Below, in pieces: positions 1 to 64,000 of a DNA stretch of 64,000 nucleotides. A program made the position numbers and the translations under genes. Below the pieces are notes generated by a model. The model ran no database searches and was not told the DNA's origin. It saw only the letters and a list, made by a program, of their open reading frames with translations. Within the stretch, counting starts at the first letter, position 1. Every line of letters begins with the position of its first letter. The stretch spans positions 47,058,001 to 47,122,000 of the forward strand of contig OZ231126.1 of NCBI GenBank assembly GCA_965153355.1. The letters are read 5' to 3'. The stretch comes from Flaccisagitta enflata. Its lineage: Eukaryota.

Positions 1-1684
1 AAAGAAATAAAATCATAAAAAAAGTAAAATGTGACCGACTGACCAACCGACTGTCGACCAACCGACCAACAAACTGACAAAGCGGGTTGTAGAGTTGCAT
101 GCACGCGACTAAAAATGTGAGAAAACAAGGCCAGATACACGACTACCAAAGTCGCATGCGGTTGGGCAGGGCATGGTTACCGACCGACCGACCGACGGAC
201 AAAGTGGGTTGTATAGTCGCGTCCAGCGACTAAAAAGGCATAATATGACACATTGATGTTGTATTGTGTCATTAGCTTTAAAGATTTCACAGAGTGAATG
301 GCTGTTTTCTCGTTTCATTCAGTAGTCATTCATCGCGTTCATACGATTAATTCAGTAGCTAGATTTCGTGACTCAACCCTTAGCTTCCATGAGTTATAGA
401 TCTCGTCTTTAAGTCAATGGTTAGAAAAATATCTGCTCATTCCTTTTCCATGTTTTAGATGAATTATTGTAGTCGTTAGATGCCCATTGTGTATCTCCTC
501 GCCATTTCATTTCCAAGCGTTATTTTGATACTAGCTCATTCTCAATCCTTTCTATCCCATTTAGATTCAATGTTGTACCAAGATCAAGAACCGTGTTGTG
601 TATGGGCCTTTTTATTACCGCATATTTAGAAGTCAGAGCCGTCAACGATTCCATATTTGTCTTTCTCCCGTTTGCTACGAGCAGAAGAGGCTAAGGTGCT
701 TTAAGTTATTCTTGAGTCACAGGTGACATTCTGAAGTCAGTTCTGAAGTTAGAATCAATTGTCGAGAGGAGGTCAAGGCCGCGCTGATCGAGCGAGCAAC
801 GAGACAATCATGGTGTCCCATTTGCTAAGTCGTATGATTAAAGTAATACCACTGAACGAATTTATGTAAATGGTGTAAATATTTCCTTTTTAGGGAGATG
901 AAAAACAAAAGGTCTCGAGATGCCCAGCGGGAAAAGTGAATGCTGATTCCCATTTCCCATCGGGAATCAGCAATTTTTCCGTACAAAATAGGAGAAAGTC
1001 TAAAATTGGATAAATATCTAGCAAAAATGGCGATAATTATCTGAAATTCGCTAGAATTCGCTAAATTAGCTAGGGGTTTTGAAAAAATCGCTAAATAATT
1101 CGCTAGGAGCTAGATGAGCAATTCTTGTCGCTAGGAGGGTCCAAAATTCGCTAGAAACAGCGACAAAATCGCCAAGTTTACAGCAGAAGTTCAGCTTGAA
1201 CTCGAGTCAAGTCCTGAAACAAGTCCTGAGGGAGTTAGAAAGACGGAACATCTCAATTTCTCAAGGAAAAAGGGTGTTTTTTTTTACTTGTTTCAATCTG
1301 GAACACTGACTGTATTTCTCAACGCAATCAAAGTTCCTTGGCAAAGCATCGATTAGAATTAGGCATGAATAAATTTTCTAACAAACCAGCCACCCGACGC
1401 TAGCTTTTCAGCCTTACCTTACGTGTATGATACCATAGAATTATCCAAACGCTGTGAAAATACCAATTCGTGAGTATCTGCTATATGCAAATGAGCTTAT
1501 AAGTTATAAATCGCGAAATACGACGCAAGTGTCTCAGGCAATAGTGAGACGATTAGCGAATATTTTCCTTTGGGTTCGAATGACCCAATAATCAATGACC
1601 GCTTTATCTTCTCTTTACCACTCAGTTTTCGTTTCCGATCTCACTTCGGATTCAACAAGAACACCGGAAAAACAATCGTGGGCA

Positions 1685-20266
<18,582 letters not shown>

Positions 20267-22457
20267 TACTCGCTACTCATGGTGGGTAGTCATTAACGAT
20301 AAGAACGGAAAGACATTGGACGACTCTTTTAACGTGTCGTGAATTGTGCTACACAGTTCAGTACTAAGTGAGTACTGAGGCGAAGAAACGCGTGGACTGT
20401 ATGTGCTGCGGTAATCACTTACATTGACACGTACCGGCTGGGCAACGCTTCTACCGCTTTATCTTACTATCTTTTTTCTCTCCTGCTATCAATTCCACAC
20501 ATATTTTCAAATTTACCATCTTATGGCATTTTATCAGCGTAGTTGTTCACTCTCTTTTTATCGTCTGTGATTTACAGTTTAGCGCCGTCGCCCCCCCTCC
20601 CCCCTTTTCGATCATCCACTCCGTATCCAATCCTACTTTTCGAATCGAATCGACCCGCTAAACAACATGATCTTGTTAAAATACTCCCCAATTAGGGAAT
20701 GTGGATAAAGTTTGATTGTGTTTACGAAACGATCTGTCCAATTATTTAGTGCCTTCAACGGCGAACTGATTACAGTAGTACCAACCCGTTATTAAAGCAT
20801 ATGCTTTATTCTTAACCATTTTACATTATTTAGATGACCTCGAAGCGTCTTTTAAGGCAACGTGAGAAAACCTGAAGCAACTGCTAGTCACTACAATTAT
20901 ATACAACCTCGAGAAATTCATGCCAATTAAATTAAGTTACGAAACTTCGTATAATTCATTGATATTGTGTTATCTTTTCGATTGCTAATTTGGTCATTCT
21001 ATGCTATAGCATATAAGCGCAACCTTCTACAATTTACAAAATACTATCTTCACAAAAAAAATCTTCCCACCTGAAAACTACCATCAACTTTGAAAAAAAC
21101 CTGCTCTAAAACGAACAAATTTTTAACAACCAGATTAGTCCCATTTGAAAGATTTGTTTCAACTCATTAATATAAGATCAATCTGCAATCAGTAACTTTG
21201 TTAGTTAAAAAATAGCAAATTTTCAAAGTTGATACTTGTTTTGAGGCGGGAAGATTTTATTTGTTCAGATAGTATTACGTCAAAAGTTTCATAGTCTCTA
21301 CACAAGCCTCAGCGATACCCGTTACCCCAACCCCACATCTCGGAGTCTTTGTATATTCTACTTAAATGATAAGATTCGTTCGCTTAAGAGACTTAAGTCG
21401 TGACCTCGCTGATGGTTGGTCGGTTGGTCCATAGCGCCAGAGCTGGAAAGCGTCAAAAAACGCATTTCCACCGGGCTGCCCCCCCCCTCCGGTCCGCGAC
21501 GATGTTTCCCCGCTTTAAGTTTTCATTGCCTCCCAACATATTACAAGAACTAAAATATGTTCTGCCTGATCCGTCAGACTTCGGGATCTTCCCAAGTCAA
21601 GTGACAGGGGTAACCATTATCATAACTATCAGGATGCGTAGTACTAAGTTTCTTCCTTAATTCTTGGGTAAAACAGAATTTTAACAGAATTTAACAGAAT
21701 TTTTATCTGCTCTTTAACTTTGATTTGAGACCAAATTGTAGCAAATTTTGATCCATTGAAGAGAGATTCGTATTTTTGGCAATGAAAACTCAGTCGACCT
21801 TTCAACCCCTTTGGCGTTTTCTTTCAGCGGATATGCTTTTTACGTTGTACAAAATCCGGACTACGTTTGCGCTTCATCATTTTGTAAATTTGCTGAGATT
21901 ATCCCTATGCAAAAATAGCGCCATCTTTTCAAAGGTACTAACGCTACTCACTAGTGCCGGGATTGATATTTTTCATTCGATATTAAACGTTGCCTATGTC
22001 CGACTTCTGTCAAGAAATTAATTGACTTCTGTGTCAGATAACTAGGTAGCTTATCAATAGAAATAGATATAAATATTAGCCACTCCAAAAAAGACAGGCT
22101 CTCCTAGCATAGCTGAGCCGAGGACTACCATATTACCGATAATCATAACCATACTAGAACAATTGTATAATAAAACAAACTACAAAGTGTAAAAGAGTCA
22201 GAGATTGTATTCGCGATTTCTATTTGACGGGAATCAGCAGTTGACAATTTTATCGGGTTCATTCAAAGGGATTCATTCAAGGGGATTCATTCAAAGGGAT
22301 CATTTGATGGTGATCATTGAATGGGAGTCAATTGATTACACCGCGTCCAAATCGTTTTGAGCAGCTAGAGAGATAAAGAGGCAGATGCCGAGAGTGAAAA
22401 TTATCACACATATAGAAGGCCCTCAGGCCGCGGGTATCCGAAACAACTGTCGTATCG

Positions 22458-25400
22458 CTATCTAGAGCCATCCAGTTTTATTTGATTAGTCAAAGTAGAA
22501 TGAAGTTGGTCCATGATCGCCACGACGTCGGTCAACTCTTGAGAAACCTGTAGAAAAGTGATAAGTGATTATGATCCACGTGCATACAGAAAAATCTGAT
22601 TGCAACACAGAATCAGAATCAGAATCGTTACGTAGTCTTTTGTCCAAAATCAGATTAAGATGGTTTTGAATATTATTCCAAGGCCAACACCTTAACAGTA
22701 GATTCTGTCTAGACTTAAGAAAACGGGGGCAAGCATTGTGAATAGTCGCAAAAGCGTTAGATGGTCAGCGGTACCCGTTGCCCCTATGTGAGTATATGTG
22801 GGTATGAGGTGGTTAGAGGGGCAGCGGCCCCGAAGGAGCCGATGACCTATGCTTAGTAAGACCCTGGGATTCAGGCTAGGATTCGGGCCTCAAGGCTGGG
22901 ATTTGGCCCTCCAGGCTGGAATTTTGGCCTTTAGGCTGGGTCTTTATCTCAAGGCTGGGTTTTAGGCCTCAAGGCTGGAATTTTGGCCTTTAGGCTGGTA
23001 TTTGAGCCTCAAGCCTGGGGTTTGGGCCTCAAGGCTGGGATCTGGGCCTCAAAGCTAGGTTTTGGGCTTCAAGGCAATGTTTTGGGCCACAAGGCTAGGA
23101 TTTGAGCCTCAAGGTTGGGTTTTGAGCCCAAAGGCTAGGATTTGGGCCTCAAGGCTGGGATTTAGGCCTTGAGGCTAGGATTTAGGCCTCAAGGCTGGGA
23201 TTTGGGCCGCAAGGCTCGGATTTGAGCCTCAAGGCCCCGATTTGGGCCTCAAGGCCAGGATTTGGGCCATCAGGCGGGGGGGGGGGTACGGACGAAGAAG
23301 GAGGAGAAATTTCTGCATATGTGAAAGCATAGGTCATCGGCCCCTTCGGGGCCGCTGCCCAAAAAAGGAAGATAAACCAGGGGAGTGATGTTTGGGAAAT
23401 AGATTAGTGAAAGAGTACTCTATTCCCCATGATGGCTGGTTGCCATGGAAACATTCCCATGTATTGTCGCTAAAATATCAATACTATGACAGATTTTTAG
23501 TTGTGTGCTATGCGACTCTACACCCTGCTTTGTTGGCCGGTTGGTCGGTCGGTCGGTTGGTTGGTCCCCTTATAACTTTTTTGGCGTTCTTTAGGATTTT
23601 GAGCTCACAGCTCCTTCCCACATGCCATAATAAGTCATTCCAAGTAATTTTAAGTTATATTAAGTCATATTAAGTCACTAAAGTCAATAAGGTCAAAATG
23701 GTCATTAAAGTCATTTTATGTCATTTTAAGACATTTTAAGTCATTTCAGGTCACCTTGAGTCATTTGAAGTTAATTTAAATGATCTTAAACTATTTATAT
23801 CCCGCACGCGACTTATAGGTGTTGGCCTTGTTTTTAGAGAATTAAATATATATTTTTAAATCAAATTTGCTACAGTGGGGTTTCTGGAATAACAGCCTTG
23901 ACTGGAGGAAGGTATGTGAGTGTCTTAATTTCATTTGACAAATTTGATATTTGAAATATAAGTTAATCAATCAATCAATGCTTTTTTTCCCTGAGTTTTT
24001 CGGTTGCTATGGAAATCAAAATGTTTTTTTCAAACATTTACAACTTCAAGAATATCAATTTTTCGACAAATATTATCAGGGAACACTGCTCAGAATTAAA
24101 TTTGCTACAACTTTCCCACAATATGTTCTGTAAGAATATTGCTTGTTTGGCCGTTACTAGGGGGCATCACACCTAGCAACTGCTAAATGATGCTCCCTAG
24201 TAACAGCCAAACGGGCATTATTCTTACAGAACAATCATTACTCTTACAGAACAATTATTAATTTGCTGGGGCAAGAGGAGGGCTGTCAAAATTCTTCACC
24301 TTTTCATGCGCGGCGACCGTTTTCCGCTCTCCGACCAACTGAGCGTTTAATTCTTTGACCTTGGCATCGTTGACGCCTATTGACTGCTGAGTCCGTAACA
24401 ACAGTTCGTAGATCACTTTCATGTTTTCTATCTTCTTCTTTGTGTCGTCCTCGGTTTCAATAATCCTTGAAGGGAGGAGAAAAAAAGAGAAGACCAACTA
24501 AACTTGACCTTTCTGCTAAAAGCATTGTGTGAATGATCTCATGAACAAATGATAATCCTCTAAGGGTATGGTTTCCTAACAATGTTACCCTCGGGTGATT
24601 TGTTGAATATTTGTTACACAGGTAACAATCATTTGCACTTTACTACTTTTGTTAACGAGTTTGTTATTGGGTAAAATTGAGAAAGCAAGTTTTCCGGTTT
24701 AGTTTTATGGAAAACTAGGAGTGGTGCGCGTGTTAACTAGTCAGAGAGGGTTATAAGTTTCTCTTATTTCAGTTTGGGTATAGTGAGGGATATTGTTCCA
24801 CTTGTCATATGTACTTAGACTTTATGTCGTCGATATTCTTGCCGTGCTTCTCCATTCTAGACTGAATGTCAGCGGCGAGCTTCTTTTTCTCGGCTAGATG
24901 TTTCTCGACAATCTTGAGTTTCGCATCCGTTTTCAGATCGCCGCGAAAAAGTGGACGAAACAAATCACGATTTAAGCGATTATCACCTGAATGAGAACGA
25001 GAAGCAATATCAAGTTATAGATGAAACTAAAGATTGCATGACGAAATTTAAAACAGCGAAGTGCTGGGATTAAAGATGATTGTACGGTAACGGGTGCTTT
25101 GAACATAAAACTAATTTGCATATTGCAGCGTCTCTAGATTACTGATTAACATTTTAAACACATTATCTTCACGTCGGTGTAAAATAGGCACATATCAACA
25201 GCATCTCCCCAAACATACAAACAACCTTGCCATTAACAAAATCAGTAAAATAAAATTACAACGACGATAGAGAGATGACATTAACGATTTCAATTTCCGA
25301 CGGCGGTTAGAATGCATTGATCAGAGTATGATACAAATAAAGAACGAGCATTATGACCACGTAAGATTCGGGAAAGGCTAGCGGCATGACCCAGATTCTA

Positions 25401-28400
25401 CGAAGTTAGTTACTACCCCTCCGATCTGTAGAATCTCGGCAACTTCCGCCCGTCCAGTCATGTTAGGGAACTCTGCTGCAAATGAATTGTCCCAGTTTTT
25501 AGGTGCGACAGAGCACCTCTATAACTGGCTGTGTCCGTTGGTTGGTTGGTCGGTCGGTCGGTCGGTTGGTAACGCATTCATTCGACGTTCCACATGTCGC
25601 ACCTATTGGCCTACTTGGCCTTGTTTACACTCTACAAGAGATTGCGTCCCATGGAAGATTGGTATGGAGGAAGGTTGGTAACGCGAAATTTGAGATGACG
25701 CGAAATCGACTGGAGTAGTGATTTCTGACCGTTACCACCCCTTCCCAGCCACATTACAGCCCTCCTGCCCCAGCCCACCCACAATACTGCCTCAGCCCAC
25801 CCTCTAGCGACTACTGTATTTATCGGCGTTGTATCCGGCCTCGTCCTAATCATTGTCGATTTTCCGTCCACTTTCATCTCAAACCAAATTACTTCTCTAT
25901 CCAGTATCCACCCTCACCTTTGTCCTTTCCGCCGCTTTGACTTTGCTCTTCCTCCTCAACGGGGACGGGTAATGAAATGCGCGTTATTTCTTCTTTCGTC
26001 CCATCAGTTGGACCTTCGTTGGCGTCACTGGGGGTATTGCACAACTGTGACGCCGCATCGCTTGCCATACCATTTTTAGCTTCCGATTTGTCTACAAAAT
26101 AAAAACCGTGAATACTTCAGTGATGGATTAGGAACATAAGACGTCAATTTTCAGTTGCTGCTTGCTACCCGCAGTAACGGGCCCGAGAGTAAAGGTAGTC
26201 CGCCTATTACAGACAAGAAATCTCAGTACTTTCATGATATTCCCTTTCCTTACTAAAATTGCCGGGGTTCAACTGTATTTCTACTACAAATATCTCCAAG
26301 GACTCCACTTTTCCACAACATCCCCTATCTCCCCCCCGTCCCCCCCCCCCCACAAAAAAACAAACAAACAAAACCAAAAAGGTGAACGAACGTACCAAGG
26401 ACAGCGGGTGCGATCGTCTCTTCGCTCAGTCGCAAACCAACGTCGGACGACGACGGCGTCGGCGTCGCTGATTTGGAATTGGGACCTTTGTCACGAGCGG
26501 CGTCACCCGGCGTTCTAATGGGAGGTGGCGCGGTATTAGACGCCGGTACGATGGGCGATAGAAAAGTCACGACGCGAATGGCGCCCGCATCGGCGGCGAC
26601 GTCGAGCGCCGTTTTCCCTCGTAAATTTGCAGACTTGAAGACGTCGTCGACGATACCCAACTTTTTGCAAAGTTCGTAGGTCCTCCGTAAAATTGGCAAG
26701 CAATCGCCCAAGCGAGACAGCTCGTGAACACAAGTATTCCCCTCGGAATTTCGGAGCTGCGCAAGAAAATTGGTAGATTATCGGGTACATGATGAATTTG
26801 TTATACTTTCCGTCAGGCGTGTATAATGTTGAGAGGTTTGGAGATGGGGAAGAAAATCAAAAGCTTGAAAAAAAGAAATTTTTTGAAGATTTAACAGTTT
26901 TGGCAGTATTAAAAGATGAGATGTAATTACTACAACACAATTTAACACTATTAAAACCTCAAATATACTGTATTATAGCTTTGAGGGTAAAAAAATAAAA
27001 GATTTTATAATACGACGCGACAAATGCAGGGGGGGGAATAAAATCAAATGCCACTCAACTTTATACACCCCTGCTTTCCGTTTGCTTTTGTGTTTGGCGA
27101 GGTTAACATCAGTTGAAACGCTTAACCCACCTGGAGAACCACCTTCTGCGTGTCCTCGTCGTAATAATCGGTGAGACGGTCGAAAATCTTTCTCACGCAA
27201 GCGAGGAAGAAGGATTTGTCAGATGTGTCCTGCGACGCCCTCGAACATGCGCAAATAAGAATGCTAGTCGGCCTGTCGGTGCTGTCCATGGTGGCTCGCG
27301 TCAATTCAGAGGGCATCAATTCCATCATTTCCCTACAGACAAAGGAATATGTTTCGTTCTGATTGCATATGTGTATATAATCAATTATTCATAGAATGAA
27401 CATTTACGTTTTTCATTCACAAGATTTTTCAGAACTCATAATCATACAATCCAGGGTTTACTAACTTGAAAATCCGTATTCTCTCATTGATTTTACGAAC
27501 GGCGCAATCGATGTTGAGAAGACATTGCATCAATGGAGAGCAGATAGGTTTCGCGAAATCGCCAAATCCTTTGGTTAGCATCCAGCGGACCAAACTGACG
27601 CAACCACTGACTGTTTAAAAGAAAAAGGGGGGGGGGGAGAGAAATTGCAGTTTTGCTTTGGCAATTCGGGGAAGACAACGCTGCTAGGTAGTTTTCAAAC
27701 AACAAGGCCAACACCTTACAGTCGCGTGCGGTTGTTACGTTGTTGAGACCAAAAGACTAAATGACTAAGAGACTAAAAATCTGAACAGTATCTGGGTCCG
27801 CGACGGAAGGGGGTTAAAGATCACCAATTCCGTAAGATCGCTATGACCGAAAGATCGCTAACCCTGTAAGTTTGCTAAAACTATAAGTATTTACATTTAG
27901 AGCCACCATACAAAGTTTCATGCAAATCCGTTGAAAAATGACAAAGTTATGCACATTTTTCACTTTTAGGCTAGTAGGGTGGTTGGGTGGTAGGCTGGTT
28001 TAGATAAATAGTGTGCGTTTGTTGAGTTCTTCCATTTAGAGACTCCATACCAAGTTTCAACCAATTTGGTTGAAAAATGTCAATTGTAAGTTTTTACTTT
28101 TAGGCGGTAAGCTGGTTGGGGGGTAGGTTGGTTTGGCCGGTTAGCATGCTCAACCATTAAAAAATCACATGTGTTGAGTCCTTCCATTTAGAGACTCCAT
28201 ACCAAATTTCAACCAAATTGGTTGAAAAACGCCAATATGCATATTTATCACTTTTTGGCTGGTAGGCTGGTTGGGTGGTAGGCTGGTTTGACAGGATAAA
28301 TAGTGCATATGTTGAGTTCTTCCATTTAGAGACCCCATACCAAGTTTCAACAAATTAGTTGAAAAATGACTAAGTTATGCAAGTTTTTCACTTTTGGGGT

Positions 28401-30021
28401 TGGCTGGTTGGGTAGTAGGTCAGTTTAATGTTAGCATGCTCAAATGCATATAAATCACATGTTGAGTCCTTCCATTTAGGACTCCATACTAAATTTCAAC
28501 CAAATTGGTTGAAAAACGCCAAAGATATGCATATTTATCACTTTTTGGCTGGTAGGCTGGTTGGGTGGTAGGCTGGTTTGACAGGATAAATAGTACGCAT
28601 ATGTTGAGTTCTTCCATTTAGAGAGCCCCATACAAGTTTCAACCAAATTAGTTGAAAAATAGAAGTTATGCAAGTTTTTCACTTTTAGGCCGGTTGGCTA
28701 GTTGGGTGGTAGGTCGGTTTGGCCGTTAACATGCTCAAATGCATATAAATCACACACACATGTTGAGTCCTTCCATTTAGAGACTCCATACCAAATTTCA
28801 GCCAAATCGGTTGAAAAATGCCAAAGTTATGCATGTTTTTCACTTTTAGGCCGGTAGGCTGGTTGGGCCGGTTGGGTTGGTCGGATCACAAAAATCGGAT
28901 AGGATGTAAAGCGCCTTACCCTAGCACAACTTCCCACCAAATATGAACCAAATCGGTCAAAGCATAAAAAAGTTATCCATTTTTTAAAATCCGGGACGAC
29001 AACGACGACGACGACGACGACGACACCCACCCGCCTTGAATTATAGTCCGCGTCGGAATGATATTCCGTCGCGGACAAAAATCTGATCAGTATCTGGGTC
29101 CGCGACGGAAGGGGGTTAAAGATCACCAAATCCGTAGGATCGCTATGACCAAAAGATCGCTAACCCTGTAAGTTCGCTAAAACTATAAGTTTTTACATTT
29201 AGAGCCGCCATACAAAGTTTCATGCAAATCCGTTGAAAAATGAAAAAGTTACGCACATTTTTCACTTTTAGGCTAGTAGGGTAGTTGGGTGGTAGGCTGG
29301 TTTAGATAAATAGTGTGCGTGTGTTGAGTTCTTCCATTTAGAGACTCCATACCAAGTTTCAACCAAATCAGTTGAAAAATGACAAAGTTACGCAAGTTTT
29401 TCACTTTAAGGCCGGTTGGCTGGTTGGGGGTGGTAGGTCGGTTTGGCCATTAGCATGCTCAAATGCATATAAATCATATACATATGTTGAGGCCTTCCAT
29501 TTAGAGACTCCATACCAAATTTCAGCCAAATCGGTTGAAAAATGCCAAAGATTATACACGTTTTCACTTTTAGGCCAGTAGGCTGGTTGGGTGGTAGGCT
29601 GGTTTAACAGGATAAATAGTTTGCATATGCTGAGTCCTTCCATTTAGAGACTCCATACCAAGTTTCAGCAAATCAGTTGAAAAATGACAAAGTTACGCAA
29701 GTTTTCACTTTTAGGCCGGTTGGCTGGTTGGGTGGTAGGTCGGTTTGGCCGGTTAGCATGCTCAAATAAACTCATATATACATGTTGAGGCCTTCCATTT
29801 AGAGACTCCATACCAAATTTCAGCCAAATTGGTTGAAAAATGAGTTATGCATGTTTTTCACTTTTAGGCCGGTAGGCTGGTTGGGCCGGTTGGGTTGGTC
29901 GGATCACAAAAATCGGATAGGATGTAAAGCGCCTTACCCTAGCACAACTTCCCACCAAATATGAACCAAATCGGTCAAAGCATAAAAAAGTTATCCATTT
30001 TTTAAAATCCGTTACAACGAC

Positions 30022-30053
<32 letters not shown>

Positions 30054-33044
30054 CGACACCCACCCGCCTTGAATTATAGTCCGCGTCGGAATGATATTCC
30101 GTCGCGGACAAAAAGCTTAAAAACAACAGTCCTCGACTGAAATCTATTTGGTGTCCGACCCGGCTACTCAGTCTGACCCGGCTACTCAGTCTGACCCGGC
30201 TACTCAGTCTGACCCGGCTACTCAGTCTGACCCGGCTACTCAGTCTGACCCGGCTACTCAGTCTGACCCGGCTACTCAGTCTGACCCGGCTACTCAGTCT
30301 GACCCGGCTACTCAGTCTGACCCGGCTACTCAGTCTGATCCGGCTACTCAGTCTGACCCGGCTACTCAGTCTGACCCGGCTACTCAGTCTGACCCGGCTA
30401 CTCAGTCTGACCCGGCTACTCAGTCTGACCCGGCTACTCAGTCTGACCCGGCTACTCAGTCTGACCCGGCTACTCAGTCTGACCCGGCTACTCAGTCTGA
30501 CCCGGCTACTCAGTCTGACCCGGCTACTCAGTCTGACCCGGCTTCTCAGTCTGACCCGGCTTCTCAGTCTGACCCGGCTACTCAGTCTGACCCGGCTACT
30601 CAGTCTGACCCGGCTACTCAGTCTGACCCGGCTACTCAGTCTGACCCGGCTACTCAGTCTGACCCGGCTACTCAGTCTGACCCGGCTACTCAGTCTGACC
30701 CGGCTACTCAGTCTGACCCGGCTACTCAGTCTGACCCGGCTACTCAGTCTGACCCGGCTACCAATTGCATACCTTAAAGTCCATGATGGCATACCTTGAA
30801 GTTCATGGTGGCATACCTTGCAGCCTATGATGGCATACCTTGAAGCCCATGATGGCATTCCTTGAAGTCCATGAAAGCATACCTTATAATCCAACAAAAA
30901 AAAACAAAAAATTTTCAATTTTTCAAAAAAAAAAAATTTCCAAAAAAAAATTAAATTTTTTCTTAAAAGAAAAAAAATATTTAAAAAAAAAAAAGAAAAA
31001 ATATTTTCAAAAAAGAAAAAATTTTCAAAAATTTTTCAAAAATTTTTTTCAAAAAAAAAAATAAAAAAAAGTTCTTTTTTTTTTTAAATTTTGAAGTCCA
31101 AGAAATAATGTTACTAGATACATCATAAATACCCTTATATTTTCTTAACCAATACTCAGAATTTACTAAAATCTTGCAGGGGAGCTTTAATTGATGCAAT
31201 GAACCTTCACAACAAGTTTGAACAACATTGGTGAACCTTTACTACCATTCCCCTACGTAAATTGCACAAGTCTAGGAATTAATATTATTAGCAAAATACC
31301 CTTATATCTTCTAAACCAATACTCAGAATTATCTGAAATCTTGCAGGGGAGCTTTAATTGATGCAATAAACCATCACAACAAGTTTGAACAACATTGGTG
31401 AACCTTTATTACCCTTCCCCTATGTAAATTGCACTAGTCCAGGAATTAATATTACTACAAAAATAATAGGCAAAGGGTATTAAATATTTATGAATGTTGT
31501 TAAAAGTTGGTACACAGGTTAGTAACGCCCTTAAAATAATACTGACCAAGTTTCATCAACATCTGAGTTGTGGTTCTCAAGTTTTTAAGGGTTGACACAA
31601 ACGACGACGACTAACTACACGATCAAGGCTATGTTATAGTCCTCGACGTAAACTGATCGTCGAGGACAAAAACTTACACAGTGCAAAATGGCCAAAATGA
31701 CCAAAATGACTTTAAATAACTTAAAACAACTTAAAATGACGTAAAACGATGTAAAAAGCTAAGTATGACAAACCGACAGACGGACAGATCGGGTCATAGA
31801 GTAGCTTGCACGCGACTTAAAAGGTCTAACTGACCTACGAACTTACGGATGGGCAGACGGAGGAGATGTATTAAAGAATCTGAAATGGCCGAGTAGCTAG
31901 GCGAATACGTGCGCCTGATTGAGTGCTCGACGGACAGACATGATCTTTTAAAAGACGTGCTTTGTTGCACGAAAAAATCAAACAGACATCAAGAAAAGAA
32001 AAGACGATTTGTAAACGAAATACCTGCCGCCGTATGCAGAAGAGGATAATAATATTCCTTCATCTTGGCCATTTCGTTGATTTCCCGAGTTCGATTCCAA
32101 CCATCGGCCGACCTCGTTTCCCAATCGGCGACGACGGACTCGAAGGCACTCAACGCCGAAGACTCGCGACTCGCACACTCCTCGCTCTTCGAAGGCGCCG
32201 AAGACGTGGATGAAGAGAGGCTGCCGATGCAGGACGACAAAGCGCGAAGCAGAGGATGATGAGTCTCCACGTCGCATTTGTTCTCGCAAAAAGGTAAATG
32301 ACAAGTGGATGTAGATTCAGTCGGGGGACGAGGGGAAACGGAGCGGGATGACGAGGAGGATATCGCGATGACTTCGGGAACGGCGGCGGGGTTGGCGTCG
32401 AATGTCATCGACTTGGCGGCGCCGTCACTAGACGCTAATGAAGGAATGTCCGAAGTCATAGGCGTGGACGGTGGTGTCGAGACACTGCCTCTATTTGAGT
32501 TTAAAAGCGAGGAGAAGATGTTATAAGGAACTGGGGAGGCGGTCGAAGACTCCGATCGCGATCCGCCGGCGTCGGCGCTATCAATCGCGGAATCGGCCGT
32601 CGTCAATTGCAAGAGACGTCTCTTTCTCGGAGGTGGTTGATCCAACGCCTCCACTTCCTCTGCGGGAACCACTAGAGTCGGTTTTTGGTCGACGTAATGA
32701 CCGAACAACGGTTTTTGGTCGACAAAATTACTTACCAACTGTGGTTTTGGGTCGACGAAATCCCGCGATGAAGAGGAAGAGTCTTCAGAGGGGAGAGAGA
32801 GTCGATCACCAAACCCTCGAGTATCATTCGCATCCTCTTCCGGTGGATCGACGATGACGCAACTTTCATCGGGATCCTGAATGTCCGAAGTGTCTGAAAG
32901 TTCGATCGTTTCGAGTTCCAGGGTTTGTGCCCCAGTCATAGGAGTCATGGTAACGGGCGTCACATTCCCGTCGCATGAAACGGACGCGATAGAATTAGTT
33001 TGGGCAAAATCCGGCACCGGCGCCGATGTTGGCGTCGATTCCAT
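22458..33044 (-). CDS. Ankyrin-repeat protein with disordered N-terminus and C-terminal coiled coil (8 exons)
   Basis: Phase-consistent exons 33044-32024, 27610-27466, 27332-27131, 26756-26396, 26091-25918, 24986-24815, 24465-24300, 22547-22458. Motifs YPLLHTAAVSGCVSLVRWML, NSEGNTCVHELSRLG, NLRGKTALDVAADAGAIRVVTFL; heptad-rich tail ending ...KLDGSR*. Confidence 0.85.
22818..23362. mobile_element. Short interspersed repeat with GGGCAGCGGCCCC inverted ends and internal 20-bp tandem repeats
   Basis: Unit GGGCCTCAAGGCTGGGATTT repeated; related copies near 12060-12190, 40790-41300 and 61250-61450. Confidence 0.75.
27775..30114 (+). mobile_element. Two head-to-tail family A Helentron/DINE-like elements (27775-29081, 29077-30114)
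   Basis: Each starts aaaaatctga..cagtatctgggtccgcgacgga and ends with the hairpin gtccgcgtcggaatgatattccgtcgcggac plus A5; the copies share the A5 junction. Confidence 0.8.
30110..31672 (+). mobile_element. Family B Helentron/DINE-like element containing an 18-bp minisatellite
   Basis: Starts aaaagctt..agtcctcgac, ends with the hairpin agtcctcgacgtaaactgatcgtcgaggac plus A5; 21-bp and ~120-bp internal repeats. Confidence 0.7.
30153..30761. repeat. 18-bp minisatellite GTCTGACCCGGCTACTCA, about 34 near-perfect copies
   Basis: Directly visible; only a few variant units; no spacers. Confidence 0.98.
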
Positions 33045-33333
33045 GCTCTGTGAAAAAGATGTGGAATCATAAATCACCGAGTACAGAGTGTCGTGATCAC
33101 TGCGATGTAAAAACTGAATGTGACCATTGTGTAAAATATCTAAGGCCAAAGAACATAAGCTCAAGTGTAAAAATTAAGCTTGGACGGATTGTTTGCGTGC
33201 TTAACATGACTGGACGGAAGACACTAATGTGAGGCTAGAAAACTAATGAGTCAAGATTGTGTCAGTAAAAGACATCGCCGCGGCTCCGATTTCGTTTGGC
33301 GAGGCGCCACCATCCAAACTAATGGCGAAGGTT

Positions 33334-36300
33334 TTAACCAAAAAAGTCATCATCGTCGCTGCTCTTGGGATGGTTCCGCTGACGTCTGGCGCCGTCATTC
33401 GAGGACGCGTCATCCAAATCCGAGTCACTTCCGGCGCCACGAAGAACGGAGGGTCGACCACCCGGTTTGGCGCCCACCGAAAACATGTTAAAATTCGTGG
33501 AAGGCTTTTTCGGTTGGTACGTTTTCGTTTGACGTGCAACCGGCTGTTGTTGCTGTTGTTGTTGTTGATGTTTCGATGGAGGATTGGAGATCGATGCCTT
33601 TGAGGCGGACCTCGATGGGGAGCCACTGACGGACTGAGATTTACTCTCGTTAGGTGAGCGTGGCGAAGGAGTGGGTTTCAGCGGGGGGGACATCGAGGAT
33701 TCCTCTGTTTGGATTATGATGTGCCGGTGTGAGTGAGTGTAAGAGAAGGAAAGGCGAAGGAGGAAGAGATAGAAGGGAAGAGACAGAAAAGATGAGGCAA
33801 AGTAAAGGAGATAGCAAAAAGGAGATAGCAAAAAGAACGAAAAGGAGGAAAGAAAGAAAAGGAGAAAAAGAAAAGGAGAAAAGAAAGAAAAGGAGAAAAG
33901 AAAGATAGGAGAAAAGAAAGAAAAGGAGAAAAGAAAGAAAAGGTGAAAAAAAAGAGGAGAAAAGAAAGAAGAGGGAAAATGGAAAAGGAGGAAAAATAGA
34001 AAAGGAGAAAAGAAATGGAGAAAAGAATGAAATGGAGGAAAGAAAGAAATAAAGGGAAGATGGAAAAGGAGGAAAGAAAGAAATGGAGGAAATGGAGGAA
34101 AGAAAGAAATGGAGGAAAGAAAGAAATGGAGGAAAGAAAGAAATGGAGGAAAGAAAGAAATGGAGGAAAGAAAGAAATGGAGGAAAGAAAGAAATGGAGG
34201 AAAGAAAGAAATGGAGGAAAGAAAGAAATGGAGGAAAGAAAGAAATGGAGGAAACAAAGAAATGGAGGAAAGAAAGAAATGGAGGAAAGAAAGAAATGGA
34301 GGAAAGAAAGAAATGGAGGAAAGAAAGAAAGGAAAAGGAAGAAAAGGAGGAGGAAAGAAAGAAATGGAGGAAAGAAAGAAATGGAGGAAAGAAATGGAGG
34401 AAAGAAAGAAATGGAAAAAATGGAGGAAAGAAAGAAATGGAAAAGAAAGGAGGAAAGAAAGAAAAGGAGGAAAGAAAGAAATAGAGGACAGGAAGAAAAA
34501 GAGGACAGGAAGAAAAGGAGGACAGGAAGAAAAGGAGGACAGGAAGAAAAGGAGGACAGAACGAAAAGAAGGAAAGAAAGAAAAAAAGAAAAATGAAAAA
34601 AAGGAGTGAAAACAGAAAAGCAAGAGATGAAAGAAAAGAACGAGAAGAAAGAAAATATACAGTAGAGAAGGAAAGATAGACGGGGGTAGAGAGGGACAGG
34701 TTAATAATATTACAATGGATTTACAGAATATTTTTTTTTTTTTCCTCAAAAGAAAAGAGGGCCAAGACAGCTGTCACCATTCCACTTACTTTTGGCTTTG
34801 CTCCCCAAGACGGCTTTTTGAATGGCATTTTCCAACTCGTCCTCGGACGAAGAGTCGAGAGCCTTGTTAGTATTGACCGCTCTGGAGGTCGACGACTCGC
34901 TCTTCATCGTGCTCATCATTTTCTGATAAGCCAAGTTGGCGTCTTCCTTTTCTTTGGCGTCGCTTTTCGCCTCGCGTTCGAAAATGTCGTCATCCTCGTC
35001 GTCTTCTTCGCTGCGTTGGCGACCGACTCGACTCGTGAATTCCCCTTTTTGATCCCGCGTCTGCTGTTTCTTTGGATTCTGGGAAGTGGCCGCAGTCGCC
35101 GCCGCCGCCGCTGCGGGAGAGCCTTTCTTTTTCTTCAATCCCATGGCTGGTGGTGCGTCGTTTCCAGTTCGTGAGTTGCTCAAATATTGACCCTCGTCGT
35201 TTCCGGTCTCGGCGTTGGTTGAACGATGAGGAGACATTTCCGGTAGAGACGTAGAATCCACGGATCCCAGGCTAGAATCGAGCATATCGAGCGTCCCCGC
35301 CAGATCACCGGCTGTCGTCGGCTTCATAGATGAATCGGGAGGCGCAGGCGGTAGTTGGGAACGTCGAGGCGATTGCTCCTCGCGTTGGGAATTCCGATCC
35401 TCTTCCTCCAAGTCCTCGTCGTCGTCATCATCGTCTTCATCGTTGGCGCTAGGAATACTGATAATCCCTCGTCTTTTCTCTTTGGAAGAATCCTTTTCCA
35501 CTTCAGTCTTGACGGGCGTGTGCTCAGGTCGCGAGTGTGAGCTTGTAGTCACTTCGCGATTTCCTTTGGGTGCATCGACTTGCTCACCCTGCGATGACCG
35601 TCTTTCTTGATACCGCACTCCACCCGAGACAGTTTTCCCGCCGTCGGAAAAGTTGAAAGAATCGATGTCTTCTCTTTCTAACGTTTTTTTATAATCGTCA
35701 ACAAGGTTTCTTTTCTCGCTGGTGGAATTCTGTTGCTCGATCGGGCTGAGTGAGCGTTGGCGAGACATACTTTCATCAAGTGAACCGATGTTCCCATGAG
35801 GACTAAAACTCGGTTTTACAACCTGATGCTGATGAACTGCATATTCAGGCGACGACGACCGATACTGGAGTTGCTGATCAGATGCCACTGGTTGTTGCTG
35901 TATTTTTGTTTTCGGAGGCTCAGATGGCTGTTGCATCTGCTGCGAAGTAGGGCCAGTAATTTGGTTCATTTGTTGGTCAAGTGGAAGAGAACCTTGAATT
36001 ATCTGTTGCTCAGATATCGCCGAAGGATGTAGTATTTGCTGTTCGTTCACTGCGAAGATTGGCTGCGAAACAGACGCCTGCACTTGTGGCAATTGACTTC
36101 CAGGGTTTTGAAGCTGGCTAGCCGCGATCTGATAAGCTTGATGTTGGAGAGAAACATTCACGCCGCCCCCTTGAGGATTACGATGGTCGGAGGGAAAATG
36201 TGTGGGGTGACCCACTAAGCCAGGAGTCATTTGAATTAAGGGGGCTGTTAAGAAATTTGGGGGTTGCGCCGAACAGGCAGAAACGGAATTTGGGGCTTGA

Positions 36301-37237
36301 CTGCTGAGAATGAATGGTGATGGATGTAGAGAGTAAGGGCCAGCCATTGATAGCGTGGTTGGTTGCGCAGGCCAAGTCTGTTTCGGCTGTTGGACATAGT
36401 GGCCCGATGATTGTGTCAAAATTGAAGGGCCAGATGGATATGATTGTCCACTCATTGCGAGAGCAGATTGCGGAGGCATCATTTGTTGCGGAAAATCCCC
36501 GGAGGAACGTGCCAGTAACGTCTGGAAAGTGGCAAAATGGAACTTAGGTTAAATTTTCCAAAAACAAATATACAAACCAAGAAAAGTATCGATATGTTGC
36601 TAACCTCATTTTTCCTTTTCTCCTCTTCCGCCTGTTTTTCTTCCTTCATCTTTCGATAAGAGGACAGTTGCTCTAACCAGCCAGGAAGTTCTCTCTCCAC
36701 CATCTTCTCATACTCGTCTTTGAGGGCCTTGAATCTATCGCTACGTTGACTCATCCACCGCATTCGAGTTTCAGCCCGCGCCAAATCTTCCCTGGAATAG
36801 GTGAAGGTGAGAATTATGTTAGCAAAATTTGGAAAAACAATATGATATTAAAAAAATTTGGATAAGGGTCGAGGAAAACAGATTAAGAATTAATACATCA
36901 GGCCATACAACAGCACAGAAAGAACGCGCTCCTTCAATGATTTGGTTTCAACCCTTTGCTGATGATTGAACCTTTTTAGCGTGAACACCCGCCTCAATAC
37001 TCACTTGATTTTCTCATTTCTAATCGCGGCTCTCCTTTCATCTTCGCAAATCTTCCTATAGTATTGTTCCAACCGTTGGCTCTTTTGTTTCGCCATCTTT
37101 AAATCAAGTCTGGCGACGCTGGTGTTCAACTGCCGGTCCAGAGCCATTCTGCGGGCCTCGAGATCGTGTTGCAGTCTTTGAACACTGGCGACCTTTTCCA
37201 AAAACGATATGGAATCGTTAGGCCGGTCGGTCGCCAT
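33334..37237 (-). CDS. KIZ: Kizuna-like centrosomal protein (4 exons, ~840 aa)
   Basis: Exons 37237-37005, 36791-36605, 36521-34790, 33704-33334 sum to 2523 nt in frame. N-terminal coiled coil (FLEKVASVQRLQHDLEARRMALDRQL..YYRKICEDERRAAIRN..FKALKDEYE) and acidic C-terminus (RNHPKSSDDDDFFG) match my recollection of the vertebrate kizuna termini. Confidence 0.8.
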
Positions 37238-37386
37238 GTCAATGCCCGACAGTTTTATGTTTTATGTCTCTCACCTCCTAGCTTGTCTGTCTGCATAATA
37301 AAAACTGCTATAACATAGCAACAAAAGGTGAACAATTCTCGATCCATCAGTTCCATCAAGGAAATTCAAATAAAACGACAAGTTAT

Positions 37387-38496
37387 TCATTTATGCTGGC
37401 CTCCGTACGGATCGGCGTTGTAAAGTTCAAACTGTTTCGGCGGCGCCGGCAACATTTGTTTGTCATACATATGGTGCATAACGTCTTGTACATGACGATG
37501 ATAGTTGATTTCCTTGAGCGTAGCGACACCGGCGTAGCGTTTAAGCCAAAAGGCGGGAGCGGCGAAAATGACGCCCATCACACCGCCGACAAGGCCGCCG
37601 ATGAGGCAAGCGCGAGGCCCTAACATGATGCGATTATTAAACCCGGCAAAGGCGGCGCCGGTTACCCAATGCCACCATTTCTCCTCCCCATCGACGACGT
37701 CCAGAGCGATGGCGACGCCTGACGTCACCATCATAAACCCAGTCAGCGGCAACGCGTAATTGAAACCGTTTTTGACGCCCGTGAAGAATAAATAATCGGT
37801 TCTTTTGCGGTTGGCCCCCATCGGCGACGTGTATTTCGTCGCGAGATTGAGCTGCAAGAATTTTGTGCGGGCGGCTTTTTGACCCTTTTTCCATCCGACG
37901 AAGAGTCCAACGGCGAAAGCGGTACACGTAAAGTCGTAAAATATGCGTAATTCCGTAGGAAATACCCCCGTCATGGGATTCCGGGTGACGGCGGCGCGAA
38001 GACGCTCCCGCGGCGTTTCATCCTCCTGACGTCGACGAGCTTCTTCCAGTATGAACTGATAGAGATCAGTGTCCAACGTCTCGTCGTAGGGACCTTTGGG
38101 TACTGGAGTCTCCAATTCCGTCGCCGAGGGCGTCTTGATCAACGCGGAGGAATCGTCGTCGGCGGTGGCGGCCTCTTCCGGCGAAGGATCACCGCCGCCG
38201 AAGTTAATTCGGAACAATCGTTTGACTTTTTCCGACAAAAAACTCGCCGTCGCTCCCAAATTGTGGAAGGTGTCCTCCGCATGGCGACTCACGATAGTCT
38301 CTGGTTGGGATGATAATGACGCGACGTCCGCGGGAGAAGTGACGGCATTTGGAGAGTCATCCGACACGCGGGAAAGGTTGCCGATTGATTGAGAATTGGA
38401 TCGATCGCCGGAGCAGTCTAGGGCTGAAGTTTGGTCATCATGGGGGTGATTATGCGATGAGGCTTTTACTACGGACCACAAGTGAGTTAGTGGCAT
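37387..38496 (-). CDS. TIMMDC1: TIMMDC1-like complex I assembly factor (Tim17/22/23 family), intronless, 369 aa
   Basis: Single ORF with ETPRERLR, glycine-rich TM segments, AARTKFLQLNLATKY..ANRKRTD..GFNYA and GAAFAG..LGPRACLIGGLVGGVMG, typical of TIMMDC1/140up. Confidence 0.85.
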   Translation of the reverse strand: MPLTHLWSVVKASSHNHPHDDQTSALDCSGDRSNSQSIGNLSRVSDDSPNAVTSPADVASLSSQPETIVSRHAEDTFHNLGATASFLSEKVKRLFRINFGGGDPSPEEAATADDDSSALIKTPSATELETPVPKGPYDETLDTDLYQFILEEARRRQEDETPRERLRAAVTRNPMTGVFPTELRIFYDFTCTAFAVGLFVGWKKGQKAARTKFLQLNLATKYTSPMGANRKRTDYLFFTGVKNGFNYALPLTGFMMVTSGVAIALDVVDGEEKWWHWVTGAAFAGFNNRIMLGPRACLIGGLVGGVMGVIFAAPAFWLKRYAGVATLKEINYHRHVQDVMHHMYDKQMLPAPPKQFELYNADPYGGQHK

Positions 38497-39266
38497 CGTG
38501 CCATATTCAAAAGAAGTTTTTTTATCAGCCTGAATGTTAACTTATTTCGAAAGCCTCACGCCTGATCTGCGGGTGGACAAAGGGGAAAAACAAAAACGTG
38601 AAAAGGGGAAATTTTTTTCAAATTAAAACGAAAAACGGCGATGAGGATTGAAGTAACTTAATATTAAGATTCGACGTGTTAGCTAGTTTTTTTTTTTGTA
38701 GAGGATATGATCAAAGCGACGTGTACTAATGTACTAAATAAGATGTATATACGAAAGTAAAGACGGAAATCGAATATAGACACGACGGACTATAATCCAT
38801 ACGGTTGATATAACGATTGAACACGAAAAAAATTAGAAATTTCTAAGCCTAAAACAGATGGAATATGATAAGAAAATTCATTTATAAAGTGCTTTTTTTA
38901 TAAACATGCGATTTCTTGCTCGCCAAGTCTTGACGTAAGACTGATATTTTGCACTCGGAGGAAATATTTTTCTTCTACCTACGAAATTGCACACATGTTG
39001 ACAATTGTCTTATGGTAGTCATATGGGTATATGGGTTGTCGATATCTATAAACCCTTTTGAATCGTGTGAACCGATTGGCAAAACATGATGAATCGATTA
39101 TGAAAGAAGAAAATTGTTTTCCAATGATCGTTAGGATTCTATGGGGACTTGCAAGCATGTATACTTATTTGTCTTAGTAATACATTTCCTATTAGCCAGT
39201 TAATTTTGCCAATTCGGCATGAGGACCCTGTCCCTCATAACGATGCGAGGCCACAACGGTCCCAAG

Positions 39267-41468
39267 TTACTGCGCGAGAGAGTTGTTGCCTCCAACGCCG
39301 CGCTCGCAAACGTTGCCGGACATTCTTTTAACTTCTTCCATGTATTTGCTCCAAGCGTCGTCTTTTCCGTCTTTCGGTTTCTCCTGTTACAGAGCAGAAA
39401 TTCAATTTGATGAAAATGAGGTAATATTCATTAATTCGACAAATCCAATATCGCACAAAAGTTTCAATTCCATTAATCAGTAATCATTATGCAATGCCGA
39501 ACCTCTGGTCTTTTTGGTTTTATAACCATTCCCGTCTTCAAAGCTTTTCCACCCACGCGTTTATTCGGCTAAAAATGCAAAGTAAATTTGAAGAAATCCA
39601 CATGAGAACACTCAAACAAGCTTCCAATTTCCATGAACAACGAAGTTAAATCAAAGCAACGGAATGTTTTTACTCACCCCACTTTGCAATGGAGTCCCTT
39701 GCTTCGACTGCTCCTTCTGTTTGTGAAAGGATAAGAATACAAATGTATTAAGATAACCACACAGCAACTGATAATTGAAAGTGCTCTCCTTTTTTCAAAA
39801 TTCCTTCGGGATCATAGTCAAAATTCATCTTGAAGATATGACAAAAAGGTAAGTTCGGCGATTTTACAAAGAAATAAAAGAGAAAGGTAAGTTTTGCAAA
39901 CTTCGACGCTTATTTTGAGCACCTTCTAGTTGGAATATTGAAAAAAGGAAAGCACTTTCAATTAACAGTTTTTTCTGCAGATTTCAAATCTGCCGTCAAA
40001 ACAGATATTCAAGCACTTTGAAATTTTTGGTTCCCCATAGAGGTAGGTTGTACCAAGGGTGAGACGCGGAAAGCTTAAAGTAGGATTTGTGTAGCAAAAC
40101 TGATCTTAACAGGAGCTCAAGACAACCCCACAGCATAAAGTGCATGTGGAATGCCAAATTTTTCACTTTTTGTCATTTAGGTACAAGCTAAGCAACACTG
40201 ATTTGATAACTCAGCAATCACTAACTACAATATGTAAATGATTTATACCTTTCGTTGTTCGATAACCCCTTGGGCGAATTCAGCAAAGCTTCCATCGTTG
40301 GCAAATCCAACGGCCGCAGCAGGATCAATATCATCCCGGGTAAAGTCCTAATAAGCAACAAGAAATGGTCAAATGGATCAAATTATTTTCACGGTGTGAC
40401 CCAACCGAGGCCTCTTTGTCAGCTTCAAAACCAAATCCAACAAAGGCATCCTTCTCTCCTCCTTTTCCTCCACTGTCTCCATCCCCCTCTTCCTCTACTT
40501 ATTGTCCTTCCTCCACTTTCTCTCTCCCCCTCTTCCTCCACTTTCTCTCTCCCCCTCTTCCTCCACTTTCTCTCTCCCCCTCTTCCTCCACTTTCTCCCC
40601 CTCTTCCTCCACTTTCTCTCTCCCCTCTTCCTCCACTTTCTCTCTCTCCCCTCTTACTCCACTTTCTCTCTCTCCCCCTCTTCCTCCACTTTCTTTCACT
40701 CCCCTCTTCCTCCACTTTCTCTCTCTCCCCCTCTTCCTCCACTTTCTCTCTCTCCCCTATTCTTCCTTTTTCTCTAGCCCTCTGAAGGGTCGATGACCTC
40801 TTCCACACATATGATTTTCCTTTTCTTCTTCCTCCTACGTCTCTCAAATCCCAGTCTCCTCCACTTCCAGTCTCAGGCCCAAATCCCAGTCTTGAGCTCC
40901 AAATCCCTCCCTCTCAATCCACCTCACCTAACAATCTAGCCTGGGCCAGATTTCAGTCTCTCAACTCTGCCTCAACGTCAAAATCTCAGCCAAGAGGCCT
41001 AAATCTCAGCCTCCAGGCTAGGATTTTGGCCTTGAGGCTAGGATTTGGGCCTTGAGACTGGGATTTGGGCCTCAAGACTGGGATTTGGGCCTTGAGACTG
41101 GAATTTGGGCCTCGAGACTGGAATTTGGGCCTCGAGACTGGGATTTGAGGGACGGAGGAGGAGGAGGAAAATCCCCCATATGTGTGAAAGCATAGGTCAT
41201 CGACCCCTTCGGGGCCGCTGCCCTGCTCCCCCCTCAACTTCAGCCACAACCTACTTAGGCAGGGCACGGGTACCGCTGACCATCTAACGCTTTTGCGACT
41301 ATTCTCTCTACCCCCTATTCCTCCACTTTCTCTCTTCCCCTCTTCCTACACTTTCTCTCTCCCCCTCTTCCTCCATTTTCTCACTTTCTCTCTCCCCCTC
41401 TTCCTCCACTTTCTCTCAATCTTCACTTTCTCACTTTCTCTCTCTCTCTCTTCCTCCACACTCTCTCT

Positions 41469-41509
<41 letters not shown>

Positions 41510-44500
41510 TCTCTCTCTCTTCCTTCATTGTCCACTACTGAATCTAGATTTATACCGAGGGCAACTTAAGAAAGGTCCAAGATAAGTTACTGATCAATGT
41601 GAACCGAAACCTCAGGCACTACTTCAACCATGCATATCAATACCGAGTCCATGGGAATATCGCGTTCCGGCGAGGCGCCGTCGTATCTCCTCATCGGTTC
41701 CGGTTCGGCTTCTAAATGATCTTCTATCGGCGGTGGATAATGATGGCCACCCATTCGAGGCGGCGGGTAACGCGGATCAGATCCATTCATTGGCCCACCG
41801 TGACGCCCGGGTGGCATTCGTGGGCCCCCAGGACGAGGCAAGCCTCCAATATCCATTGCGTGTGGCGGCATAATAGGAGGCCTCGCCATTGGAGAATGTG
41901 GCGGCATCCCCGGGTGTGGACCACGAATCGCCCCAGGCGGGGGACCGCGAGGACCGCCCGCCATGGGAAGAGGACCACGAGGCGTTCCAGCCATTGGAGG
42001 CGGGCCGCGAGGAGCCCCCGGTGCCAAGTGAGGTGGAGGTGCACCCGAGGCTGGAGGTGGCCCGCGAGCAGGACTGGGCGCCGGCCCTAATATGCCCGGA
42101 GTCCCCGGAAATGCGCCGAGAATTGAGCCTGCGGATGTAGGTGGGGGCTGACCCATGGGCGGCAGTTGGGCCTTGGGTGGAAGATCTCTGGGTGGAAGAT
42201 CTCTGGGTGGAAGATCTCTGGGCGGAAGATCTCTGGGCGGAAGCTCCCTTGGCGGAAACTCCCTGGGTGGAAGTTCCCTGGATGGATGCTCCCTAGGCGG
42301 CAAATCCCTAGGCGGAAAATCCCTGGGCGGAAAATCCCTAGGCGGAAAATCCCTAGGCGGAAAATCCCTAGGCGGAAAATCTCTGGGTGGAAGCTCCCTA
42401 TGTGGAGGTCGGAAACCATTTGGTGGCAGCGCGGGACGAGGCGGGCCCTGACTGGTATAAGGAGGGGGATCTGGTCGATCTGGTCGATCTGGTCGATCTT
42501 GTCGAGGGCGACGAGGATAAGGACCCAGTCGCTTGTTGCAAGTACCGCATTTCGATCGAGGGAGTGGACCCGAACAATCATGACATCTATAGGGGGAGGA
42601 ATGAGAGGAAAATTAAATGCATTATGACGCACTGAAATTAGATAAGGAAGAGTTTACCCAAAGGACTAAATTAACAATCATATTACCATTTTTGCACTGG
42701 TCAGTGATTGATTTGTTTTTTTCATAAATTAGATATGTAAACTTACATGAGGAAACCAATTGGTTACTTCAAATGACGAAGATACAAAAAGACTGAAGGA
42801 AACTCGCTTTTGAAGTGACAAAATGGTAGAAAAATTGATAACAACCATCTCAGTAACTGCCTATTGAAAATTTTAAATTTGCATAGAAAATCAAATTATG
42901 GACAAAACAAGAACATAGCGCGATTCCTAGATCAGCAACTGAGCGCGCTATGTTCTTCTTTTGTTCATATTTTGATTTTCTATGCAAATTTAAAATTTTC
43001 AATGGGTCATGGTACTTTGACAAAAAAAGTCTTTACTGAAATTCACTTGTTTTTTCAGCCATAAAATGAAAAATATGAGATCAAAACGGGCAGATGAAAG
43101 TTGATTCATGCAAAATATGTGTGTTGACAAGTTAATTGAAATTGTTAAACCAAAAATTTTCATAAAATTTCATTCCACAAAAATCATGCTTCATCTGGGT
43201 TGGGTAGCAAATTCTACGATAATTTTCAGTGCGTCTTATGAAGAGAGAAAAGAAATAAAGAAAACAAGGCCGAATTCACGGCTACCCCAGTAGCGTGCGG
43301 GTGGGCAGGGGCTGTTTTTGAGGTCACTATCATTTGGGCAGGAGCAGTGGGGCCAAAGATTGCAAGAAAAACAAAAAAGTTAAGTGTGATGGACGGATGG
43401 ACCAACAGACGGACCAAAGGACGGACAAAGCGGGGTGTAGAGTCGCGTAGCACGCGACTAAAAATGAATAGGAAAAACGGAATGAAAACGATGATAATAG
43501 AAATGAAACAAGGCCAAGTAGTGCAACGATGCGTTGTTTATGAATGAACATTTATTTACGTGTAAATGTTTTTTAATGAACAAATGAATGAACAAACGAA
43601 TGAATGAATGAATGAATGAATAAATGATCAAATGAGAGAATAAGTGGGTTGGTTAGTGGTAGTTTTAATGAGAAAATGCCTCAGATTTTGCAATTTAAAC
43701 ATTTGCGTAATAGAAAAACCATCCGACCAATAGACAGATACGACTTCTTATAAAGATGCGAGGAAAAAAGAAAGAAAAAGAGAAAGGAAGAAAGAAAAAG
43801 AGAGAAAAACAGAAAATGAATGACAGGAAGAAGTTGGAAAACTAAGAATTAAACTAAGAATGAGAGAAGATGACGAAAAAATGAGAAGTAACAAGTTGAA
43901 GAATAAGCCCTACCGGACAACGATGCGTCCGGGCTGTGTCTCAGCTTGTCCTCACGGACGCATCTAAAAATATCGGATTCGTCAGTTCTGCATGGTTCTA
44001 ACATTTGCGTGGCGGACGGACCGACAGATCGACCAACCCACCAACAGACAGACATGACCAAATGCGAGGCCGCACATAAAAAGGGAAGAAAAAAAAAAAA
44101 GGAAAAGAATTTGGAAAGAAAGGTCTAAGAAAAGAAAGAACAATGAAAGAAGATAAGGAAATGAAAAGAAAAAAGCTTCAAAATTACAGTCCCCGACTGG
44201 GGACTAATTTTTGAAGCTTTCTCGTTGCGTAAACGCAACTCGATGAGATACACGACAAGAGCAATTTCAAGAGAAAAAAAAGATATTCAATAATGTTTTA
44301 ATGGTGACAAAACTTTTTCAAAAAATTTTCAAAAAAAAATCTCAAAAAATTTTCAAAAAAATTTTCAGAAAATTTTCAAAAAATTTTCAAAAAAAATTTT
44401 TAAAAAAAATTTTCAAAAGAAATTTTCAAAAAAAAAATTTTCAAAAAAAAAATTTCAAAAAATTTTTCAAAAACAAAATTTCAAAAAAATTTTCAAAAAA

Positions 44501-47500
44501 AAATTTCAAAAAAATTTAGTAGTTGAAGATGATGACAGTAGATGAAGACAGTAGTTGAATGAATGAATGAATTTTATTTTGAAACATGGAATTACAAATA
44601 CGAGTAAATGTAAGACTGCTTCACGGATAGCCCATGAAAGTCTAGTAATGTGACTTTTTTCCAAAGGGGTCCGCGATAATAAAAATTAAAATTCATAAGT
44701 TAAAATAAGAATAAAATCGTAAGATGGTAAAAAGCCGAAATCATATACAGGTAAAAATCCGTCCAACAGAATCCGTAAAATCAGTCATACTGAGAAATCA
44801 AAAACTCTTTTAGTCTCTTCTTAAAAACTCGAAATTCACCAATACTTTTGATATTGGTTGGAAGACTGTTCCAATGCTTGATTGACGCAAAAGAAAAACT
44901 ACTTTGGGACCGAGATAGATCACGAGACAGAACAAAGTTGTACTCGCTTCCACGTGTGTTGTGAGAATGAGCAGCAGATATCGATGTGAAATTAGGGAGC
45001 AAGTATTTAGGAGCAAGTTTGTTTCGAATGCGAAAAATATGCATCATTTGAAAGAATTTAACCCGATCCGGAATGTTCAGCCAGGACAATTCTCAATGGT
45101 TTTTGCAATCAACATGTGCCCTGTGGTCCCAGCCGTTTATGAAACGGACCATTTTTCGTTGAACTACATTAAGCCTTTCCTTCAAGACCGCCGATAAACC
45201 AGAATACCAGGAACTGCAACAGTAGTCTACGTATGGCTGAATAAGCGCAGAATATAGGGTCTGCCTACTTTTCTTGTCTAACAACTGAGACTGGCGATAA
45301 AGAAAAGCCAGTCTTCCTGCGCAGACTTTCATCAAATTCCCCACATGGGCAGAACCGTTTACATTTTCGTCGAGTAAAACACCAAGATATTTTACAGTAA
45401 ACTTGCGCTCAACAGGCATCCCATCACAGAAAACCCGAAAATCCACCCCTTTCAATCTTCTCTTTGAACCAAAGAGCAATGATTCCGTTTTACCAACGTG
45501 AAGGGATAGCCTGTTGTCCACAAGCCATTTTTTACAGCTTGAAAGTTCAATGCTAAGGCGATCAGAAATTATTTTAGCATCACGATGCGCAAAAAGAAGT
45601 GCTGAGTCATCCGCGTAAAGAGAGAGTCTGCATGATAGGCTAATGTTCATGTCATTTATGTATATTAAAAACAACAAGGGACCTAAAATGCTACCTTGTG
45701 GCACTCCACAGGTGACAGGCAAAAACTCAGATCTCGAACCCTTAACATCAACACACTGACGCCGATTTTGTAGATAGGAATCAAACCAGGTTGTGGAAGA
45801 AATACCAATAGATTTAAGTTTTTCACAGAGGATAGCGTGATCAACCGTATCAAATGCCTTCTGCAAATCAATGAGTACCATACCGACAAAATTACCTTTA
45901 CTCAATTCATCCTTAATGAAATCTGAAAGGCCAATCAAACACGAGTCAGTGGAATAGCCACCGCGAAAACCTGATTGATTCTCGAAAAGTAGTCCTCGCT
46001 TTTCTAAATATTCACTAAGTTGTGAGTGTACAGCACGCTCGAGAATTTTCGAAAGAACACTTAAAATACTGACAGGCCTGTAATTGCCTGGATCAAGCGT
46101 CGAACCTTTTTTAAAGAGAGGAATAACTTTCGCCTCCTTGAAAGCAGTTGGAACGGTTTCGGTAGTAATGGAAATATTAACAATGTGGGCAACTGGCCCA
46201 ATTATGCAATCCGCGCCATCATGCAGAAATAGAGAAGATATATCATCCAGTCCAACTGCTTTCCTGGTATTCAGAGATGAAAGCTCTTTCCGTATAAAAT
46301 GAGAAGAGACAGGAGACAGGCAGAAATTAGAGCATAAGCCGATTCTATGTGAATAAAAACTCTTGAAAATAGTGGCAGCCGTATTAAAAACTCCAAGAGG
46401 ATTTGGCAGTTTAGAAACAAGTTTCGAAGCAACCGAAGTGTAGAAGGTGTTAAAAATCTGAGCAACACATAATGAATTAAACTTCTTTTCGCCATTTTGC
46501 TCCAAGACTATAGATGATGAGCCAGCAACTTTTTTACTAAAGCCAAGAGACTTCAAGTGGTTCCAAAGCTTCCCCGAATTACCCCTATTCCTTTCAACCC
46601 CATTCTTGAAAAAACATTCCTTAGCCAACTTGATGTCTCTTTGAACTTTATTCCGTACCTGAAAATACTCCTTATATAAAACATCATTCGACCGGTCTTT
46701 CCTAAAGCGAGAAAAAAGCCTATTCCGTTCCTTAATACCCGAAAGAATGTGGGAATTCATCCATGGATTCAACTTGTTTCGGACTCGAATTTCACGTAAA
46801 GGCGCAACTGTGTCAATTACTGAGCGAAAGAGACGATTGAATTCTAGAAGACAAAAATCTACGTCACTAGAATTTAAGACCGATGACCAATTAATTCTAC
46901 TTAAAGCAGCCGTAAAAGACGCCTTAGAATAGTTTTTAAAGGACCGTACAAATCTGACATTTTGACATGAGAAAACTTCCTTTGCACAACTTCTCGAACT
47001 GAAAGTCACCATATGATCACTGAAACCCTCCGGGATCACCCCACTTTCACTAATCAGATCGCTAACATTCGTAAATATGTGATCAATAAGAGAAGACGAT
47101 GTGGAAGTAATCCTAGTAGGTTCAGTGATCAATTGGTCGCAACCGAAAAAATCAAGAATCTCTTTGAACTTATCCAACAGAGGAGAACGAACTTGTAAGA
47201 AATCAATATTTAGATCACCCAATACATGAAACTCAGTTCCAGGGCTAATTTTAGAAAGGCATAACTCCAACTTAGATAGAAACCCATTATCATTGGGTGG
47301 CCGGTATATAGAGCATACAAGTATACCTTTAGTCCGAGGAAGCAGAAGCTCTATCCAAGTGGCTTCTAGATCGTCGACGGAAAGATCTGGTCGTGGGTTG
47401 AAGGCAATATTGTCGCGAATGAACATTGCGACACCGCCGCCGTTACGATTTCGATCATGCCGAACAATATTGAAGCCAGGAATATGTACCTCGCCATCAC

Positions 47501-50500
47501 CAACCGAGGAATCAAGCCATGACTCAGAGACCGCGAAAACAGATGCCTTAGTCCGTGAGAGCAGAAGTCGAATTTCTGGTAGTTTGGGAATAAGAGAACG
47601 CACATTTGCGTGAAGAAAGTGGAGGCCTTTAGACGTGAGGACGCTAGGAATAGGACAGGATAGAAACGACGATGAAAGAGAAGTAGAGGAAGGAGCCGAG
47701 GAAGAGTTAGCAGTGGCGTCGGCAACGTGTTCGTCGACACCCGTATCATTTGCGAAAGGAAGCGAAGAGAGGCTGCAACGGTCGCAGACAAATGCCAAAT
47801 CAACCCCGTCACGCACGCACTCGTTGTACTTGGTGAGAGAGACAGAGAGAGAACATCGTATGTGCGTCCATTTAAGGCAGTAATCGCACTCAACAGCCTT
47901 ACTCGCCTTGGTTACGCCCTTCGCGCAAACGACACAAGGATGAGCAACATTTCGCGTCCTTTTCCCATCTGAACTCGTAGACGACGTAGACGGTCGCGGT
48001 CCCGGATGAAGATTGACGTCGCCGGAAAGAAGAAGCAGTTGACGTTGATGCTGTGTATGTTGCTGGTGCTGTGTATGTTGCTGGTGCTGTTGTTGATGCT
48101 GTTGTTGATGCTGTAGTTGATGTAGCTGTTGATGATGTAGATGTAGATGCGGCGTAGTAAAAGAGGGAGAACAGACGCTCAAATGATTAAGATGTATGAT
48201 GAGCGAACAGGTGAGAAATGAAAGGAGCGAGGAAGACATTGTCGACTCGGATATTGCCGCCGAAGCTAAACGAGAAATTGAAGCCAAAATTCCTTTGCCG
48301 CACTTGAAAAGTTTTGAAAACCACGTGCACGATGCCCGGTCGTCGCCCACGTCGGGTTAGTTTAAAGTCTTTTTACATTTTCCGCGTAGAATCGCCATAG
48401 GCCCAACATCGGGGACGTCACCATCAAAACCCTGACAGCTTGTCTTCCAATGTTTCTTCAACCTCAAATTTGACTAATCCAGTTTGCTTTTTCAATCTTC
48501 GGTCACGTCACCCTCCGACGCCCAAAATGGAGAACTTAAAAAAACAATTCCAGTATTCAATGTTTCCAGACTTTTCTTATTCTATCGCCGCATCTGATTG
48601 AACTTAATCCATTTTTATCTTCGACTATTCCACCGGAGACACATTTGTAGTCGTCTTAGAGTTGATTATTGAAATTTTTAAATTAAGCAAATAAAAGAAT
48701 GATGACAGTAGTTGAAGACGATGACAGTATTTGAAGATAATACCAGTAGTTGAAGATGATGACAGTAGTTGAAGATGAATCTTGAAATCCATGATGGCAA
48801 ACCTAAAGAAAAATCAGAATGTAATAAATGAGCAAGTAAAAGAATTCCAACTCCAATCCTCTATAGAAATTGCCAAAGTCCTAGAAACATATTACTACAT
48901 TAATAGGCTAATATCTTATAAACCAGACTTCAGATATAATTCAAATTTTGCAAGGGCACTTCAATTAATATCCTTTACTTGTATACCAAATTAAAAAAGA
49001 ATTCACATAACTTTGCTACCCTTTGCCTATGTAAACTGTGAATTATGGCGATTATTTTTGTAGTTTTTTGTGATTATTTGTCAATTTCGCCTATTTTGCT
49101 TTCCTCTCTGTTGATCATATTTGCGCCTGTTATTATCTCTGATTTTCTTCTTAGTTGATCAGTTATAATGTCTTGCGTGGTTCAAGCCTGGTCATGTTCC
49201 GGAGGCGAAATGCTACCTGGTGAGTCTTGGTGTGTATAAGAGGCTGGTTGGGCTGTACTATAGTTATATAGTTTGCTAGATTCCCTTGGTTAGTCAGTTA
49301 TTAGGTTTGTGGTAGGTCTAATCCTTCCTTCTCCCCTTGCCCCTTTCTTCTTTCTTTATCTGCAGCGTTTTGATACGACTTTTTACCTAGAAGACTCGAT
49401 GACGTGATTTTGGTGACGAATTGGCGCGATGATGTCAAACGATTGACTTGATTATGTACAACGAATTGGCGTGACGATGTGCAACGAGAAAGATCGGATA
49501 TGCTGAACATTTCGATGAGACTTGCTGAACATTCGATGGGATTTGCTGAACATTTCGACGAGATTCAAGGAACATTGACGTTGACGTTGGCGTGACGTCA
49601 TTTCCGGTGCGACTTCATCTTGGCGTTGGCGTGACTGCGGCTTTGGCGGCGTCATTCTTCCAGCCATCACTTGGGATTCACGGTACGAGCTTTTGGTGAT
49701 TGACCGTGTCATATGCAGTTTTCTACAGTATCAAAACGGACCTGGACATAACCAGTAATTTTTGTACCCAACCACAACCATGAGCACACAACCACAACAG
49801 GACGCAGGAGAAGGCGGGGAGCGACCAGTTTGGGACAGGCGGATCATCTCCAGAGTAAGGAGGGAGCTGAAACAAGAATACCTACTCGTGGAATCCGCCG
49901 TCAGTTTTGCTTCCGTCAGCTCCGAGCGGTCCGTGCTCATACGGTTTAACGATACAGCGAACAAGTTTTGTGACTTGGTGAACGCAAAGATCGCAGAGTA
50001 CAACAACTGTGTGATAGTAACAAAGGTCGCAGAAAGTGCCGCAAATGATTTGATGGTAGACATACACAGCTACAGGACGAAACTCGACACAACTCTCCAG
50101 CCGAGATATGTGGAGGAGGAGGGGGATGGCCACAGGGATGTGTCGTTCGAGGCCGGATCGCCGATAGAAAAAAAGGCGACGCCGGTCGAATTGAGAGCAA
50201 CGGATGGTGCGGCAGCGGCGCAGAACGGAAAAGACGCCGCACTAGACAAAACGATGCGAATCTCGGACAGCGACCTGAGCGAGGAGGAGGAGGAGGAAGA
50301 GAAGGAGACCGAAGCCACAGAGGAAAACGGCAGGGGGGGAGGCAACGCCGATCAAAACGGCGTAAGCGACGCCCCAGCCAGCGGCATATTCGGCAGGTTA
50401 ACGAATCTGTTTAAAAACTCAACCCCGACGGACGCTGTACCGGCCGTGAACGTGATTCCACCAACACCGGCAGACAAAGAAAGATCGCATACAAGAAGCG

Positions 50501-53500
50501 CCGCATCCATCGCGAGATCGCTCCAAGCGAGAGAAGAAAGAGATAAGAAGAAACAAGAAGAGGAGGAGCAGATGGAGGCGATGAGGAAGCAGAGTGAGGC
50601 AGAGGAGGTAGAGGCAATGCGGAAGGTGGAGGAGATAAGGAAGCAGAGAACATTAAACGAGAAACTACACGCTGCAAAGATGGACGGATTGGAAGCAATC
50701 CATGATAAGCAGCAACAAATCATCGAGGATGAGGAAAGTGAGGCGGCAGCGGAAGAGGCGATGAAAGACCTGGAAAAAACAGTGGAAGGGGCGAAAGGGG
50801 GTAAAGAAGACAATAATGCAGCAGTTGAGAGATGGGCAAAAGGAAATGTGCGCGAGCCCATTGCAAAAATTCTGCCGAAAAAAGTCGAGGTAGCGGCGCC
50901 GCCGAAAGGAAAAGCGGCGGTGAAGCTAGACCTCAAAAACATTAAAGTCACACCCCCAAAGGCAAAATCCCTTCCCGCGATCACCCCCATTATCCGGAAA
51001 GGCCGCATGAACTCTACATCGGAGAAAAAAAGGAGTAAAGAGGCGAGAAGGCTTTCGGAGGAAAAAGAAAAAGCGGAAAAGCGAGCGAGAGATTTGGAGG
51101 CTCAACTGAAACAGGTTCAAGAAACCGCGCGCCAAATGGAAAGCGCACTGAATGCGGTGGAGGAGGATGAGGAGGAGGAGGAAGATGACCTGGAGAAGAT
51201 GCCGTTATCTCCATCATACACAGAAAACAGTGGGTTTTGCGAAATGGTGAAAGTGCAAACCCAGATGTACGCGATGTCGCAACTAAAAGAGGCCCGTCCT
51301 GAGAAAAAATTCGCCGCATGTGGAAAAAAAGTGGATTTTTCAAAACATATGCTCGAATTTGAAACGGCGCTCGGGATAGTAGGCCTAACGGAAACGATGA
51401 AATTGAACGAGTTTCATCACTACTTTGAAGGGTCTGCGCTGCAGCTGATTGAAGCGGAGTTGAGAAGAAAAAACGATGCAGAAAAAGCAGTGTCTGATGC
51501 CATATCAAAACTAAATCGCAAATTTGGCACGAGAAAAGAAACGGCTTTGGAGATGATGGACGAGCTGTTGCAAGGGAAGCAGATTGGCGAGAAGGACCAC
51601 GGCGGGTTGCTGTCATTTTATTGTAGGTTGACTAGCATCCATACTTTGGCTTGCGACACCAATCGTGGAACAGAATTCGAGAACAAACTGGTCGTCGACT
51701 CGATCCTCAGCAAGAAGATTCCCCATCTGTCAGCTAAGTGGGCAAAGCGGTCTGTAAAAGACGCAATGGCCGGGGGAAAGGGATTGAATTTTGCGGCTTT
51801 TTTGAGTTTTCTTGATGAAGAACATGCGATTGCAGAGTATTGTTACAAAAACTCAGGTCAAGCGCAACAGATCAAGCCGATTGGCGCGAAAATAGCGGCG
51901 ACGACGGCAACAACCACCAAGAAGGAAGGAGCGACGGCAGCAGCAGCAACACCGCCCAAACCAGCAGGCGGATGCGGGCGCTGCGGTGGCCAACATCGAC
52001 TTCCGGCGTGTGACATTTTCAAAGGTCTCGCGGTGGGAGACAGAAGAAAATTTTGTATGAACACGCGCAGCTGCTATCAATGCTTGGAGGCGGGGCATAT
52101 GGCGAGAAATTGCCAATCACCCGACAAGTGCCCAATTTGCGGATTGGGGCATCACGAGCTGCTTCATCCGGTGGACGAGACGGCGCCGGCGCCACCTGGC
52201 GAAACAAATAATACGGCATGACTAGCGACGCCGAGACAAAACTCGATATTTAAGGTCGGCGGGGATGATGGAGCATGGAGACTAATTGTGCCGTTGTATG
52301 TGACGAACACGAGTGGAGACAAAATCGCCACATTTGCGCTCCTTGATGGAGGCGCAAATCGCCACGTAGTGTCAGAGGCGATTTGCGCAGATCTTGGTAT
52401 TGAAGGCAGGGATGTAAATATGAAAATTACAACTCTGGACAAAACCGTTGAAGGAGTGAGAAAAGTGGCAGATGTGTCTGTTGTGGGGACAAATGGTTTT
52501 GAGTTGGACCTGAAAAACGCGATCTTCGGCGAAATCATTGCGACGGAAGGCGATAGACCGCCGGAAAATGTCGACGTGGAAAATATGGACCATCTGAGCG
52601 ACATTGATTTTCCCGCGTTTCCCGAAAATATCGCCGGAGGAAAAAAGATTGGCGTTATCATCGGGGCCGAACATGCCAGAATTTGGAGTACGGGCGAAAG
52701 ACGCGTCGGCGACGCGTCACTTCCGGTGGCGCTGGAGACGGGGTTCGGCTTTTGTTTGATCGGCCCAAAGAAGAACATTGACTCGCATTGCTTTGTTTGT
52801 AACCATGTTTCTTTTCAGAGTTGCCCCACAGATACTGAAAAAGACATGAAAAAGTGTTTTGCGAGTGAATTTGAGAGAATCAAAGGAGATGATGAAACAA
52901 TGTCGTTGAAGGATAAGCATGCTGTGCGTCAATTGGAGGAAGGTATCATTTGGGACTCCCTCGCCGAGAGATACCGCGCGCCACTTCCGCATGTCGTCAG
53001 CCGGGAGGCCACCGCCGCCAAAATCAATAAAGTGGATTCGGGCGGTATGGCATTAGACCGACTGTGGAGGACGGGAAGGCAGATGCGAAAAGATCCGGAG
53101 AGACGACGGATAACGTTCGAAACAATGGCGAAATTCGATGAGAAAGGTAGAGTGGTAGAGGTGGATCCGGCGGAGCATGAAGCCACGCCGACAGACCGAC
53201 CAAAATGGACGATTCCGATTCACGTGACTGACAAGCCCGGAAAACCCGGGCAAGTCAGGATCTGTCACGATTGTCGGGCTTCTGTGGGTGGAATCTGCCT
53301 AAATGACTTTCTATTGGACGGCCCCCAACTTGCATGCGACATACGCGGTGTACTGATGCGATTTCGCGACGAGGGCGAAGTAGCGGTAGGCGCCGATATT
53401 AAGGACTTCTTTCATGAAGTGTATATCGCTAAGGAGGACGAGGCCGCCTTTAGATACTGGTGGTTCAAATCGGAAGATATGGACGATGTTCAGCTAAAGG

Positions 53501-56500
53501 GCTTTTTGGGACATGTTTTTGGTGCAAAAAGTTCAAATTTTGTCGCGATCTTCACAAAACGCTTCCACGTTAACAACAAAGCCGCTGAATATGGCGCCTT
53601 GGTTGTTCAAGCCGCGAATCGTAATTTTTATGTCGATGACCTCCTAAAGTCGTTGAGGAACACAAAAATCGCGAAGGAATTCCGGATAAATATGACGGCG
53701 GCGATGAAAGACGGTGGCTTCACTCTCTGCAAATGGCGCTCGTCCAAACCGGAAGTGCTTGATGGAATGGAAGCGGCGCCGGCCGAAAAAGACTTTTGCG
53801 GGCCGGCTGCCGACGCGGACGATATTGGGAAATTGTTAGGGATGCAATATTCGTTTTCTGCCGATGCTTTTTTTTACATTCCAGATCAGGAAAAGCAAAA
53901 TTTAAAAGTGGAAACGAAGCGGCAAATGCTGCAGGTGATTGCATCATTTTTTGACCCGTTGGGTTTCTTGGACCCTTTTGTGATATGGGCGAGACTCATT
54001 CTGCAGAAAGTGATGAAATTGCCAATTGGATGGGACGAGAAAACGATTGAGACGAATCTTCTTGACGAGTTCGCGAGGTGGCAGAGCGATTTTGTGTATC
54101 TTAATGGCTTCAAAATCTGTCGTTGGACGGCGACTTTGGCGACGCAGGATGCAAAACGGCAGCTGATGGTATTCTCGGACGCAAGTAGCGAAGGGTACGG
54201 CGTCGTTATATACGTCAGACGCGCAACGCCGGACGGCGTCATCCACATATCCATCGTCTGCTCGAAGGCGCACGTAGTGCCGGTAAAAGACGCTGAAGCC
54301 GGCCACCACGATTCCATCCCGAGGTTGGAACTGCAAGCGGCGAGATTGGCGGCTAGGATGCGAGTCAACGTGGAAAAAGAGACAGGGAGTTATGATAATG
54401 TGGTAATGTGGACTGATTCTGAATGTGTGATCAAACAGTTGCATGATACCGAAACTTGTTTCAAAGTCTATTTTTCCAATCGCCTTTCAGAAATTCAGGC
54501 GTTGACGAGCGTTGATGAGTGGCGGTGGGTTCCGAGCGGTGACAACCCTGCGGATGACTGCTCCCACGGCCTTCTCGCCAGCGATCCGAAGTGGGCACGT
54601 TTTTTGAATGGTCCGGACTTTTTGCGGAACCGGGAAGAAGATTGGCCGTCAAAGCAGATAGCGACGGAACCATTCCCAGCGCACATTTTGGCGACGACGG
54701 TGACAACGCCGGAAGTTACTCAATGCTCATGGGTGACAAAAATATCGTCGAGTGTCGCGGCATGGAAGGCGAAGGTACGGCGGATCGCGTGGGTGAAGAA
54801 AACTCTCCTCCAGGCGGTGTATCGGCGCCGCGGGGAGACCGGCGCCGTCGAGGCACGTTTGACGACGCCGGATTTACGGGATGCCGAGTTGCTGCTGCTG
54901 AAGGATATACAGCGGCGACACTTTACGAAGGAATTAGCGGCGTTGGCAGTGCAGCCGGCGAAGCCATCAAAGCGCCCGTCTGTGCAACCGAGTTCGACGG
55001 TAGCGGCGTTGAATCCCTTCATCGACGACGCCGGCATTTTAAGATGCAGAGGAAGACTGGAAAAGGCGGATTATCTGCCTTTTGATGCGAAGCATCCGAT
55101 CATTTTGCCCCATGGTGACGACGCTGTACTGGAACTGGTTCGCGGCATGCATGAACGATGCCTCCATGCCGGCGTTGAACAAATTTTGGGGGAATCGCGG
55201 CGCCGTTTTTGGATAACAAAAGGGCGCCGGCTTGTGACTCGTGTTGTAAGGGCGTGTGTGGGATGCCAAAAACTCTTTAAATCGCCTCAATCGCAGCAGA
55301 TGGCGCCACTTCCGTCGGAGAGAACTTTGGTTTGTAGGCCTTTCGAGAACACCGGCGTGGATTGCTTCGGCGCGATCAAGTGTAAGATCGTCGGGCGTGC
55401 ATTTCATGAAGTAAATGTTGCGTTGTTCACTTGTATGGCGACAAGGGCCGTGCATTTCGAAGTTTTGCGGACGATGGAGGCGTCCAGTTTCATCGACGCT
55501 CTGCAACGTTTCCGCGCCCGGAGACCGGCGGTCCGCTGCCTGTTTTCGGATCAAGGCACTAATTTCACCGCCGCCGAGAAGGAGATCGCGGCTGAAGTGG
55601 CTTCTTGGAATGCGTCGTCGGCGAGTGATCTGCATCTGCTGGGGCTGGAGTGGAAATTTAATCCTCCAACGTCTCCGCATCGTGGCGGCGTTTGGGAGCG
55701 GATGGTGAGATCAGCGAAAAAACACTTATCATTCGTGCTCCAACGTGATAATTTGAACATCGAGACTCTGACGACTGTGTTGGCCCAGGCGGAATTGACA
55801 ATGAACTCGAGGCCGATTACTTATGTGTCTGATGAGCCGGGGGTTCATGCCTTGCGGCCGATTGATTTTTTGTGTCCGGGGGTTTTTGCATCGTCGGACT
55901 GTGATATTCTGCCCCCTACCCCACCTGGAGGCGATAATTTGCGGTATAGTTGGCGCCAGTCTAGGGCGCTGGTGGACGAGTTTTGGAAGCGGTGGTCACG
56001 TGATTATCTGTCAGCACTCCAGGCGAGACCGAAGTGGAGATCATCGGAACCAAATCTGCAAGTCGGCGATGTGGTGTTGTTGGTGGATGATCAGTGTCGA
56101 CGGGGTGATTGGCGATGTGGAGTCGTCATGGAGACTGATGGAGGCGAATTGGTGAGGACGGTGACGGTTAAGACTGCTGCCGGCAAAACTTTTTCGCGTG
56201 ATAGAACGAGAGTGGTATGTTTGGAATTGGACCCAATGCGGGCTGAGGAGTAGTTCTTCCTCTTTGTACAGTATTTTTATTTTAGCGTATGCTTTTCGTG
56301 ATTGTTTTTCCGTTGCGCTTTGGGTTTAATTATTTGGAGGATTTTTTGTTGATTGACGCGTTTTGCTTTTTTTGTCGACGATGATTTTGCCCCATCTCTT
56401 TTCTTTAAAGATTATCATTGACGTTTTTCAGCTGATTTTGCGTTATTTCGACTTATTTTTTCTTTTTGATTTTTCGCTTGGCGCTATGGATTGGTTACTT

Positions 56501-57978
56501 AAATGTGGATTTTGTATATGTCATTTTGGTGCAATTTGATGTATTGATTTGTTCGCCTTGAATATTATTTTGCTGTTGCTGTTTCTTTTTGCCTTTCTAT
56601 CTGTGTCCCTCTTCTTTCTTTTAGTTCCCTAGTGGTTATTTAGTGTTAGTGCATTTTAGTTTCTCAGTTGGTGGAAGTTGGTGCTTGTGGAAGTGTCGTA
56701 TTTTTTCTGTGGTATTTTTTCGTGGTAGTGATAATGTCGTCGGTGGATGCTGGAGTGGAAGTGGAGATGGAGGTGGGTGATGGTGCTGGTGCAGCCGGTA
56801 CCGGTGTGGGTGTGGGTAGCCCGCGGATGAGGGGTGGTAGTGCTGGGAGTTTCGTGGGTGGTGCTCTGGAGGAAGACCAGGAAGGGGTGGATGCGGTGGT
56901 GGGTGATGAGGAAGGGGTGAATGCGGTGGTGGGTGATGAGGAGGGGGGTGAGGTACCTCCGGTGCCCTATGCGGATTTTCTGCAGCAGGTACCGGAGGGG
57001 CGGGCGTTGAGGAGGTTGGCATGGATGAAGGACGGGGTGGTGTTGGGCGGCGGAAGGGTCACAGCGGCCGACTTGATGGTGGGCAGCGGGCCGGTGGCTG
57101 TTCCGCCGTGGATGAACTCTTGGGTTGAAATGGACAATGTGGATAGGGATCTTTGTGGATTGCGCCAAGTGGCAGTGGCCTTCCACAAAGTTGCCCACCC
57201 GTCTCTCCCCCACCTGTGTGTGCTGCAGGTGTTGCGGCAGGATCATCTGCCGAACTTTTATTTGATGGTGGATGGACATGATCCGAAGGAATTGTTGGAG
57301 ATTCCGTCTTATAACTTTGATGGAAAGAACGTCATCTTTTGGGGCGAGGAGCCGGGGATGCGTTTTGCGGTGACGACGGCGGTGGAGGAGGAGGGCTTCT
57401 GCGAATATTGGAGCTGGCATGATGAGGAGACTCATCACTCGCCGAAATGGCAGGCTTGGCCGAAGTCGGGGAGGCCGGGTTGTCAGGCCAACGCATTTGG
57501 GCCTTTAGCGCCGGTCTTGCAGTTTTGGGCGGAAGTGGAACAGGTGGTGGCGGCGGCATCGGCGGCACCTACTCCGGCGTGGATGCGGCCGGCATTGAAA
57601 CGGATCGTCGCGGCTTGGAAGGAGAAGTATGACTCTGTTTTGAAGAAGCCGGAGTATGTGCCGGAGGAGTTCTTTGGGGCAAAGCGGCGCGGCGGCCAGG
57701 GGAAGGGGATGTTGGCGGCGCAGGAGTTGTTGGCAGATGCAATGCGGGGGATGCATTTTACGGAGCCAGAGGCGGCCAGTGGGGCATTGCCTGCCGGGGA
57801 GGCAATGCCGCCTCTAGTGCCGGCGGAGGAAGTGGTGGTGGCGGCGCCGGAGGTGCCGGCGGCGGTGGCAGCGTCGTCGGCGGCGGTGGCGGCGTCATCA
57901 GCGGCGGCGGCGGCGACGGTGTCTTCGGTGGTGAGGGCTGTGGTCGGTGGGGGTGGCGTTCCTCCGGCTGCGGTTGAT

Positions 57979-58012
<34 letters not shown>

Positions 58013-61000
58013 AGGCGGAGAAGCAGAGGAAGAAAACGAAGAACAAAGAGAGGCACGATAGGGCGAAGATGGCAAGGGAGGCGAAACGCGAGGAGGAGGC
58101 TCGTGCCAAGGAGGAGGAGGAGCGGCGGCGCTGGGAGGACCAACAGCGGCGTTGGGAGGAGGAGCAGCGCCGGGTTGAGGAGGAAGGGCGCCGGGTGGAG
58201 GAAGAGCGGCGCCGGTTGGAGGAGGAGCGGCGCCGGCGGGAGGAAGTGGCTGCGGCGGAAGTTGCGCGGAAGGAGGAAGAGCTGCGCCGTGCGAGGGAGG
58301 CGTTGGCAGGATGCGGCGGCGGTGGAGGTGCCCCTGGCAGGCCCTCATCGTCGTCATCACAGTGGCGTGAGAGGGGCCATTGTGGCTTTCGTGCCCCTCT
58401 TCCTCCGTCGTCTTCAGTCTCGTCGGGGCGGGTCCAGCCGCCGTCTCGGGCGCTGGACGCGTCGTTTGCGTCATCGTCGTCGGCGATGTCGCAGGAGGAA
58501 GTGGACTTGGCGGTGGCGCAGGCATACGCGGCGGGTGCGCGCCGCGAGCGGGAGGCGAGGCGAGAGAGGGAGCAAGGGGTGCGCGAGCGCAGCGACGACC
58601 GTGCTTCAGCCCCTTCAGCAACATCAACGCCACGGGCTGAGAGGCCGTCTCGGCCGCAGTCCCGCGGCGGTTATGGCGGTGGTGGTAGTGGTCGTCATGG
58701 ATGGCGCGGCGGTTCGGCGTCGGGCCGGCGGCGTTAGAAGCATGCCGCCGTGTCCGTCCGTCCGTCCGTCTGCTCGCCCGTTACTTAGGTAGGTTTTGCC
58801 TGCGTCTTCCCTGTGTTTTTTTTTGAGGGGGGACGGTTGATTAGGTTTGAAGTATGATTCAAACGGGGGGATTGTGAATTATGGCGATTATTTTTGTAGT
58901 TTTTTGTGATTATTTGTCAATTTCGCCTATTTTGCTTTCCTCTCTGTTGATCATATTTGCGCCTGTTATTATCTCTGATTTTCTTCTTAGTTGATCAGTT
59001 ATAATGTCTTGCGTGGTTCAAGCCTGGTCATGGTCCGGAGGCGAAATGCTACCTGGTGAGTTTTGGTGTCTATAAGAGGCTTGTTGGGCTGTACTGTAGT
59101 TATATAGTTTGCTAGATTCCTTTGGTTAGTCAGTTATTAGGTTTGTGGTAGGTCTAATCCTTCCTTCTCCCCTTGCCCCTTTCTTCTTTCTTTTATCTGC
59201 AGCGTTTTGATACGACTTTTTACCTAGAAGACTCGATGACGTGATTTTGGTGACGAATTGGCGCGATGATGTCAAACGATTGACTTGATTATGTACAACG
59301 AATTGGCGTGACGATGTGCAACGAGAAAGATCGGATATGCTGAACATTTCGATGAGACTTGCTGAACATTCGATGGGATTTGCTGAACATTTCGACGAGA
59401 TTCTATGAACATTGACGTTGGCGTTGGCGTGACGTCATTTCCGGTGCGACTTCATCTTGGCGTTGGCGTGATTGCGGCTTTGGCGGCGTCATTCTTCCGG
59501 CCATCACTTGGAATTCACGGTACGAGCTTTTGGTGATTGACCGTGTCATATGCAGTTTTCTACATAAACTGCCTAAGTCATAGTAACATATCACTACATA
59601 AATAAGCTAATATCTCATAAAGCAGATTTCAGATTTAATTCAAATTTTACAGGGCTTATTTATTTACTACCCTCTACTTGCATACCAAATTAGAAAAAAA
59701 TTCACATACCTTTACTACCCTTTGCCTATGTAAATTGCCCAAGTCCTAGCAACATACTATTACATAAATAAACTAATATCTCATAAACCAGACTTCAGAT
59801 TTAATTCGAATTTTGCAGGGGTTGTTTATTTACTACCCTCTACTTGTTTACCAAATTAAAAAAAAATTCATAAACCTTTACTACCCTCTACCTATGTAAA
59901 ATGCTTAAGTCCCAGCTAAATATTACTACAAAAATAATAGGCAAAGGGTAGTAAAAGTTAATGAATTTTTTTGAAAATTGGTGCACAAGCTCCTATTGAC
60001 CTACAAACAACACCAGCAAAGTTTCATAAAATTCTGAAGTCTGGTTCCAAAAATATGAGAGGGTTTTAAACAGACAGACAGACGGACAGACAGACTACAC
60101 ATCACTGCTACTTCATAGTCACCGACGAAAGCTGTTCGTCGGGGACAAAAAAAAAGGAACCGGTAGTACCTATAGTGAACATCCAGCCAAAATTAAGATT
60201 GAGCGTAAGTTCAAGAATATTCAGCTATACAAAATTATCATTAACAAGTCCGATCAGGCAACGATGCGTCCTGACTTTGTCTCTGCTTGTATTGACTTTG
60301 GCGCTCAACTCGGATGGTCAGAAAGGTGAAAAGACATAGAACCATAAGAGGCTCTCAAAACATCCTAACGACTGTTTGACTTGATGCGTGACACCCTCGC
60401 GGCCGAAAATTGCCAAAAACTACGATTTTCAAGGTGTAACTGACGGAGGGACGGACCAACCGACCGATGGAGGGACGGACCAACCGACCGACGGACGGAT
60501 GGACGGACAGACAGAACCTCATAGATATGCAAGGACGCATCTAAAAACGAACTTGCAATGACTTTGCATGAATGGAGTACACAAAATTGAAAACAAATTT
60601 GTGTTCACGTTTCACACCTTACCAAATGACGCTCTCACCTGTGGGGAAACGGGCATCTGCCGCCCCTCATGCATTGTCCCATCTGGAATTCTTTGCATAC
60701 AAACATGCTCTTGATGCCGCCCTTGCACTTGACGCATCTCGATTTCGGGTATGGACCGAGACAATCGATACACACGTGACGTTTCTCGCATTTCACGCCA
60801 TTGTCGCATCCCTTGGCGTGATTAAACGCTTCGCAAATTTCTTTAACGTAACGCCAGCCTTCCTCATCGACCTCGGTGTCCTCGGGTTCCGGTTCGGACG
60901 TCTCGCCCTTGGCGGCTTTCGCTTCCTCTTCTTTGATCTTCTGCGCGCAGCTAAGCAGCGTGGAGATGTTGAGGTCGTACAGCGTCAATGCGTCCATCAT

Positions 61001-62397
61001 TTCTCGTTCCAATGTCGGATTTTCTCGGAAATCTTCGCCACCAAAACACGCGCATGTCTGCATGGGATCCGGACCCAAACACTTGGCGCACTTGTGAAAG
61101 TACTTGCAAGTCTGATAAAGGACAGTAGAAAGCAGGGTGGGATGGGAGAAAATCAATCGACGAAATCTTGTTGGTAACCCCGAAATAGTTAAATCTTGAT
61201 ACCTAGTCCCCAGCTCCGAGCATTATGATCTGAAGCAGTAATGTGACCCTTTTTGGGCACCGGCCACAACGCTTCGAGACCTAAATCCCAGCCTAAAAGC
61301 CCAAATATTTACTTCAAGGCTAAAACCCCAACCTCAAATCCCGGCACTAAGGCTAGAATCCCAGCACCAACGCTTGTATCCCAGCCCTCTCACCTCTACT
61401 CTAACCTAGGGGCATCGGGTGCCTCTAATCATCTTACGCTTTTGCGACTATCTACTATTGCTTAATCATGATGGTAAGTTAGAGACTTTTGACCTTTACA
61501 AGAATAAAATAAGACAACTCACCTGAAATGGGCAAGTCCCAGAGTTGAAATTCTTGCAGACGCCTGAAAAGATCAAAAGCAAATTGTTAAGAGAAAACGA
61601 ATCCCGAGAATGGGAATATTCAAAAAGTACCGATGGCGCCGTATCGTGCAGACAGGATATATTCAGTCGCTTCCTACCTCTGGGCCAACCACCCCGGGCG
61701 AAATTCAGGTCCGTCGACTTGTCCGGTTTGGTCTTGATTTTGGACGTGATCTCATCCATCTTTCCCGTTTCTAAAGCGGCGTCCTTCTGAAACTCGACGG
61801 CAGCCTCGCACAAGCAAGAAGCGACGGGCGAGGAAGAAGAACATTTCACGCACGCGTGAGTCTTTGGACAGTCCTGAGAATAGAAGGGTATAGTCGATTA
61901 AAGGGGAATATCTGTACGACTCCCGCCCTATCGGATTAAAGAAAAAAGAAATGTGCAAAGCTAAAACAGTAGGAATCTTGCCATCGGGTTTATATAACCT
62001 CGTTGACAGTAGCATGTAGAATTGTACATCATAGATATAAATCATATAATCCTCATTATTATGCCATCGTTAACATCAACTTTCATGGTTATTTTGTTAT
62101 TATCATCGACGTCATCATCGTTATCAAAATCATGACCATCAATTCTGTCATTACCGTCAAAATCATCATCATCGCTATTGTCATCGTTGTCAAAATCACA
62201 GCGGTGCATAATTATCGAGTCGCCTTTGATTTTCCATCCTCCCATTATCCACACCTGTTTTACGCACTCGCCGACATTAAACATGCGGCAAACGCTGTCA
62301 GGCCATCCTCGTTTCTCAAGTCTCACTTGATTCTTCTTCACCTTCCTCGCCTGCATTTCTTCAAGAGTAACGAGCGCCTTACGAAGATCTTTGGCGC
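39267..62397 (-). CDS. Tandem zinc-finger / proline-rich / TRIR (C19orf43)-like protein; 5' end lies beyond the window
   Basis: Exons 62397-62255, 61873-61678, 61563-61523, 61111-60639, 42586-41644, probable microexon 40422-40406, 40347-40249, 39716-39678, 39568-39503, 39383-39267. The fourth finger is split in frame across the 18-kb intron (CPFPHR|CHDC). C-terminal motifs FANDGSF, KRVGGKALKTGMV and DAWSKYMEEVKR resemble TRIR. Confidence 0.8.
42172..42400 (-). repeat. Coding 15-bp tandem repeat encoding PPR(D/E)(F/L/H)
   Basis: About 15 units within the Pro-rich exon. Confidence 0.9.
44556..48700 (-). mobile_element. CR1/L2-group (Crack-like) non-LTR retrotransposon, near full length
   Basis: Single ORF with PHD finger, APE endonuclease and RT; 3' end AATAAA followed by an (ATTC)n tail; inserted in a GATGACAGTAGTTGAA tandem repeat. 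Confidence 0.92.
44781..48239 (-). CDS. LINE polyprotein: 2A-like peptide, PHD, APE, RT; one in-frame TGA at 45095-45093
   Basis: CVVC..CDYCLKWTHIRC..CDRC (PHD); HANVRS, SESW, GDLN, SLIDH, SDH (APE); NYRPVS, DLQKAFD, GVPQGSILGP, YADD (RT). ORFs 45093..48350 and 44781..45089 share one frame. Confidence 0.9.
49037..49727 (+). repeat. 5' LTR (691 bp)
   Basis: TGTGAATT...TTCTACA; about 13 differences from the 3' LTR counted by eye (~98% identity). Confidence 0.97.
49728..49738 (+). promoter_or_regulatory. Non-tRNA primer-binding site, complementary to LTR positions 49366-49376
   Basis: GTATCAAAACG is the exact reverse complement of CGTTTTGATAC; there is no TGG start. Confidence 0.75.
49780..52221 (+). 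CDS. gag: Gag with three BEL-type Cys/His knuckles
   Basis: CGRCGGQHRLPAC, CYQCLEAGHMARNC, CPICGLGHHELLH; first ATG at 49780; ends in TGA. Confidence 0.92.
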   Translation: MSTQPQQDAGEGGERPVWDRRIISRVRRELKQEYLLVESAVSFASVSSERSVLIRFNDTANKFCDLVNAKIAEYNNCVIVTKVAESAANDLMVDIHSYRTKLDTTLQPRYVEEEGDGHRDVSFEAGSPIEKKATPVELRATDGAAAAQNGKDAALDKTMRISDSDLSEEEEEEEKETEATEENGRGGGNADQNGVSDAPASGIFGRLTNLFKNSTPTDAVPAVNVIPPTPADKERSHTRSAASIARSLQAREERDKKKQEEEEQMEAMRKQSEAEEVEAMRKVEEIRKQRTLNEKLHAAKMDGLEAIHDKQQQIIEDEESEAAAEEAMKDLEKTVEGAKGGKEDNNAAVERWAKGNVREPIAKILPKKVEVAAPPKGKAAVKLDLKNIKVTPPKAKSLPAITPIIRKGRMNSTSEKKRSKEARRLSEEKEKAEKRARDLEAQLKQVQETARQMESALNAVEEDEEEEEDDLEKMPLSPSYTENSGFCEMVKVQTQMYAMSQLKEARPEKKFAACGKKVDFSKHMLEFETALGIVGLTETMKLNEFHHYFEGSALQLIEAELRRKNDAEKAVSDAISKLNRKFGTRKETALEMMDELLQGKQIGEKDHGGLLSFYCRLTSIHTLACDTNRGTEFENKLVVDSILSKKIPHLSAKWAKRSVKDAMAGGKGLNFAAFLSFLDEEHAIAEYCYKNSGQAQQIKPIGAKIAATTATTTKKEGATAAAATPPKPAGGCGRCGGQHRLPACDIFKGLAVGDRRKFCMNTRSCYQCLEAGHMARNCQSPDKCPICGLGHHELLHPVDETAPAPPGETNNTA
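52222..56253 (+). CDS. pol: Pol (protease, RT, RNase H, integrase), in frame with gag beyond the TGA
   Basis: ALLDGGA (PR); ADIKDFF, YVDD (RT); FSDAS, SIPRLEL, WTDS, NPAD (Pao RNase H); H-H-C-C, GVDCFG, SDQGTNF, GGVWERMV (IN). No stop and no ATG between the TGA and the protease active site. Confidence 0.95.
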   Translation, partial: LATPRQNSIFKVGGDDGAWRLIVPLYVTNTSGDKIATFALLDGGANRHVVSEAICADLGIEGRDVNMKITTLDKTVEGVRKVADVSVVGTNGFELDLKNAIFGEIIATEGDRPPENVDVENMDHLSDIDFPAFPENIAGGKKIGVIIGAEHARIWSTGERRVGDASLPVALETGFGFCLIGPKKNIDSHCFVCNHVSFQSCPTDTEKDMKKCFASEFERIKGDDETMSLKDKHAVRQLEEGIIWDSLAERYRAPLPHVVSREATAAKINKVDSGGMALDRLWRTGRQMRKDPERRRITFETMAKFDEKGRVVEVDPAEHEATPTDRPKWTIPIHVTDKPGKPGQVRICHDCRASVGGICLNDFLLDGPQLACDIRGVLMRFRDEGEVAVGADIKDFFHEVYIAKEDEAAFRYWWFKSEDMDDVQLKGFLGHVFGAKSSNFVAIFTKRFHVNNKAAEYGALVVQAANRNFYVDDLLKSLRNTKIAKEFRINMTAAMKDGGFTLCKWRSSKPEVLDGMEAAPAEKDFCGPAADADDIGKLLGMQYSFSADAFFYIPDQEKQNLKVETKRQMLQVIASFFDPLGFLDPFVIWARLILQKVMKLPIGWDEKTIETNLLDEFARWQSDFVYLNGFKICRWTATLATQDAKRQLMVFSDASSEGYGVVIYVRRATPDGVIHISIVCSKAHVVPVKDAEAGHHDSIPRLELQAARLAARMRVNVEKETGSYDNVVMWTDSECVIKQLHDTETCFKVYFSNRLSEIQALTSVDEWRWVPSGDNPADDCSHGLLASDPKWARFLNGPDFLRNREEDWPSKQIATEPFPAHILATTVTTPEVTQCSWVTKISSSVAAWKAKVRRIAWVKKTLLQAVYRRRGETGAVEARLTTPDLRDAELLLLKDIQRRHFTKELAALAVQPAKPSKRPSVQPSSTVAALNPFIDDAGILRCRGRLEKADYLPFDAKHPIILPHGDDAVLELVRGMHERCLHAGVEQILGESRRRFWITKGRRLVTRVVRACVGCQKLFKSPQSQQMAPLPSERTLVCRPFENTGVDCFGAIKCKIVGRAFHEVNVALFTCMATRAVHFEVLRTMEASSFIDALQRFRARRPAVRCLFSDQGTNFTAAEKEIAAEVASWNASSASDLHLLGLEWKFNPPTSPHRGGVWERMVRSAKKHLSFVLQRDNLNIETLTTVLAQAELTMNSRPITYVSDEPGVHALRPIDFLCPGVFASSDCDILPPTPPGGDNLRYSWRQSRALVDEFWKRWSRDYLSALQARPKWRSSEPNLQVGDVVLLVDDQCRRGDWRCGVVMETDGGELVRTVTVKTAAGKTFSRDRTRVVCLELDPMRAEE
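56734..58737 (+). CDS. Third ORF of the retrotransposon, unknown function (667 aa from the first ATG)
   Basis: Uninterrupted ORF between integrase and the polypurine tract: acidic/Gly N-terminus, aromatic-rich globular middle, Ala-rich linker, E/R helical region, RG-rich tail. Confidence 0.8.
58873..59564 (+). repeat. 3' LTR (692 bp)
   Basis: Direct repeat of 49037-49727. Confidence 0.97.
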
Positions 62398-62895
62398 CTG
62401 CGAGAATTATTCAAAACAAGGCCAACACCTTACAGTCGCGTGCGGTTGTTAAGACCAAAAGACCAAAGATGACTTATAATGACTTTAAACAAATCAAAAT
62501 AACTTAAAATGATGTAGAACGACAAAAAGAAGCTAAGCCTTACGGACCGACAGACAGACAGACAGAGTGGGTCATAGAGTCGCGTGCACGCGTCTAAAAA
62601 TCTTCATTAAAATATACAGATTAATGAGACAATCAATGTAGAGCGCGTCACCGCGCGTGTAATCATTTTGTGAGTATGCAGTATGTAGAATATGTAGTAA
62701 TGATCACCTTGGCAAGCGCAAATTTTGGCGGCGTTTTTTCCAAGACAAATAGCGCAGTGGTGTCCGACGTCACACTTTTTCTCGCAAGTGCCCAGGTTGA
62801 ACTAAAATGAATAATTATAAAAGAAAATGAGCACTGTAATCTGACTATAATTATATATATTTAATTGAAACATGTAATCAGTAGAATTCAAAGCC

Positions 62896-63910
62896 GGGTG
62901 GTTTCATGACAAATCACCCAAACTTAAAACCCTAAAAAAATAGAATTTGCTCTTTTTTAATGTAAAGGTAGCCCTTGGGGAGATATTCAAGAATCCCGAA
63001 GATTTTCGCTCTCGGACCCATATTTTGGGTTTTGGGGGGTTCGAAATTTTGGGCCCCCCAGGTACCCCCAGAACTTTAAATAGCTATATCTCAGCCATTT
63101 TTTATAGTAAAAGGACAATCTTGGTGTCAATCTTCTTGTATTAACCCAAAGAATCTAATAGGAAAAAAATTTGAACCAAATAAAATCATTTTGGGGGTTT
63201 TTACCCCTAGGGGTAGTACCCCGGGGTACCCCAGGGTACCTAGTACGTAGAAATTTTGAAAAAAAAGCTTGGAAAAATATTCTTCTATGTTTGTAGTTTC
63301 ATATTCAAGAATAAAAAAAAATGGTACCTCTGCACCTTGATACCCAAAAAGAATAACAAAATTGGGTGGTCAGGCCCATTTTTCAGTATTTTTGCTTAAA
63401 TCGACGGTTTTTAGGAAAATGCTCAAAAATGGGCCTGACCACCCATTTTTGTTATTTTTTTTGGGTATTAAGGTGCTGAGGTACCATTTTTTTAATTCTT
63501 GAATATAAAACTACAAACATAGAAGAATATTTTTCTAACTTTATTTTTCAAAATTTCTACGTACTAGGTACCCTGGGATACCCCGGGGTACTACCCCTAG
63601 GGGCAATAACCCCCAAAATGATTTTATTTGGTTCAAATTTTTTTCCTATTAGATTCTTTGGGTTAATACAAGAAGATTGACACCAAGATTGTCCTTTTAC
63701 TATAAAAAATGGCTGAGATATGGCTATTTAAAGTTCTGGGGGTACCGGGGGGGCCAAAATTTCAAACCCCCCTAAAACCCAAAATATGGGTCCGAGAGCG
63801 AAAATCTTCGGGATTCTTGAATGTCTCCCCAAGGGCTACCTTTACACCAAAAAAGAGCAAATTCTATTTTTTTAGGGTTTTCAGTTTGGGTGATTTGTCA
63901 TGAAACCACC
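62896..63910. mobile_element. Foldback/MITE: ~1-kb near-perfect palindrome
   Basis: GGTGGTTTCATGACAAATCACCCAAAC ... GTTTGGGTGATTTGTCATGAAACCACC; arms pair to near the centre (~63400); AAGCC on both flanks. Confidence 0.9.
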
Positions 63911-64000
63911 AAGCCATTCATTTTCAATCCATGTCAGTTGCATAATGCGACTGCGTACTGGTTATCAATTAGCACGTACGCTTTCCATACTCAAATCACC

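Follow-up and report, generated by a model that had tools for sequence, protein, structure and literature searches.

The window analysed here, a 64,000-nucleotide stretch of Flaccisagitta enflata DNA, contains an intact, recently inserted BEL/Pao LTR retrotransposon at positions 49037–59564. The features of the element and of its flanks are as follows.

49032–49036, + strand: target-site duplication TAAAC, left copy, identical to the 5 nt after the 3' LTR
49037–49727, + strand: 5' LTR, 691 bp, TG...CA, 98.1% identical to the 3' LTR over 692 alignment columns
49220–49225, + strand: GTGAGT, a 5' splice-site-like hexamer within the 5' LTR, 146 nt upstream of the word at 49366
49323–49365, + strand: pyrimidine-rich tract ending in CAG and abutting that word, read from the sequence
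49366–49376, + strand: putative self-primer word CGTTTTGATAC in the 5' LTR, exact reverse complement of 49728–49738
49728–49738, + strand: putative primer-binding site GTATCAAAACG, abutting the 5' LTR, without TGG
49780–52221, + strand: gag ORF, 813 aa, with a weak CCHC zinc knuckle and a stop codon at its end, in frame with pol
52222–56253, + strand: pol ORF in the gag frame, open from 52222, with Pao peptidase, integrase zinc-binding domain and DUF5641 (Pfam)
56734–58737, + strand: third ORF, 667 aa, from the ORF list
58861–58872, + strand: polypurine tract AAACGGGGGGAT, abutting the 3' LTR
58873–59564, + strand: 3' LTR, 692 bp, delimited by the LTR–LTR alignment
59203–59213, + strand: copy of the word in the 3' LTR, read from the sequence
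59565–59569, + strand: target-site duplication TAAAC, right copy

Joints corresponding to the empty site (49031 to 59565) occur in the DNA sequencing runs X2 (three contigs) and X1 (two contigs). The assignment to BEL/Pao made in the original prediction proved right: the pol product matches Peptidase_A17 (PF05380, 3.8e-36), DUF5641 (PF18701, 1.3e-22) and PF17921 (1.2e-07) in Pfam, the nearest proteins share its Pfam families, and the element has the TG...CA LTR pair, the short target duplication and the polypurine tract that characterise BEL/Pao elements. Pol was grouped with BEL/Pao by its Pfam families and nearest relatives, the tree being built with FastTree. For the third ORF, neither a Pfam family nor a usable Atlas match was found.

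The family is multi-copy in one organism and also occurs in marine metagenomes, as judged from sequencing runs, and its relatives P0001–P0014 are known as proteins. Searches with pol or with the family alignment returned no relatives among viral contigs or genome contigs, and among metagenome contigs the same queries returned one pol fragment of 1197 nt (L001); a broader alignment had no match among viral contigs. None of the eight spurious ORFs that span the LTR and the adjoining site was found in the protein collection by exact look-up.

Complementarity between the LTR and the adjoining site

The 11 nt that follow the 5' LTR (49728–49738) are, as originally described, the exact reverse complement of 49366–49376 within that LTR; the retention of the word in the 3' LTR and the absence of TGG at offsets 0–5 past the 5' LTR were likewise confirmed. 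The longest exact complement is exactly 11 nt at offset 0 and extends no further on either side. Among the 11-mers of the window that lie outside the LTRs, 42 of 62585 have their reverse complement in the LTR, while LTRs generated by an order-1 Markov model contained the 11-nt complement in 191 of 200000 cases, which corresponds to a chance of about 1e-3 at offset 0. When offsets 0–5 were allowed, a complement of at least 11 nt was present in 82 of 20000 Markov LTRs. For plant elements, a complement that spans at least 10 bp and begins 0–5 bp past the 5' LTR serves as the operational criterion of self-priming (available text of PMC6317226), and the pair in the window element lies within these limits.

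Two additional helices had been proposed to continue the pairing. Both are present as described, TAGAAGACT pairing with AGTTTTCTA (one G-U) and ATGACGTG with CGTGTCAT (two G-U), but they do not exceed the chance level and add no evidence: the duplex energy of -20.6 kcal/mol compares with a shuffle mean of -15.1 (sd 3.2). Values at least as low came from 115 of 2000 shuffled sequences and, within the element, from 147 of 1301 other segments of 44 nt. In the minimum-energy fold of 49366–49745 the two 11-mers are paired with each other, but the fold as a whole is unremarkable (z = -0.32, with 30 of 100 shuffles equally stable).

Word/site pairs in other BEL/Pao elements

The window element was compared with 13 further BEL/Pao elements whose LTR ends are defined, found on animal contigs binned into bacterial MAG records; all of them are BEL/Pao by Pfam. 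L019 was left out on account of its unclear LTR ends, and L055, which belongs to the same family as L056, on account of a diverged 3' LTR end. Six of the 13 elements, representing five lineages, have a word of 8–11 nt in their own LTR whose exact complement lies 0–4 nt past the LTR, and in these six the word is directly preceded by pyrimidine-A-purine, mostly CAG. The pairs are listed below together with their null counts, which refer to complements of at least 8 nt preceded by AG unless stated otherwise.

L003: CAA followed by CGTTATTGAAC, 11 nt, offset 4; word preceded by pyrimidine-A-purine in 79 of 20000 Markov LTRs, and the 11-mer on its own in 40 of 20000
L002 and L052: CAG followed by GTTGAACT, 8 nt, offset 1; 106 (L002) and 300 (L052) of 20000 Markov LTRs
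L011: CAG followed by GTTTTAAC, 8 nt, offset 2, with the LTR end set via the terminal inverted repeat, 13 nt past the last aligned base (the contig cuts the 3' LTR); 512 of 20000 Markov LTRs
L015: TAG followed by TTTTCCAC, 8 nt, offset 0; 39 of 20000 Markov LTRs
L007: CAG followed by CTTTTTAC, 8 nt, offset 0; 165 of 20000 Markov LTRs

The words of four of the five supporting lineages are 8 nt long and are singly weak, the counts without the context rule being 934 to 3131 of 20000 each. With the window element included, all six BEL/Pao lineages have a word that begins 2 nt past the A in a pyrimidine-A-purine triplet, a rule derived from the very data used to count it.

Ordinary TGG sites were present in five of the 13 comparators (L013, L054, L056, L057, and L059), and none of these five has a complement of at least 8 nt. 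The site of L059 pairs with tRNA-Lys(CUU) over 17 nt and served as a positive control. The elements L010 and L060 have neither a TGG site nor the word/site layout. In L004, where the LTR end is not defined, the complement reaches only 7 nt. Looking for the layout by pattern alone, in contigs whose LTR ends are not defined, was rejected as a source of further cases, with matches at the level of the reverse-strand control and the sole match in L012 located inside gag coding sequence.

Altogether, the six lineages, including that of the window element, have six different word/site pairs, every one of them exact. In the related elements L002 and L011 the words differ (GTTGAAC versus GTTTTAAC) and each site tracks its own word. 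The covariation of word and site proposed as a check of the original prediction was thus found between lineages, in five others with differing words, but it does not come from the window element's own family. With words that differ between lineages and sites that follow them, one and the same host RNA could not act as primer for the whole set.

Proposed self-priming and its alternatives

We propose, with a probability of about 0.65, that the window element, in a Tf1-like manner, uses its own RNA instead of a tRNA to prime minus-strand DNA synthesis. The original prediction had arrived at the same reading, which is now supported by the five other BEL/Pao lineages with the same layout and differing self-complementary words. 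What we infer from the sequence is the start of the RNA, its cleavage and the priming step. The genomic RNA would begin at or slightly before 49366 in the 5' LTR, and its first nucleotides (CGUUUUGAUAC) would fold back onto the 11-nt site at 49728–49738, directly past U5. The RNase H of the element would then cleave behind the word, between 49376 and 49377, and the released 3' OH would be extended across U5 and R, after which the short cDNA would move to the copy of R carried by the 3' LTR. Plus-strand strong-stop synthesis would finally rewrite the word into the site; because the word would be copied back in this way in each cycle, word and site would stay perfectly complementary.

The position of the word would suit an RNA 5' end, since L003 has a TATA-like ATAAAT 28 nt upstream of its word, and AATAAA is located 1–24 nt past the word in L002, L052, L011, and L015. 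In the window, no TATA-like motif occurs about 30 nt upstream of 49366, the nearest being at 49164, 49235, and 49265. Repeats and enhancer-looking motifs, including TGACG/CRE-like ones, lie at 49399–49660, downstream of the word, and the putative R-U5 is 362 nt long versus 52–137 nt in the comparators. The pyrimidine-rich tract at 49323–49365 could be either the context of a start site or a 3' splice-site-like motif. In one X2 contig, seven differences were listed at 49332–49360 (six of them pyrimidine-to-pyrimidine and one A>C), and over the roughly 50 nt for which this contig continues past 49360, the first among the differences listed is a one-base deletion at 49408 that is not assignable to it. 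Among the differences listed, none fell inside either 11-mer, an observation that is neutral for the pairing, and the contigs of the four sequencing runs showed no start, end or splice joint within the LTR.

It is unlikely, in our view, that a cellular RNA, whether derived from a tRNA (as a half or a fragment) or some other small RNA, primes at a non-canonical site, with the word forming a regulatory panhandle with the site, e.g., masking it or controlling translation or packaging. Half-tRNA priming is known in Ty1/copia lineages (available text of PMC6317226), and a survey of Ty3/gypsy errantiviruses identified a tRNA site in 1151 of 1512 by one method (PMC13524379). A missing TGG is weak evidence when taken alone, since about a quarter of the surveyed errantiviruses have no identifiable tRNA site (PMC13524379); what the sequence of the window element excludes is the canonical 3'-CCA tRNA site, and only that type. 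However, a conserved host RNA would hold the site constant, whereas the post-LTR words vary by lineage and each matches its own LTR; such differing words, each fitting its own site, would be better explained by Tf1-like self-priming than by a shared host tRNA.

When the self-type sites were compared with 112 distinct surrogate tRNAs, their longest complements measured 6–8 nt and all lay away from the tRNA 3' end. This is a small and weak control on a cellular primer, since only 21 of the 112 are without an encoded CCA, i.e., eukaryotic-looking, and the set is not from the host. In half-tRNA primed, copia-like elements the site pairs with an interior part of tRNA-iMet or tRNA-Ile that ends in the anticodon arm. 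The best match of the window site among these 112 non-host tRNAs covers 8 nt in the interior of a tRNA-Gln with encoded CCA (bacterial type). ARAGORN predicted no tRNA in the window, and Rfam gave no match in 48900–49900.

A role of the pairing in RNA processing appears quite improbable. In that case the pyrimidine tract with its CAG would act as a genuine 3' splice site, joined in cis to the GTGAGT at 49220 or used by a spliced leader, the sequence beginning with GT past the LTR would be related to splicing, and the complementarity would control splicing or the formation of 3' ends in the LTRs. The word is indeed preceded by AG in five of the six lineages, a GTGAG[TG] motif lies 30–146 nt upstream of it in five of the six, and pyrimidine-rich tracts precede the AG in the window element, L002, L007, and L015. 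L003, however, has CAA rather than AG, along with the TATA-like box at transcription-start distance, and the candidate introns of L011, L002, and L052 would measure 30–50 nt, which is very short. The joint 49219 to 49366 was not among the joints listed, which says little, as the RNA cover of 49071–49812 in the contigs assembled from sequencing runs is almost nil. Moreover, an explanation by RNA processing leaves the elements without any primer site.

Least credible, and in our opinion very improbable, is a coincidental 11-nt complement in the window element with the true primer site elsewhere: a probability of roughly 1e-3 to 4e-3 for each element is non-negligible across many LTR elements in a large scan, and neither the additional helices nor the fold as a whole exceed what chance gives, but L003 is an independent 11-nt case (40/20000), four further lineages have the same position-specific layout, and the nearest TGG, at 49743, is 15 nt downstream, too far from the LTR, and would imply an atypical tRNA with an A/T-rich acceptor stem starting with C.

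Relation to known priming systems and implications

To our knowledge, self-primed reverse transcription has been demonstrated only in the Tf1 group of Ty3/gypsy. The self-primer of Tf1 is 11 nt long and begins at the very first base of the mRNA. According to the available text of two papers, the site beside the 5' LTR in the Tf1 group matches, as its complement, a short stretch of the element's own RNA located in the 5' LTR (R), and the reverse transcriptase/RNase H of Tf1 cuts the primer off and then extends it (PMC4600332, PMC5341516); the site of Tj1/Tf1 is described as complementary to the mRNA 5' end (available text of PMC4600332). The window site is similar to those of Tf1, Tf2, Tj1 and the Tf1/sushi group in that it adjoins the 5' LTR and has its complement within that LTR. 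Unlike Tf1, which is a Ty3/gypsy chromovirus, the window element has a pol with Pao peptidase and DUF5641 and not a chromovirus pol. Membership of the Tf1/sushi clade was therefore rejected, pol being BEL/Pao by Pfam and by its nearest relatives, and at most the element may work like Tf1. The BEL/Pao words also differ from that of Tf1 in starting 2 nt after the triplet A and, in four of the five comparator lineages, in using only 8 nt, and for BEL/Pao self-priming is predicted from sequence.

Among plant elements, self-priming was predicted for the lineages Tcn1 (Ty3/gypsy) and TAR (Ty1/copia) by Neumann et al. 2019 (available text of PMC6317226), which shows that self-priming extends beyond a single superfamily. 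The call made here is, like theirs, purely computational, and both the window element and L003 have complements within the same limit of at least 10 bp (available text of PMC6317226). Unlike the window element, Tcn1 and TAR are plant elements and belong to the other two superfamilies.

In the ICTV description, BEL/Pao elements (Belpaoviridae, Semotivirus) are primed by a host tRNA, either tRNA-Arg or tRNA-Gly, whose 3' end is complementary to a site of 18 nt (PMC8742986). The window element agrees with canonical BEL/Pao in its LTRs, gag-pol with Pao peptidase, optional third gene, polypurine tract, and 5-bp target duplication (PMC8742986). Unlike the elements of that description, it lacks a tRNA-type site, as do the five lineages with word/site pairs, while five of the sampled elements have one. 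A literature search found no paper proposing self-priming for BEL/Pao.

A broader and more doubtful idea is that self-priming could be widespread, and possibly ancestral, across much of BEL/Pao, with a metazoan twist in which the word starts 2 nt after the triplet A, mostly behind a pyrimidine tract and CAG with GTGAG upstream. If so, one reading is that the RNA would start at the triplet A and the two cap-adjacent nucleotides would stop plus-strand strong-stop synthesis. In animals, the two nucleotides adjacent to the cap are 2'-O-methylated, and these methylated nucleotides would take the role played by the modified base in tRNA primers. The other reading of widespread self-priming is that the motif would be a real 3' splice site and that host-driven or spliced transcripts would still be self-primable and complete, since the sequence 5' of the cleavage site is discarded anyway.

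If the signature is functional, tRNA-independent lineages would exist in all three LTR-retrotransposon superfamilies, which would bear on whether fold-back priming is ancestral or has evolved repeatedly, and on how RNase H domains came to cut RNA duplexes. Where an annotation pipeline demands a tRNA-type primer site, young and intact BEL/Pao elements such as the one in the window will be discarded or wrongly labelled, and the word offers a predicted marker of the transcription start where the structure of the LTR is otherwise unreadable.

Structure and insertion of the window element

The BEL/Pao retrotransposon at 49037-59564 (the window element) is an intact, young element with the following features.

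Features of the window element (window positions, forward strand)
49037-49727: 5' LTR with TG...CA ends
49220-49365: intron-like motif (GTGAGT, pyrimidine tract, CAG), ending where the LTR word described below begins
49780-52221: gag ORF
from 52222: pol ORF in the gag frame, after one stop codon; Pao peptidase, integrase zinc-binding domain, DUF5641
56734-58737: third ORF, 667 aa, downstream of pol
58861-58872: polypurine tract
58873-59564: 3' LTR, 98.1% identical to the 5' LTR over 692 columns

Since gag and pol share one frame with a single stop codon between them (52219-52221), expression of pol by stop-codon readthrough rather than by a frameshift is suggested. Neither a Pfam family nor an Atlas look-alike was found for the third ORF, possibly an env-like or accessory gene. 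TAAAC stands at each end of the element as a duplication, and the empty site, with 49031 joined to 59565, was found in DNA contigs from two sequencing runs. The insertion target is a highly repeated satellite with a unit of ~166 bp, whose word depth in the DNA runs exceeds that of the element thousands-fold (~2,000,000 versus ~1000 in run X2). Tandem satellite flanks the element at 48860-49036 and 59565-59903, both flanks are directly joined in many contigs, and an (ACAG)n-type microsatellite (60070-60100) lies just past the satellite in the right flank.

The nearest pol proteins (P0001-P0014), which originate from metagenome assemblies, have 49-65% identity to that of the window element; the exception, at 99%, is P0003, a 62% fragment. 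In contigs of the sequencing runs the family is multi-copy in one organism, and marine metagenomes contain it too.

Complementarity between the LTR and the putative primer site

The original prediction that the 11 nt after the 5' LTR, where the TGG of a tRNA primer site is expected, exactly complement a word of the LTR also carried by the 3' LTR was confirmed: the site GTATCAAAACG (49728-49738) is the exact reverse complement of the word CGTTTTGATAC (49366-49376), which is present again at 59203-59213, and the exact match spans 11 nt and no more. By way of a chance estimate, the LTR holds a complement for 42 of 62585 window 11-mers, the complement of the site occurs in 191 of 200000 Markov LTRs, and 82 of 20000 reach 11 nt with offsets (nt between the 5' LTR end and the site) of 0-5 allowed. 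Two extra helices proposed alongside the match do exist but are unremarkable: pairing is equally good in 115 of 2000 shuffles and in 147 of 1301 other segments. The fold of 49366-49745 closes on the 11-bp duplex, but with z = -0.32.

For comparison, a broad pol profile search gave 20 BEL/Pao loci (L numbers) on contigs filed as bacterial MAG records, and further copies were obtained by searching the same records. Since BEL/Pao elements are described as infecting metazoans (ICTV profile, PMC8742986), we take these contigs to be misbinned host-animal DNA. BEL/Pao identity was confirmed by Pfam for all five ORFs checked. The LTR/site junction was set by self-alignment in 13 elements other than the window element, leaving out L019 (ends unclear) and L055 (a member of the L056 family with a diverging 3' LTR end). 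Complete animal BEL/Pao elements (L002-L021) occur in records G001-G010, which are named as bacterial MAGs (of Rubritalea, Endozoicomonas and Sedimenticola, among others), and a single record has 36 pol matches; this points to contamination of the bins with host DNA.

Three groups can be told apart among the 13 elements. Five (L013, L054, L056, L057 and L059) carry an ordinary TGG site, that of L059 matching over 17 nt a tRNA-Lys(CUU) from a contig in one of five records scanned. L010 and L060 lack both a TGG site and the word/site layout. The post-LTR sequence of L060 (6170-6195), lacking TGG, has 9 nt in common with an internal stretch of the site for tRNA-Lys(CUU) in L059 and may represent a tRNA site that has decayed or shifted. 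The remaining six elements, in five lineages, have the layout of the window element (self-type) with lineage-specific words.

Self-type elements (triplet before the word; word; match length; offset; word start to LTR end)
L003: CAA; CGTTATTGAAC; 11 nt; 4; 110 nt
L002 and L052: CAG; GTTGAACT; 8 nt; 1; 52 and 56 nt
L011: CAG; GTTTTAAC; 8 nt; 2; 86 nt (LTR end inferred via the terminal inverted repeat, as the contig cuts the 3' LTR)
L015: TAG; TTTTCCAC; 8 nt; 0; 112 nt
L007: CAG; CTTTTTAC; 8 nt; 0; 137 nt

The comparison test required a complement of at least 8 nt at offsets 0-5 with the LTR copy after AG, the null being 20000 Markov LTRs. Per 20000, the null gave 106 for L002, 300 for L052, 512 for L011, 39 for L015 and 165 for L007; for L003 it gave 79 under a pyrimidine-A-purine rule and 40 for the 11-mer alone. 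A joint figure would be post hoc, because the context rule was noticed in the same data; the AG rule itself was set by the window element and later recurred in four independent lineages. A complement of at least 8 nt was found in none of the five TGG-type elements.

In five of the six self-type lineages (window, 49739; L002, L011, L015, L007), G stands immediately after the site word and also immediately before the LTR word, so the complement ends at G opposite G. The site word begins with GT in all self-type lineages but L002/L052, where GT comes one base later.

Possible start site, splicing and host primers

A pyrimidine-A-purine triplet directly precedes the word in all six lineages, a TATA-like ATAAAT lies 28 nt upstream of it in L003, and AATAAA follows within 1-24 nt in four elements; this placement is consistent with an RNA 5' end. 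Against this model, no TATA-like box lies ~30 nt ahead of 49366 in the window element (the closest ones start at 49164, 49235 and 49265), its TGACG/CRE-like motifs and tandem repeats are located downstream of the word (49399-49660), and R-U5 would be 362 nt long. The 49399-49660 region, with a perfect TGACGTCA palindrome at 49593-49600 and tandem units of ~21-22 bp at 49492-49563, looks more like an enhancer than R/U5. Were transcription to start farther upstream in the LTR, self-priming would still be workable, because the RNA 5' of the cut would have no role other than that of primer, and the 3' LTR would restore what lies upstream of the cut.

The same context also looks like a small intron inside the LTR: AG behind a pyrimidine-rich tract precedes the word in five of six lineages, and GTGAG[TG] occurs 30-146 nt upstream of it in five of six (GTGAGT at 49220 in the window), the motif being seen in L002 (about 1669-1718), L052, L011 and L015 as well. 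However, L003 (CAA) breaks the AG rule while a start site fits all six lineages, and for this reason we prefer a start site, with splicing kept as the rival explanation.

A shared host primer would keep the site constant, whereas each lineage has a post-LTR word of its own, complementary to its own LTR. As a weak control, self-type sites were compared with 112 distinct surrogate tRNAs, not the host's, from loci in five records (21 eukaryotic-looking, as they lack an encoded CCA); the longest complements were 6-8 nt, none at a tRNA 3' end.

Distribution of the layout and its meaning

On the pol tree (FastTree, local support only), L003, L011, L002 and L052 group together (support 99), as do L015 and L007 (100) with L070 and L071, which lack 5' ends; both clades lie inside a 13-row clade (98) together with L010 and L060. 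The window element and P0001, P0007, P0011 and P0014 form a separate clade (100), weakly (69) joined to one that includes all five TGG-type elements but L013, which is placed elsewhere. From these positions, the self-type signature is present in at least three clades.

The ICTV profile describes BEL/Pao elements as host tRNA-primed, with an 18-nt site for tRNA-Arg or tRNA-Gly (PMC8742986), and a metazoan BEL/Pao survey nowhere mentions primer sites (PMC3118150). In the papers returned by a literature search on self-priming with BEL/Pao, none of the matching passages dealt with priming in BEL/Pao; an unremarked case may lie in a supplement. In Tf1, Tf2 and Tj1 a self-primer in R pairs with a site beside U5, and the element's RT releases the primer by cleavage (PMC4600332, PMC5341516); the self-type layout is the same arrangement. 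Neumann et al. (PMC6317226) predict self-priming for the plant Tcn1 and TAR lineages, and the window element satisfies the criterion given there. The proposal of Tf1-like self-priming in the window element is supported at the level of sequence comparison. It would extend a known mechanism to a superfamily for which no description of it was found, together with a recurrent sequence context.

Follow-up and report, generated by a model that had tools for sequence, protein, structure and literature searches.

A BEL/Pao retrotransposon within a satellite array

We analyzed a window of 64,000 nucleotides of the Flaccisagitta enflata genome (contig OZ231126.1, positions 47,058,001 to 47,122,000), in which an LTR retrotransposon was found inserted in a satellite of about 166 nt (family D5). 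Its features are collected in Table 1. The element has a Pao-type peptidase, an integrase, a pair of LTRs with TG...CA ends and a short target-site duplication, and it is a member of the BEL/Pao group. Pfam matches in pol were obtained for Peptidase_A17 (PF05380, E = 4e-36), Integrase_H2C2 (PF17921, E = 1e-7) and DUF5641 (PF18701, E = 1e-22); a Pfam search with the gag-like ORF matched no family, and the family search with ORF3 was likewise without a match. Upstream of ORF3 we observed an acceptor-like site followed by a 109-nt leader devoid of ATG, and in L001 a comparable pyrimidine tract with TAG lies upstream of an ATG matching that of ORF3.

The two LTRs are 691 and 692 nt long and showed 13 differences over the stretch compared (49038-49727 versus 58874-59564). 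The 3' LTR repeats the donor-like, TATA/initiator and acceptor-like words of the 5' LTR as well as the 11-mer described below (59203-13 in this copy).

Table 1. Features of the element and its flanks, in positions of the window
Feature	Position	Strand	Remarks
BEL/Pao LTR retrotransposon	49037-59564	+	LTR pair and pol domains
Target-site duplication TAAAC	49032-49036 and 59565-59569	.	5 bp, flanks both LTRs
5' LTR, TG...CA ends	49037-49727	+	direct repeat with 58873-59564; ends read
Donor-like CTG/GTGAGT	GTGAGT 49220-49225	+	sole GTRAG word of the LTR
TATAAG, the TATA of the preliminary description	49235-49240	+	read in sequence
TATATAG	49265-49271	+	31 nt before initiator A
Initiator-like TCAGTT	49294-49299	+	predicted start A49296, 70 nt before the 11-mer
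Branch-like CTAAT	49318-49322	+	43 nt before AG
Pyrimidine tract	49322-49361	+	38/40 nt; purines g49339 and a49358
CAG of acceptor-like site (CTGCAG ends 49365)	49363-49365	+	exon would begin at 49366
Putative self-primer CGTTTTGATAC, 11 nt	49366-49376	+	reverse complement of post-LTR site
Putative primer-binding site (PBS) GTATCAAAACG	49728-49738	+	directly 3' of 5' LTR
Leader, 41 nt, PBS to gag ATG	49739-49779	+	single copy in window
gag-like ORF	49780-52221	+	UGA end at 52219-21, in frame with pol
pol	52222-56253	+	Peptidase_A17 (Pao), Integrase_H2C2, DUF5641
Second acceptor-like region	56590-56632	+	upstream of ORF3; exon starts 56625 and 56633
ORF3	56734-58737	+	667 aa
Polypurine-tract-like AAACGGGGGGAT	58861-58872	+	adjoins 3' LTR
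3' LTR, TG...CA ends	58873-59564	+	repeats 5' LTR

The pol sequence has 12 relatives at 49-65% identity, which are ENA contigs of 5-10 kb. A metagenome scan for relatives yielded one contig of 1197 nt, which holds no LTR, and no DNA of relatives was found in viral and prokaryote collections. Using antisense reading frames of the LTR as bait, we recovered two further near-identical LTR copies and no diverged ones: P0129, which has the same amino-acid sequence as 59129-59233 of the 3' LTR, and P0131, which has a different insertion site. The LTR comparison covers four near-identical copies.

An 11-nt word of the LTR is complementary to the primer-binding site

The reverse complement of CGTTTTGATAC has exactly one further occurrence on the plus strand, which is the first 11 nt past the 5' LTR (49728-38). 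Primer and PBS do not pair beyond these bases on either side, so that they match over exactly 11 nt. Of 20,000 shuffled LTRs, 0.23% contained a perfectly complementary stretch of 11 nt or more to a word that begins no more than 6 nt past the LTR. Like all of our chance tests, this one was chosen after the pattern had been seen, and the raw figure overstates the significance. As in Tf1, the sequence adjoining the 5' LTR is complementary to a word of the LTR, in 11 of 11 positions, rather than, to judge from its first bases, to a tRNA 3' end.

The PBS begins with GTA rather than TGG (a TGG lies at 49743, 15 nt past the LTR) and therefore does not fit the 3' end of a tRNA. An Rfam search of the window gave 0 matches to tRNA or any other family. 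On the PBS start and on the tRNA content of the window (0 found), priming by a tRNA was rejected. In folds predicted for an RNA starting at 49366, nucleotides 1-11 pair with the PBS in the minimum-energy as well as in the centroid structure; the fold of 49366-49790 as a whole is not stabler than those of shuffled sequences (z = 0.53). Judged from its sequence, this BEL/Pao element is likely to be self-priming in a Tf1-like manner.

A splice-acceptor look-alike adjoins the putative primer, with a candidate promoter upstream

The preliminary description had pointed to a GTGAGT, a TATAAG, a branch-like CTAAT, a pyrimidine tract of about 40 nt, a TGCAG ending at 49365 and an 11-mer beginning at 49366, and we confirmed each of these motifs at its position. 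When an acceptor-like site is defined as a YAG whose 20 preceding nt are at least 85% pyrimidine, the window contains 33 of them in 128,000 positions (both strands). Each LTR copy has exactly one, located at the primer start, and some site of this kind is present in 6.7% of resampled LTRs. The full succession GTRAGT...YTRAY...polypyrimidine...YAG was seen at only three places in the window (both strands, 128 kb), one in each LTR and one elsewhere, and it arose in 0.32% of 5,000 LTR sequences resampled with a Markov model. The sequence signals are real and unusual.

The TATATAG and the initiator at 49265/49296 form the sole consensus pair of the LTR (initiator consensus TCAKTY, in the available text of PMC3601003). 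A pair of this kind was present in 135 of 20,000 resampled LTRs (0.7%), with one other such pair in the window. The pair lies 70 nt upstream of the primer, so that an outron-like layout is plausible, and the interval 49296-49365 contains 0 GTRAG donors. A branch-like word, a pyrimidine tract and an AG, with a predicted start upstream and no donor between, would constitute an arrangement of the outron type. A second initiator-like TCAGTT was found at 49161-66, and the LTR has no TATA upstream of 49163. None of 15 poly(A) hexamers tried across the LTR is present, and R can therefore not be delimited.

The 11-nt match and the splice-like words could also be coincidental, with priming by a host RNA that went unrecognized. 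That all tests are post hoc, that the comparison is limited to four near-identical LTR copies and that the overall fold is not unusually stable are consistent with this explanation. It is nevertheless improbable in our view: a match of 11 nt directly past the LTR has a probability of about 0.2%, the PBS lacks the TGG of tRNA-primed elements, and three separate features of low probability fall within 150 nt.

RNA data and the proposed intron of the LTR

RNA was surveyed in contigs of three marine metatranscriptomes that hold parts of the element and in one raw-read run. Among the ends listed for the metatranscriptome contigs, where coverage is thin, 0 joints or loose ends were located at 49366 or 59203, and 0 junctions of 49220-49365 were detected in 4 runs, in which contigs can hide rare forms. 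One contig of 591 nt reads unspliced through 58920-59511 in the 3' LTR and keeps the intron candidate. A variant copy in an RNA-library contig carries T>C at 59073, the 3' LTR match of TATAAG. RNA depth was about zero in the bins of the 5' LTR. Every model predicts that the 3' LTR stays unspliced, and the 5' LTR has almost no depth, so that the RNA neither confirms nor refutes any of them. The raw-read run provided 5 reads at 90-99% identity (1 at 95-99% and 4 at 90-95%), and its source is another species or family than that of the element.

One of the two forms of splicing raised in the preliminary description is a cis-intron. In the version considered here, 49220-49365 would be a working 146-nt intron of the LTR (CTG/GTGAGT, CTAAT, CAG), and its contact with the 11-mer would be coincidental. 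Transcripts with an upstream start (e.g., at 49161-66), read-through transcripts or 3' UTRs would be the ones from which it is removed. The complete consensus architecture, which is confined to the LTR pair and a single further site in 128 kb and is reached by 0.32% of resamples, argues for such an intron, as do the second initiator-like word at 49161-66 and the acceptor-like sites upstream of ORF3, at which the element seemingly splices elsewhere. We disfavor this version and regard it as very unlikely, since no TATA precedes 49163 and the best promoter (49265/49296) lies inside the intron, 0 joints were found and one RNA-library contig retains the intron. Moreover, splicing in the 3' LTR of the replicating RNA would delete the promoter of the progeny, whereas both LTRs retain it, and the last bases of the upstream exon (to 49219) have no complement in the sequence 3' of the PBS.

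Possible initiation at the primer as the best explanation

From the complementarity, the motifs and the anatomy of the element, all of which are observed directly, we infer that the 11-mer primes reverse transcription as in Tf1 and Tf2, that the RNA starts at or next to CAG/C and that the replicating RNA does not use the acceptor-like site. We assign this reading a probability of roughly 0.4. The 11 nt at 49366-76 would fold back onto 49728-38, and RNase H would cut off the 11-mer, which would then be extended. The post-LTR site would be recopied from the primer in each cycle, so that the limit of complementarity at 49366 should coincide with the 5' terminus of the RNA that replicates. This end would be made by transcription initiation at or beside CAG/C, and the pyrimidine tract would be promoter-proximal sequence that is a 3' splice site by resemblance only. 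A longer RNA, initiated at 49296, would act as mRNA and not as template; Tf2, with its alternative starts, offers the analogy. There the self-primer is part of R, and it depends on the start site chosen whether the RNA can be reverse-transcribed (available text of PMC5341516). Support for this reading comes from the 11/11 complement with unpaired flanks, the PBS start, the zero Rfam matches and the predicted pairing of primer and PBS, and also from the lack of a joint in the RNA-library contigs and from two points taken up below, the sequence after the PBS and the gag-pol RNA of Cer1.

Against initiation at 49366 are the lack of a TATA about 30 nt upstream, the bases G/C at -1/+1, which are poor for RNA polymerase II, and the position of the TATA/initiator pair 70 nt upstream. 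For the 5' end of the RNA, which under Tf1-type priming would be the complementary word itself, the promoter words predict 49296 and not 49366. Initiation at 49366 also leaves the abutment of acceptor and primer to chance or to a putative promoter role. The ordinary stability of the fold and the lack of a poly(A) hexamer in the LTR count against this reading too.

If transcription started at 49296 and nothing were removed, the 11-mer might be an internal fold-back primer, or its pairing might serve circularization or packaging, and the splice-like words would be functionless. The TATA/initiator pair agrees with this view, and so do the abundance of CT-rich low-complexity DNA in the genome (families D1 and others) and the occurrence of an acceptor-like site in 6.7% of resampled LTRs. 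We give it little credence, because the exact stop of complementarity at 49366 is left unexplained and because the predicted fold of an RNA from 49296 loses the pairing of primer and PBS. In addition, a primer of 81 nt would be copied into the plus strand and, on the schemes for Tf1 and retroviruses, would block the second transfer.

A possible spliced leader at the primer boundary

The other form of splicing is trans-splicing of a host spliced leader (SL). Here, the RNA would start at A49296, its first 70 nt would be an outron, and the SL would be joined to C49366; we hold this to be unlikely. Complementarity would stop at the AG because everything upstream had been removed from the RNA. This fits the TATA-31 nt-initiator pair 70 nt upstream, the GTRAG-free interval 49296-49365 and the direct adjacency of branch-like word, 40-nt pyrimidine tract and CAG to the primer. 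It also accords with the acceptor-like site before ORF3 and its ATG-free leader of 109 nt, and with a long pyrimidine tract plus GCAG about 70 nt upstream of the ATG (near 38567, minus strand) of a single-exon, TIMMDC1-like host gene. The host sequences resemble those of an animal, perhaps of an arthropod, and occur in marine plankton RNA; calanoid copepods use trans-splicing of a 46-nt SL (PMC4664967). Under self-priming the piece bearing the leader would be cut off before minus-strand transfer, and this step would be undisturbed.

Several observations speak against trans-splicing. The acceptor, being present in the 3' LTR as well, would endanger the full-length RNA, and, in the available text of PMC3315495, the genomic RNA of Cer1 is not trans-spliced. 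If a leader or upstream exon stayed on the primer, plus-strand strong-stop DNA would include a copy of it, and the resulting tail would block the second transfer, unless the leader were complementary to the sequence 3' of the PBS. That sequence (GACCTGG...) and its complement match neither the end of the upstream exon (to 49219) nor the SL of calanoid copepods. The calanoid SL gave 0 matches in the window at up to 3 mismatches and was rejected as the leader on both counts. A 46-mer at 48700-48655, put forward in the preliminary description for comparison with a common leader, turned out to be a single-copy sequence followed by AC and not GT; it forms the 5' edge of a LINE that has inserted into a minisatellite, and we discarded it as an SL gene. 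The window contains no SL gene by calanoid SL, Rfam or 46-mer, and no leader-bearing loose end was present at 49366/59203 among the ends listed, which are poorly covered.

With low confidence, we entertain that initiation at 49296 and removal of the 70-nt outron by host SL trans-splicing let host processing fix where the self-primer begins. The boldest form would have the leader itself as part of the primer, with 49739-79 as the copied-back complement of its 3' end. The host SL would then be used much as other elements use a host tRNA, and it should end in the reverse complement of 49739 onward.

Comparison with known self-priming and trans-spliced elements

Self-priming is established in Tf1/Tf2, and predictions exist for a few lineages of Ty3/gypsy and Ty1/copia. 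Its occurrence in BEL/Pao, if true, would extend it to the third LTR superfamily and into the animals. Use of the acceptor would mean that host RNA processing and not initiation decides which RNAs can be copied, which would be a new coupling of host and element, and the U3/R border would move by 70 nt. If the site is unused, the locus is a warning that a pyrimidine-rich stretch next to a promoter can match a 3' splice site base for base.

With the BEL/Pao elements (Semotivirus) of metazoans, the element shares the Pao peptidase, the integrase zinc domain, DUF5641, the TG...CA LTRs and the 5-bp duplication. It differs from them in a PBS that does not start with TGG, in the in-frame UGA that separates gag and pol and in its third ORF. 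The described BEL/Pao members that we know of have PBSs complementary to tRNA. Self-priming families are listed in the available portions of PMC6934838 and PMC6317226, and those of PMC6317226, PMC5443660, PMC3601003 and PMC5341516 do not ascribe self-priming to BEL/Pao.

In the part of the literature on spliced leaders and LTR retrotransposons that we covered, only Cer1 (C. elegans, Ty3/gypsy) was relevant. Like the element described here, it is an LTR element with an SL acceptor and consensus splice sites; in Cer1 the acceptor is used, by a host that employs SLs. Its SL1 site serves a spliced 2.4-kb mRNA and not the 8-kb gag-pol RNA, and the available text describes no link between SL1 and priming (PMC3315495). 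Self-priming is also predicted for the TAR lineage (Houba and Osr-1, plant Ty1/copia) and the Tcn1 clade (available text of PMC6317226). As here, it was deduced there from sequence alone and outside Tf1/sushi proper; those are plant elements, for which that text describes no link to splice signals.

The closest parallel in priming is with Tf1/Tf2 of S. pombe and the Tf1/sushi group, which likewise have an 11-nt LTR word complementary to a site adjoining the 5' LTR and no PBS of the tRNA type. The element differs from Tf1 in the consensus 3' splice site before its primer and in the TATA/initiator pair 70 nt upstream, neither of which is known for Tf1 to our knowledge. Its RNA 5' end is a predicted one, and its pol is of the BEL/Pao type (Peptidase_A17) and not that of a Ty3/gypsy chromovirus. 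The element consequently does not belong to the Tf1/sushi lineage, and its working may be Tf1-like all the same.

Structure of the element and its reading frames

A full-length LTR retrotransposon lies on the + strand at 49037-59564, inserted inside a ~166-nt satellite (family D5), and its 5' LTR holds both an acceptor-like site and an 11-mer that could act as a self-primer (Table). The domains of its pol product class the element as BEL/Pao. The LTR (49037-49727) contains none of 15 common poly(A) hexamers, so that the R/U5 border cannot be guessed from the sequence.

Table. Features of the BEL/Pao element and words of its 5' LTR
Feature	Position	Strand	Remark
5-bp duplication TAAAC	49032-36 and 59565-69		flanks both LTRs
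LTR pair	49037-49727 and 58873-59564	+	TG...CA ends; 13 differences, ~98% identical
Donor-like GTGAGT	49220-25	+	
TATAAG	49235-40	+	
Branch-like CTAAT	49318-22	+	
Pyrimidine tract	49322-61	+	38/40 nt
CTGCAG	ends at 49365	+	
11-mer CGTTTTGATAC	49366-76	+	
gag-like ORF	ATG 49780	+	terminates in UGA in frame with pol
pol ORF	52222-56253	+	Peptidase_A17 (Pao), Integrase_H2C2, DUF5641
ORF3, 667 aa	56734-58737	+	no family match in Pfam
Purine run AAACGGGGGGAT			adjoins 3' LTR

Gag and pol share one frame, with a single UGA (52219-52221) between them that is followed by CUAG. Pol relatives at 49-65% identity exist in ENA contigs, and in 12 relatives of this range the pol proteins are nearly equal in length and start at the same place. 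Together, these features suggest a conserved stop-codon read-through design for gag/pol rather than decay.

In ORF3, Ala and Gly form long runs, and a Glu/Arg-rich repeat is also present (repeat families D8 and D9). ORF3 is separated from pol by a T-rich spacer of ~480 nt (56254-56733); near the spacer end, pyrimidine tracts run into AG (exon starts 56625 and 56633), and an ATG-free leader of 109 nt comes next. The same layout was observed at 440-921 of a 60%-identical relative, the metagenome locus L001, which is limited to the end of pol, the T-rich spacer and the beginning of a gene resembling ORF3; viral and prokaryote collections yielded no relatives. The acceptor-like sites, the ATG-free leader and the shared layout suggest that the ORF3 messenger may be spliced or trans-spliced. 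No convincing donor was found upstream of these acceptors, the only candidates being at 49220 (LTR) and 49855 (gag).

The 11-mer begins at an acceptor-like site and is complementary to the sequence following the LTR

Reading the sequence directly, we found every word of the preliminary description in its place in the 5' LTR, and the observation on the primer and the acceptor words is confirmed and sharpened. The reverse complement of the 11-mer has one further + strand occurrence, 49728-49738, the first 11 nt past the LTR. The match is exactly 11 nt long, with unpaired neighbours on either side, and the site after the LTR lacks an initial TGG and thus does not resemble the primer-binding site (PBS) of tRNA-primed elements. 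Of 20,000 shuffles, 0.23% produced perfect complementarity of 11 nt or more to a word that starts at most 6 nt after the LTR.

When an acceptor-like site is defined as YAG preceded by 20 nt of at least 85% pyrimidine, 33 are counted in 128,000 positions (both strands of the window), with exactly one in each LTR, at the primer start. Beyond the two LTRs, the whole intron-like pattern (GTRAGT, YTRAY 15-55 nt before AG, pyrimidine tract, YAG) was detected at a single site. Of 5,000 Markov resamples of the LTR, 0.32% reproduced this pattern and 6.7% contained some acceptor-like site. These tests overstate significance, as they were framed once the pattern had been seen; despite this, the coincidence of primer and acceptor is not trivial, and chance throughout appears quite improbable to us. 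We propose that the 11-mer is likely a Tf1-like self-primer, with a probability of about 70-75% across the models in which it plays this role.

Using antisense LTR reading frames as bait, we identified two additional LTR copies of the same family, P0129 and P0131. These frames (49301-49730, minus strand) are called as proteins on the ENA contigs and are probably gene-caller artefacts. P0129 equals the 3' LTR at the amino-acid level over 59129-59233, which spans the initiator, branch word, pyrimidine tract, CAG and 11-mer, and differs from the 5' LTR antisense frame by 7 residues and a frameshift in R-U5. P0131 represents another insertion, as its LTR end adjoins a different flank. Over 49305-49404 (~100 nt), the only change among the four copies is a one-base length difference in a T run; among copies this close, such constancy carries little weight (by our estimate, about 4 changes expected, 1 seen).

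Promoter words predict an RNA start upstream of the 11-mer

Only one TATA/initiator pair in the LTR is canonically spaced, with TATATAG (49265) lying 31 nt before the A (49296) of TCAGTT; 135 of 20,000 resamples of the LTR contained such a pair. Elsewhere in the window, such a pair is present only at 62828-62859 on the minus strand. TCAKTY is given as an initiator consensus common in LTRs (PMC3601003). No TATA lies ~30 nt upstream of 49366, where the bases at -1/+1 are G/C, and no GTRAG donor occurs within 49296-49365. These words therefore predict an RNA start 70 nt upstream of the 11-mer, and 49296-49365 looks like an outron. The TATAAG word noted previously is present, but its relevance as a promoter is less likely; in one variant RNA-library copy, a T>C change falls within it (3' LTR position 59073).

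For RNA folded from 49366, both the minimum-energy and the centroid structure pair the first 11 nt with the PBS, at a stability not above that of shuffles (z = 0.53). In RNA folded from 49296, the primer/PBS pairing is absent from the predicted fold.

Candidate leaders and RNA data

The window encodes a single-exon TIMMDC1-like protein (37387-38541, minus strand), whose nearest Atlas clusters are animal, most often arthropod; 99%- and 94%-identical proteins occur on contigs of 1.7-1.8 kb. Some 70 nt upstream of the ATG of this host gene, a long pyrimidine tract runs into GCAG. Calanoid copepods trans-splice a 46-nt leader (PMC4664967); a search allowing up to 3 mismatches did not find it in the window, which also gave no Rfam hit. 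The 46-mer suggested for comparison with a common leader (48700-48655, minus strand) is ruled out as a leader gene: it is single-copy, is followed by AC and not GT, and forms the 5' edge of a LINE. This LINE (region 44518-48790, minus strand; EEP + RT, i.e. endonuclease and reverse transcriptase, ORF 45093-48356) interrupts a GATGACAGTAGTTGAAGAT minisatellite, which is found on both sides.

Three marine metatranscriptomes (contigs only) contain up to 21% of the sampled words of the element, and one raw-read run, "organism A", also matched; RNA data were mapped over 48700-59900. The raw-read run gave 5 reads (1 at 95-99% identity, 4 at 90-95%), which thus derive from a relative and not from this element. 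Contig depth was ~3-12 over the interior and 3' LTR and near zero in the 5' LTR bins. At this depth, no joints were detected in the mapped region, and none of the loose ends listed falls at 49366 or 59203. One 591-nt contig spans 58920-59511 and is continuous across both the donor-like and the acceptor-like words. Every model predicts that U3 stays unspliced in the 3' LTR, contigs lose short tips and rare forms, and the libraries may include DNA carry-over, given the flanking satellite depth of ~1300. The RNA contigs therefore weigh neither for nor against splicing at 49366. The satellite flanks 48860-49036 and 59565-59903 reach mean word depths of ~1300 and 620 in the marine metatranscriptome contigs, far above the element itself, which reflects either transcribed satellite or DNA carry-over.

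How the 5' end of the putative primer could be set

Reasoning from Tf1 and retroviral schemes, under self-priming every cycle would rewrite the post-LTR site from the primer, so that the end of complementarity should mark the 5' end of the primer in the RNA. The boundary at 49366 would be explained by a start or a splice there. An unprocessed start at 49296, with the 11-mer as an internal primer or in another role, agrees with the promoter words but fails to explain where complementarity stops, and we regard it as rather improbable.

If the primer retained a leader or upstream exon, plus-strand strong-stop DNA would include a copy of it as a non-matching tail, unless it were complementary to the sequence beyond the PBS. 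The sequence from 49739 onward complements neither the calanoid leader nor the end of the upstream cis-exon (up to 49219), which argues against the cis-intron version and against the calanoid leader specifically. Every full-length RNA would also carry a used LTR acceptor in its 3' LTR, alongside the GTGAGT donor, and splicing there would remove the promoter from progeny. SL trans-splicing, considered in the preliminary description and here taken to remove the 70-nt outron, is unlikely as the origin of the primer's 5' end, and a working cis-intron, unrelated to priming, is improbable. We tentatively favour a model in which the RNA initiates at CAG|C and alternatively at 49296.

The C. elegans element Cer1 uses an SL1 site in a subgenomic mRNA and not in gag-pol RNA (PMC3315495), and in Tf2 the choice of start site decides if the RNA carries the self-primer (PMC5341516). 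Self-priming has been described or predicted for Tf1/sushi, Tcn1 and the TAR copia lineage (PMC6317226, PMC6934838); the literature consulted on Pao retrotransposons and self-priming yielded no ascription of it to BEL/Pao. Tf1-like self-priming is here predicted for a BEL/Pao element, and if the 11-mer is the self-primer, a known mechanism would operate in an element group to which that literature did not ascribe it.

Follow-up and report, generated by a model that had tools for sequence, protein, structure and literature searches.

A BEL/Pao-type LTR retrotransposon in the 64,000-nucleotide stretch of Flaccisagitta enflata DNA analysed here (the window) raises the question of how its Pol is expressed, since a lone in-frame TGA separates pol from gag. 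The element (49037-59564) is full-length and apparently intact, and its features are listed in the table. It has TG...CA LTRs of 691 and 692 nt with a short target-site duplication (5 bp, TAAAC), and a Pao-type domain set (PF05380, PF17921 and PF18701) arranged in the order protease, RT/RNase H, integrase; the nearest Atlas clusters are PF05380 families without exception. One uninterrupted gag-pol ORF, a usual but not obligatory BEL/Pao trait, is lacking, as the TGA splits the element. This TGA is the only in-frame stop in 2851 codons of the element, which contain no frameshift, whereas its true terminators, two in number, are TAG. The LTRs differ by 12 substitutions and one indel (13/692 aligned columns); therefore, the copy is not brand new. 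No second copy was found within the window, where tblastn with gag, pol and ORF3 returned the element alone, nor were any tRNA genes found in the 64 kb for assigning a primer-binding site. The third open frame (ORF3) had no match in Pfam or Atlas, and its consideration as env was dropped given the absence of both matches and its low-complexity composition. Several further open frames lie around ORF3 on both strands, and the remaining large ORFs of the window gave no informative Pfam match.

Table. Features of the BEL/Pao-type element and its gag-pol junction (positions in the window)
Feature	Position	Strand	Basis
Target-site duplication TAAAC, left copy	49032..49036	+	5 bases flush against both LTRs
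5' LTR, TG...CA ends, 691 nt	49037..49727	+	98.1% identity to 58873-59564
gag ORF, 813 codons + TGA; divergent BEL/Pao gag	49780..52221	+	ORF; profile match to fused polyproteins
Three Cys/His zinc-knuckle motifs, nucleocapsid-like gag end	51973..52167	+	Translation
Proposed recoding site GCA (Ala) TGA CTAG	52216..52225	+	Sequence; terminal Ala kept in relatives; CTAG rarity
pol ORF, 1343 codons + TAG: protease, Pao RT/RNase H region, integrase	52222..56253	+	Pfam, motifs
Initially annotated hairpin, 6 bp, 21-nt loop; unsupported as signal	52229..52261	+	Folding against shuffles and element windows
Third open frame (ORF3), first ATG 56734, ends TAG, Ala/Glu/Arg-rich	56650..58737	+	Open frame only
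Purine-rich tract, polypurine-tract-like	58858..58872	+	Flush with 3' LTR start; read from sequence
3' LTR, 692 nt	58873..59564	+	Pair of 5' LTR 49037-49727
Target-site duplication TAAAC, right copy	59565..59569	+	Abuts 3' LTR

None of the Pfam gag models recognised the gag of the element, and zf-CCHC matched residues 764-779 below threshold (17.1 bits against a cut-off of 20.8); the Cys/His columns of the knuckles are invariant across 8 aligned sequences, and the gag profile also matches the gag part of the fused BEL/Pao polyproteins P0006, P0155 and P0162. PF05380 matches pol at E = 4e-36. Near the N-terminal end of pol lie a protease LLDGG (52339-52353) and a LIG motif, of the LLDxG and LIG types named for Pao-like elements (PMC554778), and D42-G43-G44 of the protease is invariant in 6 sequences. 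The stop-to-stop frames 49759-52221 and 52222-56253 are one and the same frame and do not overlap, which is not the arrangement of a frameshifting element, where pol would overlap gag and be offset from it by -1 or +1. The earliest in-frame ATG past the TGA is codon 67 (52420), downstream of the protease aspartate at codon 42 (52345-52347), and the only start-like codons between the stop and this aspartate are GTG, TTG and GTG (codons 23, 25 and 27). The initial annotation, that pol continues in the gag frame without an ATG ahead of the protease aspartate, was thus confirmed, as was its observation of a TGA followed by CTAG at the junction.

The TGA (52219-52221) stands directly between ACG GCA and CTAG (52222-52225). 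It lies at the nucleocapsid/protease boundary, 17 codons past the last knuckle and 12 codons ahead of the first conserved pol block, within a linker of about 26-30 codons that makes up about 1% of the codons. CTAG directly after an in-frame codon occurs at 3 of the 2845 codon positions of the element's three ORFs (about 0.1%). That UGA-CUAG and UGA-CUA are leaky stop contexts, as the initial annotation stated, agrees with PMC10085805, which names TGA, a C after the stop, CT and CTAG as readthrough-favouring and treats an in-frame gag-pol stop as a known strategy. Readthrough above 15% is given for contexts of the CUAGGC type in PMC13517186, as determined by mutagenesis. Both other frames are closed beside the junction (TAA at 52209, TAG at 52223); therefore, a detour through another frame is not the route. 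Since Trp is encoded by TGG in all 48 cases in the element, UGA has not been reassigned to sense. A search for SECIS or other Rfam families in 48800-59800 at E<=1 found none beyond a chance-level snoR118 match inside gag (E = 0.99).

At the protein level, the end of gag at this position is kept among relatives. By word search, gag ended at one aligned Ala in 7/7 relatives of 43-99% identity, despite a tail ahead of it that differs in both length and sequence. A gag profile search against 1.84 billion representatives gave 119 matches at E<=1e-30; when 162 proteins were re-scanned with the profile, 156 matched and 121 reached to within 30 positions of the gag C-terminal end. Of these 121 homologues, 118 are stand-alone, ending within 70 residues (contig ends may cut some), with a median tail of 21 residues beyond the last knuckle, and the 3 fused ones are distant. 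Ala ends 52 of the 118 stand-alone gags and 18 of the 20 best-scoring, against a background of 12% in the preceding 29 residues (binomial p = 3e-18 for the terminal Ala, with related proteins treated as independent). All 15 pol relatives of at least 39% identity are pol-only (841-1345 aa, without a gag domain), and none of 16 pol-only N-termini reaches upstream of the column equivalent to the stop. Fused gag-pol forms were seen only among relatives of at most 33% pol identity: of the 24 lowest-ranked pol matches (25-33% identity), 19 are 1600-2163 aa long and 14 carry the gag-type PF03564 together with pol domains, in line with the initial annotation, which gave one fused ORF as the usual state in BEL/Pao. 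A search of the close family for fused proteins of 1186-3775 aa found none.

The split is also present in two near-identical copies. The gag copy P0007 differs at 23/813 residues and has the same length and end, and the pol copy P0170 differs at 9/840 residues and begins at the first GTG past the stop; their 90% clusters have 11 members each. At the DNA level, a pol-alignment pattern run against genome contigs to find relatives matched 33 times without picking out a true relative, and the exact 23-base junction pattern had 0 matches in genome contigs. Judged by these proteins, a large clade inherited the gag/pol split at exactly this boundary from its ancestor, and near-identical copies have kept it.

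Many efficient viral readthrough sites carry a stimulatory structure, and the gag-pol junction of MuLV combines UAG with a spacer and a pseudoknot. The window element differs from MuLV in having UGA instead of UAG and no structure above chance. The initial annotation had proposed a stem-loop after the stop; its pairing exists, CGCCGA (52229-52234) being complementary to TCGGCG (52256-52261) after a 7-nt spacer and around a 21-nt loop, but its stability does not exceed that of shuffled sequences or of other element windows. Five windows of this one sequence were folded for pseudoknot-free secondary structure, with a scan along the element. The hairpin was the minimum-energy fold in short windows only (-9.3 to -9.9 kcal/mol), where z ranged from -0.5 to -1.2, with equal or greater stability in 24 to 54 of 200 shuffles. 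Longer folds of 79, 91 and 122 nt gave z of -0.02, +0.31 and -0.13, and 28-82% of same-size windows of the element's coding region equalled or beat the junction window. By both z and window percentile, the folds gave no structure above chance shortly after the stop, and the hairpin is probably not part of the recoding signal.

The stop most likely represents deliberate readthrough of a familiar kind, given that its context is known to be leaky and that the whole clade shares the split. Programmed UGA readthrough therefore probably makes the Gag-Pol of this BEL/Pao-type element. We infer that the UGA is bypassed translationally, with the 3' CUAG, and perhaps also the conserved Ala codon that precedes the UGA, as determinants. 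Ribosomes would start at the gag AUG (49780) and most would terminate at the UGA to give the 813-residue Gag; a minority would decode the UGA with a near-cognate tRNA, since UGA then CUAG is a poor terminator, the termination behaviour at UGA-C being assumed here from other eukaryotes. These ribosomes would go on into protease, reverse transcriptase and integrase, yielding a Gag-Pol fusion of about 2157 residues, and a high ratio of Gag to Gag-Pol would be set in this way. Counted against this reading were the lack of structure above chance downstream and the fact that the split is known in relatives from proteins alone, so that it could rest on frameshifting elsewhere.

The TGA could instead have arisen in this copy alone, as a nonsense mutation (such as C-to-T in an Arg codon) of a dead element, with its position and context coincidental. 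A neutral-decay simulation scaled to the LTR divergence of 13/692 expects 1.3-2.6 new stops (mean 2.6, P(<=1) = 0.26 in the scaled run), making one stop unsurprising by number. Yet gag relatives down to 43% identity share the end residue in 7/7 cases, the great majority of gag homologues (118/121) and all 15 closer pol relatives stand alone, and two near-identical copies have the split in common. The CTAG context has a chance of 0.1%, the position falls within about 1% of the codons, and no further stop or frameshift occurs in 2851 codons. A mutation of this kind is thus very improbable and already largely refuted, in agreement with the initial annotation, which had argued against a random nonsense event; the clade-wide split, its retention in two near-identical copies and the rarity of UGA-CUAG by chance all speak for that view. 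Even less credible is that UGA is routinely translated at this site, be it as selenocysteine or under a host code with sense UGA, which would make gag-pol one ordinary ORF. The frame is indeed open once the UGA is read, but this is the sole TGA in 2851 in-frame codons, Trp is invariably TGG, the 11-kb element has no SECIS match at E<=1, and ORF callers closed gag at this point in relatives.

Harder to set aside, though still unlikely, is an ancestral split in which Pol is made separately, from its own spliced or subgenomic RNA in the manner of foamy viruses, through a short in-phase intron whose excision takes out the stop, or by non-AUG initiation or reinitiation past the stop. The CTAG could double as a YAG acceptor, a GT at 52172 is found an in-phase 54 nt upstream of 52225, GTG or TTG is present at pol codons 23, 25 and 27, and the lack of a stimulatory RNA structure also fits. 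This GT, however, sits in GTGGAC, a poor donor as judged from the sequence, and protein similarity to P0001 sets in within about 3 codons of the stop, ahead of every ATG that follows in the window copy; therefore, that stretch is translated. Moreover, splicing or internal initiation would leave the conserved last gag codon unexplained and make the shared gag/pol frame needless. A conserved codon beside the stop is a trait of stop-centred recoding signals, and the terminal Ala was therefore counted in favour of readthrough. The same residue bears on the improbable case that the clade uses gag-pol ribosomal frameshifting and that the same-frame copy is a secondary variant, or indel-shifted, and may express Pol improperly. 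Relatives were compared as proteins, and frameshifting is described as common in LTR retroelements (PMC10085805). But an invariant last gag residue would presumably have no reason under frameshifting. In addition, the window frames are intact and in phase, the stop lies exactly at the gag end of the relatives and at the start of pol similarity, the near-identical gag copy P0007 is equal in length, and the site is flanked by stops in the two other frames.

Similar junctions are known from other systems. The fission-yeast Ty3/gypsy elements Tj1, Tosmo1-3 and Tcry1 likewise have a single in-frame gag-pol TGA followed by CT(A/G), interpreted in PMC10085805 as programmed readthrough holding Gag-Pol below Gag, and the Tj1 stop is described there as required for transposition. 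The codon before the stop is strictly conserved in Tj1/Tosmo (GAA TGA CT, Glu), whereas the window element has GCA (Ala) (PMC10085805). The fission-yeast elements are fungal chromoviruses and the window element is BEL/Pao; junction conservation is seen at the DNA level in the former and at the protein level only in the latter. Mammalian UGA-CUAG readthrough genes (Loughran et al. 2014, cited in PMC10085805) have the same tetranucleotide after UGA, and this context alone is described as sufficient for readthrough of several percent or more (PMC10085805, PMC13517186). However, these are host genes with short C-terminal extensions, while the extension in the window element would be a 1343-residue Pol. 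Gammaretroviruses of the MuLV type carry an in-frame stop at the gag/protease boundary and make Gag-Pol by suppression (Yoshinaka 1985, cited in PMC10085805). At alphavirus and plant-virus sites the UGA is followed by C or CUA (Li and Rice 1993, cited in PMC10085805), as in the window element, and the label "type II" is given to UGA-C / UGA-CUA readthrough in PMC13517186; they belong to RNA-virus replicase genes, while the window site is a retroelement gag-pol junction.

The mechanism itself is known, both gag-pol readthrough and the UGA-CUAG context being textbook matters that will not surprise a specialist. The new aspect is the setting, as a single ORF is taken to be the BEL/Pao design. Gao et al. 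2003 is reportedly the chief survey of recoding at the gag-pol junctions of LTR retrotransposons. Full-text searches found no paper linking BEL/Pao or Belpaoviridae to readthrough; subscription papers, this survey included, may list BEL/Pao in-frame stops. The terms "stop codon", "frameshift" and "readthrough" are absent from the text of the BEL/Pao survey PMC3118150, and in the Sinbad paper stops appear only as disabling mutations. It is conceivable, although doubtful at this stage, that a large and so far undescribed BEL/Pao-like clade swapped the single-ORF design for gag-stop-pol with UGA readthrough, the near-invariant 5' Ala codon being a new upstream determinant that acts with the 3' CUAG in the absence of RNA structure. 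If confirmed, the clade would provide a readthrough cassette of natural origin that lacks RNA structure and has a conserved Ala codon on its 5' side, and a case of a retroelement lineage switching its strategy of Gag:Pol dosing. For annotators, the junction stop should not count as a disabling mutation when the intactness of a copy is judged.

Canonical BEL/Pao elements (Pao, BEL and Sinbad; P0174 of Branchiostoma, P0006 of Lytechinus) have the Pfam set PF05380, PF17921 and PF18701 in common with the window element, as well as the LLDxG and LIG protease motifs and a gag with Cys/His knuckles. They differ in having one fused gag-pol ORF of 1600-2163 aa, whereas gag is closed by a stop in the window clade. 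The protease motif also differs, being DGG in the window clade and DSG in the fused relatives P0155 and P0162.

Analysis of the region around the junction revealed a complete 10.5-kb LTR retrotransposon of the BEL/Pao type, since paired LTRs, both starting with TG and ending with CA, were found with TAAAC on their flanks and a purine-rich tract immediately 5′ of the 3′ LTR. Pfam zf-CCHC matched one of the gag Cys/His knuckles, below threshold. The protease motifs fit the "LLDXG and LIG" pair named for Pao-like elements in PMC554778. The Asp-Gly-Gly active site was invariant in 6 aligned close-family pol proteins; more distant members of the clade have DNG, DDG, DSG or DTG at this position, and the fused gag-pol relatives P0155 and P0162 carry the usual DSG motif. 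The segment 3′ of the 5′ LTR (49728–49779) lacks at its start the TGG typical of tRNA primer-binding sites; within the window, neither a tRNA gene for comparison with it nor a second copy of the element was found.

Features of the LTR retrotransposon and the neighbouring LINE-type element
Feature	Position	Strand	Description
5′ and 3′ LTRs	49037–49727 (691 nt) and 58873–59564	+	98.1% identity; 12 substitutions and 1 indel
gag	ATG 49780 to TGA 52219–52221	+	813 residues
Three Cys/His knuckles	51973–52167	+	within last 82 gag residues
pol	52222–56253	+	1343 residues; PF05380 (Pao peptidase/RT region, E=4e-36), integrase zinc-binding domain, DUF5641
Protease motifs LLDGG and LIG	LLDGG 52339–52353, Asp 52345–52347	+	near pol start
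Third open frame	56650–58737	+	695 codons, 3′ of pol; Ala/Glu/Arg-rich, hydrophobic N-end
LINE-type non-LTR retrotransposon	45093–48356	-	1087-codon frame; endonuclease/exonuclease/phosphatase domain, reverse transcriptase, weak PHD-finger match

The junction reads ...ACG GCA TGA CTA GCG ACG CCG AGA..., and the stop-to-stop frames 49759–52221 and 52222–56253 share one reading frame, so that the in-frame TGA followed by CTAG reported in the initial annotation is indeed present. Its statement that no ATG precedes the protease active site was also correct, as the first in-frame ATG past the stop is codon 67, downstream of the active-site Asp. Of 2845 in-frame codons in the three ORFs of the element, 3 (about 0.1%) have CTAG directly 3′.

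Gag and pol were compared with their relatives at the protein level throughout. A word-based search with the C-terminal half of gag returned 7 proteins from ENA records (43–99% identity), all of which terminate at the alignment column where the window gag terminates; the terminal Ala is invariant in this alignment, and the preceding 10–25 residues vary in sequence and length. P0007, a near-identical gag, differs at 23 of 813 residues and has the same length and end. Searching 1.84 billion representatives with a profile of the gag alignment gave 11,388 matches at E≤0.001, of which 1762 reached E≤1e-10 and 119 reached E≤1e-30; the top 150 were listed. The profile matched 156 of 162 re-scanned proteins; 35 whose match stays more than 30 positions short of the profile end were left out as fragments or partial matches, and 121 were kept. 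Among these, 118 end within 70 residues past the profile match, some possibly at contig ends, with a median tail after the last knuckle of 21 residues (range 1–74), and 3 run on for 330–1312 residues, namely the distant fused gag-pol polyproteins P0006 (sea urchin), P0155 and P0162. Of the 118 stand-alone proteins, 52 end in Ala, 17 in Leu and 12 in Ser, and Ala accounts for 12% of residues over the 29 positions before the last (binomial p=3e-18 for terminal Ala, a value that ignores shared ancestry), and 18 of the 20 best-scoring homologues were Ala-terminal. Further stand-alone gag homologues (P0048–P0142) form a second group with Leu, Ile or Val as the last residue, often as ...NP(V/I/L)L, which hints at a different conserved end in a sister group, and perhaps at a different recoding signal there.

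When the conceptual read-through product, with X in place of the stop, was searched against proteins of 1186–3775 aa, no fused form was found in the close family; only five pol-only proteins (1304–1338 aa) and the sea-urchin fusion (22% identity) were returned. A pol-alignment profile returned 40 proteins. Fifteen share at least 39% identity with pol, are 841–1345 aa long and carry no gag-type domain; P0173 is 32% identical and 1374 aa long; and among the other 24 (25–33% identity), 19 have 1600–2163 aa and 14 have PF03564, which we take to be a gag-region family, joined to pol domains. When the N-termini of the top 16 were aligned, none began upstream of the column after the window stop, and the two longest, P0001 and P0172, begin at exactly that column, with similarity to the window from there onward. 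P0170, a near-identical pol fragment of 841 residues, starts at the first GTG past the junction stop (52288), as expected of an ORF caller if the stop is present there, and otherwise differs from the window pol at 9 residues. Scans of genome contigs for the relatives' DNA recovered none. As judged from these proteins, the comparison shows a gag/pol split at exactly this boundary that would be ancestral to a sizeable clade, with canonical single-ORF BEL/Pao elements appearing as more distant relatives, and it shows apparent constraint on the residue just 5′ of the stop and not on its neighbours.

We propose that the junction is probably a site of context-driven UGA readthrough. Most ribosomes would terminate at the UGA to give Gag, and a minority would insert an amino acid there to give Gag-Pol, from which the protease would free the enzymes. 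We infer this from the anatomy of the element, from the established tendency of UGA to be read through when C, CU or CUAG comes next (references listed in PMC10085805) and from a parallel in fission yeast, where, according to the same paper, GAA TGA CT is strictly conserved in the Tj1, Tosmo and Tcry elements and the gag-pol stop of Tj1 is required for transposition. PMC13517186 gives more than 15% readthrough for CUAGGC-type contexts in one assay. Conservation of the Ala codon suggests a signal that takes in the codon immediately 5′ of the stop; alternatively, the conserved terminal Ala may mark a processing site.

Other explanations were weighed against readthrough. In a neutral-decay simulation scaled to LTR divergence, 1.3–2.6 new stops were expected, with P(≤1)=0.26 at full rate; the number of stops is thus compatible with a chance mutation, and the case therefore rests on position, context and comparison. 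The initial annotation had held that the boundary position speaks against a random nonsense mutation, and this was borne out by the split being common to the clade, which makes a private nonsense mutation very improbable. That UGA is decoded as a regular codon or selenocysteine is scarcely credible: the junction TGA is the sole in-frame stop among 2851 codons, all 48 Trp codons are TGG and both genuine ORF ends are TAG. Therefore, we conclude that UGA is a stop for this element, used at the junction alone. It is unlikely that Pol is expressed on its own, whether from a spliced or subgenomic RNA or by initiation at a non-AUG codon. The start-like pol codons nearest the stop are GTG 23, TTG 25 and GTG 27. 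Clade-wide frameshifting, with the window copy as a variant, is improbable; the remaining two frames are closed at the junction by TAA 52209 and TAG 52223.

The complementary hexamers proposed to form a stem-loop downstream of the stop do exist (beginning after a 7-nt spacer and enclosing a loop of 21 nt), but the hairpin as a signal was not supported, as it has no excess stability. It is the minimum-energy fold in 39-, 49- and 79-nt windows, with shuffle z values of -1.19, -0.52 and -0.02, and 24, 54 and 86 of 200 shuffles, respectively, folded at least equally well. It is also present in a 91-nt window (z=+0.31) and is absent from the fold of the 122 nt from the stop (z=-0.13). Across the coding region of the element, 28–82% of 40–120-nt windows match or exceed the stability of the post-stop windows. 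No Rfam family, SECIS included, matched.

The readthrough mechanism and the UGA-CUAG context are already known, and in-frame gag-pol stops are described for gammaretroviruses and for Ty3/gypsy and copia-type elements in PMC10085805. A full-text search, whose scope did not extend to the recoding survey of Gao et al. 2003, found no report of readthrough in BEL/Pao or Belpaoviridae, and "stop codon", "frameshift" and "readthrough" are all absent from the BEL/Pao survey PMC3118150; we make no claim of priority.

The third open frame was left unnamed because it had no match in Pfam or Atlas, its composition is biased and several further frames are open around it on both strands; rather than an env-like gene, it could be an artefact of composition. 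The element is inserted in a satellite-like array of units of about 166–179 nt, which flank it at 48860–49036 and 59559–59990 and are found again, inverted, at 5950–6523. The LINE-type element sits directly upstream of the LTR retrotransposon. Many long open frames (200–600 codons) without Pfam match occupy 1–43000, where only weak below-cut-off matches to Tim17 and eIF2B-epsilon were seen. An A/T-rich array with a period of 11–15 nt and AAAATTTTCAAAAA-like units lies at 44298–44540.

Follow-up and report, generated by a model that had tools for sequence, protein, structure and literature searches.

A third open reading frame (ORF3) follows pol and precedes the 3' LTR in a retrotransposon of the window, the 64,000 nucleotide stretch of Flaccisagitta enflata contig OZ231126.1 analysed here. 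As this is the env position, the locus raises the question of whether ORF3 is a gene, whether it belongs to the element and what kind of protein it would encode.

The retrotransposon and its third open reading frame

The element is an intact, young Bel/Pao (Belpaoviridae) LTR retrotransposon with a length of 10.5 kb and the following components.

49037-59564, forward strand: intact Bel/Pao LTR retrotransposon (LTR pair, target duplication, open gag and pol)
49032-49036 and 59565-59569, forward strand: 5' and 3' copies of the target-site duplication TAAAC (direct sequence reading)
49037-49727, forward strand: 5' LTR, 691 nt, TG...CA termini (alignment and BLAST against the 3' LTR)
49780-52221, forward strand: gag from its first ATG (translation), closing with TGA at 52219 in the context TGA CTAG
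52222-56253, forward strand: pol (Pfam and motifs in translation), with a stop only at 56251-56253
56734-58737, forward strand: ORF3, 667 aa plus a TAG stop at 58735-58737 (translation, shuffle test, relatives)
58861-58871, forward strand: polypurine tract AAACGGGGGGA (sequence reading), one base ahead of the 3' LTR
58873-59564, forward strand: 3' LTR, 692 nt (alignment and BLAST against the 5' LTR)

The two LTRs were 98.1% alike, with 12 mismatches and one gap over 692 columns (alignment, BLAST), and motif reading of the 5' LTR gave TATAAG at 49235, a donor-like CTG/GTGAGT at 49220 and no AATAAA. The gag product is E/K-rich in its middle part and bears three CCHC/CCHH-like knuckles close to its C-terminus, where the match to Pfam zf-CCHC (E=0.0059, 17.1 bits) was under the cut-off of 20.8. 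A single in-frame TGA marks the gag/pol boundary and pol continues the gag frame, matching Peptidase_A17 (4e-36), DUF5641 (1.4e-22) and Integrase_H2C2 (1.3e-7) in Pfam and carrying protease (LLDGGAN), RT (YVDD), RNase H and integrase (HHCC) motifs in translation. A neighbouring intact LINE at 45093-48350 on the minus strand is unrelated to the element.

Translation confirmed the intact frame from ATG 56734 that had been described in the initial annotation, with 667 codons up to the TAG. Only the terminator interrupts this frame, compared with 4-22 stops in the other five, and G is frequent at its third codon positions, which is also the case in gag and pol. None of 2000 mononucleotide shuffles of ORF3 reached 667 open codons (mean 144, maximum 296) and neither half stayed open in any of 2000 shuffles. 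The initial description of a large ORF is therefore sound in that its length is not due to chance, while the C-terminal half required a correction as it consists partly of tandem repeats (GGC-like at 57840-58018; a 21-nt unit x6.3 at 58113-58244) and other frames are also long at 57758-58792 (281 and 291 aa). These repeats and competing frames would fit a frame open by chance, and encoding no gene, in a G+C-rich, A-poor and repetitive region. Such an origin is contradicted by the shuffles and the stop counts, and also by the diverged protein relatives and the constraint, extending into the tail, within the cluster of one relative (below); it can be given almost no credence.

Layout of the ORF3 protein

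The ORF3 product is apparently a soluble, modular and non-enzymatic protein, as judged from its predicted sequence, with the following regions.

56734-57099, forward strand: residues 1-122, acidic, Gly-rich and indel-prone N-terminal region (composition, copy comparison, repeats)
57100-57693, forward strand: residues 123-320, conserved Trp-rich core of an undescribed family (relatives, alignment)
57769-58023, forward strand: residues 346-430, Ala/Pro/Ser-rich linker with GGC-like repeats (composition, repeats)
58024-58248, forward strand: residues 431-505, basic cluster (KQRKKTKNKERH) and then a charged helix of ER/K type (composition; 21-nt x6.3 repeat)
58534-58734, forward strand: residues 601-667, R/E-rich and then RG/RGG-rich tail (translation, composition)

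The N-terminal region includes a 30-nt x2.3 tandem duplication (56879-56947) that was missing from close copies. The Trp/Tyr/Phe-rich core reported earlier was borne out, with W/F/Y reaching 18% in residues 201-250; its invariant residues were W, A, W, P-x-W, F, W and P..[FW]G, which are aromatic, Pro and Gly, and a catalytic set of invariant acidic, His or Ser residues was not found in it. The E/R helical region was likewise seen, as residues 445-504 are 75% E/R/K with 33 i/i+4 opposite-charge pairs and 10% hydrophobic residues. The tail (SRGGYGGGGSGRHGWRGGSASGRRR) contains just two RGG, 11 residues apart, and the protein is probably RNA-binding, judging by the composition of this RG-rich segment.

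An envelope (membrane-fusion) gene that has degenerated or is very atypical, of the sort present in a few Bel/Pao elements with an env-like gene, would suit the location of ORF3 between pol and the 3' LTR, and the ICTV profile gives gag, pol and env as the genes of Belpaoviridae (PMC8742986). Env-like third genes of Bel/Pao elements, with the env of the hookworm Atlas virus (PMC9094657) as an example, occupy this same slot. ORF3 differs from such genes in its layout of a soluble charged protein. No signal peptide was found, in keeping with the acidic N-terminus, and there is no credible TM helix, since the best 19-residue Kyte-Doolittle window (1.65) sits in the Ala/Pro/Ser linker. The only RX[KR]R is RRRR within the charged helix, which is not a meaningful furin site, and there are 0 N-glycosylation (NX[ST]) sites. 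Searches against Pfam, NCBIfam and PDB sequences returned no match to ORF3, and no Pfam match, envelope families included, was found in the ORF3 protein (P0001) or in the other 10 proteins of alignment A2. Intracellular proteins are where a charged helix and an RG tail are typically met. The full-length relative P0009 opens with a hydrophobic stretch in its gene call (2.13 on a 19-residue Kyte-Doolittle window), which could be taken to favour an envelope; this start is best regarded as translated spacer because the upstream extension that contains it is 11 times more variable than the ORF, and stops interrupt the corresponding stretch here. An envelope gene is accordingly very improbable, and the earlier statements that ORF3 lacks a signal peptide, furin site and C-terminal TM helix, and is no typical Env, both held.

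Relatives of ORF3 and its place in the element

An exhaustive HMMER search with ORF3 residues 70-345, cut at E<=0.001, gave 11 proteins. One of them (P0013) was dropped as a repeat-protein artefact. The remaining 10 ranged from 88% down to 23% identity and were all unnamed proteins from ENA (marine) metagenomes. Homologues, for which the initial annotation had proposed a search, thus share the modular layout down to 22-28% identity (HMMER, BLASTP), and BLASTP linked P0001 with P0009 (4e-13), P0001 with P0014 (2e-14) and P0009 with P0014 (8e-16). The full-length relatives P0009 (691 aa) and P0014 (732 aa) both run from an acidic N-terminus through a WFY-rich core and Ala-rich and E+K/R-rich regions to a G-S-R-rich tail, and three lineages share an 'MSS' start, namely P0001, P0010 and, at residue 115, P0009. 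Longer, fused forms of the relatives were not found in a word-index search, which is a weak one.

The P0009 cluster consists of 30 near-identical members on many contigs. Among its 11 full-length members 18 of 114 columns varied in the translated upstream extension, as against 8 of 577 from 'MSS' on and 1 of 171 in the tail, so that the extension varies 11-fold more than the ORF (Fisher p=1.2e-9). The codons of these 114 residues imply 22-56% T compared with 10-37% for the rest. The lower variation from 'MSS' on points to purifying selection on the ORF3 family, as seen through the cluster of this one relative. Among the indels listed between DNA copies, those inside ORF3 were 3n or compensated (a 42-nt skip; -1/+1 three bases apart) and fit a coding frame, and those in the spacer ahead of it were non-3n (+1, 67, 71). 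Some close copies look broken, departing abruptly after residue 169 (P0034, P0004) or 76 (P0033).

A recently transduced host gene that rides along without serving the element, its metagenome relatives being cellular genes of related animals, was also considered. The G+C content of ORF3 (63-66%) is above that of gag and pol (50-54%), and a fairly recent capture would fit this too; the relatives, which are known as proteins on contigs, may or may not sit next to a pol or LTR. In three runs, contigs with related pol sequence diverge at 56081/56114 from the copy analysed here, and the depth of run X1 drops about 10-fold (2962 to 222) on passing from pol into the spacer, so that many related elements may lack this ORF3. 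However, relatives keep the 'MSS' start and the module order both at 42-49% identity and at 22-28%, the upstream stretch of P0009 resembles the T-rich spacer found here, and its cluster is distributed as for a repeat family. In addition, ORF3 exactly fills the interval from pol to the polypurine tract and its junction with the LTR has a depth of 687 in X1, about 7-8x that of a single copy (about 85-96). A captured host gene is thus unlikely, if the least so of the alternatives, and the diverged relatives, the P0009-cluster constraint and the lack of Env hallmarks speak for a real gene of the element that is lineage-specific and accessory in nature; an accessory protein had been proposed in the initial annotation.

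The combined reading that ORF3 is a selected third gene, that its soluble modular product is most likely an RNA-binding helper and that it has its own mRNA is, on balance, probable. The protein would consist of the acidic N-terminus, a globular Trp-rich domain of about 200 aa, an Ala-rich linker, the basic cluster with an ER/K single helix and the RG/RGG tail, and might act on the RNA or RNP of the element in export, chaperoning or packaging. It would then be an RNA-binding accessory or scaffold factor comparable to helpers of the Rev/CERV type or the LINE ORF1p type rather than to Env. Helpers of the latter type combine a helical module with a basic RNA-binding, chaperone region. ORF3 would similarly be a non-enzymatic product of a retroelement in which a long helix is paired with a basic region that binds nucleic acid, although there is no sequence relation and its helix is of the charged ER/K kind, not a hydrophobic-core coiled coil.

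LTR elements with a non-env ORF3 are a known kind, while the ORF3 protein family here is undescribed. The element lies at the top of the stated Bel/Pao length range of 4.2-10 kb (PMC8742986; de la Chaux & Wagner, PMC3118150). CERV, the accessory protein of the C. elegans Ty3/gypsy element Cer1, acts on the genomic RNA of its element and is made from a spliced mRNA (PMC10309623), the mode that may also apply to ORF3. Both are non-Env accessory proteins of LTR retrotransposons with homologues confined to a narrow host group. In each, flexible linkers connect structured domains, and there are a helical module and an NLS-like cluster of basic residues. Their settings differ in that CERV belongs to a Ty3/gypsy element with exons 1-3 in the gag frame, whereas ORF3 is downstream of pol in Bel/Pao, and, compared by description, the H, M and G (GTPase-like) domains and Cys-rich loop of CERV stand in contrast to the Trp-rich core, ER/K helix and RG tail of ORF3. 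Bdelloid rotifer LTR retrotransposons carry non-envelope ORF3s, a GDSL esterase and a DEDDy exonuclease, showing that different kinds of gene can occupy the env position (PMC5408684). These are likewise family-specific and 3' of pol; they are recognisable enzymes with intact catalytic residues, unlike the core here, which has no family match and no invariant catalytic set.

The spacer and proposed expression of ORF3

The very T-rich spacer of about 480 nt noted earlier after the pol stop was measured at 480 nt and 51.7% T, compared with 16-24% in gag, pol and ORF3, and the acceptor-like sites reported ahead of ATG 56734 were located with their ends at 56624, 56667 and 56728.

56254-56733, forward strand: T-rich spacer, 480 nt (base composition, stops, ATGs)
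56612-56624, forward strand: acceptor-like site TTCTTTCTTTTAG (pattern match only)
56661-56667, forward strand: acceptor-like site TTCTCAG (TTTCTCAG; pattern match)
56715-56728, forward strand: acceptor-like site TTTTTTCGTGGTAG (pattern match), within a 14-nt x2.5 tandem repeat

In the ORF3 frame the spacer is closed by 9 stops, and it holds 6 ATGs ahead of the start, the most 3' of them at 56539. These make translation of ORF3 from the genomic RNA unlikely, and a separate subgenomic mRNA is consequently a reasonable inference from the sequence. The ORF3 frame is already open from 56650/TTG 56668, 5' of ATG 56734. Such an mRNA could arise by splicing of the LTR transcript onto the acceptor-like site at 56624, 56667 or 56728, or by initiation at an internal promoter inside the T-rich spacer. 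Both routes are on record for the third gene of Oikopleura Tor, expressed from the 5' LTR transcript or an additional internal promoter (PMC4402516), although Tor is Ty3/gypsy-like with membrane glycoproteins as the third gene and ORF3 is a non-Env gene of Bel/Pao.

Seven acceptor-like sites were counted against 3.1 +/- 1.7 in shuffles, of which 3.5% of 2000 reached 7, and the 192 nt ahead of ATG 56734 lack an ATG, a run found in 5.1% of shuffles; both departures are marginal. Polypyrimidine-AG sites shortly 5' of the first ATG, following this ATG-free run, would also suit an operon-like transcript with SL trans-splicing in which ORF3 is the downstream cistron, an alternative named in the initial annotation. 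The same sites are equally usable for cis-splicing from the donor-like site in the LTR, and the Tor third gene has a documented internal promoter. Trans-splicing is a candidate route of rather low probability. The only RNA run from the same organism, of poly(A) RNA (about 6% read), gave 6 reads, all partial and 90-95% alike, with neither a junction read nor a leader read among them. Metatranscriptome contigs over the element were thin and may be DNA. The 67 nt after TTCTCAG (56667-56733) were absent from some DNA copies, and runs X1 and X2 both gave DNA contigs with the joint 56666 to 56734. The spacer had no match in Rfam, and its RNA fold gave a z-score of -1.96.

The element and its third reading frame

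The window holds one complete LTR retrotransposon with three open reading frames, all in the same reading frame, which ORF3 happens to have in common with gag and pol. Its parts, in window coordinates on the + strand, are as follows.

Features of the element
49037-59564, +: complete LTR retrotransposon
at both ends, +: LTRs of 691 and 692 nt with TG...CA ends, 98.1% identical (12 mismatches, one gap)
49780 (ATG) to 52219 (TGA), +: gag, with an E/K-rich middle and CCHC knuckles visible in the translation
after the single in-frame TGA through to TAG 56251, +: pol
56254-56733, +: spacer
56734-58737, +: ORF3
one base upstream of the 3' LTR, +: polypurine tract, AAACGGGGGGA, as read in the sequence

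Both LTRs are flanked by a 5-bp target-site duplication (TAAAC), giving the direct LTRs and duplication of Bel/Pao elements. Pfam matches in pol comprised Peptidase_A17 (4e-36, residues 543-711), Integrase_H2C2 (1.3e-7, residues 948-995) and DUF5641 (1.4e-22, residues 1221-1311), while a DGG protease motif and a YVDD motif were read in the translation N-terminal of these domains, and together the matches and motifs follow the Bel/Pao order PR-RT-RH-IN. The element is a member of Bel/Pao (Belpaoviridae). Its length of 10.5 kb is at the upper limit of the 4.2-10 kb range in the ICTV profile, where the family is also given a polypurine tract of about 10 nt and a primer binding site that pairs with tRNA-Arg or tRNA-Gly (PMC8742986). 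There were no tRNA genes within the 64-kb window against which to match the primer binding site of the element. The gag zinc knuckle scored 17.1 bits against Pfam zf-CCHC, under the cut-off of 20.8, and a PDB-sequence search for a capsid in gag gave no match. The window contained no further copy. At the gag/pol boundary (52219-52225) a lone TGA lies in the context TGA CTAG with both genes in one frame. This context favours stop-codon readthrough according to the accessible text of bioRxiv 10.1101/2021.04.18.440353, and with the shared frame it indicates that pol is probably made by readthrough rather than frameshifting.

The initial annotation described a large intact ORF in the env position preceded by a very T-rich spacer with acceptor-like sites, and its coordinates for all three agreed with ours. 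The spacer is 480 nt long and 51.7% T, polypyrimidine-AG acceptor-like sites end at 56624, 56667 and 56728, and ORF3 runs uninterrupted from ATG 56734 for 667 codons to the TAG at 58735-58737. Such a length was reached in 0 of 2000 shuffles (mean 144 open codons, maximum 296) and each half of ORF3 was open in 0 of 2000, with one stop over the region in the ORF3 frame versus 4-22 in each of the other five frames. Within the spacer, acceptor-like sites were mildly enriched (7 versus 3.1 +/- 1.7 in shuffles, 3.5% of which reached 7), an ATG-free stretch of 192 nt was mildly unusual (found in 5.1% of shuffles), and RNA folding was slightly better than in shuffles (z = -1.96). No Rfam family matched the spacer.

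A 67-nt stretch just upstream of the ORF3 ATG (56667-56733) was present in some DNA contigs and missing from others, including one contig each of the DNA sequencing runs X1 and X2. It adjoins a 14-nt tandem repeat of 2.5 copies, and its loss takes away two of the three acceptor-like sites. Absence from some copies marks the stretch as dispensable and non-coding, and its variable presence argues that ATG 56734 is the start of ORF3.

The ORF3 protein (P0001, 667 aa) is modular. In a core of about 200 residues (123-320) the invariant positions are W, A, W, P-x-W, F and W, with P..[FW]G at its end. They include no acidic residue, His or Ser, an argument against an enzyme. In keeping with the E/R helical region of the initial annotation, residues 445-504 are 75% E/R/K and 10% hydrophobic, and 33 pairs of opposite charge stand in i/i+4 spacing. 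By its composition this segment qualifies as an ER/K single alpha-helix and not as a hydrophobic coiled coil. The protein also carries a basic cluster, KQRKKTKNKERH, and a tail ending SRGGYGGGGSGRHGWRGGSASGRRR, in which RGG occurs at 644 and 658 within a stretch of 35% Gly and 29% K/R. The canonical di- or tri-RGG box has a closer spacing. RG/RGG counts were 19 in the relative P0014 and 8 in P0009, five of the latter in the tail. The acidic N-terminus is the part of the protein prone to indels; a 30-nt tandem duplication in ORF3 (56879-56947; 10 aa, EGVDAVVGDE/EGVNAVVGDE) is missing in the close copies P0034 and P0035.

The suggestion that ORF3 does not encode a typical Env held up. Its N-terminus is acidic and Gly-rich, and neither a signal peptide nor a C-terminal transmembrane anchor was found, the top 19-residue hydropathy window (1.65) lying within an Ala/Pro/Ser linker. 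The N-glycosylation and furin-type SU/TM cleavage of an Env were likewise not apparent, with no NX[ST] site and a sole RX[KR]R match, RRRR, within the ER/K helix. In Pfam, neither P0001 nor the 11 members of a protein alignment (A2) matched anything at E<=1 beyond noise. Pfam, NCBIfam and PDB-sequence searches with P0001 alone and with the 11-member A2 returned low-complexity noise, the PDB-sequence matches being confined to low-complexity parts, and no homology to a known fusion-protein family was seen at the sequence level. Comparison of the core with the element's own gag and pol (hhalign, A2) gave no relation, and an ESM Atlas look-up of the relative P0009 gave no hit. The analysis shows that the element encodes, in ORF3, a soluble and modular protein that is conserved and is not an Env, one more case in which an ORF in the env position does not mean an envelope.

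Relatives, constraint and copy variation

An exhaustive HMMER search with residues 70-345 against 1.84 billion representatives identified 11 proteins at E<=0.001, ten of which were kept; P0013 (1734 aa, E=6e-4, five short stretches) was dropped as a repeat-protein artefact. Fragments made up the closer relatives at 88% (P0004), 55% (P0008), 49% (P0005), 43% (P0006) and 42% (P0007) identity, and the distant relatives P0009, P0010, P0011, P0012 and P0014 were 23-28% identical. A word-index search yielded four near proteins including two new ones, P0035 (293 aa, 91% identical, nine member sequences) and P0036. With A2 it gave no longer forms such as a pol-ORF3 fusion, on which it is weak evidence, and with residues 70-345 it returned nothing. 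All relatives came from ENA metagenome assemblies and none was named. A sequencing-run look-up placed the DNA in one organism and, across several studies, in marine metagenomes. Two metagenome loci retrieved from JGI with a single-protein query were rejected as bacterial contigs with a peptidase-like ORF sharing just 'DGKNVIFWGE'. Neither a viral contig collection (queries P0001 and P0009) nor prokaryote genome contigs contained a match.

The cores are related in pairwise BLASTP comparisons (P0001-P0009 4e-13, P0001-P0014 2e-14, P0009-P0014 8e-16). The complete series of an acidic N-terminus, an aromatic-rich core, an Ala-rich linker, an E+K/R-rich block and a G/S/R-rich tail recurs in the two distant relatives of full length, and three lineages have the 'MSS' start in common.

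In the P0009 cluster the gene caller extended the proteins 114 residues upstream of 'MSS', with extension codons implying 22-56% T. In an alignment of the 11 members of full length, 18 of 114 columns were variable in the extension versus 8 of 577 from 'MSS' on (Fisher p = 1.2e-9), and the low-complexity tail had 1 variable column of 171. Stops at the homologous place in the window suggest that the extension is untranslated spacer. If so, the ORF would evolve about 11x slower at the protein level, a figure that covers the cluster of a relative rather than the element's own family and a T-rich stretch that may itself mutate faster.

Among the variants listed, ORF3 had a non-synonymous change at 57631 and a synonymous one at 57672. 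Listed indels in DNA contigs included, within ORF3, a skip of 42 nt and a -1/+1 pair separated by three bases, and changes of +1, 67 and 71 nt in the spacer. The sequences of P0034 and P0004 part abruptly from ORF3 past residue 169, and that of P0033 past residue 76, indicating that some copies are broken or rearranged.

The G+C content of ORF3 is much above that of gag and pol, as would fit a gene that may have been captured by the element. Pol-related contigs in three runs diverged from the window copy at 56081/56114, and summed depth in X1 was 2962 ahead of the border between pol and spacer, dropped there to 222 and ran at 388-1062 over ORF3, with exact single-copy-like contigs at a depth of 82-96. 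Depth is not equal to copy number, and the drop suggests, together with the contig divergence, that ORF3 is carried by just part of the wider pol family, which would also be compatible with capture.

Expression and proposed function

The spacer carries nine stops in the ORF3 frame and six ATGs, the last at 56539, which rules out readthrough from pol and makes scanning from the genomic RNA implausible. A separate ORF3 mRNA is therefore a sensible inference, and it could arise by cis-splicing, by trans-splicing or from a promoter within the spacer itself. An internal promoter for a third gene has a precedent in the Oikopleura Tor elements, as described in the accessible text of PMC4402516. By pattern match, two strong donor-like sites exist in the element, each an 8/9 match to MAG|GTRAGT, one at 53935 in pol and one (CTG|GTGAGT) at 49220 in the 5' LTR with a counterpart in the 3' LTR. 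The site at 49220 lies 15 nt upstream of the sole TATAAG of the LTR and could act as a donor only with transcription beginning further upstream. Poly(A) RNA of the same organism (X19, about 6% of the run, 12.2 million records) gave six partial reads, 90-95% alike, which fell in 3 of 30 bins and showed no junctions. From the metatranscriptome X10 came thin contigs that may be DNA. Their depth over the ORF3 core was close to zero and their loose ends at 57837-57912 derive from GC-repeat look-alikes; they were rejected as expression evidence.

An accessory role, as the initial annotation had proposed, is borne out by relatives with the same layout, by constraint in a related cluster and by the absence of Env hallmarks. 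Judged by composition, the RG-rich tail and basic cluster would bind nucleic acid, the ER/K helix would be a rigid spacer, and binding or assembly would be the task of the Trp-rich core domain. We favour on this basis a putative RNA-handling accessory factor that would work like CERV of the C. elegans Ty3/gypsy element Cer1. A Rev/CERV-like RNA-export protein would come from a spliced subgenomic mRNA, locate to the nucleus, bind the element's genomic RNA and be required for its export; what is seen in ORF3 is a basic cluster and an RG-rich tail, and the acceptor- and donor-like motifs are pattern matches. Chaperones of the LINE ORF1p type are another functional parallel, although ORF3 is not a member of the CERV or LINE ORF1p families. 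CERV is described in the accessible text of PMC10309623 as the product of a spliced mRNA that is needed for nuclear export of the genomic RNA.

Bdelloid LTR elements also have ORF3s other than envelope genes, and those covered in the accessible text of PMC5408684 are recognisable enzymes, unlike ORF3 here. Third genes described in Bel/Pao are env-like only, being occasional and of unknown function in the ICTV profile (PMC8742986) and again env-like only in the accessible sections of PMC3118150. No description of a Bel/Pao non-env ORF3 protein of this sort was found in the literature, supplements and subscription papers aside. LTR retroelements with a non-env ORF3 are already known, and it is the protein family of ORF3 that is, by sequence comparison, new.

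More tentatively, and with greater doubt than confidence, we propose that ORF3 founds an old, undescribed accessory-gene family making a marine-animal Bel/Pao clade 'complex', in which a subgenomic mRNA would give a protein of Trp-rich domain, ER/K helix and RG tail that handles the element RNA (export, chaperoning or packaging), a Rev/CERV-like solution arisen independently in Belpaoviridae. A third gene of this kind, conserved, non-envelope and probably RNA-binding, would bring a layer of accessory proteins to Bel/Pao and would be a second case, beside CERV, in which LTR retrotransposons have evolved an RNA-handling factor of their own, and anonymous marine-metagenome proteins would gain a name.

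Surroundings of the element

The insertion is hosted by a 166-bp satellite array (48860-49036 and 59565-59937), a second block of which lies 43 kb upstream of the element at 6002-6523. Adjoining the element upstream is an intact LINE (45093-48350, minus strand) with an open 1085-aa ORF matching the Pfam families Exo_endo_phos (endonuclease, 2.8e-10) and RVT_1 (9.8e-33). Several 400-490-aa 'ORFs' (2846-4210, 7908-9374, 33334-34749 and similar) had no Pfam match; they overlap long TC-/AG-rich micro- and minisatellite arrays with extreme strand skews and are most likely repeat artefacts rather than genes. An 18-nt unit is repeated in tandem 33.8 times with 99% matches at 30153-30761, within a 357-aa ORF (29845-30918, minus strand). 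A 369-aa ORF (37387-38496, minus strand) with a weak match to the Tim17/Tim22/Tim23 family (E=2.5e-4, 21.8 bits versus a cut-off of 32.7) may be a host gene.
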